This document shows positions 1 through 64,000 of a stretch of 64,000 nucleotides of DNA, one piece after another. The first letter of the stretch is position 1. Every line of letters starts with the position of its first letter. Position numbers and translations under genes: made by a program. The notes below the pieces were generated by a model. The model was not told the DNA's origin and ran no database searches. It worked only from the letters and a program-made list of their open reading frames with translations. Source of the DNA: an uncultured Fibrobacterota bacterium (GTDB taxonomy: Bacteria > Fibrobacterota > Chitinivibrionia > Chitinivibrionales > FEN-1185); assembly GCA_963753345.1 (NCBI GenBank), contig CAVWBU010000019.1:64001-128000 (forward strand). The letters run 5' to 3'.

Positions 1-2470
1 CGCGGTCGTAATTCTCTTTTCTTTTGGCCTCCTCATCCCACGACAATCCTTCACTGGAAGTGATTACATCATGATAGGGCAGGCCTGCATAGAAATTGCC
101 GATGAGAAATGCAGTCAGCATAGTATCGATCAAGGAATAAGAGATAATAGTCTTATTCGTCCAGGGCATATCCCACTCGTAGGGTTCCTGATTACCATGA
201 GACAACAGTACCGATTTTGATATTGACTGGACGCACCGCATATTAATTCTTTTGCCGAGATTGGCCGTGATCTCCGCATTAATTCCTACGGAAAAGAATT
301 GATCATTGGTGTTCTCGTCCCATACCGGCATGCGCGGATTTTGACTGTAGACGAGTTGATATGGTCGGTACTTGACAAACTCCTCAAGGGATCCCTCAAG
401 CCAAGACAGCGGCTTCAGGTGGACTTGGGAACTGGCATTGTAGGTCTGGACTAATTTCTGTTCAATTGCCTGCGAAGGCATGCCGCGTATATCTGGTTGT
501 GACGTAATGATTCCTGCGGAAGCCTTGAATGAGTTCTTTCCAAAAGGGAACAGGAGCCAGAGGCCGGGATCGATATACCATTTTTCCCTGGGGAAACAAA
601 GCCCTTCGCACACATTGAGTCCGAACTGAAGATTGCCCGCCATCCTCCCGTAACTTTGGCCCGCTCTTATCTCGCCCTGGTACCCTGTTGCAATGATGCT
701 GTCGGCGTTGAGCGTCAAGATGCCGGTGGATTCCTGCGGAAGCAGCACGTGGCCCGTCCAGGGGACAAATTGCATCAAGAGGCTCGTGGTAACCCGGCCC
801 GAGCCTGCAAAGAACGCCGGCCCCTCCGCAGACAACGCCATGCTTTTGCGCTCCACATCCTTGCTGTACGCGGCAACCCCCGATTCGCTCTCAAACCAGT
901 GTTGCAAAGCCCCGCCTACCGCAAGGCTCCTGCACCACGGCACCGGCAGGCTGTCCAGAGAGACGATGCAAATTCCCCACGGAATTTCCTTTTGTCGATC
1001 GAGCGCACTATCGGCATAGACATCCTCGGAGAGCCAAACGAGCTGCCTCATTCTTGCTCCGAAAACTTTTTGGGAGCCAAGAAATTGGACGTCCGTGTAG
1101 GTTGATGGCGCGGAATAACCAGCAGGAAGATTGTTGTCCACGATCTTGTATTCGTTCAGGAACCAAAGCGCGTACTTGTCGGATGGCCGGTAGGAAATCT
1201 GGTACAAATCCTCGCCCCTTCTCATCGGGACGGAGAGTGTCAGGTCCGCGCCGAGAGTTCCATAGTTGATAAGAAGCTCCGGGCGGGCCACGTGTATCGG
1301 ATCGTGAATTATCCCGGGATCGATCCGCAAAACCGAACCGGAACCTCCGCTGTACAATCCGCTGATGCCGGTGGTGAGAAGTTCAATGTCGAGCGGCGTT
1401 CCAAGGGAGAATATGCTTCTGTCAAAATAGGAAACACCCGCAAAATGCGACGGAATAAAAATGGGAATGCCGCGAAGCATGAAGCAGTTGTCGTACGGGC
1501 CGTCGCCGTTGACAAGAAGAAGCGACTGGGCGTTTGGGGCCGATGCGACTCCCGATTGGGTCGTGAGGAGGTTGTTCAGGTCGTCGGTCCGTCCGTATAT
1601 CTTTTCCTCCTTTGCAACGTCAATCTTCTTTTGAGTCAGGTGTCCGTAGGCAACGATTTCATTCTGCGCTCCGGGCGATTCTTCCAGCCAATACGTGGTT
1701 TTCGTGACTTCGCCGCATCGAATCACAACGCTGTCACACCGTGTCCTGAATCCCAGCCTTCCCATTCTCATCAGCACTTTGCATGATGGTATTGATTTGA
1801 AAGAGAATCTTCCCAGAGAATCTGTTTCTGTAATGAGACGACCGTTTTCAAGATGCTGTCCGTGAAAGGTGCCTATCTTGTCAAGATATGATCGTATCGG
1901 GACTGCGGGGTCTGTTTCACAAAGTGAATCAAGAAGTGACACCTCTATCGCGACTCCCGAAAGCGGCTTGTGTGTTTGCTCCTCACGAATAAAGCCGACA
2001 AGATTTTCGAAGGCTTGGATGGAGTCAAGAATTTGTCTCAACGCGAAATGATATTGAAATCGGAGCGTCACGGCAACTGGTTTGTGGTGCGCCAGTCCGG
2101 GGGAAAAGACGAACTTCAGCGCGGCCGCCTTTGCTGCCGAGTCAAGTTGAGGCGAGACGCCATTGGCCACGGCAACACTGTCCACAAGGCCGCTCTCATT
2201 GACCAGAATGTTAAGCGCCACTGTTCCTTCAACGCCCTGCTTTGCCTGTTCTGCAGGGTACTGCGCTTGTACAAACCTGACAAGCTCCGGTTCCCTGTCA
2301 AGCAAAACCAGGGAATCTCCCGAAGTGCGGCGCGCGTCGGCGGATGATATGGTCGATGCAAAGGTGGAATCCACTGCGCAAAGCCGGAATGAAATGACAA
2401 GCAGCATCACCCACAAACCGCCAACAACAGGTGTCCGGCAACGGTTTGTGGAGAAGCCGTGCATTGTCAT
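1..2470 (-). CDS. TonB C-terminal domain / carboxypeptidase-regulatory-like domain / TonB-dependent receptor fusion (3' end runs off the window)
   Basis: Not in the ORF track because it has no stop in the window. Manual translation gives an open frame from ATG 2470: hydrophobic N-terminus, TonB_C-like segment (EPELVRFVQAQYPAEQAKQGVEGTVALNILVNESGLVDSV...FSPG...PVAV), TDSLGRFSF segment, plug-like LLVNGDGPYDN..IPIF.PSHF, then beta-barrel-like sequence. Confidence 0.75.
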   Translation of the reverse strand, partial: MTMHGFSTNRCRTPVVGGLWVMLLVISFRLCAVDSTFASTISSADARRTSGDSLVLLDREPELVRFVQAQYPAEQAKQGVEGTVALNILVNESGLVDSVAVANGVSPQLDSAAKAAALKFVFSPGLAHHKPVAVTLRFQYHFALRQILDSIQAFENLVGFIREEQTHKPLSGVAIEVSLLDSLCETDPAVPIRSYLDKIGTFHGQHLENGRLITETDSLGRFSFKSIPSCKVLMRMGRLGFRTRCDSVVIRCGEVTKTTYWLEESPGAQNEIVAYGHLTQKKIDVAKEEKIYGRTDDLNNLLTTQSGVASAPNAQSLLLVNGDGPYDNCFMLRGIPIFIPSHFAGVSYFDRSIFSLGTPLDIELLTTGISGLYSGGSGSVLRIDPGIIHDPIHVARPELLINYGTLGADLTLSVPMRRGEDLYQISYRPSDKYALWFLNEYKIVDNNLPAGYSAPSTYTDVQFLGSQKVFGARMRQLVWLSEDVYADSALDRQKEIPWGICIVSLDSLPVPWCRSLAVGGALQHWFESESGVAAYSKDVERKSMALSAEGPAFFAGSGRVTTSLLMQFVPWTGHVLLPQESTGILTLNADSIIATGYQGEIRAGQSYGRMAGNLQFGLNVCEGLCFPREKWYIDPGLWLLFPFGKNSFKASAGIITSQPDIRGMPSQAIEQKLVQTYNASSQVHLKPLSWLEGSLEEFVKYRPYQLVYSQNPRMPVWDENTNDQFFSVGINAEITANLGKRINMRCVQSISKSVLLSHGNQEPYEWDMPWTNKTIISYSLIDTMLTAFLIGNFYAGLPYHDVITSSEGLSWDEEAKRKENYDR

Positions 2471-2675
2471 AAGGTAATACTACGACTTTGCAAAAAAAAG
2501 ATTGCGGAAATGTGATGATCTAATTTGTCAATTGTATTTCTTGATGTGGTGATTGTGCCATAGCGCGGGCAGACGTCTTGTATTTGTGGACCTCTGAAAA
2601 GAAAGGAATCCTCTGTGTGGCCTGGATTCTGCGATCCAGGTCCTATAGTACCGTGACCAAATCTATTTTGAAAGC

Positions 2676-2975
2676 ATGAAGAAGAAAGTCTTCAGAAAAG
2701 GTCGGATTCCCAAAAACAGAGTCCCGACGCATCCCGGAGAGGTCCTGCTGGAGGAATTCTTGAAGCCTTCTGGCATGTCTCAGGTGGAACTGGCGCAAAA
2801 GCTTTCCGTTCCGGTACAGCGGCTGAATACGCTGATCAACGGGAAACGCGGAGTAACCGCGGAGACCGCGCTGTTATTGGCGCGCGAATTCAAGACTTCA
2901 CCGGAATTCTGGATGAATCTACAGGCTAATTTCGATCTGTATTATGCGCGGAAGAATCTTGAGTTGGCGGCATAG
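2676..2975 (+). CDS. higA: HigA-family addiction module antitoxin (XRE HTH), no cognate toxin adjacent
   Basis: THPGEVLLEEFLKP...LINGKRGVTAETALLLAREFKTSPEFWMNLQ is the typical HigA pattern. Confidence 0.9.
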   Translation: MKKKVFRKGRIPKNRVPTHPGEVLLEEFLKPSGMSQVELAQKLSVPVQRLNTLINGKRGVTAETALLLAREFKTSPEFWMNLQANFDLYYARKNLELAA

Positions 2976-2977
2976 CC

Positions 2978-5263
2978 TCAATCACCGGTCTCCAACGCCC
3001 TCTTCGCCCCGGCCACCACAAGCTGCCCATACGAAATACATTCGTCATTCGGCGGCGTGCGCCGGTGCAAAACAGGCGTAAGCCCCGCCTGCTTCAAAAG
3101 CGGTAACAGCCGTGTCACGAGCAATGCGTTCTGGAACACGCCGCCGCTCAGGCACACGTTGGTGCACCCGCATTGCTGTGCGGCAATGGCGGCGGCGGCC
3201 GCGGTTGCCTGTGCGATGCTCGTGTGGAACCGCGCCGCAATTTTCGGCACCGGCGTTCCGCTTTTAAGGTCCTCGTATACTTCGCACAGCAGAGCCGGCC
3301 CGTCGATGATGATTCCGTCCTCCTCGATTGACAGGGGCGAGCCGTACGAGCCGGCCTCCAGCGGATCGACCGCGCCTTCGAGCATGATCGCCGGCTGTCC
3401 CTCGTACGTTCTTTTCGAGCAGATGCCGAGCAGTGCCGACGCGGCATCGAACAGCCTGCCCATGCCGCTCGACCGAACGCAGTTGACGTTGGATTTCACC
3501 ATGTCAAGCACTGCTGATTTTTCCTCCTGCGGCATCTGCGGAAGGGCGCTTTCCGCTTTGTCGCCAAGAAGCCTAAACAGCGCGGCAAGCGCGATGCGGC
3601 CCGGGTTGCGAATCGCTTCGTCGCCGCCGGGTAGGGAAAGGTATGAGAGGTGCCCCAGCCTGCTATAGCCGGTGTAGGTCGCGTGCAGGATCTCGCCACC
3701 CCATATCGTGCCGTCCTCGCCGTATCCCGTGCCGTCGAAAACGGCAGCGAGCACCCCATCTGAAATCTCGTTTTCCGCCATGCAGGCGGCCGCATGCGCG
3801 TGATGGTGCTGGATCTTTACAACAGGCAAACCCGAAGACGTCGCGTGCGATCCGATAAGCGACTGCGGGTGCATGTCGCACACGTAAACGGCCGGGGTCA
3901 CGCCGAGCGCGGCCGCAAGGTGGTTTGTCGCAAAGGCCAGGCTGTCGAGCGCCTCAGTCGTATCGACCGTTCCTATATAATGGGACAGGTAGCAGTCATT
4001 TTTCCTGCCAGCGGCAACCGTGCTTTTCAGAACGCCGCCCAAAGCAACAAGGCCGGTCACATCTGCGGGAGACGGTAATGGTTCGGGGACGAATCCGCGC
4101 GACCGCCGCAGGATCACGGGCATGTCGGTAACGACGCGTACAATGGAATCGTCGTTGCGCATGTAAATGGCCCGGTCATGCGTGAGGAATGCGTCGGCAA
4201 TGCCGCCGAGGGTCGTATAGGCTTTGTCATCGCCGTGGATGATGGGTTCGTCGGCCAGATTCGCACTTGTCATGACAAGAGGAGGGATTCCATCGTCATG
4301 AAAAAGCAGGTGATGTAACGGTGCGTAGGGAAGCATGACGGCAAGCGTGGGCAGTCCCGGAGCAACTTCGTTTGCAATCCCCGGAGCTCCGCTCTTCTTT
4401 GCAAGCAGCACGATCGGGCGCTCCGGACTTTCGAGGATGTTCTGTTCGGCTGCGGATATCACCGCGCACCGGAGGGCCGCCGGCGCGTCCTTCACCATAA
4501 TCGCAAAAGGTTTCTCCTCGCGCTGTTTGCGCTTGCGAAGGACCGAGACGGCCGCTCCTGAATCGGCCCTGCAGGCAAGATGGAATCCGCCGATGCCTTT
4601 TATGGCCAGGATTTTCCCGCTGTTCAGCAGCTCGATTGCGGCGGTGATCGGATCATCTTTGTTGACGATAGTGCGTCTACTGTCCGTCAAGGCAAGTTTC
4701 GGTCCGCAATCGTGGCAGCAGATTGGCTGGGCATGAAATCGCCGGTTCGCGGGATCTTCATATTCCCTTTTACATTTATCGCACATGTCAAATGACGACA
4801 TGGTGGTGTTGGGCCGGTCGTACGGTAGCAGTTTGATGATGGTGTAACGCGGGCCGCAGTCGGTGCAGTTGATAAAAGGATGATGAAATCGGCGGTTTGA
4901 AGGATCAAACATTTCCTCCAGGCATGCCGGGCACACCGCGGTGTCGCGTGCGATATCGATTTCCGCGGATTCGCCTTTGTCACTTTGCGCGATGCTGAAG
5001 CCTGCAGGGACGTTTTCAACGGTTGTTTCCTTGATGGCGATTGATTTGATGTGCGCCAAAGGAGGAGCGGATTGTTTGATTGATTGTATAAATGCATCGA
5101 GATGATTTTTGTCGCCGAATGCTTTGATAGTCACTCCCGAGCTGTCATTTCGCACTTCGCCCCTGATTGAATGAATCTTTGCGATACGATAGACAAACGG
5201 CCTGAACCCGACGCCTTGAACCGTGCCTTTGATTGTGATAGTGAAACAGAGTTTTGGTTTCAT
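2978..5263 (-). CDS. hypF: carbamoyltransferase HypF
   Basis: Acylphosphatase domain GTVQGVGFRPFV, two CxxC zinc fingers, KGIGGFHLAC, QHHHAH, FDGTGYG, NDECIS; likely start MKPKL at 5263. Confidence 0.95.
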   Translation of the reverse strand: MKPKLCFTITIKGTVQGVGFRPFVYRIAKIHSIRGEVRNDSSGVTIKAFGDKNHLDAFIQSIKQSAPPLAHIKSIAIKETTVENVPAGFSIAQSDKGESAEIDIARDTAVCPACLEEMFDPSNRRFHHPFINCTDCGPRYTIIKLLPYDRPNTTMSSFDMCDKCKREYEDPANRRFHAQPICCHDCGPKLALTDSRRTIVNKDDPITAAIELLNSGKILAIKGIGGFHLACRADSGAAVSVLRKRKQREEKPFAIMVKDAPAALRCAVISAAEQNILESPERPIVLLAKKSGAPGIANEVAPGLPTLAVMLPYAPLHHLLFHDDGIPPLVMTSANLADEPIIHGDDKAYTTLGGIADAFLTHDRAIYMRNDDSIVRVVTDMPVILRRSRGFVPEPLPSPADVTGLVALGGVLKSTVAAGRKNDCYLSHYIGTVDTTEALDSLAFATNHLAAALGVTPAVYVCDMHPQSLIGSHATSSGLPVVKIQHHHAHAAACMAENEISDGVLAAVFDGTGYGEDGTIWGGEILHATYTGYSRLGHLSYLSLPGGDEAIRNPGRIALAALFRLLGDKAESALPQMPQEEKSAVLDMVKSNVNCVRSSGMGRLFDAASALLGICSKRTYEGQPAIMLEGAVDPLEAGSYGSPLSIEEDGIIIDGPALLCEVYEDLKSGTPVPKIAARFHTSIAQATAAAAAIAAQQCGCTNVCLSGGVFQNALLVTRLLPLLKQAGLTPVLHRRTPPNDECISYGQLVVAGAKRALETGD

Positions 5264-5303
5264 GAGGGTGCGGCTGTGCGCGGCTTCGGGCCACCGGGCA
5301 TTT

Positions 5304-5961
5304 TCAGGGGCGACCGTGGGATTTGAGGCCTTCCAGGTACGCGGCGAGCGCGTCCACTCCTTCGCCCGTGGTGCACGACACCCGGAATATCTCGGCGTCG
5401 TTATCTGAGCTTCCGGATGTCGGCAATGGCGCGCTCGACGTCGAACTTCACATACGGGAGCAGGTCGATCTTGTTGATCACCACGGCCGCGGCGCGGACA
5501 AAGAGGCCCGGGTACTTGATGGGTTTCTCGTCGCCCTCGGCCACCGACAACACCGCCAGTTTTTCGTCCTCGCCGAGGTCGTACGACGATGGGCACACGA
5601 GGTTTCCCACGTTTTCGATCACCAGCAGCCGTACACCGGCAAAAGACTGTTGTTTGACGACCTCGTGTATCATGTGCGCCGTAAGATGGCAGGAGCCCCT
5701 GGTTTCAATCTGGATCGCCTGCGCGCCCGCTTTTTCCAGTCTTTCTTTGTCAAGCTGCGTCTGGATGTCGCCGGTGATCACCAGAAGGGAGCGTCCCATC
5801 CGGCCGGCAAGCGCCTCGAGGATAGACGTCTTGCCCGAGCCGGGCGAGCTTATCATGTTGACAACCGCGATGCCCGCTTTCCGGAACAGGTCCCTGTTGT
5901 GAGCGGCCACCGCATCGTTGATCGCATGCGCGCTTTTTTCGAGCCGTATTGTTTCAGGCAT
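5304..5961 (-). CDS. hypB: hydrogenase nickel incorporation GTPase HypB (one extra base at ~5405)
   Basis: SSPGSGKT, CHL, ENVGNLVCP, EGDEKPIKYP, NKID; deleting base 5405 restores C-terminus NNDAEIFRVSCTTGEGVDAL... ending at TGA 5304. Confidence 0.9.
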
Positions 5962-6289
5962 CCTCGACCTCAATGCTTTCCACCATGCAGTCCTGGCCCG
6001 CGGTAACGGTCCTGGCGTATTCGCCGCACTTCGGGCAGGCGGAAGCCATGGTTCGTGCCGTGTACTGTTCGCCGCACGAGCAGGTGAATGCCGCCGGCAC
6101 CTCTTTAAATTCGATTTTCACGTTGTTCATGCCCATGTCCGGGAGGACGAGTTCAAGGTACATGGTGAGCGATTCGGTAAATATACCACTCAGCGCGCCG
6201 ACGGCGAGCGTGATTTGCCGCACCGGGCGGCCCTGCGCCGTTTGCTTGACAAGAGCGGCTATTTCGCAGGCGACCGAATATTCGTGCAT
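5954..6289 (-). CDS. hypA: hydrogenase maturation nickel metallochaperone HypA
   Basis: MHEYS N-terminus, VGALSG, CSC and CPKC zinc ligands. Confidence 0.92.
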   Translation of the reverse strand: MHEYSVACEIAALVKQTAQGRPVRQITLAVGALSGIFTESLTMYLELVLPDMGMNNVKIEFKEVPAAFTCSCGEQYTARTMASACPKCGEYARTVTAGQDCMVESIEVEDA

Positions 6290-6430
6290 GGTTGATTCCC
6301 GAAAAATGATGATCGCAAATGCGACCTCACCCCGTCCCCCTCTCCGCCAGGAGAGGGGCTCAAATCGAAAGCCGCTGTTCTTTTGACTCTTGGCAAGAAC
6401 CTTTGGGTTCCTTTTGTTATTCCAATGTCG

Positions 6431-6584
6431 CTCGTGGGTGCCCCCGCACAGGTGCTTGATTCTTGCAACCGGCCCCACTTGGGGTGCACCCAGGAGGGGG
6501 TAGCGCAGGACCGGCCGCAAATATTCTGAATTCTAGTTTATGAAGTACGCGGCCGGGCCGGAGCGAGGGGGAACCTTCCCCCCC
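6431..6584 (+). repeat. structured intergenic repeat family B, copy 1
   Basis: Shares TCGYGGGTGCCCCC, GGGGTGCACCCAGGAGGGGGTAGCG and GGCCGGGCCGGAGCGAGGGGG blocks with 21861-22014 and (reverse strand) 25504-25653. Confidence 0.8.
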
Positions 6585-6608
6585 GTTATAAAACTTTTTA
6601 CCGTTCTT

Positions 6609-7886
6609 TTAATGCGTCGAACAGGAAATGCACGGGTCGTATGCCCGCACGAGCATCTCGAGCAGAAGCTGGAGCTCGTCCTTGCCCCTTTCCTTGAACT
6701 GCGGGACAAGCTTGTCCATGTCAAGCTGGATGTTGGCATGGTTCTGGTTGGTGGGAATGATGCAGTTCGCCTTTACGCATTTCCCCTTTGTGTCGTAGGT
6801 GTAATCGTGGAACAAAATACCGCGCGGCACGTCGACCGCGCCCACGCCGCGGCCCTCGCGTGGCGTAAAGGAGACGGGCTCGGCGGCAAGCTTACCATCA
6901 AGCAATGCGTCGATATGATGAATGGTGCGCTCCGTAAAGTAAACGCATTCCACGAGCTGGGCCACGGTATTGAAATAGGGGTTGAAGCACGGCCCCTTCA
7001 TCCCGAAGTCTGCGGCGATCGCGGTAGACAGCGGCGAAAGCTGTTTGTAATTGTTGTTGTACCGGGCAAGCGCGCCTGCCATATAGGCGTCGCGGTTGAA
7101 CTTCGCCCATTTGGCGGTGGAATGCGGCGTCATGTATTCGTTGGTGACGCGCAGGTAATCCTTCACAGGTATTGGTTCTTCAACATCGGTCGACTTGATC
7201 TGGCCGTCGTAGCTGGCGTATTCCGACGGGTCGGTGAGCGACACATATTCGGTCTCGCGGGTAAAATTCGGCAGGCCGCCGGCCAAGGATTTCACCACGC
7301 CCGCAAGTGTCTGCAAATCCTTGAGCGCTTCCACATGCTTTGTCTTAAGAGCGGCGAGGTCTTTCTTTATCGGGACCTTGGTGAACCCGCCGATGCACGT
7401 GCGGATTGGGTGCGTGGTGCGTCCGCCCACCACGTCGCAGGTCTCGTTTGCGAGTCGGTGAAGCTTGACAACAAGGAGGACCGCGTCCTTGTGCGTCGTC
7501 GCCAGAGGGATAACGCTTCCCACTTTCAGAAGGTCGGGGAGCGCAAGGTACCCGATGTGGAGAATATGGCTTTGCAGGTTTTCGCCGTGGTTGAGGATCT
7601 CGCGGAGGTGGCGCGTCTGCTCGGAGATCTGAATGCCGAACGCGGCCTCGGTGGCCTTGAGCGACGCAAACGTATGGCCTATGGAGCAGATGCCGCAGAT
7701 GCGCGAGGTGATGCCCGCGACTTCGGTGCAGTCCCTGCCCACCACCATGGCCTCGAAGAACCGCGGCGCCTCGGGCACGCTCCATTGCACGGACTTGATT
7801 TCGCCTTTGTCTATGTCGACATGGATATTGCCGTGGCCCTCAACCCGGGTGACCGACCGGACGTCTATATGGATCGACGAGTTCAT
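6609..7886 (-). CDS. hydA: group 3b [NiFe]-hydrogenase (sulfhydrogenase) alpha/large subunit
   Basis: TRVEGHG, L1 RICGICSIGH, VPRG, L2 RAYDPCISCSTH; start MNSSIH overlaps the delta-subunit stop (ATGA). Confidence 0.93.
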   Translation of the reverse strand: MNSSIHIDVRSVTRVEGHGNIHVDIDKGEIKSVQWSVPEAPRFFEAMVVGRDCTEVAGITSRICGICSIGHTFASLKATEAAFGIQISEQTRHLREILNHGENLQSHILHIGYLALPDLLKVGSVIPLATTHKDAVLLVVKLHRLANETCDVVGGRTTHPIRTCIGGFTKVPIKKDLAALKTKHVEALKDLQTLAGVVKSLAGGLPNFTRETEYVSLTDPSEYASYDGQIKSTDVEEPIPVKDYLRVTNEYMTPHSTAKWAKFNRDAYMAGALARYNNNYKQLSPLSTAIAADFGMKGPCFNPYFNTVAQLVECVYFTERTIHHIDALLDGKLAAEPVSFTPREGRGVGAVDVPRGILFHDYTYDTKGKCVKANCIIPTNQNHANIQLDMDKLVPQFKERGKDELQLLLEMLVRAYDPCISCSTH

Positions 7887-8629
7887 TTGGTGGCCTCCGG
7901 CTCTATCGCAAACATGGTGAACTGCCGCATGATGTCTTCGGCCGTCAATTTGTTCTTGGTAAGGACTTCCTGCATGGCGTTCTTGTTCGGGTTGGGGACG
8001 GTGCCCCGGCAGCCTTCGCACGGGGAGTTGTTGCTTGGGCATATCGCGTTGCACCCGGCCCGGGTGATGGGGCCGATGCAGACCTGGCCCTTGTCGTACA
8101 TGCATTCGTTGCCCCGCGCCTTGCACTCCACGCACACCGGGTATTCGGGAATGTCGGGCGTGGTGCCGAACACCAGCGCTTTCACCACTTTTAGAAACTC
8201 GGATCGCGTTATGGGACATCCGTGTATCTTGTAATCAACAGGCACCACCTCGTGCACTGCCTTGGTGGGGTAGGTGTCGAGGTGCGGCATGGCAAAGTCT
8301 TTGCCGTACACTTCCTTCTTTACTTTGTCGATATTCCCCCACAGGTTCTTTATCTTGTTCACCCCGCCCGTGGTTGCGCATGCGCCGAACGCCACAAGCA
8401 CCTTTGCGCGGTTGCGGATGTCCTTGATGCGCTCCTCGTCGGCGGGACGCGAAATGGAACCCTCGATAAATGCGATGTCGTAGCTTGGGGCCTTGCCCGT
8501 GTACACTTCGCGGAACTCGACGATCTCGACGAGGTTGAGCACCGCGAGCAGGTCCTCCTCGAGGTTGGCTATCTGGAGCTGGCAGCCTTCGCAGCAGGTG
8601 AAATCGAAGAATGCGACTTTGGGTTTCAT
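7883..8629 (-). CDS. hydD: sulfhydrogenase delta/small subunit
   Basis: FTCCEGC, EGS, GACATTGG, GCP, C-terminal Fe-S cysteines. Confidence 0.92.
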   Translation of the reverse strand: MKPKVAFFDFTCCEGCQLQIANLEEDLLAVLNLVEIVEFREVYTGKAPSYDIAFIEGSISRPADEERIKDIRNRAKVLVAFGACATTGGVNKIKNLWGNIDKVKKEVYGKDFAMPHLDTYPTKAVHEVVPVDYKIHGCPITRSEFLKVVKALVFGTTPDIPEYPVCVECKARGNECMYDKGQVCIGPITRAGCNAICPSNNSPCEGCRGTVPNPNKNAMQEVLTKNKLTAEDIMRQFTMFAIEPEATK

Positions 8630-8630
8630 G

Positions 8631-9479
8631 TTACAGCGCCTCCACGAGGTGCGTTATGCCTTCGAGCGTGAACACGGGACCGTCCTGGCACACGTACACG
8701 CCGTCGATCTGGCAGTGGCCGCATTTTCCCACGCCGCATTTCATGCGGCGTTCCAGCGACACGATGACGTCGGCGTCCTTGAACCCCAGGGTGCGCAGCT
8801 CGAGGATCACGAATTTGTACATCACCGGCGGCCCCACGATGAAGGCCTTGGTGTTTTTCGGGTTGAGGCGGTCCTTGATTTTCGGGATAAGCGTGGTGAT
8901 GACGCCGGTATTGCCGTTCCACGACGGCGAGCCGCGGTCAACCGTTTCGAGAAATTCGATGGAGGTGTTCTTCTTCCACGAATCCATTTCATCGGTGAAA
9001 AGCCGCTGGGAAACGTCGGTGAAACCGCACAGCAGAAAGATCTTGCCGTAATCGGCGCGGTTGTCAAGCGCGTAGTTGATGGCCGAACGCAGCGGCACGA
9101 GCCCGATGCCCGCGCCGAAGAACAGGAGGTCCTTGCCCTTGAATTCGTCCATGGGGAAATGCGTGCCGTACGGGCCGCGTACCCCGAGGGTGTCGCCCGG
9201 CTTAAGGTCGTGGATCGCCGCCGTCACCTTGCCCACCTTGCGAATCACCATCTCGAAGCTGCCCTTCCTCGTGGGGGACGAGGAAACCGAGATGGGCGCC
9301 TCGCCGATTCCGGGAATGCAAAGTTCGGCGAACTGGCCGGGTTTGTGGCCAAGGTCTTTTCCGTCAAGTCTGAACTCGAAGTACCGGTCGCGCTCGGTCA
9401 TGGGGCTGGTCTTCACCACGGTAAGCATCTGGGGCATGTATATGGATTCGTGATTGCCGCATCCGCATGCTTCGCACAT
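8631..9479 (-). CDS. hydG: sulfhydrogenase gamma subunit (FAD/NAD(P)-binding, 2Fe-2S)
   Basis: PGQF, GEAPIS, RGPYG, GAGIGLVPLR, MKCGVGKCGHC, VCQDGPVF. Confidence 0.92.
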   Translation of the reverse strand: MCEACGCGNHESIYMPQMLTVVKTSPMTERDRYFEFRLDGKDLGHKPGQFAELCIPGIGEAPISVSSSPTRKGSFEMVIRKVGKVTAAIHDLKPGDTLGVRGPYGTHFPMDEFKGKDLLFFGAGIGLVPLRSAINYALDNRADYGKIFLLCGFTDVSQRLFTDEMDSWKKNTSIEFLETVDRGSPSWNGNTGVITTLIPKIKDRLNPKNTKAFIVGPPVMYKFVILELRTLGFKDADVIVSLERRMKCGVGKCGHCQIDGVYVCQDGPVFTLEGITHLVEAL

Positions 9480-9480
9480 G

Positions 9481-10512
9481 TCATGACTCCTTTTTCAGAA
9501 GATCAGCGTCGATGTCCGGAGGGTACGCGATGTCCGCCGTGCAAGCCTTTTTGCACCTGCCGCAGCCCACGCAGCCGGCAAGCCCGAGTTTTTCCAGAAG
9601 GTATTTCTGTTTTCGGTACAGCCGGTGCCGGATTCGGTCGGCGGCTTTTTTGCGGAAGTTATGGCCGCCCGCGCACACGGCAAAAGGCTCGAGCACGCAC
9701 GCGTCCCACGTGCGGAACCGCAGCCCGTAATTGAAGGAGAGGTCGAGTTCGTCGAGCATGTCGAAGCAGTAACAGGTGGGGCACACCGTGACGCAGGAAC
9801 CGCAGGAAAAGCATTGTGCGCCCCGCGTCTCCCATACCGGGTGGCGCTCCTTTCCGTCAAGAAAGGAGGGAAGCGCGTCGCGCTTCACCTGGAGCGTCAC
9901 CGTGTCCTTCACCGCGGTCTTGGCCTTCTCGGCCTTGGCCTTGATATCCGCGCCCGCCGGCGTTGCCGCGCTTGCGGAGAAGAATTCCTTGCCGCGGTCG
10001 GAAACGATTTCCACGGCATAGGAGGAGTCGCCCATGTCAACAAGAAAAGCGTCGGCCGCGAGATAGGGTTCTTCGGGCTTTATCATGGACGATGTAAAGC
10101 GGTATGCGCCTGGTTTTGTGGGATAAATCCCCACGAGCGTGGTCTTTTCCCTGCGCGTGCAGTAGTTCGCGTCGATGTTCCCCTCGGTAAATGCCTTGTC
10201 GAGCATGGCGATGGCGGCGAGGTCGCCGGGATGAATGCCGATAATTGCCTGGTCCTTCTCCGCGTACACGGGCTCGCACGAGGACGCGTCCTTGGGCGCG
10301 TAGGACAGCACAGGGTCCCTGGGCGGAAAAAGATATTGCTTCGGCGAGTACATGGTTTCGTCGAAGTCAAGCCTGAGGTCGGCGCCTGAAGCAAGCCTGT
10401 CGTACGTGAAACGGCCGTCTTTCTGCACCACGCCGAACAGGTCAAGGGGACCGGCGGCGAGCGTTCCCACAAAATCCAGGAATTCCTTTTTTGAGATCAG
10501 CAAAAGTTCCAT
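9481..10512 (-). CDS. hydB: sulfhydrogenase beta subunit (4Fe-4S dicluster)
   Basis: CFSCGSCVTVCPTCYCF, RTWDAC, CVGCGRCKKAC. Confidence 0.92.
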   Translation of the reverse strand: MELLLISKKEFLDFVGTLAAGPLDLFGVVQKDGRFTYDRLASGADLRLDFDETMYSPKQYLFPPRDPVLSYAPKDASSCEPVYAEKDQAIIGIHPGDLAAIAMLDKAFTEGNIDANYCTRREKTTLVGIYPTKPGAYRFTSSMIKPEEPYLAADAFLVDMGDSSYAVEIVSDRGKEFFSASAATPAGADIKAKAEKAKTAVKDTVTLQVKRDALPSFLDGKERHPVWETRGAQCFSCGSCVTVCPTCYCFDMLDELDLSFNYGLRFRTWDACVLEPFAVCAGGHNFRKKAADRIRHRLYRKQKYLLEKLGLAGCVGCGRCKKACTADIAYPPDIDADLLKKES

Positions 10513-10574
10513 AAATGGTTCTTTCCATTCTCATGTGGCAAATCGCGGGAACGATTCGGAAAGGGGTTGCTCTT

Positions 10575-10592
10575 GTGTGACTTCTTTCACAA
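10575..10592. promoter_or_regulatory. Rex/CRP-like palindromic operator upstream of the hydrogenase operon
   Basis: gTGTGActtcttTCACAa = TGTGA-N6-TCACA, ~64 bp upstream of the hydB start. Confidence 0.5.
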
Positions 10593-10694
10593 AACAAGGT
10601 CTAAGTAAAGAAAGCTCAAAATAATTCATTGCTGGATTTAGTTAAAGATAAAGAGGGATGCAAGACGAGATGAAGAATTAATACAAAAGAGTTC

Positions 10695-10901
10695 GGTGGG
10701 GGCACCGCTTCGCGTTTCCCCCTGGCCCCCGGCTTCCGCCGCACCTCAATTGCCACGTAACAATGCATCAAGCGGTGCGGCGGCGATCCGGGGCACACCC
10801 CCTCCAGCGGAAACACGCACGAGGCGCATCGCTTGCGCAATGCGCGTGTCGTGTTCCCGCAACGCCTTCTATAAGGTATGCCGCTTCGCGGCGATGAAAA
10901 C
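10695..10901. repeat. structured repeat family C, copy 1 (candidate structured ncRNA or ssDNA element)
   Basis: Aligns over ~190-200 nt with 30140-30324, with compensatory stem changes. Confidence 0.8.
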
Positions 10902-10986
10902 ACACGCAGAGGACATCCATGTGAATTTATATTTACTAAAGGCAAAGAGATATTAAGCTCAAGCATATTTCTAAACTGAGGCGTTT

Positions 10987-13900
10987 GTGAATATCGCAGG
11001 TATTCTGACAAAAATCTCTTCCTGGGAAGAGTTCAGGCGGGAAGTGCGCGGCCTGAGCGACAAGGGAAAAGGCGACGCCTTTGAACTGCTCACCCAGTAT
11101 TACTTGAGGATTGAGCCGCGGTATGCCACAAAGCTTTCAAAAGTCTGGCGCCTTTCCGAAGTGCCGTTAAGGATCACGGAAAAACTCCGGCTGCCTCCGG
11201 CAGACAAGGGCATTGATCTAATCGCCGAGACAAAAGACGGTGAATACTGGGCTGTCCAGTGCAAATACCGCGAGGACCAGACACATTCGCTTACGTGGCG
11301 CGAGCTTTCCACCTTTACCGGCTTGGCCTTTACGGTCTGTAAAGGAATCTCCTTCGGCCTTGTCTGCACCAATACCGAACGATTCACCGGAGTTCTCAAA
11401 CATCAGGATAAAATCGGGTTCTGTACGCTCGATACCTGGATAGATCTGGATAAAACATTTTTCAGGAACATCCGGGCATTGCTGTACGCACCGTCCGGAA
11501 AAGATAACGCCCCTGCGGCCGCGTCCGCACCAGAAAAAAGCCATCACTGAAGCCTCCCGGCATTTTGCAAAGCGCCGCCAGAAACGCGGAAAACTCATAA
11601 TGCCCTGCGGCACGGGGAAAAGCCTTGCAGCATTCTGGATCGCCAGAAAACTAAAAGCCAGAAAAATCCTTATTGCAGTGCCCAGTCTTGCGCTTATCAG
11701 GCAGACCCTTAAAGTCTGGCTCAGGGAGGCAATTGCCCATAACCAGCCAATAGAATGGCTGTGTGTGTGCAGCGATGAAACCGCCGGAAAAATAGGGCAG
11801 GATGATGTGTCGGTGCTCAAGCAGGATCTCGGCGTACCGTGCTTTACAAATCCAAAAGAAATCGCGGCAAAGCTTAAAACACAAGCGCAGGGCCTTACTG
11901 TTGTTTTTACCACCTACCAGAGCGGCAAAGCCATTGCCGATGCTTCACGGAAGACCGGCTACTCATTCGACCTGGGCATAATGGACGAGGCGCATAAAAC
12001 CGTTGGCGCAAAAGACAAACTGTTCACGCATCTGCTTTACGACCGGAACATTACAATCCGCAAGCGGATTTTCATGACCGCAACGGAACGCCGGTACATA
12101 GGCCAGAGCGACGAAATCGCCAGCATGGAAGACGAGAAAATGTACGGCGACACCTTTTCCCTTCTGTCCTTCAAGGAAGCCCTTGAATACAAACCGCCCA
12201 TACTGAGCGATTACCGGATCATCACCATCGCGGTTTCGCGGGATGAGGTCGCAGACCTCATAAAAAAGAATCTGTTTGTAAGGCCCGACAAAGGCCCGTG
12301 GGACCGCGAAGTCGAGGCGGAAATGCTCGCCTCGCTTGTTGCGCTTCGCAAGGCAATGAAGAAATACCCCATCAGGCACGCGGTCTCCTTCCACAGCAGC
12401 ATACAACGGGCCAGGGTGTTCCAGGAAAACAGCGACGCATTTACAAAAGCGTTCCCCAAATACGGCAAGCTCGAAGCTTTCCATGTTTCCGGCAAAACGC
12501 CTACGGGCACGCGCGCAAGGACACTCGACGATTTTAAAAATGCCTCCCGCGCCCTGATCACCAATGCCCGGTGCCTCACGGAAGGCGTGGACGTGCCGGA
12601 CATAGACTGCGTTCTGTTCGCAGACCCGCGTAAAAGCACCATAGACATCGTGCAGGCAGTGGGCCGGGCGCTCAGACCGGCAAAGGGAAAAGCGCGGGGA
12701 TACGTTGTTATCCCGATTCTCCATGACTCGCGGATGAAAAGCGAGGAATTCCTTGAAAGCGAAGAGTTCAAGGAAGTGCTGACGACGCTACGGGCGCTGG
12801 CGTCGAATGATGACAGGATTATCGAGTTTTTCCGGGCAGTGAGCAAGGGAAGACGGGTTGGAAGGGGCGGGATTGTTGAGTTTGATGTTGATGAAAGATT
12901 GGGAAGAAAGATTAAGATTGATGAGTTTGTTAAGGCGGTGGAGTTGAAGTGCTGGAGCAGGTTAGCGAGGCTGAGTTGGAGGGAGTTTGAAGAGGCGAGG
13001 GGGTTTGTACATAAATTGAATCTCAAGAGCGAAGCCGAATGGCGTGCATATTGCAAAGGTCGGATTCAAGGTAAGCCTAGGAAACCCGATGATATTCCGG
13101 CACACCCAGGTCACATTTATCGCGGCAACGGTTGGGTTGGCATGGGCGACTGGTTAGGAACGGGAACCATTGCACCACGACTACGGGTATACCGTCCATT
13201 TAGGCAAGCACGAGCCTTTGTGCACGGTTTGAAACTTCACGACAGAAAGGAATGGAGCGCATATTGTAAAGGCCAGCTACGAGGCAAACGCAAGAAACCA
13301 AATGACATTCCAGCCAGTCCAGTTAAGACCTACTGGGGCAAAGGTTGGATTTCTATAGGTGATTGGCTGGGAACAGGAGCAATCGCCACATTCATGCGTA
13401 AATTCCGCGCCTTTAAGCTGAGCACGTTCGTTCTCGCGAGGTTTGGAACTCAAGAATGTAACCGAGTGGCATGCATATTGTGGAGGCCAGCTACAAGGCA
13501 AACGCCCAAAACCAATTGATATCCCGAGTAATCCGCAAAAAAGTTACGTGGGAAAAGGATGGGTGAATTGGGGTGATTGGTTAGGAACAGGAAATGTGGC
13601 AAATACATTACGGGTTTTTCAACCTTTCAAACGCGCCCACGCCTTTGCCCGCAGTTTGAAGCTAAAGAGCGAAGCTAAGTGGCGCTCATATTGTGAAAAT
13701 AAGTTACCGGGTAAACCAAAAAAGCCAGATGATATTCCGATCTATCCAGGAGATATATACCATGGGAAAGGTTGGGTTGGTATTGGCGACTGGCTAGGAA
13801 CAGGAACAATTCCGCCACGTTTACGCACATTTCGGCCATTCAAACAAGCCCATGCTTTTGCTCGCCGTTTGAAACTCAAGAGCGGAACTGAGTGGCGTGC

Positions 13901-14495
13901 ATATTGTAAAGGTCAGCTTAAAGGCAAACCTAAAAAACCCGATGATATTCCGGCTAATCCAGATAAGTATTACCGAGGTGAAGGTTGGGTTAGTAGGGGT
14001 GACTGGCTGGGTACAGGAAGAATTGCAGATCATTTACGCATCTACAGGCCGTTCAAACAAGCACGCGGCTTTGTGCGTGCTTTGAAACTAAAAAGTGGAG
14101 ATGAATGGAAGGCATATTGCAAAGGCCAATTACGAGGTAAAACAAAGAAACCAGATGATATTCCGGCTCATCCAGAAAGAACTTATTGCAGTAAAGGGTG
14201 GAATCGTATGGGCGACTGGCTGGGAACGGGCACCATTGCACCCGGTCTAAGGGTATATCGCTCCTTCATACAAGCTCGCGCTTTTGTCCATAGATTGAAA
14301 CTAAAAACCGGAGATGAGTGGAAAACCTATTGCAAGGGTCTGCTAGAAGGCAAACCAAGAAAACCTCATGATATTCCAATTGCCTCGGATCAGGTATATC
14401 GAGATAAAGGCTGGCGAGGTATGAAAGACTGGTTGGGAACTGAAAAACGTATTTTTTCAAAAAGAAAAAATAGAAATCAAAGTAAAGAACTTTAA
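10987..14495 (+). CDS. Mrr-like restriction endonuclease + SF2 (DEAH) helicase + seven 71-aa C-terminal tandem repeats; split by single extra bases at ~11487 and 13421
   Basis: Nuclease KGDAFE..DKGIDL..AVQCK; Q motif PRPHQ in the shifted frame; Walker [27 protein letters not shown]. Removing two bases joins ORFs 10987-11550, 11600-13519 and 13443-14495 into ~1168 aa. Confidence 0.85.
12977..14460 (+). repeat. seven 213-nt (71-aa) coding tandem repeats
   Basis: Unit consensus (F/Y)[62 protein letters not shown]. Confidence 0.9.
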
Positions 14496-15064
14496 GCAAC
14501 GCCCCTTCCATGGCACTTTTTGTACTTCTTCCCGCTACCGCAAGGACAAGGATCGTTTCTGCCGACCCTGGGTAAGAGGGATTGGTTTTGTTTCATTTTT
14601 TCTTCGTGGCCTTTAACAAAGTCGATGCACTCTACGGACGGCATTCTAAAAGAAAAAACCGTCTGGCCGTCTTTATTTGTGACCGCAAAATCCCCGCTAT
14701 TTATTATGTCCATTCCTATGAGAACATCCGTTCCTGTCAAAACCCCCTGAGTGACTTGCAATATCGGAATCACAATCTTATTCGGTAATCCAATACTCAC
14801 ATAGTAGGTGGGAACCGTATCCGTACCGCTTGCAGTATGGACTCTTGCCATGCCGGTAGGCTTGAGATTGCAGGACTGGACAACATTTCTTGAAATTACT
14901 GTTCGTGTTGCTCCCGTGTCCCATATTGCCTTAAAGGGCTTGTGGTCGCCTTTAGGCGGAGGGGATTTAGGATCGAACGGGGAACCAATATGGGCAGGTG
15001 TTGCTAAGACATTGGCTATTTTGTCAAGACGTGCTGTAAAACCGAAGACCTTTACTTGGGGCAT
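14492..15064 (-). CDS. retropepsin-like (clan AA) aspartic protease with C-terminal SEC-C zinc motif
   Basis: AIWDTGAT catalytic motif, [27 protein letters not shown]. Confidence 0.88.
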
Positions 15065-15075
15065 CTAGAAAAGGC

Positions 15076-15312
15076 CTATATAAAAGCAAAGCGTGAGTGG
15101 TAGGTCGCGGAAAACGACTCGTCTCCGGGCACACATTTTTGAACCAGAAAGGTACCGATTTCGCAATTTTCTTTTGTCTTGTTGATAGCTTCAAGTTCTG
15201 AGGAATAATCGCCAATTACTTGGCAATCCTTGATTACAATAAACCGGCCATTGTATTTCTGGACCAGTTCATTTTGATGATCAAGATAATATTGAAATTC
15301 TTTTTCTAACAT
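15076..15312 (-). CDS. small protein (DUF5678-like) co-transcribed with the aspartic protease
   Basis: 78 aa, EFQYYLDHQNELVQKYNGRFIVIKDCQVIG; GAGG RBS; 11 bp upstream of the protease. Confidence 0.7.
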   Translation of the reverse strand: MLEKEFQYYLDHQNELVQKYNGRFIVIKDCQVIGDYSSELEAINKTKENCEIGTFLVQKCVPGDESFSATYHSRFAFI

Positions 15313-15497
15313 GACCTCATCTCCCTAAATGGAAACGCTCTATCAACTCTTGCTCTATTTGTTATTTCGGTTGGTTCAACAAGATATTTAGCGGTGGTTT
15401 CAAATATAGTATAATTCTGTGGCCTCATATGATGAATTTCAAGATGCCCGCCATGCGCTTACGAATTTTCGATCACACTCCTGTTGTATGTCTTTCG

Positions 15498-15633
15498 CGC
15501 CAGGCCGGAACGTAGGCCGCGTTAGAACGCGGTGCCGCCCGGACACGCCGCGAAGCGGCCTAGTGCCGTGGCGGCCGGAGGCCGAAGGCCGAGACCGGAG
15601 CGAGGGCCGCCGCTGCAAAGCAGCGGGGCGCCC
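15498..15633 (+). repeat. GC-rich palindromic repeat family A copy
   Basis: Blocks GGTGCCGCCCGGAC, GGCCGAGACCGGA and GCCGCYGCAAAGCRGCGGGGCGCCCA shared with 21609-21752, 28324-28503 and 40224-40398. Confidence 0.8.
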
Positions 15634-15988
15634 AGAATTTTTATTCTGGTCGAGTATGGTATTTATTGATTCAATCCCTTCAAACATCTTCTTCAAGTTA
15701 TTTTACTCCTCAATAAAAACCATTACAAGAAATAGAACTTCACAAAATCACCAAGAAAGAACACCTATCACAACCTCTGCGGAATGCCGCTTCACGGCGA
15801 TTATTCAGTAGGACACAATCTCTTTCTTCAATTATTGTATGTCAATGAATTGTGAACATACAATCAAGCATTTGTCTTCTGCGCTTGCGCCAGGTTGGAC
15901 TGAAGGGGACGCCAGAGCGCATTGTCACTTCGTTCCCTAATGTATGGAAATAGCGCTTCGCGCTTCACAATTAAATTGTTTGCCTTAT

Positions 15989-16143
15989 GCCGGCCGACGA
16001 CCCTTGGAAGCACCCGACGGGGTGCCCCGCCGACAGGCATAGGGGCGGACCGGCAACGAGGCGAACAGCCGAGCCCGGAAGGAAGACCCCGCCCAACAGG
16101 AAGGGCGGAGCAGGTTCCGCCGCCGTCTTCGGCGGGGCGCCCA
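15989..16143 (+). repeat. repeat family A variant copy
   Basis: GGCCGACGACCCTTGGAAGCACCCGA shared with the 40224 copy; GGCGGACCGGCAACGAGGCGAACAGCCGAGCCCGGA shared with the 40510 copy; ends in GGGGCGCCCA. Confidence 0.75.
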
Positions 16144-16204
16144 TTATTTTCTTAATAACCAGAAAAAATCAAGAAACTTCATCAAGAAAGAACCAAATAC
16201 TCCC

Positions 16205-17881
16205 ATGCCCGAAAAATTCGTCTACTTCATGAACAGAATGACCAAGATCTTCCTTCCCAAAAAGGAAGTACTCAAGGAAATTTCTTTATCATTCTATTAT
16301 GGCGCCAAGATCGGGATCATCGGCATCAACGGCTCGGGCAAGAGCACGCTCATGCGCATCATGGCAGGCATCGACGCCGAATTTCTGGGCGAGGCATGGA
16401 TCGAGCAGGGCCGCACCGTGGGCTATCTGCCGCAGGAACCGGTGCTCGACGAGGCGCTTGACGTAAGGGGAAATGTCGAAAAGGCCGTTGCGCACAAGCG
16501 CGCCCTGCTCACGGAGTTCGAAGACATTTCGGCGAAGTTCGGCGAGCCGATGTCCGATGACGAAATGCAGAAACTGCTGGACAAACAGGCAAGGCTCCAG
16601 GACAAGATAGATACCGACAATTTATGGGAACTCGACCGGCACATGGAAATAGCCATGGACGCTTTGCGGCTGCCGCCGCCGGACACGGCGGTCACCACGC
16701 TGTCGGGCGGGGAAAAGCGGCGCGTTGCCCTGTGCCGGCTTCTGCTCGAAGAACCGGACCTCCTGCTTCTTGACGAACCGACCAACCACCTTGATGCGGA
16801 ATCCGTTGCCTGGCTCGAACGGCACCTCAAGGAATACAAAGGTTCGGTGATCCTCACCACGCACGACCGCTACTTTCTCGACAACGTGGTGGGCTGGATT
16901 CTCGAGCTTGACAGGGGGAGAGGCATCCCCTGGCAGGGAAACTACTCATCGTGGCTCGAACAGAAAACGCAGCGCATGGAACAGGAGGAGCGCGAGGAAA
17001 GTACCCGACGCGTGCGCCTCAAAAAGGAGCTCGATTGGATACACCTTTCGCAAAGGGCAAGGCAGGCAAAGGGCAAGGCGCGGCTCAATGCGTACGAGGA
17101 ACTGCGCAGCCAGGAAACGCCGGAAAAACTCACCACGGCAACCATTGTGATTCCGCAGGGCCCAAGGCTTGGCGACCTTGTGATCCGCGCGGAAAACTTG
17201 AGCAAGGCATACGGCGACAAGCTGCTGTTTGAAAACATGAACTTCAATTTGCCGCGCTCGGGCATCGTGGGGATCATAGGCCCGAACGGCGCGGGCAAGA
17301 CCACGCTGTGCAGGATCATCACGGGCCAGGAAAGGGCGGACGCGGGGAAGCTTGTCATCGGGGAATCAGTGCAGCTTTCCTACGTAGATCAGAACCGCGA
17401 CGCGCTCAACCCGGACAACACCATTTTCCAGGAGATCACGCGCGGCCTTGACATCATACGGCTTGGCAAACTGGAAATGAACTCGCGCGCCTACGTGGGC
17501 AGGTTCAATTTCTCCGGCTCTGACCAGCAGAAGCCCATCAGGGACTGCTCCGGCGGCGAGCGGAACCGCGTGCACCTTGCCAAGCTCCTTCAGACCGGCG
17601 GCAACGTCCTCTTGCTCGACGAACCCACCAACGACCTCGACGTGGAGACGCTCCAGGCGCTCGAACAGGCCATCCTCGATTTTTCCGGCTGCGTGGTGGT
17701 CATCACCCATGACCGGTGGTTCCTCAACCGCATCGCCACGCACGTCCTGGCGTTTGAAGGCGAAAGCCAGGTGCACTGGTACGAAGGGAACTTTGCCGAC
17801 TACGAAGAGGCGAGAAAGGTGAGACTCGGGATCGATGCGGAGCAACCGAAGAGGATTAAGTATAAAAAGCTGGTGAGGTGA
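16205..17881 (+). CDS. ettA: energy-dependent translational throttle protein EttA (ABC-F)
   Basis: 558 aa, two ABC domains, LSFYYGAKIG, GRGIPWQGNYSSWLEQK, ends in RIKYKKL. Confidence 0.95.
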   Translation: MPEKFVYFMNRMTKIFLPKKEVLKEISLSFYYGAKIGIIGINGSGKSTLMRIMAGIDAEFLGEAWIEQGRTVGYLPQEPVLDEALDVRGNVEKAVAHKRALLTEFEDISAKFGEPMSDDEMQKLLDKQARLQDKIDTDNLWELDRHMEIAMDALRLPPPDTAVTTLSGGEKRRVALCRLLLEEPDLLLLDEPTNHLDAESVAWLERHLKEYKGSVILTTHDRYFLDNVVGWILELDRGRGIPWQGNYSSWLEQKTQRMEQEEREESTRRVRLKKELDWIHLSQRARQAKGKARLNAYEELRSQETPEKLTTATIVIPQGPRLGDLVIRAENLSKAYGDKLLFENMNFNLPRSGIVGIIGPNGAGKTTLCRIITGQERADAGKLVIGESVQLSYVDQNRDALNPDNTIFQEITRGLDIIRLGKLEMNSRAYVGRFNFSGSDQQKPIRDCSGGERNRVHLAKLLQTGGNVLLLDEPTNDLDVETLQALEQAILDFSGCVVVITHDRWFLNRIATHVLAFEGESQVHWYEGNFADYEEARKVRLGIDAEQPKRIKYKKLVR

Positions 17882-17978
17882 GACAAGTGAACTGCGACCT
17901 TTGCAAGAGGGAGAAAGGGCGATTTGAATATAACAATCTCGCTTTCGAGTGCGAGAAGTAGAGGATTCTTAATCAACC

Positions 17979-19019
17979 TTAAGAATGTGATAGCACTCTA
18001 GTCAAGACGTCGACAAAGACTTTTGAATCGAGAAAGTAGTTCGGATATGCTCGGCGCAATGAATCCAAAGAATCAACCGACACAAGTACAGCATCAGTAG
18101 CAGGTCGATTTGTGTTGGACTGTTCCACTGATAAGTATTCTTCCGAAGCCTTATTAAGGTCTTCCTTTTTAAAACCGGCAACCTGAACGCGGTTATTAAC
18201 AGGGTCAAGGTTGAGAAGCAAATAATCTGCATTTTTCGCATTTTGTGTTTCCGAAACCTGTAATGCATACCCAAAACCTTCAAGGCGTCGTGCGACCTGA
18301 ATTCGATTTGCGTAATCGCGTAGCTCGTTTAGTAGTTCTGTCTTTTGAGTCGGGGTATCGGGGACAAGAGTAGTAGCTTCCTCATTAGCCATTACGCTGC
18401 CCATGAGAGAAAAAAAACGTTTCCAGTTTTCATCTCCAATGCTTGATTTTAATGCTTGGTTAGTAAGAGTACCAACCGTTTCAACTGTGGTGGCCCACGC
18501 GTGTTGAAGGAAAGTTCGGATTTGAATTTCGATCTTCAGGTCATTGTAGTGCTTATATTTTTTATCACTGTAGTAACGATAGACAAGATGGATACCACGA
18601 TAACCAGATGGTTTCGGGTTTCTGATATAGTCTTTCGCTCCAACTAATTTGTGTTTTAAGTGACCCTTCTTATACATACTCACGATCTTATCTACGCTCC
18701 TGATATCTTTCACAATGGCTCGACACCCGCCGATGTCCTGCATTTGAGGCAGCTTCATACTTGGTAGCAGCTCTAATTTTAACTTAATAGAATAGAGGCG
18801 TTTGATACGTTGGGCAATAAGCACATGTGGGTCAACTTGCCTTGCTTTTGAGCGAAGCCCATTTTGAAATACATTTAGAGGATAGTAATGGCATGCACGC
18901 CAATTGTTGATCACTTGGAGGGTTTCTTCAAGCAAAGCTGGCCGAGTATGCGGATTAACTAGCTCATCCCCAGCAGATTCTACCCGAGCTCTTGAATATT
19001 GTAGGGTTGCCCATTCCAT
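17979..19019 (-). CDS. RelA/SpoT small alarmone synthetase-domain protein, CapRel-like fused toxin-antitoxin
   Basis: QRIKRLYSI, MQDIGGCR, DYIRNPKPSGYRGIH, EIQIRTFLQHAWA; C-terminal VLVS..SLRRAYPNYFLD (YxxY); lower GC than flanks. Confidence 0.85.
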   Translation of the reverse strand: MEWATLQYSRARVESAGDELVNPHTRPALLEETLQVINNWRACHYYPLNVFQNGLRSKARQVDPHVLIAQRIKRLYSIKLKLELLPSMKLPQMQDIGGCRAIVKDIRSVDKIVSMYKKGHLKHKLVGAKDYIRNPKPSGYRGIHLVYRYYSDKKYKHYNDLKIEIQIRTFLQHAWATTVETVGTLTNQALKSSIGDENWKRFFSLMGSVMANEEATTLVPDTPTQKTELLNELRDYANRIQVARRLEGFGYALQVSETQNAKNADYLLLNLDPVNNRVQVAGFKKEDLNKASEEYLSVEQSNTNRPATDAVLVSVDSLDSLRRAYPNYFLDSKVFVDVLTRVLSHS

Positions 19020-19171
19020 TCTTTGGCCTGTCAGCCTTTGCTGGTCTAAGAGATCTTTGTTACTCGGTCCCCGGCCTTGTATTTCGCACCATTCATTTCA
19101 TTCTCAATGGATAATATAGGTGCTACCGCTCCCCATTGTCAAAGCGGAAAATACGGCGGCGCGCCGTCAAC

Positions 19172-19507
19172 CTAATACACGCACGCATCGAGGATTGCCA
19201 GCACGTCGGCCAGAAGATGCGGCGGAGCCTTGTCGATGAACTTTGCGCTTCGCGCGACAAAATCCACCGACTTGACCTGGTCGACCATGACAAAACCGGT
19301 GAGGACGCAACTCTCGGGGACCTTGACATGAAAAGGGATTTTTCTGTCTGTGTTTGTAAGGGGACAGACCATGGCGAGGCCGGTTCGCTGATTAAAGAGA
19401 TCGTTACTGATGACGAGAGCTGGCCTACGGCCTCTTTGTTCGTGTCCCGACTGAGGATCAAATGTCAGAGCAACAAAGTCTCCTTTGCGAGGGGTGTAGT
19501 GCGGCAT
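19172..19507 (-). CDS. mazF: MazF/PemK endoribonuclease toxin
   Basis: YTPRKGD, FDPQSGHEQRGRRPALVIS, DQVKSVD; start probably MPHYTP at 19507. Confidence 0.92.
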   Translation of the reverse strand: MPHYTPRKGDFVALTFDPQSGHEQRGRRPALVISNDLFNQRTGLAMVCPLTNTDRKIPFHVKVPESCVLTGFVMVDQVKSVDFVARSAKFIDKAPPHLLADVLAILDACVY

Positions 19508-19755
19508 CACCAGGTCTCCCTGCCTCTTGGTTTGCCCCACTGTTCTTCCAAAGGTTTATGGCGGGCGGGCATCCTGGCAGCAAGGTCTTTAAGACGATAC
19601 CTGCGCCGGGGAGGGGTGGCGTGTTTTACGACAATTTCACCCTTTCGTACGGAAATGTCGACTTCCTCTCCGACTACGATGCAGGCTTTGCGAAGAACAT
19701 CGCGGGGGAAGCGGAGCCCCTGGCTGTTGCCCCATTTCTGAATTTTCGTGACCAT
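19507..19755 (-). CDS. mazE: MazE/AbrB-family antitoxin
   Basis: KIQKWGNSQGLRFP, C-terminal WGKPRGRETW; overlaps the mazF start. Confidence 0.92.
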   Translation of the reverse strand: MVTKIQKWGNSQGLRFPRDVLRKACIVVGEEVDISVRKGEIVVKHATPPRRRYRLKDLAARMPARHKPLEEQWGKPRGRETW

Positions 19756-19774
19756 CGAATGCCTCCATGACAGT

Positions 19775-19813
19775 GTTTATACCAAGTATATACGCTGCCG
19801 GGCGGGGAGTCAA
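19775..19813 (-). promoter_or_regulatory. sigma70 promoter and autoregulatory palindrome of mazEF
   Basis: Minus strand TTGACT-17 bp-TATACT; imperfect palindrome GTATATACTTGGTATAAAC overlaps the -10. Confidence 0.7.
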
Positions 19814-20766
19814 GAACTACTGCTGGCCAAATACCGCCGTTCGTGTGTTGGAGGATAATACCGACAGGGAATTTCCTTTCTTCCGGCGCTCAGATGAGCA
19901 GGCGCGAAGCACGCAGGGGATATGTCGAATCTGCTCATACAATTCGCTGCGGCAATCGTGCGGGTCTGGTTGATGGAAAGCGACGCCACACCGAACGGTC
20001 CGGTGCATACGCTGTTAAGTTTCGCAACTATTGCAGTGAGACCTGTGGTGTCAACAAGGTTTAGGTACGGCGCATGAAGATAGCCGCATCCGTGTTTTTC
20101 AACCGACCGAATGACGCGGGTGACAGTCTCCCAGAACGGCCAGCTGTCCTGCCGCTCAAAGGGCCGGTGGCTGCAGCCGTAATGGCCGTATTGAACGAAC
20201 TCCACATCGCTCTGCACGCAGGATTCGAGAATTTCTTCGAGGCAATCCAGCCCGTCGCAACTTCCCACGATCGGACACAACCTGCGATACGCGATTCCCG
20301 AGCGCAGCAAGTTCCGGCGGAGGGTATAAATATCGGAGGAAGATTCAACCTTGGCCAGGAATACTGTTTCCCATTCGACAAGCGACCCGATGCCTGACAA
20401 TGCCGCAATGTCCTTCTCGAAATCAGCGGTGGCGGCCTGATTGATGCGGATGCAGTGCCCGCGGCCGTCGGGGGGGCGGCAGGTGAAAAACTGCACAAGC
20501 CGTGCTCGGGCCTGTTCCCGATCCGCCGCGATGCGGACGGATTCGAGGGGCGCTGAAAGATTGTCCTCAAGATCAAGCACCAGCACCCCTCCGGCCCGTG
20601 CAACCATGGAGCCAAGACGATCGATGGTGCTGGGAGTCGGGACAGGCGACCATTGGTACACGCGGCAACCGGCCATTAGAACAATCTCCCGGCGTTGATG
20701 GCAAAATCGTCTATCTGCTTGTGAAGCTGCTCTGCTGTTTGATAATATACTAAGCCCGTTTTGCAT
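19810..20766 (-). CDS. HpcH/HpaI aldolase / citrate lyase beta-like protein (divergent; start uncertain)
   Basis: LVLDLED, IRIN, FLAKVES motifs of the CitE-like TIM barrel. Confidence 0.6.
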   Translation of the reverse strand: MQNGLSILSNSRAASQADRRFCHQRREIVLMAGCRVYQWSPVPTPSTIDRLGSMVARAGGVLVLDLEDNLSAPLESVRIAADREQARARLVQFFTCRPPDGRGHCIRINQAATADFEKDIAALSGIGSLVEWETVFLAKVESSSDIYTLRRNLLRSGIAYRRLCPIVGSCDGLDCLEEILESCVQSDVEFVQYGHYGCSHRPFERQDSWPFWETVTRVIRSVEKHGCGYLHAPYLNLVDTTGLTAIVAKLNSVCTGPFGVASLSINQTRTIAAANCMSRFDISPACFAPAHLSAGRKEIPCRYYPPTHERRYLASSSS

Positions 20767-20969
20767 GTCAACGAAGTCGAAAAGAAAAGGTTTTCTGGTA
20801 GAAAACGCTTTGTTCAGCGTGATGCAAATAACCGAGGAGCGTCACCAGTGCCGCCATTGTTTCTCAACCCCGACTGAACGACTTGATACCTCTGGACGAA
20901 GGCTTTTCCCCAGCGTATCTTAATTACTTGAGAGTCGGGGTTGATGACTACGGAATTGAAGAACCCCGC

Positions 20970-21022
20970 AGCACCGCGACTACGACAGCATACAACACTA
21001 CAGGAGTAGCCGCGACAGCGAA
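20970..21022 (+). repeat. repeat family E copy 1
   Basis: 45/53 identical to the reverse complement of 33867-33919. Confidence 0.7.
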
Positions 21023-21092
21023 CCTCCGGGGAATGCGCTCGCTGTGGGATTCACCGATAAGCAACGAATAAAGAACGGAAGGAGAAACTGCC

Positions 21093-21530
21093 ATGAACCC
21101 GGTCCAAAAGATTGCAGGGATTGATCCCGCAAAGAAAGCGTTTTCACTGGTTGATGAGTTCAAGGCGTTTGCCTTTAAAGGCAATGTCATCGACATGGCG
21201 GTGGGCATCATCATCGGCGCGGCATTCGGGAAAATTATTGATTCCTTTGTCAAGCATATCATCATGCCGCTCATAAGCCTGCTGCTGCCCGCACAGCAGG
21301 GATATCTCAACTGGAAGCTCGTCGTGGGCGTCAAGGAAGTGCCGTACGGCCTGTTCATCGGCGAGGTGGTGAATTTCCTGATCATCGCGGCGGTGCTGTT
21401 TATTTTCATCGTGAAATTCCTGGGGTTTCTCACCAAATCCAGACAGAAAGAAGCGGCTGCGCCCATAGTGATCACTCGGGAAGAGCAGCTTCTTACGGAA
21501 ATCCGCGATCTGTTGCAGAACAGGAAGTAG
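21093..21530 (+). CDS. mscL: large-conductance mechanosensitive channel
   Basis: EFKAFAFKGNVIDMAVGIIIGAAFGKI...LLTEIRDLL. Confidence 0.96.
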   Translation: MNPVQKIAGIDPAKKAFSLVDEFKAFAFKGNVIDMAVGIIIGAAFGKIIDSFVKHIIMPLISLLLPAQQGYLNWKLVVGVKEVPYGLFIGEVVNFLIIAAVLFIFIVKFLGFLTKSRQKEAAAPIVITREEQLLTEIRDLLQNRK

Positions 21531-21608
21531 TCCAAAGCAAACACAGAACTGAACCTGGATGGAACCAGGGCATTCTTCTCGCCTTCCTTAATAGACCAGG
21601 ATAAATAC

Positions 21609-21752
21609 TTGGGCGCCCCGCCGCTTTGCGGCGGCGGCCGTCCTTCCGGTCTCGGCCTCCGGCCTCGGGCCGCCTCGGCCCTATGCCGCGGTAGCGGCGG
21701 GTCCGGGCGGCACCACGCTTTGGCGCGGCCTCCAGTCCTGCCTGGCGCGCGG
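21609..21752 (-). repeat. repeat family A copy
   Basis: TTGGGCGCCCCGCCGCTTTGCGGCGGCGGCCGTCCTTCCGGTC is identical at 40224. Confidence 0.85.
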
Positions 21753-21860
21753 CAGAAGAAGTCTATTCAGTCCGGTTTGTTATTGCGCCAATCGGAATAC
21801 TCAATACAAACCAGGATCTTTTCCCCAATCCTGCTGCCAACTGTCAACTTTCAACTACTC

Positions 21861-22014
21861 TTCGCGGGTGCCCCCACAACCGAAGTGTGATTCTTGCAGC
21901 TGGCCTCTCAAGGGGTGCACCCAGGAGGGGGTAGCGGAGGACTGGCCGTGCATATTTGTGATGCTGGTTTGTAAACTTGCACGGCCGGGCCGGAGCGAGG
22001 GGGATACTTCCCCC
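21861..22014 (+). repeat. repeat family B copy 2
   Basis: Colinear with 6431-6584. Confidence 0.8.
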
Positions 22015-22167
22015 ACCAGATATTTCATTTTTTAAATGGTCTTGAGAGACCTTAAAGGACGAGCCTTGTAATTCCCATCCCGCCTCTATATAATGTTAAT
22101 AGTAAACATAGAGGAATGTAACAACGCTGAGAGCAGGGAAATCGTGTCTTTCAAGAGTTCAATTTCA

Positions 22168-25098
22168 ATGAAATTGCTCAGGCGGCTGGCAAGAAGCCTG
22201 CTTATAGGCTCGGCCATGGGCGTCGGCGTGGCGCTGGCGACCAACTTCTTTGTAAAGGACCTGATCGACAGGCTCGAAAACCAGACCTACTACATGCGGT
22301 ACCGGTGGGAATTCAAGAACCTTGCCGCGGAAAAAAGCAGGGAAAAGGTCGACAACGACAACGGCATCTGCATTGTCGACATCGACGAGCGGAGCCAGCA
22401 CAAGCTCGGGAAATACTGGAACTGGGATCGGTCGTTCCACGCGGACATGATCAACGCGCTTGCAAAGCACGACCCTGCCGCCATCGCGTTCGACGTGATG
22501 TTCTTCGACCCGGACGACCGGAACTACGTCGCGCGCCTGGACAGCCTCATTGCCAAATGCAAAAGCGGGCCGGCTGCCTTCTCCATGCCTCAAAACCTTT
22601 ACAAACCGCTTGTGTCGGCCATAAACTATGATGAGCAATTCATTGAGGCCACGAAAAAGGCCGGGAACGTGTTCCATGCGGTGATGATGGCCGACTCCTC
22701 CGATTACCCCAGTTTCGCCCAGTCGCAGATCCAGCCGAGGACCACCATGGCATGGCACGATTCACTTCATCCGTCCTCGGCTGTTTTGCTTCGTCCGGCA
22801 GTCCGGCGTCAGGTTTACGAAACGAGACATGTGATCGACGGCATTTTTCCCGGGCTCGCGCAGGCCAGCCGGGACATCGGGTGCGTCAACATCCTGCCGA
22901 ACTCCGACGGCGTCATCCGGGCGGTGCCGGTGCTATACGGGTTCGGAGCCAACCCGCCGGTGTATCTGCCCATAAGCGTTCGAATGGTCGCGACGCTGTT
23001 TAAAACCCCCAACCGCGAAATCACGTACAAACCGGGCAGATACCTTGACATAGGGAAACCTTTCAAGGCGTTCAGGGACTCGGCGGGCGCACTCACCTTC
23101 TCCTACCCGAACGTCACCCCGCCGCTGGTGAGGGCCATACTCGGCGCGTCGCCCCGTATTCTGCATTGTGTTCGCGGCAGGCCCGTGGAAGTGAGTTCTC
23201 GTTTGAAAATAAGAAAGGATGCCGGCGGCACCTGTTTCATCGACATGGACTGCGGCTCGTTCCCGGGACCGGTGGCAAAGTCCCTTCTGGGCGCCGGCAC
23301 GAACAGAATTGTCGCTCTGGCCGAGAAGGACTCGCTCGCCATCGGCCCGCAGGTGTTGGTCAAGCGGACCTCCGGCGCCGAATGGACGCTTTCCGCGCCG
23401 CAGATCGACAGCGAATGGACCCTGTCGAGGCTTGATGTGGAGACCATCGGCCGAGTGGACAGCGCGGAGTTTGACGCACTTAAACCGGGCGAGTCGAAAC
23501 TCCTGTTCTATGCGTTTACGGTGAAGAATGTTGATGGAAGGCTCGTTTCGACCCTGCCGGTGATCAACGAGTCGGTGCTCCGCGATCTCTGCGCCACGCC
23601 GTGGAGTGCCATAACCTCGATGGCGCCCGGCGCACGAATGGATTTCGGCGCAACGGTACGAATACCGCTTGTCAAGGACGAAGCGAAGGAAGGCAGAGAC
23701 CTGCATATCGTGACCTATGCCGGGCCCAAGGCCTCGACCTTTGTCCGCTACAGCTACTGGGACGTCATGAAGGACCGGGTCAAGGGCGGGCTCGAAGGCA
23801 AGATCTTTCTCGTGGGCTCCACGGTGCAGGGGCTGTTCGACATCGTGTCCACGCCCATCGACGACCACTATCCCGGCGTGGAGGTGCATGCGTCGCTTGT
23901 CAATTCGTTCCTCACCAACACGTTTGTGCGAAGGCTCTCCGAATGGCAGGATTTCCTCATTTTGCTCCTTGTGGCGATGGTGATCGGCATCCTCACCTTC
24001 TTCCTCAAGCCGGTGTGGGGGGCCATAGTCGGCGCTGCCGCCATTTTCGCATACTTCCTTATCGCCATGACCGTGTTCACCGAAAGCCGCCTGTGGATCG
24101 AGATCGCGCGCCCCATCCTCGCCGTTGTGATCACCTTCAGCGGCGTTATGGTATTGCGCTACATCACCGAGGAAAAGGACCGCAAGTTCCTGCAGAGCAC
24201 GTTCAAGCAATACCTGTCGCCCGAGCTCATCGACATCATGTACAGTTCCAAGCAGCAGCCCAAGCTCGGCGGCGACGAGGGAATCCGCACCGCGTTTTTC
24301 ACCGACATCCAAGGTTTCTCCACCATCTCCGAGAAGCTCGGCTCGCCCTCGCGGCTCGTGGAACTCCTTAACGAGTACCTCACCGAGATGACCGACATCC
24401 TGCTCAGGCATTTCGGAACGCTTGACAAATACGAGGGCGACGCGATCCTCGCGTTCTTCGGCGCGCCCATGCCCATGGACGACCACGCGAAACAGGCCTG
24501 TCTCACCGCGCTCGACATGCAGGCGCGGCTCGCCGATCTGCGCAAAAAGTGGGCCTCCGAGGAGGACAAGTGGCCCGCCATCGTGCATGGGATGCGCATG
24601 CGCGTGGGCATCAACAGCGGGCCCATCGTGACCGGCAACATGGGGTCGAGGACGCGGCTTAACTACACCATGATGGGCGACACCGTCAACCTCGCGGCGC
24701 GGCTGGAAAGCGCGGCGAAGCAGTACGGCGTATTCATCATGATCAGCAACTTTACCTACGAGATGGTGAAGAACGACTTCGAAGTCCGGCAGCTCGACAA
24801 GATCACGGTCGTGGGAAAATCCGAGCCGGTCACGGTGTTCGAGCTGCTGGCGGCAAAGGGGAAGCTTTCGCCCGAACTCGTCGCCATGCGCGACCGGTAT
24901 GCAAAGGGCCTTGCATATTTTTACAAACAGGAATGGGACCAGGCCATGGAGGCGCTTGCCGAATCGGAAAAACTCGAACCGTACCGCGCGTTTGCAGCGA
25001 CCTCTCCGAGCGCGGAGTTCATACGATACTCCCGGAACTACAAGGCGAACCCGCCCGGAAAGGACTGGGACGGGGTTAATAGATTGACGGCGAAGTAG
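22168..25098 (+). CDS. CHASE2-domain class III adenylate/guanylate cyclase
   Basis: IVDIDE, W.R..HA, AFDVMF, DGVIR, GVEVHA; three TM helices; FTDIQGF, DKYEGDA, GNMGS...YTMMGDTVNLAARLES. Confidence 0.92.
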   Translation: MKLLRRLARSLLIGSAMGVGVALATNFFVKDLIDRLENQTYYMRYRWEFKNLAAEKSREKVDNDNGICIVDIDERSQHKLGKYWNWDRSFHADMINALAKHDPAAIAFDVMFFDPDDRNYVARLDSLIAKCKSGPAAFSMPQNLYKPLVSAINYDEQFIEATKKAGNVFHAVMMADSSDYPSFAQSQIQPRTTMAWHDSLHPSSAVLLRPAVRRQVYETRHVIDGIFPGLAQASRDIGCVNILPNSDGVIRAVPVLYGFGANPPVYLPISVRMVATLFKTPNREITYKPGRYLDIGKPFKAFRDSAGALTFSYPNVTPPLVRAILGASPRILHCVRGRPVEVSSRLKIRKDAGGTCFIDMDCGSFPGPVAKSLLGAGTNRIVALAEKDSLAIGPQVLVKRTSGAEWTLSAPQIDSEWTLSRLDVETIGRVDSAEFDALKPGESKLLFYAFTVKNVDGRLVSTLPVINESVLRDLCATPWSAITSMAPGARMDFGATVRIPLVKDEAKEGRDLHIVTYAGPKASTFVRYSYWDVMKDRVKGGLEGKIFLVGSTVQGLFDIVSTPIDDHYPGVEVHASLVNSFLTNTFVRRLSEWQDFLILLLVAMVIGILTFFLKPVWGAIVGAAAIFAYFLIAMTVFTESRLWIEIARPILAVVITFSGVMVLRYITEEKDRKFLQSTFKQYLSPELIDIMYSSKQQPKLGGDEGIRTAFFTDIQGFSTISEKLGSPSRLVELLNEYLTEMTDILLRHFGTLDKYEGDAILAFFGAPMPMDDHAKQACLTALDMQARLADLRKKWASEEDKWPAIVHGMRMRVGINSGPIVTGNMGSRTRLNYTMMGDTVNLAARLESAAKQYGVFIMISNFTYEMVKNDFEVRQLDKITVVGKSEPVTVFELLAAKGKLSPELVAMRDRYAKGLAYFYKQEWDQAMEALAESEKLEPYRAFAATSPSAEFIRYSRNYKANPPGKDWDGVNRLTAK

Positions 25099-25268
25099 AA
25101 AAGTTGACGGTTGTCAGTTGACAGTTGACGGAGAATGCAAGAAAAGAAGTTAAGAGTTAAGAGTGATCTCTGATTAGGGGCATAAAGCAGAATACTATAT
25201 TGATGGACAGCCGACAATCGGGCGGATAGCGGCGCGTAATCCTACTAGAAACCCAAAGGGGGTGCAAT

Positions 25269-25475
25269 ATGATCGAAAAAATTATTTTTTTGCCGTTCTG
25301 GGTGCTGAGAAGGGTCATAGGCCTTGTTCTCTTTGCCGTGCGGCTGGTCTTCGGCACCGGTGCGGGCGCGGTGCGGTTTGTTTTTTCCAGACGGCTGGGG
25401 ACGCTTGTATTGGTTACTCTGGCGTTCCTGGCGGGGAAGAAGTATCTGGAGGAGAATAAGAAGAAGGAAGCATAG
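25269..25475 (+). CDS. small membrane protein, hypothetical
   Basis: 68-aa amphipathic/hydrophobic ORF with a G-rich RBS and a Lys/Glu-rich tail. Confidence 0.5.
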   Translation: MIEKIIFLPFWVLRRVIGLVLFAVRLVFGTGAGAVRFVFSRRLGTLVLVTLAFLAGKKYLEENKKKEA

Positions 25476-25503
25476 AATAATTACAAGCAAGAGTATTCTA
25501 GTA

Positions 25504-25653
25504 GGGGAAGGATCTCCCTCGCTGCGAACCGGCGTGCTGCTCTTATTCATTGCTCATTTTAATCGCGCGCCGGTCCTCCGCTACCCCCTCCTGGGTAGCC
25601 CCCAAGTTGGGCCTGCTGCATGAAACAAACACCTGTGCGGGGGCACCCACGAG
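25504..25653 (-). repeat. repeat family B copy 3 (a short inverted copy lies at 25809-25890)
   Basis: Reverse complement begins CTCGTGGGTGCCCCCGCACAGGTG, as at 6431. Confidence 0.8.
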
Positions 25654-25920
25654 CAGTAGTTGCACTGAAGAATTAATCTCTTAATTCATTCACTGGCGTT
25701 TTTTAGTAATGCGCCGGAGTGAAGCGACAAAGCAATCTACTCTCGATGCTATTCATTTTTATTGTTCTCGCCAATTACCGCAAGTTCATTGCAAATGCTA
25801 CCGCTTTTTCGTGGTGCCCCTGCAGCTGAAGTTACTTTCCTGCAAATCAACTCTCTAGGGGGCTACCCACGAGGGGGCCAGGGGGGACACTAATATATAT
25901 ATTTTTATAAATAATAATAT

Positions 25921-26751
25921 TCATCCCGGATTCGCATAACAATACATGCACCGGTGCAAGCACTTCTGCAAATACGACCCCACATCCCTGCTCTCAAAAC
26001 ACCCGCATCCTTTCCGCGTGGGCTTAAGGAAAAGTTTCGGGTGCACGCCGAACCGGTCTGTCTCGCGCAATAATTCATCGTCAATGCAATGCGCCTGCAA
26101 AATGTCCGGAACAAGGCCCAGGACTTCCGGGTTGCAGCAGTTGTAAAGCTTTATGCCCGCCTTCAGCGTTGCATACAGCAGTTCTTTTCCAAGCGCGGTC
26201 CTCTCCTGTTCATCAAAATCATCAAACAAAACGTCCCTTTTTTTCAACTTTGGATAGTGGCTCATGTACGAGAAATAACAGCGTTTCACGCCGGCCTTTT
26301 CAACGTGGGGTAATATGTCAAAGAAGGCTGAAAAATTGGTGACAACTTGGCCATCTTTCCTTCTGTATTTGCAAATCGGATCAAACCTCCACATCACCCG
26401 TTCCGGTCCCACAAGACCACATAAGCGTGCAAGAGTTTCAAGGCGATCTGTCAAGGGCGCGACATTGGGCTCCAGGTCAGCGCAATCGTTTATAGTGTAA
26501 TGGAAAACCGCATTGTTCTGCTCAATCAGCCTTTCAAAATGTGGGTGCTTGATAAAAGCGGAAAAGTCTTTTGACCAGAAAATATAGCCCAGAACATCAG
26601 CGGGTCTAAGCGAAAGCGTGTATGAGCGGCCGTAGCCCGCATCATAGCTGATTTCACCCTTCTGCCATGCGTCAAAAAACTCATTGAGAAAAAACCGCGG
26701 GACGTCGGTGCGGCGGGAGGCGGAGATGTAGATTGAATGATGAGAAAGCAT
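25921..26751 (-). CDS. DUF1848 family protein
   Basis: ISASRRTDVP, FWSKD, WRFDPI, AHCID, RKGCGC..SRDVGSY..CLHRCMYCYANP. Confidence 0.88.
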   Translation of the reverse strand: MLSHHSIYISASRRTDVPRFFLNEFFDAWQKGEISYDAGYGRSYTLSLRPADVLGYIFWSKDFSAFIKHPHFERLIEQNNAVFHYTINDCADLEPNVAPLTDRLETLARLCGLVGPERVMWRFDPICKYRRKDGQVVTNFSAFFDILPHVEKAGVKRCYFSYMSHYPKLKKRDVLFDDFDEQERTALGKELLYATLKAGIKLYNCCNPEVLGLVPDILQAHCIDDELLRETDRFGVHPKLFLKPTRKGCGCFESRDVGSYLQKCLHRCMYCYANPG

Positions 26752-26776
26752 TTAGAGAAAATATATCGGACAGAAA

Positions 26777-27598
26777 CTACTTCAGTTTTTCCATGAACCT
26801 CTCGTACGCTTTTCCTTCAAGACCTGCGGGTTTGCCTTTGAGAAGTTTGCGGACGGCGGCAATTTCACTTTTTGAAAAGCGCGCCGCATTGAGCACATGC
26901 TCGTCAAACGCGTCAAACGCAATGGGACACACCTTTGTGCTGATTGCATGCAGCACCTTTGCGTATTCACGGATCTCCAATTGCGCGTGCGCGTCGAGCC
27001 TGAGGGCGAGAAAGCGGAACAGGTTGTGCAAATCGATCTGCCAGTACCATTCGGTATAGAGCGACAGCGGCAAATTGATGCGTGCGAGTTCGCGCGCGAT
27101 GTTGTTGTCGAGCAGGTCTTCGTACGTGCCGTACAGTTCCTTCTGGTATTTGGTGAGGATCGCAAGGACCTTTTCCTGCATCGCGGCGGGCACGGTCTCG
27201 GTCGAGCGGCCCTGCTTGTTGCTTTCGCTCTGGAACGCGATGCTGCCTGTTGACGGAAGGTAAAACTCGGATTTCATCACGCTGTACCTGCCCGAAATCT
27301 CGTTGAGCCGCGCGGTGCGGTGCCGTATCCACTGACGCGCAACAAAGATGGGTAGCTTCACGTGGAACGTGAACACCACCTGCTCGAACGGCGAGGTATG
27401 GTCGTTGCGAAGGAGGTAATTGATAAGGCCCTTGTCTTCCCGGAAGGTTTTGGTTCCTTTCCCGTAGGACACCCGCGCGGCCTGTACAATGCGCGAGTCG
27501 TTGCCGAGGTAGTCAACAAGACGGATAAAGCCTTTGTCAAGGACCCTGAATTTCCTGTCGAGGACCTTCTCGGCGGCGGGGGAGATGCAATGCGACAT
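26777..27598 (-). CDS. thyX: FAD-dependent thymidylate synthase
   Basis: AARVSY, HTSPFE, RQWIRHRTARLNEISGRY. Confidence 0.96.
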   Translation of the reverse strand: MSHCISPAAEKVLDRKFRVLDKGFIRLVDYLGNDSRIVQAARVSYGKGTKTFREDKGLINYLLRNDHTSPFEQVVFTFHVKLPIFVARQWIRHRTARLNEISGRYSVMKSEFYLPSTGSIAFQSESNKQGRSTETVPAAMQEKVLAILTKYQKELYGTYEDLLDNNIARELARINLPLSLYTEWYWQIDLHNLFRFLALRLDAHAQLEIREYAKVLHAISTKVCPIAFDAFDEHVLNAARFSKSEIAAVRKLLKGKPAGLEGKAYERFMEKLK

Positions 27599-27720
27599 CG
27601 GTCTGGGTCTCCTGGTTTCATGATTCTGTCAGGACTGTGGAAACTGCGATTATGTGATGAAAATACGAGAAGCCTGCAAAAGAGTGAAGCGGGACGTGCT
27701 GGTCATCTATGGAGATGTTT

Positions 27721-28260
27721 TTAATTTCCGGCCATTGCCATCAGTGCGTTCACGGTTTTCCAATTTCTTGTTGTTGCGATGCAGGACAGTTTCTTTTCGA
27801 AGGCATTGTTGTTGAGTTTAGTCCTGCCGTAGCCGTGGGGAAGACAAAGGAAGATTTCTTTTTCAATGATCTTGAATTCCTCGTCTTTTTCTTTGGGCGT
27901 GACGAGAGAAGTGATGGTCTTCTTATCAGGCGTTTGAGCCAGGAAAGTCACATATAAATACTCGATTTTGGTATTGCCCGATAGAAATGGATTTTCACTC
28001 ACTATTGTTGATAAATCATTTCCGGTCCGTACCACGGCCGGGATTTTAAAACCGAATGTTTTCTGCAATCTTTTCTCAATCATGGATGTGATTTTTCCTG
28101 TTTCGCTTTCCGATGCGTCAAACACGATGTTCCCGCTCTGCACGTAGGTACGGACATCTTTGAATTTGAGGGACTCGAATGCAGAGACCAGGTCGGCCAT
28201 TTTAACTGGTGCTTTACCCCCTAAATTTATTCCGCGGAGTAGTGCTACGAAAGTAGGCAT
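27721..28260 (-). CDS. DUF1697 family protein
   Basis: VALLRGINLGG, TYVQSGN, TTRNWKT. Confidence 0.9.
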   Translation of the reverse strand: MPTFVALLRGINLGGKAPVKMADLVSAFESLKFKDVRTYVQSGNIVFDASESETGKITSMIEKRLQKTFGFKIPAVVRTGNDLSTIVSENPFLSGNTKIEYLYVTFLAQTPDKKTITSLVTPKEKDEEFKIIEKEIFLCLPHGYGRTKLNNNAFEKKLSCIATTRNWKTVNALMAMAGN

Positions 28261-28323
28261 TGTGAAATTGACCTCACAGACTATGCGAATGCGGAAGAAG
28301 ATATAAACGGCAGCATCTCTGTT

Positions 28324-28590
28324 GCCGAGCGTTAGGCCGGACTGGAGGCCGCGCCAGAGCGCGGTGCCGCCCGGACCCGGCCGCGTACTCGCGGCATAGG
28401 GACGAGGCGGCCCGAGGGCGAGCCCGAGACCGGAAGGAGGGCCGACCCGAGCCTGAGCAACACCATGAGCGAAGTTGAAGGGCGAAGGCGAGGGGAACGC
28501 CCATATTCTTTGTTTGGATTACTATTGCAAGGAGGCCGAGGCCGGGGGAGACGACCCTTGGAAGTACCCGACGGGGTAAACTTCTCCCCC
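28324..28590 (+). repeat. repeat family A copy plus a partial downstream module
   Basis: GGACTGGAGGCCGCGCCA..GCGCGGTGCCGCCCGGACCCG, GAGACCGGAAGGA; GACGACCCTTGGAAGTACCCGACGGGG at ~28548. Confidence 0.75.
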
Positions 28591-28612
28591 GCCTCTTTTT
28601 TCTTATGGATTA

Positions 28613-30043
<1,431 letters not shown>

Positions 30044-30139
30044 GATATGTGATCTCCTTGTTGATGGAAGTAAAATGCGAGGGGGAAAAATAGTTCATGC
30101 AGAGGGAAATTCAATACAATCAAGATGGGAAGAATATCT

Positions 30140-30324
30140 GGTGGGGACACCACTTCGTGGTTTCCCCTGGGGTGCAGCTTCCTTCCGCTGAAGATCAGCG
30201 GGAGGCGATCTGCACCCACACCCTTTCCAGCGGAAACGTGCGCGAGGCGCAACGCTTGCGCGTTGCGGGCGTCACGTTTCCGCAACGCCTTCCTGTAGGA
30301 ATGCCGCTACGCGGCATGGAAAAC
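30140..30324. repeat. structured repeat family C, copy 2
   Basis: Homologous to 10695-10901 with covarying stems. Confidence 0.8.
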
Positions 30325-30479
30325 TAAAAAAGGTTCATCGCAGTATCCGGTTGTCTACAACGCGCGGCAGAGGAAATCTCTTCAGTCAAGGCATGTTGTT
30401 GCGCTATCCGGTGAGCGGGGGTGGGTTGCCCGGTCTGATGGATTTCTGCTGTCAACTTTCAACTCTCAACTCTCAACTT

Positions 30480-31799
30480 TTAACTCTTTAATAGCAGCGG
30501 CTGGCCGGTCCTGTCAATCACATCCCTCCATAGAGGGCTTTCCGGATCGACCCTGTTCCGCTTTGAGACCGCGAGCCGTATGGGCAGGTGGACGAAGTTG
30601 TTATTGACAAGAGAGATGAGCACCTCGGTCTTGCCGGCCATTGCCGCGTGCACGGCGTTGGACCCCAGCCGCGCGCAGTAGATGGAATCGGTGGTGATGG
30701 CGGGCGCGCTGCGGATCATGTAGCTCGGGTCGATGTACTTGACGCTCACCTCCACGCTCTTCTCGTCGAAGAACGCCTCCACGCGTTGCTTGAGAAACCC
30801 GCCGATGTCACCGAGCTTCTTGTTGCCCGACGCGTCGTGGCCGCCGGTCTCGCCCACAAGGTTCTGGCCCGCTCCCTCGGCAACGAGGATCACGGCGTGA
30901 TGCCGCGACTCGAGGCGTCTCGTGAGGGATGCAAGCAGGCCTTTTTCGCCGTCGAGTTCGAACGGGACCTCGGGAATGAGCACAAAATTGACATCGCCGG
31001 AAGCGAGCGCGGTGTGCGCGGCAATGAACCCGGAGTCGCGGCCCATCACTTTCACGATGCCGATGCCGTTCATCACGTCGTGCGCCTCAACGTGCGCGCT
31101 CTCCACCGCCTCCACCGCGAGCGACACTGCGGTCTCGAACCCGAAGCTCCGCTGGCAGAACGCGAGGTCGTTGTCGATGGTCTTGGGTACGCCGATCACG
31201 CCGAGCCTGGTGCCGCGCTTTTTTGCTTCCTCCGAAATGGCAAGCGCGCCTTTCATCGTGCCGTCGCCGCCGATGGCAAAGAGCATGTTGATGTTCATCT
31301 GTTCAACGGCGTCGACCATGAGCGGGATCTTTTCGCCGCCGCCGCGCGAAGAGCCGAGCAGGGTGCCGCCCATGGCGTGAAATCCGACAATGATGTCGGG
31401 CGAGAGGTCGATGGCGGGCACGCCGAATTCGGGCAGCAGGCCGCGGTAGCCGTAGCGGATGCCGGTTATCCTGCGCACGCCGTAGCGGTGCCACAGGCTC
31501 ATCACAATGGAATAGATTACGTCGTTGAGGCCGGGACACAGCCCGCCGCAGGTCACGATTGCCGCATTGACTTTTGCGGGATCGAAGAAGATCTTCTCGC
31601 GGGGCCCGGCCATTTCGAGCAGATTCTGCTTTGCAAACATGCCGGACGAAGATTGCGCAGTTGCGTTGATGTCGTATAATATGAACTGGTCGTCGGTGGC
31701 GAAATTCGCTATGAGGTCGTCCGGTTTCTTCGACAGCCTGATGGGCGACGGTATGTGCGGGGTGCCGAGCATGGGAATGGAAAAGTCGTATTGTTCCAT
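30480..31799 (-). CDS. pfkA: 6-phosphofructokinase (ATP-dependent PfkA-family long type)
   Basis: TCGGLCPGLNDV, GGTLLGSSRG, IGGDGT, PKTIDND, MGRDSG, YIDPSYMIRS. Confidence 0.9.
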   Translation of the reverse strand: MEQYDFSIPMLGTPHIPSPIRLSKKPDDLIANFATDDQFILYDINATAQSSSGMFAKQNLLEMAGPREKIFFDPAKVNAAIVTCGGLCPGLNDVIYSIVMSLWHRYGVRRITGIRYGYRGLLPEFGVPAIDLSPDIIVGFHAMGGTLLGSSRGGGEKIPLMVDAVEQMNINMLFAIGGDGTMKGALAISEEAKKRGTRLGVIGVPKTIDNDLAFCQRSFGFETAVSLAVEAVESAHVEAHDVMNGIGIVKVMGRDSGFIAAHTALASGDVNFVLIPEVPFELDGEKGLLASLTRRLESRHHAVILVAEGAGQNLVGETGGHDASGNKKLGDIGGFLKQRVEAFFDEKSVEVSVKYIDPSYMIRSAPAITTDSIYCARLGSNAVHAAMAGKTEVLISLVNNNFVHLPIRLAVSKRNRVDPESPLWRDVIDRTGQPLLLKS

Positions 31800-31994
31800 A
31801 ATATTATCTCCTTGAAAACTCCAATGTCTAATTATACAATAAGTCGCTGAAATGTACGTGGAAAAACCGGTGACGGGAATTCCGGCGCACGGTGATCCGG
31901 GTCACGTTTGCGCGGAAAGAAACGCCGCAGCGGAACAAACAGTGTATTTTGCCGGTCCAATTATTCATTGCCGGCATCGGAAAGAAAGCCCATT

Positions 31995-33497
31995 ATGCGG
32001 AAAACTCATGCGTCCATTGTTCTTGCCGCCGCAATGGTTGGATCTCTCGTGACGAGCCCGGGCGCAGCCCCGGCATCGGGACTGAGCATCCAGAGCGGCC
32101 CGGCCATGAAAGTAAACAGGACCGGGCATTACTGCGCCACGCTTGCCGACGGCCGGGTAATTCTCTTTGGCGGGCACGGTACCGGGTTCGTGTCCCTCAG
32201 CTCTGCTGAGATTTTCGTTCCGGCCGCGGATTCCTTCACCTTGTACGCGATGAACTATACGCACGACAGGCCGGCATTTGCAAGGCTTCTTGACGGCAGA
32301 TACCTGCTTGCCGGTGGCGCCGCAGACCTTGGCGTGGCGCCGGGATACAAGACAGCGGATATTTTTGACCCAAGCAACAATTCGTTTACCGCGGTCGCTG
32401 CCCCGATGAACAACGGCAGAATGACAAGCTGCGCCGCAACCCTTAGCGACAGCACCGTGCTTATCGTCGGCGGCTGGTACGACAACACCAGTGCGACGTA
32501 TGGCGAGGTGTTCGATCCAAAGAACGGCACCTTCACCGCCACCGGTCAATTGAACGTTCCCCGGGCGTGGCCCCTGGCGGTGCCGACGAGCGACGGCAAA
32601 GCCGTTGTGTTCGGCGGCATCGGCATTTTCGGCGCTTCAATAAAGCAGCTTGTCGAACTTTACAATCCGGCAGACAAGAGTTTTGGTGTGCTTGATAGCA
32701 GCATATTCGGCCAGGACACGGGCTGGAACAGCGGTTCGCTGGAGTCCTACGACCGGTCCATGGCCCAGCAGAAACTCCGTGGCGGTGCATACCTGTTTTT
32801 CGCGGACAGCGGCAGCGCGTATCAGCTTTTTACGTTTGATCCGTCGTCAAAAGCGTTCGCAAAGGTCGGCGCGGCCATAACCGACACTACCGTGTCGCTC
32901 ACCCCACCCATCGTGGACACGCTGCGCAGCCGCGCGTACATCATCGGCGAAAAATGGTCTGCGGGCGGGGTTGATTCCGCGCCCATCCAGCTCTGCTGCT
33001 ACGTTGTCAACACGAGCACCTGGGCCGCCAAGGCCCCGACCGGCAGGGACACGCTCCCGTCGTCATATTTCATTTCCAGCCCCGGATTCAGCATGCTGAA
33101 TGACGGACGCATTCTCATGAGCGGAGGAAATTCCGAGACGGGGTACAACACAAACTTCTCGCCGATTGACTCAACAAGAATCCTTGTTCCGGATACCTCC
33201 GCGCCCACGGGAATCCGGTTCGGGCGGGTGTCGGTCCAGGGCGAAGGCTCAAAGCTTTACAGCGTGCGACCGGTGGCGGGCGGAATACGGTTTCATTCTT
33301 CCATTAGGGAAAACCTGACGATTTCCCTGACGTCAATTTCCGGAAGGACGGTTGCCGTGTTGTTCATCGGAATCGTTGAGCCGAGCATTTCCTACGATTT
33401 TCCGCTCGGAGACAAGCGCCTGGGAACGGGAGTGTACTACTGTTCCATGAAGAGCGCGACCAAGACAGTGTCGGTGAGGCTGGCGTTGACAAAGTAG
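31995..33497 (+). CDS. secreted Kelch/galactose-oxidase beta-propeller protein with T9SS-like C-terminal domain
   Basis: Signal peptide; repeated L.DGR.L..GG Kelch units; C-terminal SISGRTVAVL...LGTGVYYC. Confidence 0.8.
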   Translation: MRKTHASIVLAAAMVGSLVTSPGAAPASGLSIQSGPAMKVNRTGHYCATLADGRVILFGGHGTGFVSLSSAEIFVPAADSFTLYAMNYTHDRPAFARLLDGRYLLAGGAADLGVAPGYKTADIFDPSNNSFTAVAAPMNNGRMTSCAATLSDSTVLIVGGWYDNTSATYGEVFDPKNGTFTATGQLNVPRAWPLAVPTSDGKAVVFGGIGIFGASIKQLVELYNPADKSFGVLDSSIFGQDTGWNSGSLESYDRSMAQQKLRGGAYLFFADSGSAYQLFTFDPSSKAFAKVGAAITDTTVSLTPPIVDTLRSRAYIIGEKWSAGGVDSAPIQLCCYVVNTSTWAAKAPTGRDTLPSSYFISSPGFSMLNDGRILMSGGNSETGYNTNFSPIDSTRILVPDTSAPTGIRFGRVSVQGEGSKLYSVRPVAGGIRFHSSIRENLTISLTSISGRTVAVLFIGIVEPSISYDFPLGDKRLGTGVYYCSMKSATKTVSVRLALTK

Positions 33498-33520
33498 AAC
33501 CATCATTGGCGTGCTGATGG

Positions 33521-33558
33521 GCCTCCGGTGGACAAAGAAAGTTTGCCGGAGGCTTTTT
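33521..33558 (+). terminator. probable intrinsic terminator
   Basis: GCCTCCGG...CCGGAGGC stem followed by TTTTT, 24 bp after the Kelch gene stop. Confidence 0.6.
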
Positions 33559-33866
33559 CTTGTCCGGGCCCCCGACCCTTCGAAAGGCTCAGGGTGACAG
33601 GCAATCGTTTTTACTCCGGCAACTAAATATGATTAAACAAAACTTGTTTCCCAGAGCGAAAAGGATATGATGTTTATCTGTATTCTAATGCCGGAGTAAT
33701 AATATCAGGGGAATTTACAAAGAGGGCTTCTACCCTTCTGCCCCGCGCCAGGCAGCATCCCGCCTAACGAGCGCAAACAGTTATTATCATCAGTCAACTA
33801 CGTTCTCGCGCCAATGGGCATCCGCTGCAAATCAGACAAGATTCTATTGGGCAAAAATTATAGGGA

Positions 33867-33919
33867 TTCGCAGACGCGGCTGCTCCTGTAGGGTTGTATG
33901 CCTTAGTAGTCGTGGTGCT
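33867..33919 (-). repeat. repeat family E copy 2
   Basis: 45/53 identity to 20970-21022. Confidence 0.7.
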
Positions 33920-34169
33920 TCGCGAAGTTTATCCCGAGCTCTGACGAGGGGCTCGCAATGACACTTTGTTTTATCTTGCTGTCAACCGTCAACTTTCAAC
34001 TCTTCTTCTCGGTGCCTCCGCAGCCGAGGCGTCTTGCTTGCAGATGAACTGCCTGGGGGGCCACCCACGAGGGGGACACTTCCCCCGCCTGAGTATTTGC
34101 GCCTTGAAGTAAGCAGCTAGAAATCCGCCACCGGCCTCATAGTTTTTGGGTTATATTTGTGGTTATCCC

Positions 34170-35237
34170 ATGAAACCAAAAAGACTTGTCTTTATCCTAT
34201 TAATCGTCTCGCTGGCCGCCGGCCAGGTCCCGGTGTCGGGACTCTCCGCCTATTACCCTTTTAACGGCACCGCAAACGATTCCACCGGCAACGCCCTCAA
34301 CGACGGCAAGCTTTTTTCGGCAACCGCAACGCCGTATGTTCCGGGACGATGGGGCCAGGGCCTTGCCTGCAATTTCGCCGACAACATCGCGGGCGCCTGC
34401 GGCTATGTTGTGGTCCCCAACAAGTCGGCGTGGAATTTGCCGCGCGACACCGCCGCCATAAGCCTCTGGTACGATGCAGGCGCATGCGTCAAGACAACCT
34501 CGGCTCCGCAGTGCATTCTCGACTGTCACGGCCACTCGAACACGGGCATGCGCCGCGAGGTGATGCTATATCTTGCCGCCGTGCCGGACACGGGCGGGAT
34601 CTATCGCGCCGCGCTGTCGGCACAGGCCATTGTAAGCAACGACGTCGACACCCAGTTTGTCGCGCTTGCCTGCACGCTGTCGTATGCGGGCTGGCACAAT
34701 GCGACCATTACCTGGGTAAAGCCCGTGTTCTCGTTTTACGTTGACGGTGTGAGGGCCGGAACGGTAACGCCGGGTCTGAGCGGAGCAAAGCTGTCGACGA
34801 ACAACAAGACAACGTATTTCGGGACCGACATCTGGACCGCCTCGCAATGTTTCTGCGGCCTGCTCGACGACGTGCGGCTGTACAACCGCGAAGTTTCCGA
34901 TTCGGAAATCGTTCTTCTCGCGGCGGAGGGCACACCGGTGGTGGCACGGGCGCGTCCACGTGTAGCCACGGGTTTTTCGGTGACCGTCCGGAAGCTCGCG
35001 GCGTCTCGGGCGTACCGGATTGAAGCTTCGTTCCCGGCCGCATGCGTCGAAATCTACGATATCAACGGCCGTTGCCTCCGGCGCCTCGTGCCGCGGGACC
35101 GGGGCGCTGCCGTCTTCATCTGGGATGGCGCTTTACAGAATGGAACAGCCGCCGCCGAGGGCATGTATTTTGTGAAGGCGTCCGCCCCGCACGTCGGGAC
35201 GCGCACCGCCGCGTTTGTTTGCGCCCGTTGCCGCTGA
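34170..35237 (+). CDS. secreted LamG-like jellyroll protein with FlgD/T9SS-like C-terminal domain
   Basis: Signal peptide; AYYPFNGTANDSTGN, WH, YVDG, GLLDDVRLYNR; EIYDINGRCLR..WDG..GMYFV. Confidence 0.8.
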   Translation: MKPKRLVFILLIVSLAAGQVPVSGLSAYYPFNGTANDSTGNALNDGKLFSATATPYVPGRWGQGLACNFADNIAGACGYVVVPNKSAWNLPRDTAAISLWYDAGACVKTTSAPQCILDCHGHSNTGMRREVMLYLAAVPDTGGIYRAALSAQAIVSNDVDTQFVALACTLSYAGWHNATITWVKPVFSFYVDGVRAGTVTPGLSGAKLSTNNKTTYFGTDIWTASQCFCGLLDDVRLYNREVSDSEIVLLAAEGTPVVARARPRVATGFSVTVRKLAASRAYRIEASFPAACVEIYDINGRCLRRLVPRDRGAAVFIWDGALQNGTAAAEGMYFVKASAPHVGTRTAAFVCARCR

Positions 35238-35335
35238 TGTTCCGTCCCTGAACGTGGAGGGCACGCGCCGCGACCCTCCGCGTGAAAAGAGCGGAGCTTC
35301 TCCTGCGTCCTATCGGCGACCTGTCCTACAAAATC

Positions 35336-35785
35336 CTACGAACCCATTTCTTTCACGGTAATAACTGATCCATCGATCGTTGCCGCGAACTGGGCCAAAT
35401 CCCTGGTGGCCGGACCATGCGTCACTTTCCCGGCCGCGTCGAATTTCGAGTGGTGACAGTGGCACTCGATAACGTTATTTGCCGGAAGCGGGACTTCGCA
35501 TCCGAAATGCGTGCATTTCGACGAAAAGGCCGCGACGCTCGTTTCGGACAACCTGCTCACGATGATGGGCTTCTTCTTGTCTTTGGGATCGGGGATCTTT
35601 ACCGCTCCGCCGGCCTGTGCGAGCGCGGCGTATTCCGGCTTGGTAACATCAAGCATGATCGGCGCCATGGGCGCCTTCTTGGCCTCCGCCTCGAACCCGA
35701 GAACCGGAGAAACAATCGCCGCTGCAATCGCTGTCTTCCCGACATCCGCGAGAAACTCACGTCTAGTCACCTTGTCGCTTTCCAT
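35336..35785 (-). CDS. Tat-exported Rieske [2Fe-2S] protein
   Basis: TRREFL twin-arginine signal, CTHFGC, CHCHHSKFD. Confidence 0.88.
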   Translation of the reverse strand: MESDKVTRREFLADVGKTAIAAAIVSPVLGFEAEAKKAPMAPIMLDVTKPEYAALAQAGGAVKIPDPKDKKKPIIVSRLSETSVAAFSSKCTHFGCEVPLPANNVIECHCHHSKFDAAGKVTHGPATRDLAQFAATIDGSVITVKEMGS

Positions 35786-36064
35786 GGGACCTCCTTTTGG
35801 TTGCAGGTAAAATACATCAATAGGCATGCCAGGTTTGCGGCGGGCGAAGCGTTGATGCTCATGACAGCGGCATCGGACAAAAGGATGTCTGCTTTGTCTT
35901 GCCCAATTCCCTCATTCTCACAAATATTCTCAAAACCGAAAATGTTCAACGGCAATTCCACGATATTCCATTATGTTGCCCCTTGCCGGGGTTTGGTATC
36001 GCTTTGGAATGACACTTGCTATCTATCCTGAGTTAGCATGACCAAACACACAAAGGAGGATCGC

Positions 36065-36673
36065 ATGTGGAAACGCGGCATAGCGGGTAGTATCGGCGTC
36101 GCGGCAATGGTGGGAGTGTTGTCCGTATTCGCGAGTGTCAATGCCCAGAACAATTACCTGGGCGAAATAAAAATGTTTGCAGGCACCTTTGCTCCCGTTG
36201 GCTGGGCTTTGTGCAACGGCCAGCTCCTGCCGATAAGCCAGAATACGGCGTTGTTTAACCTGCTCGGCACTACCTATGGCGGCAACGGCACGACCACCTT
36301 CGCGCTGCCGGACCTTCGCGGGAGGTTCCCTATGCATTTTGGAACCGGAACCAATCTCACTCAAAGAAATCTTGGTGACGTGGGTGGCGCGGAAACGGTA
36401 ACGCTTACGGAGGCGCAGATGCCCGCTCATACCCACACCGCTGCCGTCGGTGTCGATTCCACGGTGGCCTCCACGGACAGCCCGCAAAGGGCGCTGCCGG
36501 CGCGCAATGCCTCCGCGACTCCGGCCTACGGAAAGTCAAGCAACGCGACCATGGCATCCACGGCCGTCGTGGTGGGCACTGCGGGCGGCGGTCAGCCGCA
36601 CCCGAACATGCCGCCGTTTGAATGCGTCAACTTCATCATCGCGCTCACGGGTATTTATCCGTCCCAGAACTAG
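36065..36673 (+). CDS. phage tail collar domain (microcystin-dependent protein-like) with N-terminal signal peptide
   Basis: YLGEIKMFAGTFAPVGWALCNGQLL...LLGTTYGGNGTTTFALPDLRGR, PHPNMPPF..NFIIALTGIYPS; hydrophobic leader ending VNA. Confidence 0.88.
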   Translation: MWKRGIAGSIGVAAMVGVLSVFASVNAQNNYLGEIKMFAGTFAPVGWALCNGQLLPISQNTALFNLLGTTYGGNGTTTFALPDLRGRFPMHFGTGTNLTQRNLGDVGGAETVTLTEAQMPAHTHTAAVGVDSTVASTDSPQRALPARNASATPAYGKSSNATMASTAVVVGTAGGGQPHPNMPPFECVNFIIALTGIYPSQN

Positions 36674-36721
36674 AAACGGGGCAAGCGGCAGGGCTGCCGC
36701 GCACACCGAAAGGAGCCCGCA

Positions 36722-37900
36722 ATGACCAGAGGGAATAGAATGCTGTGTCGTGTAGTGCTGATGCTGGGAGCAATGGTTGCGCTTGTCGCTGAGGCGTCCG
36801 CCTCCACGCTGTACTGGATAGAAGCATCCTTCGCCTCGCCAAGGCTCGTGATGGCTGACGCCTCGGGCACAGGGCAGAACACGCTTGCGCTCGCTCCGCA
36901 ATCCCTGCCCCAGGCGGTGGCGGTGAGTACGAGCCTCGGGAGAGTGTTTGTCACCGAACTTGCATTCCTCAACGCGCATGTCAAGTACATCCAGACCGGC
37001 TTTGCCGATTCGGGCGCACTCATATCTCTTCAATCGTGCCTGCGCGGGATTGCGGTTGACTCCACCAACAGGAAGCTCTACTGGACAAGCACCAATCTTG
37101 TTGCCGGCCCGGCCGTCTACCGGGCGAATCTTGACGGATCGTCGGCCGAGGTGCTTCAGACCTTCGGTGCGGGCGCCGCACACGCACCGTTCGGCATTGC
37201 AGTAATCGAATCGTCCCAGACCATGTACTGGGCCGATTTTGATGCCGGCGCAATTGTTCGTGCGCAAACCACCGTCTCGGCGGTGCCACAAACGGTTGTC
37301 GCCGGACTTTCCGGGCCCGTGGGCGTAGCGATTGCCCCGGACAGCGGAGCGCTGTTCTGGACGGATGCGAATACGGGTGCCATCGGAAGGGCCGGGCTCG
37401 ACGGGTCGGGTGCAAGAACCATTGTTTCTGGCCTTGCCAATCCGCAGTATCTGGCGGTCGATCGCGCTTCGGGCCGCATCTACTGGACGGAGTTCGGCGC
37501 TTTGCTGGTGCGCTCGGCCAGGCTTGACGGATCGGACACCGTTACGGTCGCGGCCACCGCGTATCCCCCGGTGGGCATTGCCGTGGTGAGCGGGCTTGCA
37601 GTGGCGGTGCGACCGGCCGCGCCGCTCGGAGTTCCCCGAACATATGCCATGGCTGCATCAACCTTGGCATCTCCGGTCCGTTCGATCCGTGTCCGTTACC
37701 AACTTCCGTTCGCAAGCCGTGTCAACCTGTCCGTTTCGGATCTGCGCGGTCGCCGCGTTGCCGGGCTGCCCGCCGCAGACAACAGTGCGGGTTCGTATGT
37801 TCGCGACATCAATACCGCCATGCTTGCAGCAGGCGTTTACTTCGTGCGGTTCACAGCCGGAACATTTGTGAGCACTGCGATGTGCACAATCGTGAAATAA
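36722..37900 (+). CDS. secreted YWTD (LDL-receptor class B) beta-propeller protein with T9SS-like C-terminal domain
   Basis: Signal peptide; LYWI/LYWT/MYWAD/LFWTD/IYWTE units with RA.LDGS; C-terminal VSDLRGRRVA...LAAGVYFVR. Confidence 0.8.
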   Translation: MTRGNRMLCRVVLMLGAMVALVAEASASTLYWIEASFASPRLVMADASGTGQNTLALAPQSLPQAVAVSTSLGRVFVTELAFLNAHVKYIQTGFADSGALISLQSCLRGIAVDSTNRKLYWTSTNLVAGPAVYRANLDGSSAEVLQTFGAGAAHAPFGIAVIESSQTMYWADFDAGAIVRAQTTVSAVPQTVVAGLSGPVGVAIAPDSGALFWTDANTGAIGRAGLDGSGARTIVSGLANPQYLAVDRASGRIYWTEFGALLVRSARLDGSDTVTVAATAYPPVGIAVVSGLAVAVRPAAPLGVPRTYAMAASTLASPVRSIRVRYQLPFASRVNLSVSDLRGRRVAGLPAADNSAGSYVRDINTAMLAAGVYFVRFTAGTFVSTAMCTIVK

Positions 37901-38100
37901 CAAGCAAGGTACTTCTCTGAAAAGCGGCTGCTGTGTTTCCTGTGTCGAGGGAACGCACGGCCCTTTTTTCATGAGCCGTGGCTCCTCAAAAGTTTCAAAG
38001 GCGGGATGTATTTTTTGAACCGAGGAGGACGGCGCGCCATGCATTGCTGCAAACGTTCTGATCGTGTCACTGTTTTCATTCGGAAATCTGGTGATTTGCT

Positions 38101-39138
38101 ATGAGCACGCGTGCATGGGACACGCGGCCAAGAAAAATCTGCATTGTCCAGCTCGGCCGCATTGGAGATATGATCCTGATATCGCCGCTGTTCTCGGCGC
38201 TCAAGGCGGCAAACCCGCGCCACGAGCTGCACCTGCTTGCAGGACGGAACAACTACATGGTTGCACAAGGCAATCCGTGCATCGACCGCATGCACGTGTA
38301 CACCAAGCGGCCGTTGAGCACGCTGCGACTCCTGTCCCGGTTGCTCACCACCAGATTCGACGTGTGGCTCGATCCCAAGGAGCACAAGTCAAGCGAAAGC
38401 TCGATGTTCTGCCGCCTTGCGCGCGCGAAAATGAAAATCGGATTCAAGGGTGATAAGGTCTTTACCCATTCGGCATGCGAACAGGGAAAGGGCGGGGAGC
38501 ATTATACGCTCCGCAGCCTGCGCAACCTTCGGTATCTCGGCATTGGAAACGCCTCGCCGAGGCCGTCGGTTCCGCCGAAGCCGGCGGAAGATGCTGCGTT
38601 TGCTGCGTTTCGTCAGCGTCAGGGCATTCACCGTTATGTGGCGGTGAACATATCCGCCTCCCAATCTGTGCGGTACTGGACAGACGACAAATGGGCTGAG
38701 CTTCTTTGCGCGCTCCCTCCGGACTGCGGCCCTACGGTGTTTCTGTCGAGCCCCGCCGACAGCGCCGTTGCGGAGGCGATGTCGCGCAGAGTGCCCGGCA
38801 GCCAGGTGTTCGGAACGCGGTCCGTTCTCGGGACCTTCCCTGTTGTCAAGAACGCCGCCGCTGTGCTCAGCGTGGACACGTGCATCGTGCACGTCGCGGC
38901 CGCGTTCAACGTGCCCGTGGTCGCCCTGTTTATCAACCAGCCTGAATTCTATGTCCAGTATCTGCCCCTGTCCGACGTGTACCGCGCCGTTTTATCGCCC
39001 GAACCGGGAGGCTGGGTAAATACGATCCCCCTTGTTGACGTAAGGGAAGCAGTGCATTCCCTGCTTGCGGAGATGGGCGTCCCCGGCGTGGAAGCTGGTG
39101 GGCGGCTCCCGCCGTCGGTCCTCAGAAACATGCAATAA
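38101..39138 (+). CDS. glycosyltransferase family 9 (heptosyltransferase-like)
   Basis: RIGDMIL..P, SVDTCIVHVAAAFNVPVVALF. Confidence 0.88.
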   Translation: MSTRAWDTRPRKICIVQLGRIGDMILISPLFSALKAANPRHELHLLAGRNNYMVAQGNPCIDRMHVYTKRPLSTLRLLSRLLTTRFDVWLDPKEHKSSESSMFCRLARAKMKIGFKGDKVFTHSACEQGKGGEHYTLRSLRNLRYLGIGNASPRPSVPPKPAEDAAFAAFRQRQGIHRYVAVNISASQSVRYWTDDKWAELLCALPPDCGPTVFLSSPADSAVAEAMSRRVPGSQVFGTRSVLGTFPVVKNAAAVLSVDTCIVHVAAAFNVPVVALFINQPEFYVQYLPLSDVYRAVLSPEPGGWVNTIPLVDVREAVHSLLAEMGVPGVEAGGRLPPSVLRNMQ

Positions 39139-39172
39139 TCCTTCAGCCTTTTCCGTCTTCAACGGTGCAGCC

Positions 39173-39721
39173 ATGGAAACGCTCAACAACAGGATTGCCG
39201 CTTTCATACGGGAGGAGCGTTCCGCGCTGGTGGGCTACGTGCGCGCACTCATCGGCGATGCGGCAGACCGGGACGGAGAAGACATCGTGCAGGACGTGAT
39301 GACGGGCATTCTTGAGCAGGCCGACCCGCTCCTGCCGCTGCGCAGTGTGTCGGCCTATGTGTATCAGTCGATCCGCAACAGGGTTGTCGACGCTTTCAGG
39401 AGCAGAAGGAAAACCATACCTCTTGACGGAGGAGACGGCGAAGACGTGGAACTGTCGCTTTCCGAAACGCTGCATGATGCGCGGTTCGACACCGGAGCAG
39501 AAGTCGCCAACGGTGAATTGCGGGAGCTGCTGGTCGCGGCCATGGACCGGTTGAGCGAAGGGGAACGTGAAATCGTGATCGCCACCGAGCTCGAAGGCTT
39601 TACGTTCAGGGAATTGTCGGAACTGTGGGAGGTGCCCCTGGGGACGCTTCTTGCCCAGAAGTCACGGGCGCTGGCAAAACTCAAGGAATCTATTCGGCTG
39701 CAGGAATACAGAAACCAATAA
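39173..39721 (+). CDS. ECF sigma-70 factor
   Basis: EDIVQDV, RNRVVD, region 4 EGFTFRELSELWEVPLGTLLAQKSRA. Confidence 0.88.
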   Translation: METLNNRIAAFIREERSALVGYVRALIGDAADRDGEDIVQDVMTGILEQADPLLPLRSVSAYVYQSIRNRVVDAFRSRRKTIPLDGGDGEDVELSLSETLHDARFDTGAEVANGELRELLVAAMDRLSEGEREIVIATELEGFTFRELSELWEVPLGTLLAQKSRALAKLKESIRLQEYRNQ

Positions 39722-39736
39722 ACAGGGGAGGAATCC

Positions 39737-40171
39737 ATGGAAAACAGTTTTGAACACGGCTATCCGCATTTCCCGCCGCACAGGATGTGGGGGCCGGCGC
39801 GGATCGTCGGGCTAGTCATCGCAGGCGTTGTCGCGGCCGTCCTGTTCGCGCTTCTGTTCGGATGGCTTGTCTTTCTTTTGTGGAACTGGCTCATGCCCGT
39901 GCTGTTCGGGCTCAAGGCGGTCACCTACTGGCAGGCGTTCGGCATCGTATTGCTTGCCAAGCTGCTGTTCGGTGGCGTCGGCTCAGGCCGCGGATGGCAT
40001 CATGGAAAGCCGCGCTGGATGCGCCGCCGGGATTATGCAGGGAACAACGACTGGCGCGTTCATGGGTCGTACAGGGACTGGCGGTACTTCGACGAATACT
40101 GGAAGGACGAAGGAAAGGCCGCGTTCGAAGCATATATCGGCCGGATGCAGCAGAAAAAAGAAGGTGAGTAG
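39737..40171 (+). CDS. membrane protein downstream of the ECF sigma factor
   Basis: LWNWLMP.LFGL..TYWQA.G..LL.KLLFGG pattern; GGAGG RBS. Confidence 0.75.
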   Translation: MENSFEHGYPHFPPHRMWGPARIVGLVIAGVVAAVLFALLFGWLVFLLWNWLMPVLFGLKAVTYWQAFGIVLLAKLLFGGVGSGRGWHHGKPRWMRRRDYAGNNDWRVHGSYRDWRYFDEYWKDEGKAAFEAYIGRMQQKKEGE

Positions 40172-40223
40172 TAAAGTGTTTTGGTGGGGGAAGTACAGTC
40201 TGTCTTAAAAGTCAAGGCAAGAC

Positions 40224-40660
40224 TTGGGCGCCCCGCCGCTTTGCGGCGGCGGCCGTCCTTCCGGTCCACCGCTTCGGGTGCTTCCAAGGGTCGTCGGCCT
40301 TGGGCCTCGGGCTGCCTGCCACGAGGGCCCTGCGGGCCGTGGTCAGGGCGCATCCCGCTGTCGCGGGACCATCTTTCCAGTCCTGCCTGGCGCTTGGCAG
40401 CGGGAATACTGCACAATCCACACGCTTGACAAATTGGCAACTTCTTGTTCTGTTTTTTAAGAATTCAACATGGCGCAAGTATTTCTGCTTGACAGAACAT
40501 ATTTCTGTTGCCGCGCGTTAGGTGGACCGCAGGGCGCGCTAGAGCGCGTTGCCGGCCGACCCGGCCGCTAGGCATAGGGCGGACCGGCAACGAGGCGAAC
40601 AGCCGAGCCCGGAGGGAGACCGACCCGACCCCGAGCGAAGTGAGGGGGAGGGGAACGCCA
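40224..40660. repeat. two oppositely oriented family A copies (40224-40398 minus, 40510-40660 plus) at the 3' end of hgcB
   Basis: Shared blocks with the 21609, 15989 and 28324 copies. Confidence 0.8.
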
Positions 40661-40688
40661 AAATCTTTTAGTTAATATATTAATTTGC

Positions 40689-40994
40689 TTAGCAGCAGCT
40701 CCCAGAATCACCGCCGCAATCGCAGGTGCCTTTATCAGGGTCGCCCTTGGTCACAAGGCCGTTGATCATGGCGACCGCGCAACCGACCCCATTTTTTACA
40801 GACAGCGCGCCAAAGGAGCAGTTCTGAGAGCAAGCGCCGCATTCCATGCAGTTGTCAAGCGCCACGATTTGAGCACGATGATCGTGAATTTCAAAAACGC
40901 CGTGAGGACAGACTTCCACACAACGTCCGCAACCGGTGCAGTTCTCTACGGTAAGTTTCAAGGTCGATACGCCTGCTATATACGAATATTTCAT
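40689..40994 (-). CDS. hgcB: mercury methylation ferredoxin HgcB
   Basis: Two CxxCxxCxxxC motifs incl. CMECGAC, GVGCA, C-terminal CC; ATGA overlap with the hgcA stop. Confidence 0.95.
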   Translation of the reverse strand: MKYSYIAGVSTLKLTVENCTGCGRCVEVCPHGVFEIHDHRAQIVALDNCMECGACSQNCSFGALSVKNGVGCAVAMINGLVTKGDPDKGTCDCGGDSGSCC

Positions 40995-41981
40995 ACAATC
41001 CTCCAGACGTGAATGATTACCATGATGAGCAATAGTGCGGAAATTCCTGCACTCGCGAGGTAGAGCGGCCAGGCGATTTTCAACTCCACTTTAACGCCCG
41101 AAGGTGACGTATAGGTGCTGCTGCCAGTGAACAAAAACGCCAGGTACGAGCTGAACGCGGGCACAGAAACCAGGTTGAATGCTGTCAAGAATGGCGTGCT
41201 TCGACAAATTGGCGACAGAAAAATGATTGCAATTGCACCAGTCAGGCCGGTAACGAATCCCTTGAGCGAAAATGACCGGCCCGGAATGAAAGGCAGCAGC
41301 AGCGGCGAAAGGATCGTGCCGGTGAAAAGAGCGGTCAGTCCCGCTATGACGAGAGGCACAACACCCGATAGCGCTTGACGGTAAATAATACCGGTGCGTG
41401 TCATGCCAAATAGAACAGCGGCAAAGAGTAAAAAGAGCCCTACTTTTTCGAATGCGGGGAATCGTCTCCATGGGAACAAGTTTTGCACGATCAACGATTG
41501 AAAACCGCACCCGCCGCATCGCAGGACTCACGGTGCAGTTATTGTCAAGAAATGCCGGTATATCCGATGCGCGCACCGGGCCGAATTTTACCGAAAAGCC
41601 GCCGCAGGCCTTTTGCAGCTTTGATGCGGAAACACCGGATGCGCTCAGTTGCGGCAGAATGAGAGTTCGGTGTGAAATTATTGATGTAAGATTGCATGCC
41701 GAAAGCTGTTTGACTATTTCATTGGTGCAAAATGTGCCTTTTCCTGCGGCGCACCACACGTTGATGCCCTTTGTGTCAAGCACAAGGATCCAGGCGTTCC
41801 TTCCTGTCAATGAACTGCGCAATATGTTGAAGCTGAGACGGTAGTTGGCAGAAACGAACACCGGATCCGATTCCTTCGGGTCTCCGAGCGCGTAGAGGCC
41901 GGGATCAACGCGGTACCGCATGCGGAAGCGGTTGCTGAGGCGGCACATGATCGCGCCGAATTTGTCGGCAAACGAAAGCAT
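40991..41981 (-). CDS. hgcA: mercury methylation corrinoid protein HgcA (extra C in a C4 run at ~41457; true start may be 42043)
   Basis: [19 protein letters not shown], cap helix [25 protein letters not shown]; after the indel a multi-TM domain with [16 protein letters not shown]. Confidence 0.93.
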
Positions 41982-42032
41982 GGTGGTGATCTGCTTCGCT
42001 TGCGGTTTGGAACCGCAGCCGTTGGGCTGCTA

Positions 42033-43086
42033 TTATTTGGCATTGGCAGGATATCCTTTGCTTGAACTTGAGAGCGACATTTACAAGAGCGATCATAACC
42101 GGGACTTCGATGAGGGGGCCGATCACCGCAGCGAACGCCTCCTGCGAGGCAATGCCGAACACGCCGACAGCAACGGCAATGGCGAGCTCGAAGTTGTTGC
42201 TTGCAGCGGTGAATGAGAGGCTGACGGCCTCGTTATAGTTGATGCCCAGTCGCCGCGTGGCAAACATCGATCCGAAAAACATGATGAGGAAATATACCGC
42301 CAGGGGAATTGCTACTCTCACCACGTCAAGAGGCAACGCGACAATGGTTTTCCCTTTGTATATGAACATGACGAGGATCGTAAACAGCAGCGCCACGAGC
42401 GCGACAGGCCCAATGCGCGGCATGAATTGTCCGGTATACCATGGCGTGCCTTTGATGGGTTCGACGATCATGCGTGTGGCGAATCCGGCGACAAACGGGA
42501 TCCCAAGATAAATGCCGACGCTTATGGCCACGTCCTTCATGGAAACATGAACTTCGCGTCCGGCAAGCCCGAAGAGCGGCGGAAGCACGGTGACGAACAG
42601 CCATGCATACAGAGCGAAAAACAAGACCTGGAAAATTGCGTTGAAGGCCACCAGCGCCGCGGCGTATTCGCTGTCGCCTTTCGCAAGGCTGTTCCACACG
42701 ATCACCATGGCGATGCATCGCGCAAGGCCGATGATGATGACGCCGGTCATGAGGTGCGGCTGGTCGCGCAAAAAGATGATGGCCAGGCAGAACATCAGGA
42801 TAGGCCCCACTACCCAGTTCTGGACGAGCGAAAGCGCCAGCGCTTTCTTGTCCGTAAATACGCCGCCGATCCGCCGGTAATTCACTTTGGCAAGCGGCGG
42901 ATACATCATGACGATAAGGCCGATGGCGATGGGAATGGAGGTGGTGCCCACGCTCAGGCGCGACAGCGCAACGGAAGCCGAAGGAAACAGCCAGCCGATG
43001 GCGACGCCGAGCGCCATGGTACAAAAAATCCACAGCGTGAGGTAGCGGTCGAGGAAGGAGAGGCGCTTTTCGGGCACTGCCGGCAT
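42033..43086 (-). CDS. acr3: Acr3-family arsenite efflux transporter (extra base at ~42054)
   Basis: [49 protein letters not shown]; correction gives 350 aa ending QRYPANAK. Confidence 0.93.
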
Positions 43087-43114
43087 AGTGTTCCTCTTTG
43101 TCATGCTTGCAGGA

Positions 43115-43816
43115 TCAAAATGAATAAAAAAGGTACATTGCTGTCGCAATCAGCAGGAGCCCAGCGGCAGTCCTGACGATTTTTTCCACCTTTTGCAGCC
43201 GTACAAGGTTCTTGCCGAAAGAAAGTCCGAAAACGAGCGCCGACAGAGGAACACTAAAACCGATGGCATAGGCGAAAAGGTTAGTCAAAGCCCATGCAGT
43301 GTGTTTCTCAAGCACAGCGGCGCCGAGAATAATAAAAATGCCGGGATTGCACGGCAGGGAAGTCACGACAATGGTACCGCCGAAAATCATGCCGGAAAAA
43401 CCGGAAACCAAGGTTCTCGACTTATTCCCGGATGTTATGAAAGGGAGTTTCGGGAATGCAAAGGGAAATAACCGGAGCGATGCGATGCCGAATAAGAGCG
43501 CGATGGAACCCCCGGCAATTTTCCAATATTCGCCGGAAACCCGAATAGCCGTTTGTCCGGAAAAAATGATTACCGATCCTATTGCCATCAGTGCGGCAAC
43601 CGCTCCGGCTATAAATAAAAGCGCGGATTGCAATGCTTTTTGCCGGTTATCATCCTGAATAAGGGAATATCCCGCAACAGCGCCCACGAGCGGCAATGTG
43701 CAGCATGCGCTTGCGATTACGCTGAGAATACCCAAAACAAATGAAAATGCAATAGACACAGGACCGTAGCCGGCGCTGTTGAGCATCGATTTGATTGCGG
43801 CAATAGCTTCCTGCAT
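43115..43816 (-). CDS. CcdA/DsbD-like transmembrane electron-transfer protein
   Basis: About six TM helices with cysteines in SACCTLP and [16 protein letters not shown]. Confidence 0.7.
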
Positions 43817-43839
43817 TGAGATCGTCTCCTTATGAATTG

Positions 43840-44484
43840 TTATTTACAAACGCGATTCCCTCCCGCCGGGCAGCATCCGGATGGCTGCATTGCAGCGATA
43901 CATGCCTGAAGGAGGTTTGTTCGGGTGATATTATTTCCTGCCACTGCGCGCATGCCATGACCCTTGACTACAACAATCACGCCTGGAGAAGGAACCTGGG
44001 TGCTCAAGGACTCGAATTCGGGACTTCCGGCTGTAAGCTGGAATGCACCCATGCGCATGCCCTTTGCCGTAATTGTGGCCGCAGCATTGCCGATTTCCTG
44101 GGTGATGGCTTTCGTTTTCTCCGCCTCACTCTTCACCATAAGGATGAAGACCCCGTCAAAGTTGGCCGCTAAGGTATCAAGTGACGCAAAAGACGGCAGC
44201 ATGGCGAATAAAATCGATTTCCCGGTATCCCCGGCTCCCGATGTCGAATCTGTTTTTACCGGTGCCACAGATTTAAGGGAAAGTGCTGATGCATAGTTAG
44301 AAGCTGCTGGCGTTTTTGCCTGACGGGATTTGCGTACAATGGAGCTGGCCAGCACGGCACCGGCGCAAATGATAATAACGGCGAGGAGGATGACCTTTGT
44401 ACGCCGGGAAAGTCCTTTTTCAGTCTTACATGCGCAATCCGGGCCGCATTGCTGTGATTCCGGCTGCTCTGTTTTGTTTTCCAC
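43840..44484 (-). CDS. membrane-anchored hypothetical protein with Cys-rich termini
   Basis: N-terminal CGPDCAC, one TM helix, C-terminal SGCCPAGGNRVCK. Confidence 0.7.
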   Translation of the reverse strand: MENKTEQPESQQCGPDCACKTEKGLSRRTKVILLAVIIICAGAVLASSIVRKSRQAKTPAASNYASALSLKSVAPVKTDSTSGAGDTGKSILFAMLPSFASLDTLAANFDGVFILMVKSEAEKTKAITQEIGNAAATITAKGMRMGAFQLTAGSPEFESLSTQVPSPGVIVVVKGHGMRAVAGNNITRTNLLQACIAAMQPSGCCPAGGNRVCK

Positions 44485-44942
44485 TAAATGCCACCTTTTT
44501 TTTGAGGTTTATCCATGATATTGTCCGGTAACTCTTCCACAAATTTTCTGATTTCATCCCGCACACGCCGGTAATGTGGTAACGCTTCATTCTCTGATTT
44601 TGCGAGTTTCGCAAGGCTGGGCGGGTCGTCAAAACCGACGTGCAACCGTTTCACGTTCCCTGGAAAAATCGGGCATGATTGATTTGCCTGGTCACATAGG
44701 GTTATCACGAAATCGAAAGGAATATCCATCAATTCGCGGACATGCTTTGACCGCTGTTTCGAGATGTCAATGCCAGCCTCAGCCATGACTTTGATCGCAA
44801 GTGAATTCACACCGTGAACTTCAACGCCGGCCGAATACGGCTCCATAAGCTCACTCTTGAGTGCCCGCGCAAAACCTTCGGCCATCTGGCTGCGGCAGGA
44901 ATTGCCGGTGCAGAGGAAAAGGATTTTCAGTTTGGTCGCCAT
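44484..44942 (-). CDS. arsC: thioredoxin-coupled arsenate reductase (LMW-PTP fold)
   Basis: FLCTGNSCRSQMAEG, ITLCD..CPIFP, FDDP, RRVRDEI. Confidence 0.93.
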   Translation of the reverse strand: MATKLKILFLCTGNSCRSQMAEGFARALKSELMEPYSAGVEVHGVNSLAIKVMAEAGIDISKQRSKHVRELMDIPFDFVITLCDQANQSCPIFPGNVKRLHVGFDDPPSLAKLAKSENEALPHYRRVRDEIRKFVEELPDNIMDKPQKKGGI

Positions 44943-44943
44943 A

Positions 44944-45327
44944 TTACTTGCACCGCTGCATTTTACATAAACTTGATGGATTCTGTTTTGTTATTCTTGC
45001 CAAATCTTTCTGGTCTCTGATAACTATCTCATCTTTTTCCGATGCCGGCAAGACCCATTTCAGGGCGCTGCGAACCGCCGCGGTCATATCCTTGTCTTCC
45101 GGAAGCCGGTAAAACATCCACCTTTCTTCCTTGCGGCCTGCGACAAGTCCGGCCTGTTTGAGCACGGACATGTGCTTGGAGACAGTTGACGGGGCAAGGC
45201 CAAGCAATTCGATGATCTGGCACACACACAGCTCACCGCCGCGCAATGCCGCCAAGGCTCTCAAGCGGTTTGTGTCGGATAAGGCTTTTGAAATTATGAC
45301 GATGTTGTTCAAAGCATAACTCCGCAT
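44944..45327 (-). CDS. arsR: ArsR/SmtB metalloregulator
   Basis: KALSDTNRLR, ELCVCQI, STVSKHMSVLKQAGLV. Confidence 0.92.
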   Translation of the reverse strand: MRSYALNNIVIISKALSDTNRLRALAALRGGELCVCQIIELLGLAPSTVSKHMSVLKQAGLVAGRKEERWMFYRLPEDKDMTAAVRSALKWVLPASEKDEIVIRDQKDLARITKQNPSSLCKMQRCK

Positions 45328-45591
45328 TCAGGAGCAGCAGGATTGCTTCTGCTCGCAGGGGGATACATGCAGATGTTTGTTCGCAAGATCAAGAATATTT
45401 GAAGCCGACGCCTCTTTAACCATCTTCCCGGTCTCAACCGCCTTCACCATATCGCCTTCCGATATGCCCAGCTTTCGCGACTTGTCGTAGTGATATTTGA
45501 AACAGGGTTCGCAATTGCAGGCAATAGCGGCTCCTATGGCTATAAGTTCCTTGACTTGCGGATTTATCAGGCTCGCTTCATCATTTGCCAT
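45328..45591 (-). CDS. carboxymuconolactone decarboxylase/AhpD-like protein
   Basis: KELIAIGAAIACNCEPCFKYH; C-terminal CC. Confidence 0.85.
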   Translation of the reverse strand: MANDEASLINPQVKELIAIGAAIACNCEPCFKYHYDKSRKLGISEGDMVKAVETGKMVKEASASNILDLANKHLHVSPCEQKQSCCS

Positions 45592-45635
45592 TGTAAGACC
45601 TTTCTACATCAGATCATTCATTTCAAGAGTAATTC

Positions 45636-45684
45636 TATATTTCGTCACACAACGAAATATATTGCATCCCAAAACATAGTGCAA
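45636..45684 (-). promoter_or_regulatory. sigma70 promoter with overlapping ArsR-type operator for the cmd-arsR-arsC...acr3-hgcAB unit
   Basis: Minus strand TTGCAC-17 bp-TATATT; perfect inverted repeat TATATTTCGT-N6-ACGAAATATA (45636-45661). Confidence 0.75.
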
Positions 45685-45912
45685 GACTTTTGATTATGCT
45701 TCACTATTTCGCGGCTTCAATTCGCTAAAATGACCATTTTACGCGAAACTCAATTCTGTGATGTGCAGGTCTTGAACCATAATCAGATTCTTTATGTCCC
45801 AAGAAAGCAATATATCTGCCGGTGAATAGAAGATTCCGTGAATCATGAAGTACATTGAAGTTATTCACTACGAGTACTTTTCTTGCTCGGGCTGGTGTTT
45901 GTATTCCTGAAA

Positions 45913-46290
45913 TCAACCCTTCGCATGAATCAACGACCGAACAGTGGTTACGATCCGTTCGATATGCTCCTGTGTTACGGGTGTGGTCCCCTTTTGCACA
46001 CCCAGATCGGTAATCGTGATATGCGTAAAACCGCTCACTCCAGCGGCCTCAAGGATTTTCTTTGCGCAGTGTACCGTGCAACCATCAATGGCTATGGCAT
46101 TACCGCCCGCAGCTTTATATTTATCAATCAGCGCCGCGTCACCGATAGCAATCTTGGTAAGGCAGTTCATATTAACATCACCGGAGGAGTCCAGCAACCG
46201 GGTGATTTTATCGGCAAATTCTCCGGCATTTGACGCGCCGGAACAGGAAACGGCGCGGAATATCGGCCCACTGTTTTTAACATCATTCAT
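45913..46290 (-). CDS. DGC-domain putative zinc-binding protein
   Basis: CSGASNAG, MNCL, IAIDGCTVHCAKK. Confidence 0.88.
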   Translation of the reverse strand: MNDVKNSGPIFRAVSCSGASNAGEFADKITRLLDSSGDVNMNCLTKIAIGDAALIDKYKAAGGNAIAIDGCTVHCAKKILEAAGVSGFTHITITDLGVQKGTTPVTQEHIERIVTTVRSLIHAKG

Positions 46291-46322
46291 AATGCCTCCT
46301 GATAATTGGCAGCGTGGTTACC

Positions 46323-46544
46323 CTAGGTCTTTGTAAACTTGCTGATAACTTTCCGTAAAGGTTTCGACAACAGCATCATGATCGGCAACGCAACTACATA
46401 TGCCACAATCCAATTGTGCATCCACGCAGAAAAGCGTATGGAAAACCCTGCATTAATGAAAGAATTTACGCCAGTCATAATAAAGGTCATGGCGCCGACC
46501 ATTACGACCGCGAACAACGCATTGGCTTGTTTTTGAGTGAACAT
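46323..46544 (-). CDS. DUF2798-like small membrane protein
   Basis: 73 aa, two TM segments, W...W.VAY.VALP. Confidence 0.65.
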   Translation of the reverse strand: MFTQKQANALFAVVMVGAMTFIMTGVNSFINAGFSIRFSAWMHNWIVAYVVALPIMMLLSKPLRKVISKFTKT

Positions 46545-46552
46545 ATGGGCTA

Positions 46553-47251
46553 TTATATTCCGAAATACAATCCGAAATTATGTTTGAGGATAAGAAATAT
46601 TCCTACCAATAGCATCACTGCCGCGGTGATGCGCCGCACCCAGATTTCAACGGCGGTCAGCTTTTTAAAGGCAATGCCCACCAAATGCGCGCCAAAGGCA
46701 AGCAGGAGCGCGAATCCGATGACCGGCAGCGCGGTTCCGATGCCGTAAAGACTCGACAAAACCACGGCGTTGCCTTTTATTGCAAGCGGAATAAGACCCC
46801 CAAAAAACAAGCCGGCCGAGACCGGACAGAAGGCGAGCGCGAAGAGTATCCCCAGTAAACCTGCGCCCCATACTCCCATGCTGTCGATCCGGGCCTGGAG
46901 CCTGTTTCCTATGCCGCCGCCAAAGCTGAATTTCCATATGTCAATTAACAGCAGTCCGACAACGAGCATGAGCGGGCCGATAAAAAGGTTCATGTACTTT
47001 TGAAGAAAGTTCGAAACGCCGGGAATCGAAAGAAGGCCTTTTGTCACGATTATTGCCACGACAAGGTAGGCCAGGCTGCGTCCGAGGGTATATAACAGCC
47101 CGGCAATGAGAACCCAGCGGGTTTTTTCAACCCGCCGTCCGACATAGGAAATGGCGGCGATATTGGTCGCGAGAGGGCAGGGGCTGATTGAAGTGAGTAT
47201 TCCCAGCCACAACGCCGCCCCCATTTCGATAAAGGCCTCGTTCACAGGCAT
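46553..47251 (-). CDS. ArsG-like (CcdA-fold) organoarsenical efflux permease
   Basis: WLGILTSISPCPLATNIAAISY, YTLGR, FALAFCPVSAGLFFG, YGIGT. Confidence 0.75.
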   Translation of the reverse strand: MPVNEAFIEMGAALWLGILTSISPCPLATNIAAISYVGRRVEKTRWVLIAGLLYTLGRSLAYLVVAIIVTKGLLSIPGVSNFLQKYMNLFIGPLMLVVGLLLIDIWKFSFGGGIGNRLQARIDSMGVWGAGLLGILFALAFCPVSAGLFFGGLIPLAIKGNAVVLSSLYGIGTALPVIGFALLLAFGAHLVGIAFKKLTAVEIWVRRITAAVMLLVGIFLILKHNFGLYFGI

Positions 47252-47754
47252 TTCCCTTCAAGGCAAGCCCGCACTTCCTTGCGGATGTACTCCATGTATT
47301 GGGTCTGGTCGCCGACAAGCGTCCAGATCTGGTCGAGGTTTTTCCATGATGATTCCTTCCGTCTTTCCGGGTTGAAACAATCACCGATTTCGTGTAGAGC
47401 TTGTAGTCATTTGTAAAGTGCTCGTTGCCCTGGCTCTTCCACATTGACGGTTTTCCATTCCAGCTTTCCATCCTTGATTGCATTGGCGAAATCGGTTTCC
47501 ACCACGGATTTGGCGAAGTTTTCCAGTTTGTAGCAGGTAGGGCAGCGGGCGTTGCCGTGGAAATAATAAACCACGATTTTAGTATTTGCCGCTTCTGGCA
47601 TTGCCGTCACAGCTTTTGTCGAATCGGTTTTTGCCGTTGCGGTTTGTTTTGAGGTTGCTTGTTTTTGCGGTTTGGGCTTGCGCACGCATTACATGCTATC
47701 AAAAACAGAAACAGCAAACATTCCACAGAAGCATGCGCATCGGAGAAATTTCAT
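47242..47754 (-). pseudogene. ArsF-like secreted thioredoxin-fold protein, broken by three or more indels (pseudogene or read error)
   Basis: Pieces in different frames: signal peptide; VYYFHGNARCPTC; NEHFTNDYKLYTKSVIV; WKNLDQIWTLVGD..YIRKEV. Confidence 0.7.
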
Positions 47755-47774
47755 GTACCTTTTTCCTTTCCGTG

Positions 47775-48854
47775 TTACAAAACGTTAAACGAGAAGACGA
47801 AATTGAATAAGAAGCCTACCAAGAGAATTCCCGTTCCCACAACAGCAATAAAAGTTGCAATGAGCGTTGGCTTCAGCACTTTGCGCAAGATAACCATTTC
47901 CGGCAACGACAATCCGATCACCGACATCATGAACGCCAGCACCGTGCCGAGTGCGGCTCCTTTTGAAAGCAGGGCCTCCACAATGGGAATGATCCCCGCG
48001 GCATTGGAATACATGGGAATTCCTATGAGCACTGCAAGCGGCACGGACCACCATGCATGCGCGCCCATGATCTTGGCCATGAGTCCTTCCGGAACCCACC
48101 CATGAATGGCGGCCCCAACCATGATACCCGCAACGATATAGGGCCAGACCTTGACGACAATGTCTTGTACCGCCTGCCAGCCGGCATCGATGCGGTTCAC
48201 CCACGTCAGTTTTTGCGATGCAACAGCACCTCCGTTCATTCGCATGTCGTAAACCCATCCCTCCACATGCTTTTCCATACGGAGCTTTCCAATCACAATG
48301 CCGGCTGCAAGCGCGATTGATAACCCGGTTGTCAGGTAGAGCGCCGCTACTTTCCAGCCGAAAAGCCCGAAGAGCAGGACAAGCGCGATTTCATTCACCA
48401 TGGGTGCGCAGACAAGGAAGGAAAAGGTCACGCCCAGCGGCACACCCGCCTGCACGAACCCGATAAAAAGCGGGACCGCCGAACAGGAACAGAATGGCGT
48501 GACAACGCCGAGCAATGCGGCAAGAATGTTCCCGACAACCGTCTTCTTGCCCGCTAAAATCGCGCGCGTCTTCTCCGGAGTAAAGAACGACCGCACGATC
48601 CCGATGCCGAACACAATCAGCGTAAGGAGCAAGATCACTTTGGGAGTTTCGAACAGGAAAAACGCCAGGGCGTCGCCGAGATGCGTCCCATGCGCAAGAT
48701 TGAATATCGTATAGGTGAGATATTCTGAAAACCGCTTCAGCACCGAATAGACCAATACCCAGAATATCAGAAGTCCCGATATCATCGTTATTCTTACTGC
48801 GAGGGGATTCTTGGAAAATGTCACGATTACCTTCTTCTCTTCAGTAACATTCAC
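47775..48854 (-). CDS. arsP: ArsP-family permease (DUF318)
   Basis: TPFCSCSAVPLFIGF, PMVNE, GIPMYSNAAG, GLSLPEM. Confidence 0.8.
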   Translation of the reverse strand: MNVTEEKKVIVTFSKNPLAVRITMISGLLIFWVLVYSVLKRFSEYLTYTIFNLAHGTHLGDALAFFLFETPKVILLLTLIVFGIGIVRSFFTPEKTRAILAGKKTVVGNILAALLGVVTPFCSCSAVPLFIGFVQAGVPLGVTFSFLVCAPMVNEIALVLLFGLFGWKVAALYLTTGLSIALAAGIVIGKLRMEKHVEGWVYDMRMNGGAVASQKLTWVNRIDAGWQAVQDIVVKVWPYIVAGIMVGAAIHGWVPEGLMAKIMGAHAWWSVPLAVLIGIPMYSNAAGIIPIVEALLSKGAALGTVLAFMMSVIGLSLPEMVILRKVLKPTLIATFIAVVGTGILLVGFLFNFVFSFNVL

Positions 48855-49084
48855 GAAATCATCGTTTTCAATTCGTCCGGTTTTGGAATGCGACCGGCGA
48901 CTTTCACCTGGCCGTCAACGGCAAGCGCCGGTGTCGACATCACATTAAACTTCATGATTTCAATGATGTCGTCCACTTTCGTCACCTCGGCCTCTATGCC
49001 GAGTTCTTTGGCCGCTTGTTGCGCTGCCTCGTAGAGTTTCCTGCATTTGGGACATCCTGTCCCGAGAATTTGCAGTTTTTTCAT
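48851..49084 (-). CDS. small redox-active disulfide protein (MTH895/ArsE-like)
   Basis: ILGTGCPKC, VMSTPALAVDG; GGAGG RBS before MKKLQ. Confidence 0.88.
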   Translation of the reverse strand: MKKLQILGTGCPKCRKLYEAAQQAAKELGIEAEVTKVDDIIEIMKFNVMSTPALAVDGQVKVAGRIPKPDELKTMIS

Positions 49085-49100
49085 GAGGGCCTCCTGTTTA

Positions 49101-49268
49101 TTATTCGTCAAGATGAGATTTCATTCCCATGATCGTACCAGCCTCTATTTTTGAGCGCATCTCACGCAGAAACGCAAGCGCTTCCTCTTTGTCTTTGTCG
49201 ACCACGATCATTTCCAATCGCATCATTTCCTGTTTTGTCAGAGTGACGACCGTTGGTTCGTTTCCCAT
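49101..49268 (-). CDS. 55-aa hypothetical protein
   Basis: Below the ORF-track cutoff: MGNEPTVVTLTKQEMMRLEMIVVDKDKEEALAFLREMRSKIEAGTIMGMKSHLDE; AGGAG RBS; fills the operon gap. Confidence 0.6.
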   Translation of the reverse strand: MGNEPTVVTLTKQEMMRLEMIVVDKDKEEALAFLREMRSKIEAGTIMGMKSHLDE

Positions 49269-49274
49269 GCAACG

Positions 49275-50072
49275 TTACTCCTTGTGGCCCCCGAGGCCGC
49301 CGCAGATTTCAACAAGCGCATCCTTGAGGTGGCCATGAGTTCCGCCGAAAACAGGTTTACATTGCGTAAGGGCAATCTGGCCGCTCCAGAGCCGCAGCGC
49401 AAAAGCCATGCACATCCGTTCGCCGCATTCGCCGCAATTTATCTTCGGCAGGCGGTAGTAAATTTCCAGCGCAGGAGGGCGCCTGCGGAGTTTGTTGGAT
49501 GGCGTGATGGCAGCCCTGTTCTGCCAGCACTCATTGAAGCGCACCCGCAGCATTTCAAGGACCCGCCACGTATCGACGATATCGTCGGTTTTTGCCATAG
49601 CCACGCGATGCGGATATAGTGCGAGCATCCGGTGACCGTCCATGAACGTGAACGTCTGGCTATGTTCATGGTAAAAAGCCTCACGCATCAGTGAGTTCAT
49701 GTAGGGAAAAACAGGGGACAGATTGCCGGAAAAATGCGCTGTCGCCCGCAGTTTTGTCAGGTCTGCTGTGCAAGGCTGTAACACCATGATCGCCACGTTA
49801 CCGAAAACATCATCGTCGAACAGGGGCGGATTGTTTTCCGGAACATCACAGGAAGATTGACGACAGTCGACCCAACCAGAGGTAATAAACGCGCCCTGAC
49901 CGCCGCCCAGGAGTTTGCCGCGGTCTTCTTCTTCAATAACAAGTGCGGGAAGGCCGACGCGGGAAAATCCCTGACCCGGCATTATGATACTATGCTGCAG
50001 GGGCACTTTTTCCAGTACATGCCTTGCTTTTTCGAATTCCCCGGCAGAAGGGAATGTGGTCAAGATTTTCAT
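49275..50072 (-). CDS. putative Fe-S-binding protein with N-terminal extra domain
   Basis: LQPCTAD, PYMN, LYP..VAMAK, C-terminal LPKINCGECGERMCMAFA..QCKP. Confidence 0.75.
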   Translation of the reverse strand: MKILTTFPSAGEFEKARHVLEKVPLQHSIIMPGQGFSRVGLPALVIEEEDRGKLLGGGQGAFITSGWVDCRQSSCDVPENNPPLFDDDVFGNVAIMVLQPCTADLTKLRATAHFSGNLSPVFPYMNSLMREAFYHEHSQTFTFMDGHRMLALYPHRVAMAKTDDIVDTWRVLEMLRVRFNECWQNRAAITPSNKLRRRPPALEIYYRLPKINCGECGERMCMAFALRLWSGQIALTQCKPVFGGTHGHLKDALVEICGGLGGHKE

Positions 50073-50124
50073 TTCCAGCTACCTTGAATAAACATTTGTG
50101 ATAGTGCCGATGGCCGTGGTTCCA

Positions 50125-50245
50125 AGAGAAACCCCCGCCTATGGCGGGGGAGCTGGACGGCTACATAACGGCACAGGTGCCGTTTCTTTTTTCGCGGCCT
50201 ATGGGCCGCTTCAAAAAGCCACCGCCTATGGCGGTGGTCGTTTAC
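50125..50245. mobile_element. candidate non-autonomous IS200/IS605-type palindromic element
   Basis: Four consecutive perfect hairpins; outer two CCCCCGCC-TAT-GGCGGGGG and CCACCGCC-TAT-GGCGGTGG. Confidence 0.45.
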
Positions 50246-50320
50246 TCTTTTTCCTGCGCATTGCGGTCCATTTGTTGCCGTTTGGCCAAAGAGCCAATTA
50301 ATGTAACAAGCAGAAGGACC

Positions 50321-50638
50321 TCATGTGAAAACCATCTGCGATTCTACTTTCTTCTTCAATACCTCATTGACACAGGTAAAGAAATTCAGAACGCATTTCA
50401 TTTTCAAGGTGTAATAAATGCTTGTTCCGCGTTTTTCAAAACCGACAATTCCGGCGTTCTTCATGATTGAAAGATGCTTGGAAATCGTCGAAACGTCTGC
50501 CCCAACCATTTCCGTCAACTCGCACACGCATTGCTCTCCCTTAGCCAGTTCATGCACGATAAAAAGCCGGGTTGGATGAGAAAGAGCCTTCATGATTTGC
50601 GCTTGCGCTTCGAATCTGACTAAATCGGTTTTATCCAT
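50321..50638 (-). CDS. arsR: ArsR/SmtB metalloregulator (second)
   Basis: KALSHPTRL, GEQCVCEL, STISKHLSIMK, CVLNFFTC. Confidence 0.9.
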   Translation of the reverse strand: MDKTDLVRFEAQAQIMKALSHPTRLFIVHELAKGEQCVCELTEMVGADVSTISKHLSIMKNAGIVGFEKRGTSIYYTLKMKCVLNFFTCVNEVLKKKVESQMVFT

Positions 50639-50687
50639 ATTTTTTCCTTTCACTGCAAATACGACAGAAAACTTCACTTATTGTGGC

Positions 50688-50724
50688 TATTTGGTAATAT
50701 AGCCAAATACACGGAAGGAGTCAA
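50688..50724 (-). promoter_or_regulatory. sigma70 promoter with ArsR-type operator
   Basis: Minus strand TTGACT-17 bp-TATATT; inverted repeat TATTTGG-N8-CCAAATA straddles the -10. Confidence 0.7.
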
Positions 50725-50914
50725 GGGAAAAAGGTTTCTTCGAAAAATGAAAGGGACGATACAGCGTTGTGTGAAGCCTTGTGAACAAAAGACATGAAAA
50801 AACGTGGACGCAACCGTATTCCGCAGCGTATCTTAATCGTTTCACCACAGGATTAAGCCAATCGCATTGCCTCGCAGATGAAGAAAGCGCATCACGGAGA
50901 AGCATGGAAATTTC

Positions 50915-51484
50915 ATGAATGAAAGAACCTATCACCGCGGCGTGGAAAGGCTTCGCGAGCCGGGGCGAATGGCGCTCCTGGAGCCCGACCGCGTGGTGCG
51001 ACTCGCCTGCGAGAGCATGGAAATCCGCATGGTGCTCGATGTCGGCACGGGCACGGCAATCTTCGCCGAGGCCTTTGCGCGTGCCGGTCTTGCCGTGGCA
51101 GGTATTGACATAAGCGAAGAAATGCTTGCCGCAGCACGGCGGTTCGTCCCGGGCGGCGACTTCAGGCCCGGGAGCATGGAGAACATCCCGTTTCCAGACT
51201 CATCATTTGATGTCGTGTTTCTCGGGCATGTGCTGCACGAGGCCGACGACGTTGCAACGGCATTGACCGAAGCGAAACGCGTCGCAAAGAAACGGGTTGC
51301 GGTCCTCGAATGGCCGTATGTGGCGGAAGAAATGGGTCCGCCGCTTGGCCACAGGCTCAAACCAGAAAATATAGCCGCCATTGCGGGGAAGGTCGGCTTT
51401 ACAAGAATACAAATTCTTCAACTCAGCCACATGGTGCTGATCGTCATGGATGTCGGAGCGCATGCAGTGAAACGGCAGGAATAA
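50915..51484 (+). CDS. class I SAM-dependent methyltransferase
   Basis: VLDVGTGT, GIDISEEML, PFPDSSFDVV, VLHE. Confidence 0.88.
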   Translation: MNERTYHRGVERLREPGRMALLEPDRVVRLACESMEIRMVLDVGTGTAIFAEAFARAGLAVAGIDISEEMLAAARRFVPGGDFRPGSMENIPFPDSSFDVVFLGHVLHEADDVATALTEAKRVAKKRVAVLEWPYVAEEMGPPLGHRLKPENIAAIAGKVGFTRIQILQLSHMVLIVMDVGAHAVKRQE

Positions 51485-51584
51485 TGTAATGGGTTCAATA
51501 GCTGCGGAAGACTGCATGACGCCGACGGCTCTTGTCAAGGCCGCCATTGCCATCATTATTTACCAATAAACCGGAGTTTCCATC

Positions 51585-51965
51585 ATGCAAACCTCAGTAG
51601 TTCTTCTTGCCGCCATCGGTTGTCTTGCAGGACTCATTGCCGGACTCGTCGGCATCGGCGGCGCCATCATCATGATCCCGGCGCTCATGTTCATTGCCGG
51701 GTTTCCCCAACTCACCGCCACGGGCACGAGCCTTGCGGTCCTCATCATGCCGGTCGGGCTTGCCGCAGTGGTCCAGTATTACCGCGGCGGCAACGTTGAC
51801 ATAAGGGCGGCGGTCATCATTGCGGTGGCGTTCTTTTTCTGCGCATGGGCGGGATCTCTGCTTGCGAAAAGGATAAACCCCGTGGCGCTCAGGATGGGGT
51901 TCGGCGTCTTGATTGCGGCGGTGGGGGTGTACACCGTGTATACGGCGGTGAAAATGATCAAGTGA
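51585..51965 (+). CDS. TauE/SafE (TSUP) family permease, half-size
   Basis: GLVGIGGAIIMIP, ATGTSL, GNVD. Confidence 0.8.
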   Translation: MQTSVVLLAAIGCLAGLIAGLVGIGGAIIMIPALMFIAGFPQLTATGTSLAVLIMPVGLAAVVQYYRGGNVDIRAAVIIAVAFFFCAWAGSLLAKRINPVALRMGFGVLIAAVGVYTVYTAVKMIK

Positions 51966-51972
51966 AGGAGTC

Positions 51973-53568
51973 CTATTTCAGCAGCGGCAGCTTTGCGGTG
52001 ACTCGCTCCCCGTTGATTGTCGCCTTGACAAGGTAAACTCCGCCCGCTGCACCCGCAGTCTTCCAATCGGCATCAGTCGCATTCGCAAATGAAGCCACGC
52101 GCGATCCGTCCATCGCAAAAACGGCAATGTCACCGCGCAACGCCAGACGGATGCGCACGCTGCCTGCCCGAAGGTTTGTGAGAACCTTATTGCAGGGGAG
52201 GCCGCTGTCCCGGCGGCATGCGCCGGCCTCACGGCCGAACCTGCACCGTATTCGTATGCGCCCATGTCAATGCCCGCTCCAAAGGGCCGCGCATTTCCGT
52301 CGAAGTCCACTGCCGTTGCGCCGGCGGACGTGCCTGCGTCAATGGCCGGGCTTCCGGCCTTGAGATGAAAGTCGGCGACCGCGGGATCAACGGAAGGATT
52401 TACAAACAGCGGATCTGCTTCCTTGTCATGCGCTCCTGTCTTTCCTATAAGTGAAGCCACCGGGCTCCCGCTTGCGCTCCAGTAGAGATTGTAGTCAACC
52501 AATAGATTTGTGTTCGGACAACAGTCCTGCATCACATATCTGCCTGCCGGAGCATACATGATGTTGTTGAGAATCCTGGTGTTCTTGCCCTGATTCGGGA
52601 AGATTTGTCCGCGGTTTATCTCCTTGCCGTCTGGTCATTCATGTAAGCCGTATTATTGATCACATCAACATGATTCGTCTTGAATAAGCGTAATGCCGTC
52701 CCCGCCGTTGTTGAACACCACGTTGTTTTCAAGCAGCATCCGCCCCGTGTAGGCCGGAATATTGCCCGCGGTCCCGTCCTGGATGTCGATGATGATGCCT
52801 TCGCCGTCGGTGGGAACGACTGCCGCCTTGGATGGCGGGAATGCAATTCTTGTTTGAAAAACAGATGTTGCGGCAAACAAAGACTTTGTAGTCCGTGGTG
52901 TCGTTGTCGAAATTGTAATTCCAGCCGAGCGAGATCCCGCTGCAGTCATACGGGGAATACCAGGCGTTGTTATACACGGTGTTCTCTTCGATGGTGATGT
53001 AATCGGTGGTCTGCGTCGAGATGCCGCCGCCGCCGCAGTCGTGCACACTGCACTTCCGTATGACAATGTGGTGCGGGTACGGCGACGTGCCGCTCTGGTA
53101 CGACATGATGCCGTTGCCGGAGGTGAGGCAGTTGTCGCCGTCGGCCCTGTCCGCGTAGGCGGTCGCCGAATCCATGGCGGCGTTGTTGCCGATTATTTCG
53201 AGACCGCAGATTTCGATGTAGCTCGCCCCGGTTATGTAAATCCCGCCCCAGCCGTTGAATTGCAGTTTAGGATGATGGGTCGGATACGCCGTGTACACGA
53301 TCCATGCGGATGGCAAGCCCGAACGGGTGATGTTGACCACGGTGCCGTTCCACCAGCTGTTGGTGTAGGTGCCGTTCATGATGAAGACGGTGTCTCCCGG
53401 ATTGGTGGAATCCGCCGCCGCCTGGATGGTTGAAAACGGGTGCGCCGGGGTGCCGTCCATGTCGCCGCTTGCGGAGGCGGAAACGTAGCGGTTCGCGGCC
53501 TGCGGGGTGGAGAAAAGGCAGAGGGAGAGAATCGGAACGAGAAGGATTCGAGAGGTGCGATGTGCCAT
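51973..53568 (-). pseudogene. secreted right-handed beta-helix protein with T9SS-like tail, broken by ~4 indels (pseudogene or read error)
   Basis: Signal peptide, PF.TIQ.AAD..PGDTV, VHDCGGGGI, TDGEGIIID, INNTAYMN, DFHLKAGSPAIDAG..DMGAYE, GGVYLVKA spread over five ORF pieces. Confidence 0.75.
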
Positions 53569-53619
53569 AAGTACCCCCTGGTTCATGAGTTCCGGGTGTT
53601 TCTTGACAAATGGGCGCGG

Positions 53620-53775
53620 CTAGTACCGGCGCCGGATGTAATTGACAATTGCAACGCTCGCCACGATATAGACCAGCATAATAATGATGCGGGATGTTCC
53701 GTGCGGCAAAAAGACGAGCAGCAGCACAAAGATGACAATTTGGATCGCCCATGCGGCTTTGGAGACGTTGGACAT
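53620..53775 (-). CDS. 51-aa two-TM membrane peptide
   Basis: MSNVSKAAWAIQIVIFVLLLVFLPHGTSRIIIMLVYIVASVAIVNYIRRRY with GGAGGT RBS. Confidence 0.55.
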   Translation of the reverse strand: MSNVSKAAWAIQIVIFVLLLVFLPHGTSRIIIMLVYIVASVAIVNYIRRRY

Positions 53776-54086
53776 GGTCACCTCCATTCATATATGGTAT
53801 TGGCATACCAGGATGATGTCAAGGAAAATGCAGGTTGTCCCTGGGTAAGACTTCATCTCATTAACTGTCCGGCGCCATCCGACCAAGGGTCGTGCCGGCC
53901 GCAACGCCACATTACGTTTTCTGGCAGAAAACGGTTTTTTCTCCTGCCTGTTGAAAAACCCGTTTGAATCCGTTATTATTATAGCAGACAAAGACACGGT
54001 CACGAGGGAGGCGGATGCGCGTGGCACCCTGCACAGCAGCCACTTCCCGCGAAAATAGTATGTGAGGGCGGAAAGGGGGGCTGTTC

Positions 54087-54863
54087 ATGCGCATCGCTTT
54101 TCTGGTAGCAATAGGGTTGATTCCTTTCAATTTCGTGAAGATCATTCTCTATCGGATAATCTTCCGATTTCCCATCGCCCGCCGGTGCAGGATTGGAATG
54201 AGCCTTATTCTGTGCGACAAGGTCTCGCTGGAGGAGGGTGTGAGCATCGGCAATTTCAACGTCATATCCAATACAAGGAATCTTGTCATGAAAACCGGCT
54301 CTTGTCTGGGTAGCGGGAACATCATCAAGAACCTCAACACGCTTACCATCGGGCAAGGCGCCAGGATAGGGAATAGGAACCATTTCAGCCGGGAGCCGAT
54401 ACTGTGTAGGTCCGGAAACTTCACCCTCGGCAGGAATTCGATGATAACGGCACGGCATCTTTTCGATGTCACCGAGGACATCAGTATTGGAAGAGGAACC
54501 GTAATCGCGGGCAACGGCACGCAGTTCTGGACGCATGGTTTTGACATTTGCCGCAACGGAATCGTGGCGCCAATCCGCATCAAAAACAACTGTTATTTCG
54601 GCTCATCCTGCCTTGTCAACCTCGGAGTCACCATGGAAAGCGACAACCAGATTGCGTTCGGGACGGTCGTATCGAAATCCATCACGACAAGGTTCGGTTT
54701 CTGGACCAGCAACCAGCTTGTCAGGAAGAAAGACTGCCTCAACGTAAGCGAAGAGAAGAATTATGTGATCGAGGCTTCTCCCACAACGATTCCAATGTAC
54801 CATAAGTACTCAGAGGCGCTTTCCACGGAAGCTATGGCGGAGTTCAGCACCTGCCTCACCTGA
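54087..54863 (+). CDS. left-handed beta-helix (hexapeptide repeat) acyltransferase-like protein
   Basis: Repeated [LIV]G.. hexads; FWTHG. Confidence 0.75.
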   Translation: MRIAFLVAIGLIPFNFVKIILYRIIFRFPIARRCRIGMSLILCDKVSLEEGVSIGNFNVISNTRNLVMKTGSCLGSGNIIKNLNTLTIGQGARIGNRNHFSREPILCRSGNFTLGRNSMITARHLFDVTEDISIGRGTVIAGNGTQFWTHGFDICRNGIVAPIRIKNNCYFGSSCLVNLGVTMESDNQIAFGTVVSKSITTRFGFWTSNQLVRKKDCLNVSEEKNYVIEASPTTIPMYHKYSEALSTEAMAEFSTCLT

Positions 54864-54868
54864 TGGAA

Positions 54869-55300
54869 CTAGATCATATAGTTGACATCATGCGCCGCCG
54901 ACCCGTCCAGGATGTCCTGCAGAGATATTTCCGACAGCGTTTTCACTTCTGCGTCATATAGTTTTTTCCACACCTGCCGCGCCGGGCACCACGGTGTTTT
55001 TTCGCATACAGCACGGTTTTCCAGGCACTCGACCGGCGCAACAGACCCTTCGAGTGCGTTGACAATGTCAAGAACGGTGATCTTCGACGGGGAAAGCCGG
55101 AGCACGAACCCTCCTCCCGCGCCGCGGGTGGTGCTCACGAGTTTCTTTTCACGGAGCGAAGTGAGGATATTCTCAAGATAGGCTTTTGTGACATGCTGCG
55201 TCTTGGAAATGCCGCTTCGGGAGAGGGGCCCGGCGTTGAAATTCCGGGCCAGTTCAATCATCGCGCGCAGACCATAGCGGCACCTTGTTGATATCTTCAT
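54869..55300 (-). CDS. Rrf2-family transcriptional regulator (CymR/IscR-like)
   Basis: MKISTRCRYGLRAM, YLENI, STTRGAGGGF, three Cys (C-x6-C-x5-C). Confidence 0.92.
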   Translation of the reverse strand: MKISTRCRYGLRAMIELARNFNAGPLSRSGISKTQHVTKAYLENILTSLREKKLVSTTRGAGGGFVLRLSPSKITVLDIVNALEGSVAPVECLENRAVCEKTPWCPARQVWKKLYDAEVKTLSEISLQDILDGSAAHDVNYMI

Positions 55301-55329
55301 GGTATTCAGCCCTTCGGCCGCGCGTTGCC

Positions 55330-55593
55330 TCAGATGCCCGTGCCCTCGGCAAAAAATTCCTCGATTTTTTTCAGGCTTTCTTCCTCATCGCCGCCCTCCG
55401 CAAAAACCTCGATCTCCGCTCCTTGGGCGGCCGCGAGCATAAGGATCTGCAGCACCGATCCGCCGTCGGCCGTCTGGCCGTCTTTTTTTAACGTGATCCT
55501 CGACGAAAGGGCCTTGGTGACCGCGGCGATGGCATAGGCCACGCGGGCGTGGAGCCCGTGGGTCTGGCGTACGATGAACTTTCCGGTGCGCAT
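55330..55593 (-). CDS. HPr-family phosphocarrier
   Basis: GLHAR (His15), ADGGSVLQILML (Ser46 region), EGGDE. Confidence 0.85.
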   Translation of the reverse strand: MRTGKFIVRQTHGLHARVAYAIAAVTKALSSRITLKKDGQTADGGSVLQILMLAAAQGAEIEVFAEGGDEEESLKKIEEFFAEGTGI

Positions 55594-55622
55594 TGCGGGG
55601 ACGACCTCCGTGGCGGCAAAAC

Positions 55623-56912
55623 CTAGACCAACGCCAGCGCTTCGTCAAGCGCGTCCGTCAAGTCATCGATATGTTCCAGCCCGATGGACAGGCGGATGAG
55701 GTCGGGCGTGAGCCCGCCCTCGAGCTGCTGCTGCGTGGACAATTGCGAGTGCGACGTGCTCGCCGGGTGAAGGATAAGGCTCTTGGCGTCGCCCACGTTC
55801 GCCAGGTGCGAAAACAGCCCGATGCCGTCGATCACCTTGACGGCCGCGTCGTATCCGCCCTTGATGCCGAACACCACCATGCCGCCGAAACCGTTGGCAA
55901 GATACCGGCTCGCAACGGCGTGCGCCGGGTCGTTGGGAAGCCCGGGATAGCGCACCCACGAGACCTTGGGATGCTTTGCGAGGTGCTTGGCAACGGCCAG
56001 GGCGTTCTCCGAGTGGCGGATCATGCGGACCGCCAGCGATTCGAGCCCCTGCAGAAAGATCCACGAATTGTCGGGCGAGATGCAGGCGCCCAGGTTGCGT
56101 AGCGGCACGGTTCTCACCCGTAAAGCGAACGCGATCGGCGCAAGCGGACCCGGAAGGTCGAGCGCCCAGCGCAGGCCGTGATAGTTCCCGTCGGGTTCGG
56201 TGAACAGCGGGTGCCGGCCCGCCTTCCAGTCGAATTTTCCGGAATCGGTGATGATGCCGCCGATGGCCGTGCCGTGGCCGCCTATCCACTTTGTCAACGA
56301 GTTTATAACGATGTCGGCGCCGTGCTCGATAGTGCACAGGAGAAACGGCGTGGTAAACGTACCGTCCACGATAAGAGGCACGCCGCGGCGGTGCGCTGCG
56401 TCGGCGACGGCCTTGATGTCGGTAAAATCAAGCTTCGGGTTTCCAATCGTTTCTACGAACACGGCACGGGTCTTGTCCGTTATCGCCTTTTCGAAATTCC
56501 GCGGGTCGTGCGGGTCCACAAAGCGGGTGGTTATGCCCAGTTTTGGCAGGATGGCGTCGAACTGCGTGTACGTTCCGCCGTACAGGTTGTTTGCCGAAAC
56601 GATCTCGTCTCCCGCCTGCGCGAGCGTGATGATCGAATAGAAGACCGCCGACGATCCGGACGACACCGCGACTGAAGCCGCGCCTCCCTCAAGCTGCGAC
56701 ACGCGCTGCTCAAGAACGTCGGTGGTGGGATTGGTGAGCCGGGAATAAATGTTTCCCAATTCCTTGAGAGCGAATAGATTCGCCGCGTGCTGCGTGTTCT
56801 TGAACACATAGGAGCTGGTCCGGTACACGGGCACGGCCCGGGACTGAGTTGCGTCAACGGTCTGGCCGGCATGAAGGGCCAACGTTTCGAAACGATAGGG
56901 TTTTTTGCTCAT
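55623..56912 (-). CDS. metY: O-acetylhomoserine/O-acetylserine sulfhydrylase
   Basis: FETLALHAG, NIYSRLTNPT, SLTKWIGGHG, HLANVGDAKSLILHPASTSHSQL. Confidence 0.88.
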   Translation of the reverse strand: MSKKPYRFETLALHAGQTVDATQSRAVPVYRTSSYVFKNTQHAANLFALKELGNIYSRLTNPTTDVLEQRVSQLEGGAASVAVSSGSSAVFYSIITLAQAGDEIVSANNLYGGTYTQFDAILPKLGITTRFVDPHDPRNFEKAITDKTRAVFVETIGNPKLDFTDIKAVADAAHRRGVPLIVDGTFTTPFLLCTIEHGADIVINSLTKWIGGHGTAIGGIITDSGKFDWKAGRHPLFTEPDGNYHGLRWALDLPGPLAPIAFALRVRTVPLRNLGACISPDNSWIFLQGLESLAVRMIRHSENALAVAKHLAKHPKVSWVRYPGLPNDPAHAVASRYLANGFGGMVVFGIKGGYDAAVKVIDGIGLFSHLANVGDAKSLILHPASTSHSQLSTQQQLEGGLTPDLIRLSIGLEHIDDLTDALDEALALV

Positions 56913-56950
56913 TGTTTATTTCTCCGGTGAGATCAATGTTCTTATGTCAA

Positions 56951-57895
56951 TTAATGTGCCGGTGTTTCAGCCGGTTCGTCCCAAAGCCAGGTGCTCAGGT
57001 AGCGCTCGCCGGTGTCGGGAAGAACCGCCACGATCAGTTTCCCGGCATTTTCTTCCCGCTGCGCAACCTGCAGGGCGGCCCAGAGCGCCGCGCCCGATGA
57101 AATTCCCACAAATATACCTTCTTTTTGTGCAAGCATTCTTGCCGTGGCGCCGGCGTCCTCTTCCTTCACCTTGATTATTTCATCCACGGTTTTCCCGTTG
57201 TAAACGCCGGGCACGAACCCTGCTCCAATGCCCTGTATTTTGTGCGGTCCCGGTTTTCCGCCGGAAAGTACGGGTGATTTTTCCGGCTCAACGCCAACGA
57301 TTTTCACGGATTCCTTGCGGCTCTTGAGGACTTCGCCCACGCCGGTAATGGTTCCTCCGGTTCCCACGCCGGCGACAAATATGTCCACGCCGCCGTCGGT
57401 GTCGTTCCATATTTCCTCCGCAGTCGTCTTCCTGTGGATTTCCGGGTTTGCGGGGTTGTTGAACTGCTGAGGCAGGAATGAATTCGGCGTCTTTGCCGTG
57501 AGTTCCTCGGCTTTTTCCACGGCTCCCCTCATCCCTTTGGCTCCTTCGGTAAGCACCAGTTCTGCTCCCAGCGACGTGAGAATTTTCCTGCGTTCCACGC
57601 TCATGGTCTCGGGCATGGTGAGGATGAGCCTGTATCCGCGTGCGGCAGCGACAAAGGCAAGCGCGATGCCGGTGTTACCGCTTGTCGGCTCGATGATGAC
57701 GCTGCCTTTCTTCAGGAGGCCTTTCTTTTCCGCGTCCTCGATCATGGCAAGTCCGATCCGGTCCTTCACGCTCGACATCGGGTTGAAGGATTCAAGCTTG
57801 GCAACGATCCGCGCCTTGCCGTTTTGGTTGAGCTTGTTGATCTGAACCAGCGGCGTGTTACCGATGAGTCTGGTGATGTCTGCAGCGATTTTCAT
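56951..57895 (-). CDS. cysK: cysteine synthase A
   Basis: [48 protein letters not shown]. Confidence 0.96.
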
Positions 57896-57977
57896 GAGAC
57901 CTCCCTCCCGGAGTTATGTTCTGTTCACATCAATTGGTATTACGGAACAATGTCAACCATGTTTATAAACTATCATT

Positions 57978-58006
57978 AATATAACGAAAATTCGGATCCG
58001 TGTCAA
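57978..58006 (-). promoter_or_regulatory. sigma70 promoter of the cysK operon
   Basis: Minus strand TTGACA-17 bp-TATATT. Confidence 0.7.
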
Positions 58007-58101
58007 CAGAAAAGGTTTGCATGTTCAATCGTGATTCTGAAAGCAACGTTTTTCGGGCCCAATCGTCGCATGTTGGGCAGGTCGGGTCGTTTTGCCTGCT
58101 G

Positions 58102-59034
58102 TTATTCTTTCAAGAATGTCACAATAAGTTCGTTGAATTCCTCGGTGGCCTCGAACGGGGCCATGTGCCCGATGCCCTTGAGGACAACTACCTGAGCGGC
58201 AGGAATGGCCTCCTCGAACTCGCGGACCTGGCTTTTGCGAACCGTCTTGTCGTCGTCGCCCCAGATAAGCATGATGCGGGAGATGGCTTCCCCGGTCTTC
58301 CGGTAGTAGGGCCGGTAATCAAGTACCGCTGCGTTCCGGAAAAACGATATGAGTGACCGCTGGAATCCCTTGATGGAGGCCTGCTCGATAAACAGGTCTG
58401 CGTAATGGTCGGGCATTCCCCGCGCAAGGAGCGTGCGGCGGATATCGCCTTCAATCTGTTTTTTAAGCTGTCTTCTCACAAACGTGGCGCCGACCGATGA
58501 TTTTGTCAACAGCTTGGCAACGTCGCCGAGCGGGTCGACCACGGGCGCTGCAAAGATCATCCGGTCGACACGGTCCGGATGCCGGGAGGCATACGCGGCG
58601 ATAATTGCGCAGCCGAACGAGATTCCCACCAGCGATACGGGTTTTCGTATTCCGAGAGTGTCAAGCAGACGGCCAAGCTGGTCGCAATACAAGTCGATCC
58701 CGTAATCCGCGACAGGCCTGTCGGAGTAACCGCGGCCGAAATGATCATACCGCAGCACCCGGAAGCCCGCGTCGGCAAGGACCGTTACCTGCCTGTCCCA
58801 TGTCCACTGCGGCAGGGTGGAGCCGTGGACGAGCACCACGGTTCGCCCTGTGTCAGGCCCCAGAAGCTCGTAGTGGGTCATTCCCATGGGGAGTGCGGCA
58901 TAGCTGCCGCCGGCCTGCGTTCTCAGATGGTCGTCGAGATCGTTCACTTCCCACGGCGGGAAATCGCCGGTGGACTTGCATGCTACTGAAAGACAGGCAA
59001 GGGCCGCAAGCAAAACGAGGAAGGAATTTCTCAT
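58102..59034 (-). CDS. alpha/beta hydrolase, probable lipoprotein
   Basis: Lipobox LSVAC, LVHG, GRGYS, GISFG nucleophile elbow, WGDDD, GH. Confidence 0.85.
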   Translation of the reverse strand: MRNSFLVLLAALACLSVACKSTGDFPPWEVNDLDDHLRTQAGGSYAALPMGMTHYELLGPDTGRTVVLVHGSTLPQWTWDRQVTVLADAGFRVLRYDHFGRGYSDRPVADYGIDLYCDQLGRLLDTLGIRKPVSLVGISFGCAIIAAYASRHPDRVDRMIFAAPVVDPLGDVAKLLTKSSVGATFVRRQLKKQIEGDIRRTLLARGMPDHYADLFIEQASIKGFQRSLISFFRNAAVLDYRPYYRKTGEAISRIMLIWGDDDKTVRKSQVREFEEAIPAAQVVVLKGIGHMAPFEATEEFNELIVTFLKE

Positions 59035-59121
59035 GCAACACAATATGGATGATGCCGCAATGGTGCTTATCATTCCTGTGCAATTCTTTTCCCCTGCGAC
59101 ATTCTCTCTCGGCAAGAGGCC

Positions 59122-59433
59122 TCAGACAAACTCGCTCAGCACCTGCTTGAGCTGCACAAGCGGCATGGCGCCGGCAATGCGGTGTGCTTCCGACCCTTTC
59201 AAAAAGAGAATGAGCGTGGGAATCGCGGTGATGTTGAACTGCTGGGCGAGAAGCGGTTTCCGCTCCGTATCGATCTTTATCACGGTTACTCTATCTTTCC
59301 ATTCCTTTGCCAGCTCCTGAAGGATGGGGGCCATCATCTTGCACGGGCCGCACCATTCGGCCCAGAAATCCGCGAGAATCGGCTTGTCGTGCGTGCGGAT
59401 GAATTCGTCGAGGCTTTGGGGCATAGTGTTCAT
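59122..59433 (-). CDS. trxA: thioredoxin
   Basis: DFWAEWCGPCK, IPT. Confidence 0.92.
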   Translation of the reverse strand: MNTMPQSLDEFIRTHDKPILADFWAEWCGPCKMMAPILQELAKEWKDRVTVIKIDTERKPLLAQQFNITAIPTLILFLKGSEAHRIAGAMPLVQLKQVLSEFV

Positions 59434-59636
59434 GTGAAGAGGTCTCCCTTGGATGAAAAACCGAAATTCCCTCATCCTTATTTGAAAATAAAATAGGAAT
59501 TTGGCCCACGCCTGTCAAACAATACCCCCTTCCTTTGTTTCAGAGGCAACCACCTCCTCCATATCATATATTTTGCTTTGATCATGTCGATATTGTCCTT
59601 GTTGTGCGATCGGATTTTCCCATTTCAAGGGGTTCC

Positions 59637-60689
59637 ATGGCGAAAGTGATATCCGTCGGCCTCGTCGGCTACGGCATTGCCGGTCGCGTATTTCATGCGC
59701 CGCTTATTTCATCCGTTCACGGCCTGCGCCTTGTCTCGGTGGTGGAGCGCCATGGCGAGACTTCGCGCGATCGATACCCGGACGTTGCAGTTGTCAAGGA
59801 CGCTTTCGAGCTCTTCCGTGATGAAGGCATTGAGCTTGTGGTGATTGCCACGCCCAACACCGCACATTACGAGCTTGCCCGCGCCGCGCTGCTTGCAGGG
59901 AAGCACGTTGTGGTGGATAAACCGTTTACGGTATTGTCAAGCGAGGCCCGGGAGCTAATAGAATTTGCCAAGAACCAACAAAGAATCCTGAGCGTGTTCC
60001 AGAACAGGCGGTGGGACGGCGATTTTCTCACCGTCTCCGAAATCGTCCGCGCACAACGCCTGGGCCGTCTGGCTGAGTTTGCGTCGAGTTTCGACCGCTT
60101 TCGGCCCGGGCTCAAGCCGGGCGCGTGGCGCGAGCAGCCCGGTCCGGGTGCGGGATTGCTGTACGACCTCGGACCGCATCTCATTGACCAGGCGCTCGTG
60201 CTGTTCGGCATGCCGAAGTCGCTGCGCGCCGACATCAGGATAGAACGCGACAACAGCACGACCGATGACCGGTTCGAGGTCGTGCTGAAGTACGAAACGC
60301 TCGCGGTGACGCTCGGGGCAGGCATGCTGGCGCGCGAGCCGCGGCCCCGGTTTATGCTCCGCGGCACGCGGGGCTCGTTTGTCAAGAACGGCCTTGACCC
60401 CCAGGAAGATGCACTGCGGCGGGGCGGGACGCCGCACGACAGGGGCTGGGGCGTGGAGGAGCCGGCGCGATGGGGAACAATTGATACGAGCGACGGCCCG
60501 AAGGGGCGGCGGGAGACAGTGGCAACGCTGCCAGGGCAATACCAGTCGTTCTACGAAAATGTTTATGATGCGATTGTCAACGGCGCGGCGCTGGTCGTGA
60601 CGCCGGAACAGGCACGGGACGTTGTACGGATCATAGAACTCGCGATGGAGAGCAGCCGGGAGGGAAGAACGGTGGAGGTGCCCGCATGA
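59637..60689 (+). CDS. Gfo/Idh/MocA oxidoreductase (YdgJ/IolW-like)
   Basis: GLVGYG..FHAP, HVVVDKPF, FQNRRWDGDF, DLGPHLIDQ. Confidence 0.92.
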   Translation: MAKVISVGLVGYGIAGRVFHAPLISSVHGLRLVSVVERHGETSRDRYPDVAVVKDAFELFRDEGIELVVIATPNTAHYELARAALLAGKHVVVDKPFTVLSSEARELIEFAKNQQRILSVFQNRRWDGDFLTVSEIVRAQRLGRLAEFASSFDRFRPGLKPGAWREQPGPGAGLLYDLGPHLIDQALVLFGMPKSLRADIRIERDNSTTDDRFEVVLKYETLAVTLGAGMLAREPRPRFMLRGTRGSFVKNGLDPQEDALRRGGTPHDRGWGVEEPARWGTIDTSDGPKGRRETVATLPGQYQSFYENVYDAIVNGAALVVTPEQARDVVRIIELAMESSREGRTVEVPA

Positions 60690-61670
60690 AGGTGTTGAAC
60701 CGCGTTTTTCCCGTTGCCCTCCTGCTCCTCGCGACCGCCGCATCGGCAGGCCCGCTTGCCGGATTCCCTTCCGGTACAGGGGCATTTTTCCCAGAACGGC
60801 CAGCCCGTGTCCCGATTCAAGGTCGAGCGGTTTCTCCTCGCACATGATTCCAGCGCCGACTTGCCGACCGTTCGCTGGGGTACAAATGGAGCGGCCATGC
60901 CGTGGGCGCGCTGCTGTGGTGCGTCGACATAGGCATTGCGGCGTACGAGATCAAGGGAATCTATGACGCCATAAAGAACGAAAGCATTCTCGACACCAAC
61001 GGGATACGGCAGCCGTACTCCAACAGTCTTTACAAATTCACCATACCGCTCACCATAGGGACCGAGGTTGCGTCGTTCATCCAGGAGCGGTTGTACGTCC
61101 GCTCGGACTATCTTCTTCACAAGGCGGCGCTTGCGTTCAACGAGTCTGTTGCAAGAAAAGCTTCGCCGGGCTCGTTGTTTGACCTTCGTATTGACAAATC
61201 GGGATTCGGCTCGTACCGGCAGGGCGGCCTCACGTTCGGCGATCCGGTGCTCGACGGCATTCTCCTGGGAGCAGCCGGCATCAGCGGCGCGCGCCGCCTG
61301 GTCGTGGGTGCTCAAGGAAACCGGCATCCAGGTCGGCTCTTGGGGCGGGATGTATGTCGGACTTGCCCTGTTTTCGTACCTTGAGGAAATGCAGGGCGAC
61401 ACGACCCTTGCCATCGACAAAAGGGCGCGGGCTGCGAACCTGACCATCGGCGTGAGCCTCATTGCGGGCAGCATTGTCTGCGCGATTGTTTCGTCGGTGA
61501 TAAGAAACAAGGGGATCGAGAAGTACAACGAGGCGATGGCAATGCGGCCCGCGGCCGCGGTGCAGTCGTCGCCGCCGCAGAAGGCAGTGCCTCTACCGGA
61601 TTCTTCCGGATCAGGCATTTCGGAGTTGCCGAAGAAGACGTTGACCGATACCGCTTCGTCAGGAAAATAG
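60686..61670 (+). pseudogene. secreted/membrane hypothetical protein broken by several indels
   Basis: Signal-peptide ATG overlaps the previous stop; coding-like pieces 60714-60932, 60902-61384 and 61068-61670 lie in different frames. Confidence 0.5.
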
Positions 61671-61702
61671 ATGACGAAGTGCGTTCACCTGCAGGTTGCT
61701 TC

Positions 61703-62860
61703 CTAGCCGCTTGCGCCGTGCTCCAGGTCTGCAATAATATCCTCCATAGCCTCCAGTCCCACCGAAAGCCTCAGCAGCAGGTCGGTAATCCCGAGTTCCG
61801 CGCGCACCTGCGCAGGCATTGCGGCATGCGACATGCGCGCCGGATAGGAGAGGATGCTCTCCACGCCGCCCAGGCTCACGGCGACCGATAGCATGCGCAC
61901 CGAGGAAAGGAGCCGGTTCAGGCGCTCCTGCGAATCGAGGGTGAAGGAGACAACGCAGCCGAAACCGGAGGCTTGACGCATAAGAACGTCGCGTCCCGGA
62001 TGGCCCGCAAGTCCCGGGTAGAAGACGCGGGTGACCCACGGCTGCCGTTCGAGCCATTCTGCCACCTTGACCGCCGTTTCCTGCTGGCATTTCATCCGCG
62101 GCGCAAGGGTTTTGATGCCGCGCAGCAGCAGCCATGAGTTTTCCGGGCTCAGCACGGCGCCGCAGGTGTTCTGGACAAATCGGACCGCCGGTGCGTGCTC
62201 GCCGGTTCGCGTAACCACTGCGCCGGCGATGAGATCGCTGTGCCCCCCAAGGAATTTTGTCCCGCTGTGGATGCTGATGTCCATACCGTGTTCGAAGGGC
62301 CTCAGAAAGTACGGGGAGAGAAAGGTGTTGTCGATCATGGTTATGATGCCGCGCTCTTTTGCTATTTTGGCGTGGGCCGCGAGGTCGGTGATCTTGAGCA
62401 GGGGGTTGGACGGACTTTCCAGAAACAGCACGCGGGTGCCGGGCCGTATCGCTGCAACAGTGTTCTTGGGATCGGTTGTGTCGGCAAAGGTGCAGGTCAC
62501 GCCGAATTTCGGCAGAAATTCGCTCAGGAAGCGGTAGCTCCCGCCGTAGAGGTCGCGCGTTGCGACGACATGATCGCCAGCCTTGACAAATGCGGTAACC
62601 GCCGCATGGATGGCCGCCATGCCCGAGGCGAACGCGAAGCCCGCGGCGCCGCCTTCGAGCGCCGCCAGGGTCTGTTCCAGCGCCTTGCGCGTGGGGTTGC
62701 CCGAGCGTCCGTAGTCGAACTCCTGCCGCTTCGAGACGTCTTTCTGGCGGTACGTTGACGCAGGGTAAATCGGCATGCTCAGCGCGCCTGTGGCCTCGTC
62801 GAAGGCGCCTGCGGCGTGCAAAATGGACGAGTCGTAGTGCAGCAATTCTTCATTGTTCAT
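61703..62860 (-). CDS. cystathionine gamma-synthase / beta-lyase family PLP enzyme
   Basis: YGRSGNPT, FASGMAA, ESPSNP, HSGTKFLGGHSD, SLGGVES. Confidence 0.92.
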   Translation of the reverse strand: MNNEELLHYDSSILHAAGAFDEATGALSMPIYPASTYRQKDVSKRQEFDYGRSGNPTRKALEQTLAALEGGAAGFAFASGMAAIHAAVTAFVKAGDHVVATRDLYGGSYRFLSEFLPKFGVTCTFADTTDPKNTVAAIRPGTRVLFLESPSNPLLKITDLAAHAKIAKERGIITMIDNTFLSPYFLRPFEHGMDISIHSGTKFLGGHSDLIAGAVVTRTGEHAPAVRFVQNTCGAVLSPENSWLLLRGIKTLAPRMKCQQETAVKVAEWLERQPWVTRVFYPGLAGHPGRDVLMRQASGFGCVVSFTLDSQERLNRLLSSVRMLSVAVSLGGVESILSYPARMSHAAMPAQVRAELGITDLLLRLSVGLEAMEDIIADLEHGASG

Positions 62861-62917
62861 GGGGTCACTCCGATTGTGATATTTGTCAACAGGCGGGATG
62901 TTTTTTCCCTATACAAT

Positions 62918-63220
62918 CTACGGCACCAGTCCGGCAAGTCCCCGTGACGCGGTATAGGCCGTGCCGATTCCGCTCAGGTGAATCGCGACTCGAATTGCCT
63001 CAACGATTTCCTGCTTTGTTGCGCCTGCCGCCAGCGCCGCGCCCGCAAGAGCCGTGACTCCCTGGTCTGCTCCGTGCGCGGCATCGAATGCCATGGCAAT
63101 GATGAGCTTGATCTTCCTCGGCAATGCGCCGTCGGCATACACAAAAGCGTCGGACAGCTTCAGATGATTCTGCAGGTCTGGATCGAGTTTGAAAAGCGGA
63201 GCGAGGGGATGGTCGGCCAT
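62918..63220 (-). CDS. carboxymuconolactone decarboxylase family protein (no CxxC)
   Basis: GALPRKIKLIIAMA...GATKQEIVEAI. Confidence 0.8.
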   Translation of the reverse strand: MADHPLAPLFKLDPDLQNHLKLSDAFVYADGALPRKIKLIIAMAFDAAHGADQGVTALAGAALAAGATKQEIVEAIRVAIHLSGIGTAYTASRGLAGLVP

Positions 63221-63401
63221 GGAATTGCTCCTGAGGAATAAAGGACTGAGTATATTTACTGTACCCTCGTCGAGGTTTATACAAAATACATTGTTATTTC
63301 ATGCCGAGGCTTTTCTCCGGGCCACTGCATGCTGTGGTGCAGCATCGCGGAGGCGCTGTGGCGGCCTCTGCGGTCGTTGCTTTTCAAAAAGAGGATTTTT
63401 C

Positions 63402-64000
63402 TTGGCTCAGAATCCGATATTTCATCGGCTCGAGCTCATCACCGGTTCGGACGGGCTCAAGGCACTTGCAAAGACAAGGGTGATTGTGTTCGGCATCGGC
63501 GGGGTGGGGAGCTGGGCCGCGGAAGCACTGGTCCGGTCCGGGGTGGGCGCGATAATGCTGGTCGACCCGGACGTCGTAGGCCGCACCAACATCAACCGCC
63601 AGCTGCAGGCCACCACGGCGAGCGTGGGAAGACCCAAGGTCCTTGAGCTTGCCGAGCGGATGCGGCTCATCAACCCGTCTGCGACCATCATTCCTTTACA
63701 GAAGACATTTACGAGGACAACCGGGGGCGAGTTTGATCTGGGGAGCTTCGGCTACGTCATCGACGCCATCGACAGCCTCAGCAACAAGGTGGACCTCATC
63801 ATTGCCTCATGCAAAGCAGGCGCCAGAGTGTTCTCGGCGCTGGGCGCGTCCAACAAGCTCGATCCGCTTCAGATCCGCGTGGACTCGCTGTGGAACTCGC
63901 AAGGCTGTCCGCTGGGCAGGTACATCCGCAAGCTCCTCAGGAGAAAAGGGTTTGCCGGTGACGTCACCTGCGTTTACAGTGAAGAAAACCTTCCCCTGCA
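63402..64000 (+). CDS. tcdA: tRNA threonylcarbamoyladenosine dehydratase (ThiF family), runs off the window
   Basis: Manual translation from TTG 63402 after GAGG: VFGIGGVGSWAAEALVRSGVG, TNINRQL, VIDAIDS, GASNKLDP, CPL. Confidence 0.88.
   Translation, partial: MAQNPIFHRLELITGSDGLKALAKTRVIVFGIGGVGSWAAEALVRSGVGAIMLVDPDVVGRTNINRQLQATTASVGRPKVLELAERMRLINPSATIIPLQKTFTRTTGGEFDLGSFGYVIDAIDSLSNKVDLIIASCKAGARVFSALGASNKLDPLQIRVDSLWNSQGCPLGRYIRKLLRRKGFAGDVTCVYSEENLPL

Follow-up and report, generated by a model that had tools for sequence, protein, structure and literature searches.

The question raised by this locus is what aims a DNA motor with an attached nuclease when the part of the chain that should hold a methyltransferase and TRD is occupied by a row of repeats. 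The window (the whole stretch of DNA that was analysed, 64,000 nucleotides) contains at 10987-14495 on the forward strand one gene for a 1168-residue protein, interrupted by two one-base insertions. With a probability of about 0.55, we propose that this gene belongs to an uncharacterised family of ATP-dependent nucleases of type ISP stock, in which a swappable array would serve as the recognition module and act by the mechanism outlined below. The main new result is that, in a nuclease-motor-INT_rpt architecture, different arrays come and go on a motor that stays the same. The gene is spread over three ORFs in successive frames, and both the length of 1168 residues and the register of the repeat units refer to these frames joined with an X at each break. 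Its parts, with the ORFs taken from the ORF list, are:

10987-11550, forward strand: ORF 1
11600-13519, forward strand: ORF 2
13443-14495, forward strand: ORF 3
10987-11484, forward strand: Mrr-family PD-(D/E)xK nuclease domain and linker, residues 1-166 (Pfam Mrr_cat_2, E 7e-17)
11485-11488, forward strand: break 1, four bases for one codon, frame moves +1 (tblastn with P0020)
11489-12976, forward strand: SF2 helicase-like motor and helical coupler, residues 168-663 (Pfam ResIII, Helicase_C, DEAD)
11603, forward strand: helicase motif I, PCGTGKS (motif search)
11984, forward strand: helicase motif DEAH
12077, forward strand: helicase motif TAT
12653, forward strand: further helicase motif of 10 residues (motif search)
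12977-14468, forward strand: array of seven INT_rpt-type units of 71 residues (motif spacing, alignment, profile)
13418-13421, forward strand: break 2, CTGA for one codon, in unit R3 at position 6, frame moves +1 (three-frame translation)
14469-14495, forward strand: short, basic C-terminal tail of 8 residues and stop codon

Like the type ISP enzymes LlaGI and LlaBIII, the protein is a single chain that begins with an Mrr-family nuclease motif and continues with an SF2 motor and coupler. An earlier note, made from the letters of the sequence, had placed an Mrr-like nuclease and an SF2 helicase ahead of the repeats, and Pfam agrees, with Mrr_cat_2 in the first ORF and ResIII and Helicase_C in the second. 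The nuclease motif residues E33, D73, D77, Q91 and K93 are all present and correspond to the motif I Glu, motif II D-x3-D and motif III Q-x-K of the type ISP nuclease; the available part of PMC2790908 gives the LlaGI motif as E38/D74/D78/Q92/K94, which follows the same pattern. The SF2 ATPase is then followed by a coupler, here taken together with the motor, as in type ISP enzymes. The type ISP character claimed for this N-terminal half is also apparent from the PADLOC model REase_MTase_IIG, whose match covers only positions 11-645 of 1646 (the motor segment accounts for positions 193-645, E 3.7e-74). When the predicted structure of the P0121 motor is compared by Foldseek, the best match is LlaBIII (4xqk, E 2.5e-32) and the next is LlaGI (1.6e-16), while the model also appears similar to SauUSI (7clg, E 1.7e-9) and to RadD (E 2.8e-10).

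Both indels that had been suspected in the gene could be located against two intact relatives, P0020 (92% identical over the nuclease-linker segment 10987-11484) and L017, and each consists of four bases where one codon is expected. In particular, break 1 reflects an A at 11486 that L017 lacks (blastn) and is the only indel within the coding motor in that comparison, and a single X at break 2 preserves the 71-residue register. Neither break lies in a homopolymer run. Programmed frameshifting is ruled out, as P0020 and L017 are read in a single frame and neither site has a slippery run or an in-frame stop. The window copy has probably been inactivated by the two frameshifts. It is unlikely that they are sequencing or assembly errors and that the gene is really intact, even though each break is a single extra base, the catalytic motifs are all preserved and the motor has a dN/dS of 0.049 against L017, which means that any decay must be recent; moreover, frame changes within arrays occur in 7 of 80 genome loci, mostly in metagenome-assembled genomes, and could represent a shared assembly problem. 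What speaks against errors is the position of both breaks outside homopolymers and the state of the three flanking genes compared with L017, which are full-length and without a frame-breaking indel. Furthermore, the repeat copies, spaced at 213 bases, are only 62-74% identical in DNA, so that misassembly is not expected. Relatives are mostly intact, with an ORF of at least 900 aa in 73 of the 80 genome loci. An intact copy of 1118 aa, with six units by motif count, is present in the cultured Salinimicrobium xinjiangense DSM 19287 (L056), and Akkermansia muciniphila genomes account for 5 of the 80 loci. The tail beyond the last DWLGT is kept in P0020, and the stop codon shares four bases with the end of a convergent gene at 14492-15064.

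Unlike type ISP enzymes, the protein has neither a gamma-class adenine methyltransferase nor a TRD, and an INT_rpt array stands in their place. Indeed, the N6-adenine methyltransferase that type ISP enzymes carry in the same chain is missing, and instead of a globular TRD the C-terminal 505 residues are made up of seven units and the 8-residue tail. The absence of a methyltransferase motif or of a neighbouring methyltransferase gene had been asserted from the start and holds on a wider search: none was found in any of the three pieces of the gene (Pfam, NCBIfam, PADLOC) or among 19 neighbouring ORFs in the window at 1-30 kb, and no methyltransferase model matched among 150 ORFs adjoining the genes of relatives (PADLOC, which has methyltransferase models). 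Since the gene lacks self-methylation, self discrimination must work differently from type ISP. A nuclease without a cognate methyltransferase, as found in the gene, in the ORFs of the window and in the neighbours of relatives, is a trait of type IV systems. In SauUSI, one of these, the nuclease is of the phospholipase-D type and a single domain reads the modification. Like SauUSI (PDB 7clg), the window protein joins a nuclease, an SF2 motor and a C-terminal recognition region and has no methyltransferase; unlike SauUSI, it has an Mrr-type nuclease and a C-terminal array of several units that contains no recognised modification-sensor family. Pfam, NCBIfam and PADLOC detect no modification-sensing domain (SRA, PUA/EVE/YTH/ASCH etc.). 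The available part of PMC12191111 likewise describes type IV systems as having no methylase gene.

The array consists of the following units, all defined by array alignment, and the last line marks the point at which its sequence departs from that of L017:

12977-13189, forward strand: unit R1
13190-13402, forward strand: unit R2
13403-13616, forward strand: unit R3, which contains break 2
13617-13829, forward strand: unit R4
13830-14042, forward strand: unit R5
14043-14255, forward strand: unit R6
14256-14468, forward strand: unit R7
13012, no strand: 5' end of the replaced segment, where blastn similarity to L017 ends, about 12 codons into R1

The description of seven basic 71-aa units proved exact. 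The seven DWLGT motifs follow one another at 71-residue intervals in the read-through protein, and a profile built from the seven window units finds each of them again at 109-127 bits, while the same profile detects no other array or silent cassette in the 64-kb window. Residues 664-1168 (array and tail) have a net charge of +64 and a pI of 10.4, and the net charge is positive in 282 of 282 arrays examined, with a median of +5 per unit. The window units align without gaps with those of relatives, where between 1 and 14 units per gene are detected by profile (78 kept loci with units); the spacing is exactly 71 or 66 residues in 83% of 1796 spacings and the linker is conserved. Units inside one array are 44-68% identical to each other, and 23 of the 71 columns are invariant among the seven window units. 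Across 1147 units from 167 relatives, an entropy of at least 3 bits is reached at 17 unit positions (5, 9, 19, 20, 23, 24, 29, 32, 35, 38, 43, 45, 46, 54, 67, 68, 71). The residue strings reported earlier for positions 17-21 and 42-47 are identical to our alignment, and these patches are partly what they were taken for: positions 19, 20, 43, 45 and 46 are highly variable, whereas K17, E21 and P44 are conserved.

The tentative resemblance to an 'integrase repeat' pointed to the right family. Through their relatives, the array units can be placed in Pfam INT_rpt (PF14882, earlier named PHINT_rpt), the 'integrase repeat unit', and the clusters nearest to the array in the Atlas carry PF14882. With the curated gathering cut-off of 26.5 bits as the threshold for assignment, the pieces of the window gene stay below it (19.2 bits for ORF 2, no match for ORF 3) and relatives score above it (L017 41.2, P0021 32.8, P0055 70.3 and P0004 102.7 bits). 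The sole paper found for the family is PMC8078820, whose available part tabulates INT_rpt among repeat families without known structure, and no recorded function for INT_rpt was encountered there or elsewhere in the search. PADLOC has no family that models the array. Newer Pfam annotation labels the same units PF26016 ExoI_C too; kinship with E. coli exonuclease I, suggested by this label and by weak PF08411 matches, was not significant in a profile comparison with one sequence (probability 0.15%). The INT_rpt-type repeat is represented by 5692 cluster representatives at E<=0.001, and it occurs on integrases as well as on SNF2 and giant-virus helicases. Outside the present family, the units are fused to SF2/SNF2 helicases with Methyltransf_8, to Integrase_2, to SAP and to a zinc finger, and some arrays are joined to Ank, TPR and PilZ domains.

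A comparable layout is present in SF2 helicases with HA (helicase-associated, PF03457) arrays on Actinobacteria and Pseudomonas plasmids, where a related helicase is followed by several helical units of about 64 residues. In all, 763 plasmid records were matched, each below 60% identity, with a helicase identity of 31-38% among the 15 listed of the 763. According to its title, Mills et al. 2013, cited in PMC12191111, takes the structure of the HA domain as an indication of DNA binding. The HA domain was nevertheless rejected as kin of the present units: when 128 of them were compared by hhalign with five HA units of L081, no relation was detectable (probability 0.46%, E 0.13), and the likeness is an analogy of design and not family membership.

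Structure prediction gave an AF2 model of the array with a pLDDT of 91.3 and a pTM of 0.50, with confidence lower in the linkers. The units are thus predicted with confidence singly and not relative to one another, and the model lends no support to a solenoid or to packing into one continuous superhelix. No solved structure matched the array model in the PDB (Foldseek, best E 2.0), and profiles of 7 and 128 units compared with PDB sequences gave best E values of 0.32 and 0.095; no known DNA-binding fold was recognised in these searches against solved structures. In a viral structure library, the predicted array has one match at E<=0.001 (8.4e-5, an unnamed protein), next to which come a Klosneuvirus helicase (E 1.2e-3) and, more weakly, giant-virus helicases; these may serve as a lead only.

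Strong comparative evidence on the role of the array comes from close relatives. In the syntenic L017, the motor and the flanking genes are 90% identical to the window in nucleotides. The motor has a dS of 0.425, similar to that of the flanks (ettA dS 0.432, dN/dS 0.044; Fer4 gene dS 0.455), and, with its low dN/dS, has been inherited vertically under strong purifying selection. The arrays at the same place have a pS of 0.789, which is saturated, and an amino-acid identity of 50.5%; that of L017 contains six units, each some 60-66 aa long, in which GW is changed to EW. Nucleotide similarity ends at 13012 and returns only at about 15494. In P0020, whose motor is 94% identical to that of the window, the array has nine units and is 55% identical, no closer than any two arrays are to each other. 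In the allele group P0197-P0203 the motors are 98-99.6% identical and the arrays unrelated: the alleles stay similar as far as helix 1 of the first unit, become similar again in the C-terminal tail, and have no unit in common above 80%. The replacement boundary in the first unit is of the same kind as that at 13012.

This pattern extends over the family. Among 160 non-identical full-length members, motors at least 98% identical form 23 pairs, in which the arrays are below 70% identical in 17, between 70 and 90% in 0 and at least 90% identical in 6; arrays are also below 70% in 22 of 24 pairs with motors 95-98% identical and in 142 of 146 pairs with motors 90-95% identical, counts that overstate how often arrays differ because the protein database was clustered at 90% identity and pairs alike throughout had been removed. 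The bimodal array identity without intermediates points to replacement from an allele pool rather than drift. The array is replaced as a block between close relatives, which may differ in how many units they have and even in the type of unit. Close motors of the family bear different recognition parts in the same way as LlaGI and LlaBIII, whose first three domains, according to the available part of PMC3553950, are more than 95% identical while the recognition half varies. As in the TRD exchange of type I and type ISP systems, a conserved enzymatic core has its recognition part swapped block-wise between strains; unlike in TRD exchange, the swapped part is a tandem array of variable length and there is no methyltransferase sharing its specificity.

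These comparisons give strong support to the suggestion that the array is the aiming part, and they support, at the level of sequence, its role as a variable recognition module. The net charge of +64, the strict spacing and the DNA-enzyme fusion partners suggest that it is probably DNA-binding. In the mechanism that we propose, the array would be a nucleic-acid-binding target-recognition module whose binding to the target would allow the motor to translocate along DNA at the expense of ATP; cleavage by the Mrr nuclease would follow once the motor stalls or runs into a second enzyme, both steps by analogy with type ISP. Since the gene has no cognate methyltransferase, self may be spared, as in type IV systems, because the target (a DNA modification, a sequence or a structure) would be missing from host DNA, and array exchange would alter what is targeted.

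The array could instead bind protein, as a sensor or docking platform (cf. STAND/Avs) through which a phage protein or a host partner activates the nuclease-motor. Block replacement and fast change of C-terminal repeats on a conserved effector are indeed seen in protein-sensing immune receptors, and the lack of a recognised DNA-binding fold and the Ank, TPR and PilZ fusions of some arrays would agree with such a role. Yet every array examined is basic, the non-motor fusion partners mostly act on DNA, and the array sits where type ISP enzymes have their DNA-recognition half, all of which makes a protein sensor quite improbable.

A TALE- or zinc-finger-like reader, in which each unit reads one or more bases or a modified base and the order of units spells a long site, had been the idea of the earlier note, and it is now very doubtful. 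The strict unit length with a conserved linker, the range in unit number and the swapping of entire arrays on constant motors are in its favour, and in the model the variable residues are predicted to map to a single face of helix 1 (5, 9), to the beginning of helix 2 (19, 20, 23, 24) and to the surroundings of a short helix 3 (43, 45, 46), with units arranged as beads on a string like free zinc-finger arrays. However, the residue classes are not the small, discrete set by which TALE specificity is recognised: among 1468 distinct units there are 223 distinct dipeptides at 19-20, with the top eight accounting for 27%, and 612 distinct triplets at 43/45/46, with the top eight accounting for 14%, and variable positions are coupled by no more than 0.35 bits of excess mutual information. 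The 17 variable positions have a dN/dS of 0.94, measured in the only locus pair with orthologous arrays and DNA, with no excess over neutral; positive or diversifying selection is unsupported by this single measurable pair, and near-neutral rates at these positions are equally compatible with a relaxation of constraint and with selection for novel targets. In addition, the units of one array are far less alike than TALE repeats, alleles have no reshuffled units in common, and a long fixed site would be easily lost by phage. The broader conjecture that INT_rpt arrays are natural programmable nucleic-acid readers, in which a unit of 66 or 71 residues, kept in register by the conserved linker, contacts a fixed DNA step or modified base, one conserved nuclease-translocase is retargeted by swapping whole arrays out of an allele pool, and the same units also aim integrases, SNF2 motors and giant-virus helicases, is a long shot.

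The surroundings of the gene bear on whether the enzyme is immune at all. The window gene is placed between hydrogenase genes and ettA, outside any defence island. Two small genes downstream are not part of the system, as they have no matches in 80 loci, and no conserved neighbour or partner gene was found, the largest neighbour cluster being present in 6 of 80 loci. PADLOC matches at E<=1e-8 occur in 23 of 150 adjoining ORFs versus 13 of 150 ORFs at a distance of 4-7 kb (Fisher p 0.11), a comparison that takes these distal ORFs as background, and an association of the family with defence islands is suggestive only. In 20 loci the neighbours match defence models, e.g., SoFic, BrxL, IetAS, DpdE and the pAgo-system SIR2 domain. 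A non-immune motor for DNA repair, recombination or chromosome processing, with the array as a generic tether to DNA that could drift and recombine at its surface with no change in function, would suit the housekeeping locus shared by the window and L017, the dS and nearly equal dN/dS of motor and ettA, the near-neutral variable positions, the non-significant island signal and the predicted resemblance to RadD, but it is hardly probable given the patchy distribution of the family, the bimodal array identity on close motors, the defence-like neighbours in those 20 loci and the fact that restriction enzymes are the nearest relatives of the motor.

The architecture is common, with 251 relatives in a collection of 185,579 GTDB species genomes, while plasmid and phage collections contributed one weak array match each (24.5% and 22.4% identity). 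A literature search returned no paper on a nuclease-motor-array family. The family is widespread and uncharacterised.

For the window itself the meaning is more modest, as it holds what is probably a dead copy at a housekeeping locus. For the family, if the proposal of a nuclease-motor aimed by its array is true, there would be a restriction-like enzyme that needs no methyltransferase and is directed by a block-exchanged tandem array, the type ISP and type IV repertoire would gain a new kind of recognition module, and an orphan Pfam repeat would be assigned a function. The P0197-P0203 allele series makes it directly testable whether specificity follows the array.

The gene at 10987-14495 (+) is spanned by three ORFs in successive frames, and its product, read with X at both breaks, comprises 1168 residues:

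10987-11550, +: ORF1, Pfam Mrr_cat_2 (E 7e-17)
11485-11488, +: break 1, four bases in place of one codon, with an extra A at 11486 relative to the syntenic locus L017
11600-13519, +: ORF2, Pfam ResIII, DEAD and Helicase_C, with a sub-threshold match to the integrase repeat unit INT_rpt (19.2 bits, cut-off 26.5)
13418-13421, +: break 2, four bases in place of one codon
13443-14495, +: ORF3, no significant Pfam match, no PADLOC model matched

The nuclease residues E33, D73, D77, Q91 and K93 and the helicase motifs PCGTGKS, DEAH and QAVGRALR are all retained; together with Mrr_cat_2, ResIII and Helicase_C, these complete motifs bear out the Mrr-like nuclease and SF2 helicase proposed in the earlier note. 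The same nuclease pattern is present in LlaGI, where it has been demonstrated to be important (as described in an excerpt of PMC2790908). The full-length model of the related protein P0121 (pLDDT 78.7, pTM 0.60) has LlaBIII as its best fold match (E 2.5e-32), followed by LlaGI, RadD, HsdR and SauUSI. Matched positions of the PADLOC type IIG/ISP model PDLC03597 are limited to 11-98 and 193-645 of 1646, and an NCBIfam scan of the three ORFs returned distant helicase matches only, far under the cut-offs. Domain order, intact catalytic motifs and a motor like that of type ISP enzymes are established.

The motor is followed by an array of seven units, whose DWLGT motifs are spaced by exactly 71 residues. 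Pairwise identity among the units is 44-68%, with 23 of 71 columns invariant, and the array has a net charge of +64, a pI of 10.4 and 4.8% Trp. Alignment of the seven units confirms the residue strings that the earlier note had read at the variable patches. Among 1147 units of the family, 17 positions have an entropy of at least 3 bits, within a conserved scaffold (Y-R-P-F-x-E-A-R-x-F-[AV]-R ... E-W-x-x-[FY]-C-K-G ... P-x-D-I-P-x-x-P-x-x-T-Y-x-x-K-G-W-x-G-x-G-D-W-L-G-T-G). In four near-orthologous array pairs, substitutions fall on 112 of 442 sites at these positions versus 134 of 1404 elsewhere. For L004 and L052, the one pair of loci with orthologous arrays for which DNA is also available, dN/dS is 0.11 in the motor, 0.16 at conserved array positions and 0.94 at the 17 variable positions, which in this pair are near neutral, with no excess over neutral.

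The model of the window array (13422-14492; pLDDT 91.3, pTM 0.50, with lower confidence in linkers) predicts in each unit helices at residues 4-13 and 19-26, then a long loop rich in Pro, followed by short helices at 44-48 and 56-60. Helix 1 holds variable positions 5 and 9 and helix 2 holds 19, 20, 23 and 24, a spacing that, in the model, is consistent with exposed faces. Fold and profile comparisons of the array found no solved structure resembling it. The BFVD viral library gave weak matches, mostly to giant-virus SF2 helicases; among the best eight, rank 1 and ranks 4-6 are unnamed and the rest are SF2 helicases of Klosneuvirus, Marseillevirus, Bodo saltans virus and Terrestrivirus. The named helicases have E from 1.2e-3 upward, with a Mimivirus helicase at rank 20 (E 2.3). 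A helicase joined to an INT_rpt-like array may also be a design of eukaryotic viruses.

The array is exchanged as a block on conserved motors. L017, which comes from a MAG with the label Chitinivibrionales, shares its gene order with the window: nucleotide identity is about 90% for each of the hydrogenase-associated genes upstream, the motor, and ettA downstream, with no nucleotide similarity from 13012 to about 15494.

Substitution rates between the window and L017 (Nei-Gojobori counts)
Motor: dS 0.425, dN/dS 0.049
ettA: dS 0.432, dN/dS 0.044
Fer4 gene: dS 0.455, dN/dS 0.083
Array: pS 0.789 (saturated), dN/dS not computable, 50.5% amino acid identity

Since silent sites are saturated in the array and the flanks stand at dS 0.43, the array has been replaced rather than diverged in place. 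In L017 the array consists of six units, each about 60-66 residues long, and EW stands in place of the window's GW. The intact relative P0020 has a motor 94% identical to that of the window and nine units, and its array is 55% identical, the level between arbitrary arrays, the last unit alone being higher (65%). The same holds across the family, where the protein database was clustered at 90% identity and pairs alike throughout were collapsed, so that the fractions of pairs with differing arrays are upper estimates; this clustering affects neither the bimodality nor the DNA-level case.

Array identity in pairs of 160 non-identical full-length members, by motor identity (differing-array fractions are upper estimates)
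Motor at least 98%, 23 pairs: array below 70%, 17; 70-90%, 0; at least 90%, 6
Motor 95-98%, 24 pairs: array below 70%, 22; 70-90%, 2; at least 90%, 0
Motor 90-95%, 146 pairs: array below 70%, 142; 70-90%, 2; at least 90%, 2

In particular, the allele group P0197-P0203 has motors 98-99.6% identical and 6, 7, 6, 9, 7 and 7 units, with no unit common to the arrays at more than 80% identity. Similarity in this group extends through helix 1 of unit 1 and is back at the C-terminal tail; the window-L017 boundary at 13012 coincides with that boundary in the first unit. A basic, strictly periodic array that is block-replaced on conserved motors is established.

As for the two breaks, P0020 aligns successively to all three frames of the window gene, and the extra A at 11486 is the sole indel within the coding motor relative to L017. 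Programmed frameshifting was rejected because neither break site has a homopolymer or slippery run and both P0020 and L017 read through the two sites in a single frame. Full length is retained in all three flanking genes that were compared with L017. Frame changes within the array, one or two per locus, were seen at 7 of the 80 related loci, mostly metagenome-assembled (L007, L028, L034, L038, L043, L070, L074), and could be recurrent gene decay or recurrent MAG assembly error. The window copy is more likely dead than alive, and sequencing or assembly errors at both of its breaks are a possible but rather doubtful explanation.

When longer proteins were searched with the array, 7405 candidates yielded 2669 matches at E<=0.001, most of these bearing PF13156, PF04851, PF00271 and PF14882. 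PF14882 is INT_rpt, the 'integrase repeat' family named in the earlier note, rightly so since relatives pass its Pfam cut-off. The helicase part gave 1721 matches from 7999 scored candidates, and the 120 listed are 64-75% identical, P0020 excepted (95%). Counted by motif in 120 array-search proteins, units number 0 to 17 per protein with a period mostly of 71 or 66 residues, and 83% of 1796 spacings in 295 proteins have precisely one of these two lengths. With each GTDB species represented by a single genome, 251 relatives were identified, and 80 of these loci were kept for the locus analyses. Going by record titles, about 35 of the 80 are from Verrucomicrobiota; among the remaining groups are Lentisphaerae, Planctomycetes, Campylobacterota, Flavobacteriales and Desulfobacterota-like lineages. 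At 73 of the 80 an ORF reaches 900 aa or more, and profile-detected units number 1 to 14 per gene (mode 6-7). The profile of the window's seven units matched 5692 cluster representatives at E<=0.001 among 1.84 billion proteins; among the best 146, the Mrr-helicase module accompanies the units in 40, and in 85 fewer than 120 residues lie beyond the units. Many of these 85 may be contig fragments. The remainder of the 146 have other partners, namely SF2 or SNF2 helicases with Methyltransf_8, Integrase_2, SAP, a treble-clef zinc finger, Ank, and PilZ with TPR. The sole array-like match in the plasmid collection is a Pseudomonas plasmid gene, 'VPA1269 family protein' (NZ_CP084414.1, H16; 24.5% identity), and that in the phage collection a region without annotation in an uncultured phage of 485 kb (LR745208.1, H17; 22.4% identity).

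The gene sits between a NiFe-hydrogenase/hyp cluster and ettA, and its surroundings include:

2978-10512, -: NiFe hydrogenase cluster, upstream (HypF, HypA, large and small subunits, FAD/NAD and 4Fe-4S subunits)
14492-15064, -: 190-aa protein, retropepsin-like aspartyl protease domain and C-terminal SEC-C motif
15076-15312, -: 78-aa ORF without Pfam match, preceding the protease-like gene
17979-19019, -: 346-aa protein whose sole domain is a RelA_SpoT nucleotidyltransferase (E 8.6e-18), adjoining ettA
22093-25098, +: CHASE2-adenylate/guanylate cyclase, 1001 aa, further downstream
10794-10901, 15496-15659, 15992-16088, 21586-21749, 28334-28577, 30217-30324 and 40225-40621: short GC-rich intergenic repeats, copies 80-96% identical, scattered through the window on both sides of the gene
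10875-10895 and 15781-15801: 21-nt hairpin-like direct repeat

The hydrogenase cluster and the cyclase are ordinary context. The RelA_SpoT protein is a small alarmone synthetase or else belongs to the toxSAS type, and an ORF occupies the corresponding place in L017. The protease-like gene and the 78-aa ORF, both within the segment without counterpart in L017 and with no relatives in the 80 loci, may together form a small pair that is mobile or resembles a toxin-antitoxin system. The short repeats, perhaps elements of REP or MITE type, could serve as substrates for recombination; the orthologous gene of L017 is bracketed by an inverted pair of 52 nt (1977-2028 and 5714-5765).

No methyltransferase was detected among the 19 ORFs scanned in window 1-30 kb, in agreement with the earlier note, and no neighbour is conserved across the 80 loci; absence of a methyltransferase and of a conserved partner is established for the regions scanned. 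The sole recurrent neighbour, and the largest neighbour cluster, is a Fic protein at 6 of 80 loci (L008, L010, L012, L018, L026, L080), immediate, usually just upstream on the same strand, and matching PADLOC SoFic (E down to 1e-119). At E<=1e-8, PADLOC models matched 23 of 150 adjacent ORFs (every one of the 117 at +/-1, plus the first 33 out of the 107 at +/-2) in 20 loci, including SoFic, BrxL, IetA/IetS, DpdE/ZorD, TIR, SIR2 and several candidate systems, with no methyltransferase model among the matches. In the distal control, 13 of 150 ORFs (from 196 lying 4-7 kb off) matched; the Fisher p is 0.11, and the link to defence islands is therefore suggestive only.

We favour, with a probability of roughly 0.55, an array-targeted type ISP/IV-like nuclease-translocase that spares self through an absent target. 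The array would bind DNA and select the target; target binding would license ATP-driven translocation, and the Mrr nuclease would cleave at stalling or collision, by analogy with type ISP enzymes, for which ATP-driven translocation with cutting upon stalling or collision is described (excerpts of PMC4666363 and PMC3553963). Self would be spared because the target is missing from host DNA, as in type IV enzymes (excerpt of PMC12191111). That the array senses a protein is unlikely. A code-like modular reader, akin to the TALE/zinc-finger-like sensor of the earlier note, is slightly more improbable; no discrete residue classes were seen at the variable positions and coupling between them is weak, which counts against it. 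A non-immune role in DNA processing is equally improbable.

Searches of open-access papers and preprints found no description of the family or of INT_rpt function, and none of the PADLOC 2.0.0 models covers the array. Collectively, the family shares with type ISP and type IV enzymes the nuclease-translocase kind but differs from them in what is its new part, an exchangeable, repeat-built candidate recognition module.

Follow-up and report, generated by a model that had tools for sequence, protein, structure and literature searches.

The DNA analyzed here (64,000 nt, hereafter the window) comes from a Fibrobacterota host that is Chitinivibrionales-like and no sulfate reducer, in keeping with an earlier, sequence-only reading in which the lineage did not look like a classical sulfate reducer. 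The single-strand gene order cmd-arsR-arsC-hyp214-ccdA-like-acr3-hgcA-hgcB proposed in that reading was recovered by open reading frames, Pfam and NCBIfam alike, on the minus strand between 45591 and 40689. From cmd through acr3 the cistrons are spaced by 0, 1, −1, 23 and 10 or 28 nt as read from the sequence, the last value depending on whether acr3 starts at 43104 or at 43086 (the ATG at 43086 is the likely start). An overlap of acr3 with hgcA and an ATGA overlap of hgcA with hgcB follow. The overlaps and short gaps are as described before, with the correction that the largest measured gap is 28 nt and not about 50 bp.

The first cistron, cmd (45591-45328; all genes described here are on the minus strand), encodes a small AhpD/carboxymuconolactone-decarboxylase-like CxxC protein (CEPC; Pfam CMD, E 1.5e-7) with weak NCBIfam matches to AhpD-domain (seleno)proteins, an ArsM-AhpD fusion among them. 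It is followed by arsR (45327-44944), encoding an ArsR/SmtB repressor with a winged-helix domain (Pfam HTH_5, E 4.8e-16; NCBIfam HTH_metalloreg, 83.4 bits, cut-off 55). We named arsC (44942-44484) a thioredoxin-coupled (LMW-PTP type) arsenate reductase by similarity and context, because its product falls short of the TIGR02691 cut-off (146.5 against 174.3 bits) and has the LMWPc fold (Pfam, E 2.3e-19), with CX5R and two downstream cysteines in the translation. Pfam and NCBIfam searches gave no match for hyp214 (44484-43840), and Foldseek with its AlphaFold2 model (mean pLDDT 80) led to thioredoxin and PDI b/b' folds, pointing to a thioredoxin-fold protein that is anchored in the membrane and has a cysteine cluster at either terminus. 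Its relatives comprise 314 representatives at E<=1e-3, and the family is often fused to ArsD (an ArsD domain in 15 of the 19 long relatives). The ccdA-like gene (43816-43115) encodes a CcdA/DsbD-type membrane protein that is a distant ArsG relative, scoring 41 bits with the NCBIfam ArsG family, far under the cut-off of 200, and 42% identical to its partner in the related locus L045. The arsenite efflux permease gene acr3 (41905..43104 as assembled) matches TIGR00832 over profile positions 1-327 of 327 (427 bits, cut-off 282.8). A shift of frame by 1 nt, at about 42060-42064, gives it about 50 out-of-frame residues in place of the native tail. This part is restricted to the tail beyond the last helix, and the tails of the relatives P0160 and P0157, a three-frame reading and tblastn place the native tail in the frame of KGYPANAK, with a stop at 42035-42033.

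The ferredoxin gene hgcB (40994-40689) is a full family member, covering NCBIfam HgcB (NF040864) profile positions 1-93 of 93 with 112.3 bits (cut-off 99). HgcB proteins have roles assigned to a conserved internal cysteine and to a C-terminal Cys-Cys pair, and the CMECGAC, GVGCA and terminal CC reported earlier are all present in the translation, as are two CX2CX2CX3C clusters (CTGCGRCVEVC and CMECGACSQNC). For hgcA, by contrast with the single cistron read before, the assembled gene is split over two frames at a C-run (41459-41456), and the two domains are not in a single polypeptide. The 5' part (41456..42043) carries the CFeSP-like corrinoid-binding domain (Pfam CdhD, E 6.3e-13) and matches positions 8-190 of 325 of the NCBIfam HgcA profile (NF040863) with 260.3 bits, and the 3' part (40991..41455) carries the transmembrane domain and matches positions 186-321 with 88.7 bits, so the profile check proposed with the sequence-only reading leaves both pieces under the cut-off of 275. 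In a tblastn search with the orthologue P0001, residues 6-204 fell in frame -3 and residues 187-348 in frame -1. The HgcA cap-helix motif is N(V/I)WCA(A/G)GK, including the cysteine. The previously noted NVWCAAGK was found in the translation of ORF 41981-41091, and W95, C96, A97, A98, G99 and K100 are invariant (alignment A1). The long-form ATG at 42043, which overlaps the native acr3 stop, is thrown out of frame at another C-run (42026-42024), and comparison with P0001 and P0007 matches the in-frame ATG at 41981 to the start codon of relatives that are 327 aa long.

Upstream of cmd, profile matches and comparison with relatives revealed a second ars-type operon (45913..50677), with arsR2 (50677-50321), a FeS-domain protein gene (50072-49275), genes for an ArsE-family thioredoxin-like protein (49111-48851) and an ArsP_1 permease (48854-47775), a broken arsF-like gene (47685-47245), arsG (47251-46553), a DUF2798 gene (46544-46323) and a gene for a DGC-domain protein (46290-45913). 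Together the genes read as a lower-GC, 10-kb arsenic island made of two tandem ArsR-headed operons.

The three sites in acr3 and hgcA suspected earlier do change frame when compared with close relatives, at about 42060-42064 (given as 42054), at the C-run 42026-42024 (about 42025) and at the C-run 41459-41456 (41457). Breaks were also seen in an Mrr/helicase gene, in a beta-helix gene (three or more) and in the arsF-like gene (a pair separated by about 75 nt), giving about nine in 64 kb that are clustered in bursts. The intact 348-aa orthologue P0001 differs from the assembled HgcA at 2 of 187 and 7 of 154 aligned residues, and about two amino-acid changes in 341 aligned positions are specific to the window. 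In the transmembrane domain the summed distances to four outgroups are 76 for both the window and P0001, so the part downstream of the break has not evolved faster, and its branch does not exceed that of P0001 in length. We somewhat favor assembly or consensus errors over a true pseudogene, because the breaks come in bursts over several genes and HgcA is almost without lineage-specific substitutions. Against decay also speak that the true hgcA frames have no stop codons and that two or three indels beside so few substitutions would be unusual for neutral decay, as indels are several-fold rarer than substitutions. A recently inactivated hgcA, like the arsF-like and beta-helix genes, is nevertheless a serious contender to which we assign less than even odds; the operon would then functionally end at acr3 and the strain would be no mercury methylator. 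The split product with both pieces under the family cut-off fits this, and so does the confinement of the breaks to four or five genes, few and of accessory type, while about 25 genes that match their families over the full length are clean; this speaks against an artefact, since dead genes under relaxed selection would give the same picture. Also against an artefact, the breaks fall in runs of only 2-4 bases, although the window has 256 runs of at least 5. Several lesions per gene with essential genes spared is the classic pattern of decay, and the island neighbors arsG, trx, arsP, DGC, hyp214, ccdA-like, arsC, arsR and hgcB are single-frame relative to relatives. Moreover, in the part of McDaniel 2020 (PMC7438021) that was accessible, Fibrobacteres rpoB transcripts but no hgcA transcripts are reported from the samples.

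The two hgcA frames meet at a CCC-C site (41459-41456), a context prone to +1 slippage of tRNA-Pro, and ribosomal frameshifting there would yield a little full-length HgcA. This is highly improbable, as the close relatives P0001, P0003, P0004, P0005, P0007, L001 and L002 are all single-frame, so that the feature is not conserved, and unrelated genes of the window are broken in a similar way. With errors of assembly or consensus as the preferred explanation, it is of practical concern that gene-based survey pipelines would score this hgcA as 'truncated' or 'absent' from breaks that may not exist in the organism.

At the head of the operon a perfect inverted repeat with 10-nt arms, TATATTTCGT-N6-ACGAAATATA (45636..45661, no strand assigned), was found by repeat search, and it occurs once in the window. 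A -10-like TATATT (45661-45656) lies inside its left arm and a -35-like hexamer TTGCAC (45679..45684, minus strand), read from the sequence, lies 17 nt upstream. The perfect 10-bp repeat over the promoter was thus described correctly, and 'consensus' was too strong a word for the promoter, since TTGCAC matches at 3 of 6 and TATATT at 5 of 6 positions; a consensus promoter scan of the window did not list the pair. The promoter call is supported because an equivalent layout recurs in related loci: a TTGNNN hexamer 17-18 nt from the -10 is also found in L001, L045, L019, L074 and L007 (alignment A3), which places the hexamer at the conserved distance in six of seven aligned loci. The repeat core, ATATTTCG-N8-CGAAATAT, has no mismatch in the window, L001, L019 and L074, one in L003 and L045 and two in L007 and L044, and in all eight it stands upstream of (cmd-)arsR or hgcA. 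Allowing up to two mismatches, there were 12 sites in 1.246 Mb (the window plus 80 loci), eight of them just upstream of arsR or hgcA, against 0-5 sites in each of twenty mononucleotide shuffles. It is a new observation that this core and the -35-like TTGNNN recur ahead of arsR in another six hgcAB loci of Fibrobacterota.

Classical arsR-arsC-acr3/arsB operons of the E. coli R773 type combine an arsenate reductase and an arsenite exporter with a self-regulated ArsR whose arsenite site is Cys-Val-Cys. The window operon has counterparts of all three, and beyond them it holds hgcAB, a gene for an AhpD-like CxxC protein and the thioredoxin-fold/CcdA-like pair. In its ArsR the arsenite-site motif reads ELCVC, with Cys34 and Cys36 invariant in 14 of 14 aligned ArsRs (alignment A2), and this pair is of the Cys32/Cys34 type, located on helix alpha-3 as in E. 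coli ArsR (R773). The window ArsR lacks the third cysteine of the R773 site, a residue that R773 ArsR can do without according to the accessible text of a preprint (bioRxiv 10.1101/2022.10.17.512643). From the anatomy of the operon we infer that hgcAB would be induced by As(III) via ArsR. A ligand other than arsenite, such as S-adenosylhomocysteine or a divalent metal, seems quite improbable to us: ArsR/SmtB proteins sense many ligands, and ArsR2 of Pseudodesulfovibrio mercurii ND132 also responded to SAH-related treatments (both from the accessible text of bioRxiv 10.1101/2022.10.17.512643), but ArsR2 has a four-cysteine site, unlike the ELCVC pair of the window ArsR, which moreover heads an operon with arsC and acr3.

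Tight packing, overlapping genes and a lack of signals between them predict a single polycistronic unit from cmd to hgcB. The operon anatomy described before is supported, including the overlaps of the translational-coupling type. As claimed before, there is no evident terminator within it: the scan put no minus-strand terminator-like site between the genes, and such sites show no excess in the window (9 observed, 8.1 ± 3.3 in shuffles). As a point against the unit, no clear terminator was found 3' of hgcB (fold z = −1.1). A promoter scan found no minus-strand sigma-70-like site around the hgcA start, and an internal promoter within acr3 is conceivable. It is unlikely, in our view, that hgcAB is a mere neighbor, expressed constitutively or from its own promoter in the acr3 3' region and linked to ars genes by hitch-hiking on the island. 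Such linkage does appear easily gained and lost, since structural ars linkage needs 11 changes on the HgcA tree compared with a shuffled mean of 11.4. In 54 of 74 scanned loci the nearest upstream gene belongs to no ars family, with MarR (7) and AbrB/MazE-like (6) regulators among them. The position of hgcAB also shifts among relatives: cmd-arsR-arsC-hgcAB-acr3 in L001, arsR-hgcAB-arsC-hyp214-ccdA-acr3 in L045, arsR2-trx-arsF-arsG-hgcAB in L002 and acr3-hgcAB in L057. In the window, however, there is neither a promoter-like site nor intergenic space before hgcA, as its native ATG overlaps the native acr3 stop, and in the 14-row Fibrobacterota clade of the HgcA tree hgcAB stays in an arsR-headed unit in all seven loci of known context and the window (8/8). 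That the known-context loci of this clade are all ars-linked, with hgcAB placed differently each time, is a further new observation.

The closest comparison is L001 (CAVTJU010000001.1, labelled uncultured Fibrobacteraceae bacterium MAG), with an exact operator core and the cmd-arsR-arsC head of the window; ArsR, ArsC, HgcA, HgcB and Acr3 are 61-85% identical (ArsC 68%, HgcB 85%). Unlike the window, L001 has hgcAB between arsC and acr3, no hyp214/ccdA pair and an intact hgcA, and its cmd carries an in-frame TGA at the position of the window's Cys.

The link between ars genes and hgcAB and its control by ArsR are already published (McDaniel 2020; Gionfriddo 2022/23; Peterson 2025; in the accessible parts of PMC7438021, bioRxiv 10.1101/2022.10.17.512643, PMC11984097 and PMC10349881). 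In the accessible parts of McDaniel et al. 2020 (PMC7438021, Fig. 6) and Peterson et al. 2025 (PMC11984097, Fig. 4c), acr3, arsC, arsM or arsR, of the same families as in the window, flank hgcAB in metagenome-assembled genomes, among which hgcA-carrying Fibrobacteres are listed; the window differs in its frame-broken hgcA. For ND132 the accessible text of Gionfriddo et al. (bioRxiv 10.1101/2022.10.17.512643) reports by experiment that hgcAB transcription is ArsR-dependent and As-responsive. There, as in the window, an ArsR-family gene heads the unit (arsR2-hgcA-hgcB); arsR2 is co-transcribed with hgcAB and transcription goes up with As(III) and As(V). ND132 has no structural ars genes beside hgcAB; the window has an ELCVC regulator, arsC and acr3 in the unit, and hgcAB last and overlapping acr3. 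That text has no mention of an operator, palindrome or inverted repeat.

Taken together, we propose that a sigma-70-like promoter, with its -10 element within the left arm of the 8-N8-8 inverted repeat, would drive the operon, and that an ArsR dimer on the repeat would block it. Arsenite at Cys34/Cys36 would release ArsR, and all eight cistrons would be made, arsR included; ArsC would then reduce arsenate and Acr3 expel arsenite, and hgcAB would be translated as the tail of the message from start codons that overlap the preceding stops. To this explanation as a whole, a two-operon island with an ArsR-repressed, arsenite-inducible unit that includes hgcAB and breaks that are probably artefacts, we assign a probability of roughly 0.62.

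The metalloid-detoxification role previously suggested for HgcAB has only circumstantial support from gene linkage, and it is weakened by the ND132 hgcAB knockout, whose As(III) resistance equals that of the wild type (accessible text of bioRxiv 10.1101/2022.10.17.512643). Because gene order shuffles in the Fibrobacterota clade yet membership of an arsR unit is kept, and because ArsC and HgcA are fused in a single polypeptide in the relative P0021, hgcAB may belong permanently to a regulon that arsenite induces and that has a conserved operator of its own, with HgcAB acting on arsenic or on an arsenic-stress by-product and mercury methylation a side reaction; we regard this as distinctly unlikely. 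One candidate activity under such a scheme would be corrinoid-dependent methyl transfer to a thiol-bound metalloid, helped by the AhpD-like and thioredoxin-fold/CcdA-like proteins.

For the native role of HgcAB, the best experimental lead comes from an atypical ArsR in one sulfate reducer without ars genes beside hgcAB. The window and its Fibrobacterota relatives would be a cleaner case, with an ArsR of the canonical arsenite-sensing type, a candidate operator and a predicted translational coupling of hgcAB to bona fide ars genes. The operator DNA, the ArsR and the acr3-hgcA junction may thereby serve as reagents for testing whether arsenic controls methylmercury formation in fermentative bacteria that do not reduce sulfate.

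The ars-hgcAB locus is real and had been read correctly in the sequence-only reading. ORF listing and family scans confirmed eight co-oriented genes, from cmd to hgcB, on the minus strand. The head cistron cmd (45591-45328) encodes an AhpD/CMD-like CxxC protein matched by Pfam CMD, and is followed by arsR (45327-44944; HTH_5, and an NCBIfam metalloregulator at 83.4 bits against a cut-off of 55), an LMW-phosphatase type arsC (44942-44484; LMWPc, with TIGR02691 at 146.5 bits, below its cut-off of 174.3), hyp214 (44484-43840), for which no family was matched, a gene for a CcdA/DsbD-type membrane protein (43816-43115; weak ArsG-family match, 41 bits), acr3 (from 43104 or 43086; TIGR00832 at 427 bits against 282.8), hgcA, and hgcB (40994-40689; NF040864 at 112.3 bits against 99). 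Every motif quoted earlier (NVWCAAGK, CMECGAC, GVGCA and the terminal CC) was found in the translations. As counted from the sequence, the intergenic gaps from cmd through acr3 are 0, 1, -1, 23 and then 10 or 28 nt; the acr3 stop (42035-42033) is overlapped by the hgcA ATG (42043), in frames common to relatives, and hgcA and hgcB overlap by ATGA. The promoter scan gave no promoter-like site on the minus strand near hgcA, and terminator-like matches were at chance level (9 vs 8.1 +/- 3.3). A terminator 3' of hgcB is unsupported, since the 201-nt fold gave a z of only -1.1. An Acr3-HgcA fusion, for which the frames were traced by hand, was rejected because the frames fail to join.

At the head of the operon there is a perfect inverted repeat, TATATTTCGT-N6-ACGAAATATA, at 45636-45661 with TATATT inside, and the distance from TTGCAC to TATATT is 17 nt. 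The earlier description of a consensus promoter overlapped by a perfect 10-bp repeat thus stands for the repeat, which lies over the TATATT, but the promoter is only near-consensus and was missed by the promoter scan. A search for ATATTTCG-N6-10-CGAAATAT, allowing up to 2 mismatches, in the window and the 80 fetched hgcA loci (1.246 Mb; best 80 of at least 593) gave 12 sites, as compared to 0-5 in each of the shuffled controls (n=20). Eight of the 12 immediately preceded (cmd-)arsR or hgcA: the core was exact in the window, in the locus of the closest genome (L001) and in L019 and L074, had one mismatch in L003 and L045, and two in L007 and L044. TTGNNN was observed 17-18 nt ahead of TATATT in six of seven aligned loci. 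The ArsR of the window is 41-61% identical to the ArsRs of operator-bearing loci, and both cysteines of ELCVC, the arsenite-site motif, were invariant in 14/14 aligned ArsRs. By this comparison the region is a candidate autoregulated promoter that would be released by arsenite. The regulator of Pseudodesulfovibrio mercurii ND132, the arsR2-hgcA-hgcB reference system, has a four-cysteine site whereas the ArsR of the window carries the ELCVC pair.

As assembled, hgcA lies in two frames and is broken at a C-run (41459-41456). Positions 8-190 of the NCBIfam HgcA profile were found in the ORF 41981-41091 and positions 186-321 in the ORF 41494-40991, and tblastn with the intact 348-aa orthologue P0001 matched first in frame -3 and then in frame -1, changing over somewhere in 41479-41424, with the switch at the C-run. 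The identification of HgcA by profile and phylogeny held for the match itself and for the place of the window-like P0001 in a Fibrobacterota clade, but not for one continuous frame, as the match was split over two ORFs. Upstream of this, the long-form start ATG 42043 (MPNN...) is thrown out of frame with the hgcA body at the C-run 42026-42024. That lesion need not be disabling, because 327-aa relatives, e.g. P0007, begin at the position of ATG 41981, which is in frame. Acr3 ends in about 50 foreign residues after its last helix; the native tail, common to the Acr3 relatives P0160 (KGYPADAKRY) and P0157 (KGYSADAGQ), is one frame off from about 42060-42064 on. Programmed frameshifting at the hgcA break was weighed and rejected, and a literature search on hgcA pseudogenes or frameshifts found no relevant work.

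Frame breaks were also seen elsewhere in the window. Those of hgcA and acr3 included, the 64 kb hold about nine, grouped in bursts of 2-3 that each span 40-600 nt. The arsF-like gene (47245-47685, minus strand) has two 1-nt frame changes in opposite directions, one near the G-run 47430-47428 (~47429) and the other about 75 nt away at ~47350, with a stop codon between them; compared with the ArsF of L002, an hgcA locus of another genome, its outer parts match in one frame and its middle in another. In the helicase at 11600 (10987-13519, plus strand) the conserved ResIII N-terminus lies upstream of the first start codon and abuts an Mrr_cat_2 (Mrr-type) ORF of another frame, and this is likely a frame-broken Mrr-helicase fusion. 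A codon-usage frame scan recovered the tails of hgcA and acr3, its positive controls, and also flagged 52734-52866. Three-frame reading by eye alone suggests that the beta-helix/choice-of-anchor-Q gene (51978-53586, minus strand) is cut by at least three frame changes at ~52600-52900. No breaks were seen in genes that match their families over the full length, nor in nine further genes of the island.

Real decay, which would make hgcA a pseudogene, is in line with the confinement of the breaks to few accessory genes and with their occurrence in runs of just 2-4 bases; several indels with almost no substitutions, however, are a better fit to local errors of the consensus than to neutral decay. 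Between the window and P0001, 2/187 residues differ in the corrinoid domain and 7/154 in the membrane domain, and most of these differences are common to outgroups. The summed distances to P0003, P0004, P0005 and P0007 were equal (76 and 76 for the window and P0001), which gives no indication that selection is relaxed beyond the hgcA break. We lean toward an artefact at about 60:40, with decay as the less probable reading.

The unnamed cistron hyp214 (43840-44484) has 314 representative relatives at E<=1e-3. Its cysteines form conserved clusters at the two ends of the protein: Cys12 and Cys16 never vary, and Cys18, Cys203 and Cys212 hardly do. Among 19 longer relatives, 15 have an ArsD domain fused at the N-terminus. 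A single membrane helix and a thioredoxin-like domain are seen in the structural model of hyp214 (mean pLDDT 80), which matches PDI b/b' and thioredoxin structures with E ~2e-5. The pair formed with the CcdA-like gene is found again between arsC and acr3 in L045. These are arsenic-context proteins and probably constitute a thiol-based metalloid-handling pair. An ArsF paralogue was ruled out by sequence, as hyp214 gave no alignment to the ArsF of L002.

The hgcA locus set was the best 80 of at least 593 and not a census, with a top match of 69% and the window's own contig not among them. For 74 loci the gene next upstream of hgcA was scanned (L074 and L076 via overlapping ORFs; L030 left out; others dropped that were without a called hgcA ORF or an upstream ORF). 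In 20 of these 74, drawn from the best 80 of at least 593, it was an ars-family gene: ArsR in 14 (13 co-oriented, L047 divergent), ArsC in L001 and L071, Acr3 in L057, ArsP_1 in L078, and DsbD_2/ArsG in L002 by Pfam and L060 by BLAST. In other lineages, MarR preceded hgcA in seven (L028, L034, L043, L058, L063, L069, L080) and AbrB/MazE-like genes in six (L004, L011, L013, L018, L027, L038), whose records are titled Nitrospirae/Nitrospirota (3), 'Deltaproteobacteria' (2) and Leptospira (1); the latter are of the antitoxin-like type proposed for archaea in PMC10349881. BLAST with the window proteins placed a co-oriented structural ars gene near hgcAB in 11/80 loci, or 12 with L078 by Pfam.

In a quick IQ-TREE of HgcA (83 rows, 76 loci and 7 proteins; L010, L021, L033 and L037 dropped, no ORF call), the window-like P0001 grouped with L001 and L002 in a 9-row clade (SH-aLRT 99), nested in a 14-row Fibrobacterota clade (SH-aLRT 92) in which ars linkage holds for 7/7 loci of known context and for the window as well. 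Over the whole tree structural ars linkage is scattered (11 changes vs a shuffled mean of 11.4). Gene order varies within the Fibrobacterota clade: cmd-arsR-arsC-hgcAB-acr3 in L001, arsR-hgcAB-arsC-hyp214-ccdA-acr3 in L045, arsR2-trx-arsF-arsG-hgcAB in L002, and acr3 followed by hgcAB in the window. The cmd homologue of L001 (8852-9031) has an in-frame TGA exactly at the position of the second Cys of the window's CEPC, and could therefore encode selenocysteine; the 3' part of this homologue is apparently frame-shifted too. One metagenome-derived protein of 479 aa (P0021, a single sequence) joins an ArsC domain and a full HgcA in one ORF, either as a natural fusion or through a lost stop codon.

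The named best relatives of HgcA, Acr3 and the housekeeping protein EttA are all Fibrobacterota (Chitinivibrionales, Chitinispirillaceae and 'Fibrobacter sp.' MAGs), so the suggestion that the host is not a classical sulfate reducer was right. EttA shares 90% identity with a protein from a Chitinivibrionales MAG, and Fibrobacterota made up 8/8 named matches among the 120 listed. Fibrobacteres carrying hgcA are already reported in PMC7438021; a topic search on hgcA and Fibrobacterota found no pertinent literature.

The operon is part of a larger island: directly upstream, family scans showed a second ArsR-headed unit, also on the minus strand, with arsR2, an Fe-S-domain protein, an ArsE-family thioredoxin-like protein, an ArsP_1 permease, arsF-like, arsG, DUF2798 and a DGC-domain protein. 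A similar unit is the organoarsenical 'operon C' described for ND132 (bioRxiv 10.1101/2022.10.17.512643). Just upstream of arsR2 there is another inverted repeat of different sequence (TATTTGG-N8-CCAAATA, 50688-50709); it encloses a TATATT with TTGACT 17 nt before it, a promoter-in-operator layout as at the cmd head with a different recognition sequence. The stretch separating arsR2 from the Fe-S-domain gene contains a GC-rich hairpin (CCCCCGCC-TATG-GCGGGGG type) twice, at 50129-50150 and 50216-50237, 87 nt apart; the two copies may form an attenuator or terminator inside this operon. The only recognisable part of the Fe-S-domain protein (49275-50072, 265 aa) is the small Fe-S domain PF04060, known from the N-terminal end of the gamma subunit of the corrinoid iron-sulfur protein; no counterpart was found in the 80 hgcA loci (best 80 of at least 593). 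GC is 0.48-0.55 across 40-50 kb, as compared to 0.57-0.60 in the flanks. Rfam and ARAGORN were both empty over the window, with no Rfam family and no tRNA, thus giving no riboswitch and no tRNA-type island border, and repeats that would flank a mobile element were searched for in 39500-54000 and not found.

The link of hgcAB to ars genes and ArsR is already known. According to published work, acr3 and arsC flank hgcAB regions in several MAGs (McDaniel 2020, PMC7438021), arsR-like genes precede many lake hgcA genes, in the vicinity of acr3 and arsC, and are associated with lower expression of hgcA (Peterson 2025, PMC11984097), and the ars-hgcAB link has been reviewed, with antitoxin-like regulators proposed for archaea (PMC10349881). 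In ND132, hgcAB transcription is reported to be ArsR-dependent and responsive to As and SAH; compared with the hgcAB knockout, the wild type was more tolerant of As(V) but not of As(III) (Gionfriddo 2022, bioRxiv 10.1101/2022.10.17.512643). Dehalogenation of halomethanes has been put forward as a further role of HgcAB in a 2026 preprint. Published figures may already include a map of a Fibrobacterota acr3-hgcAB locus. Taken together, our results add a warning on frame breaks, an ArsD-associated hyp214 family, a candidate operator and promoter that appear conserved, and an ars linkage that extends clade-wide while the gene order is shuffled.
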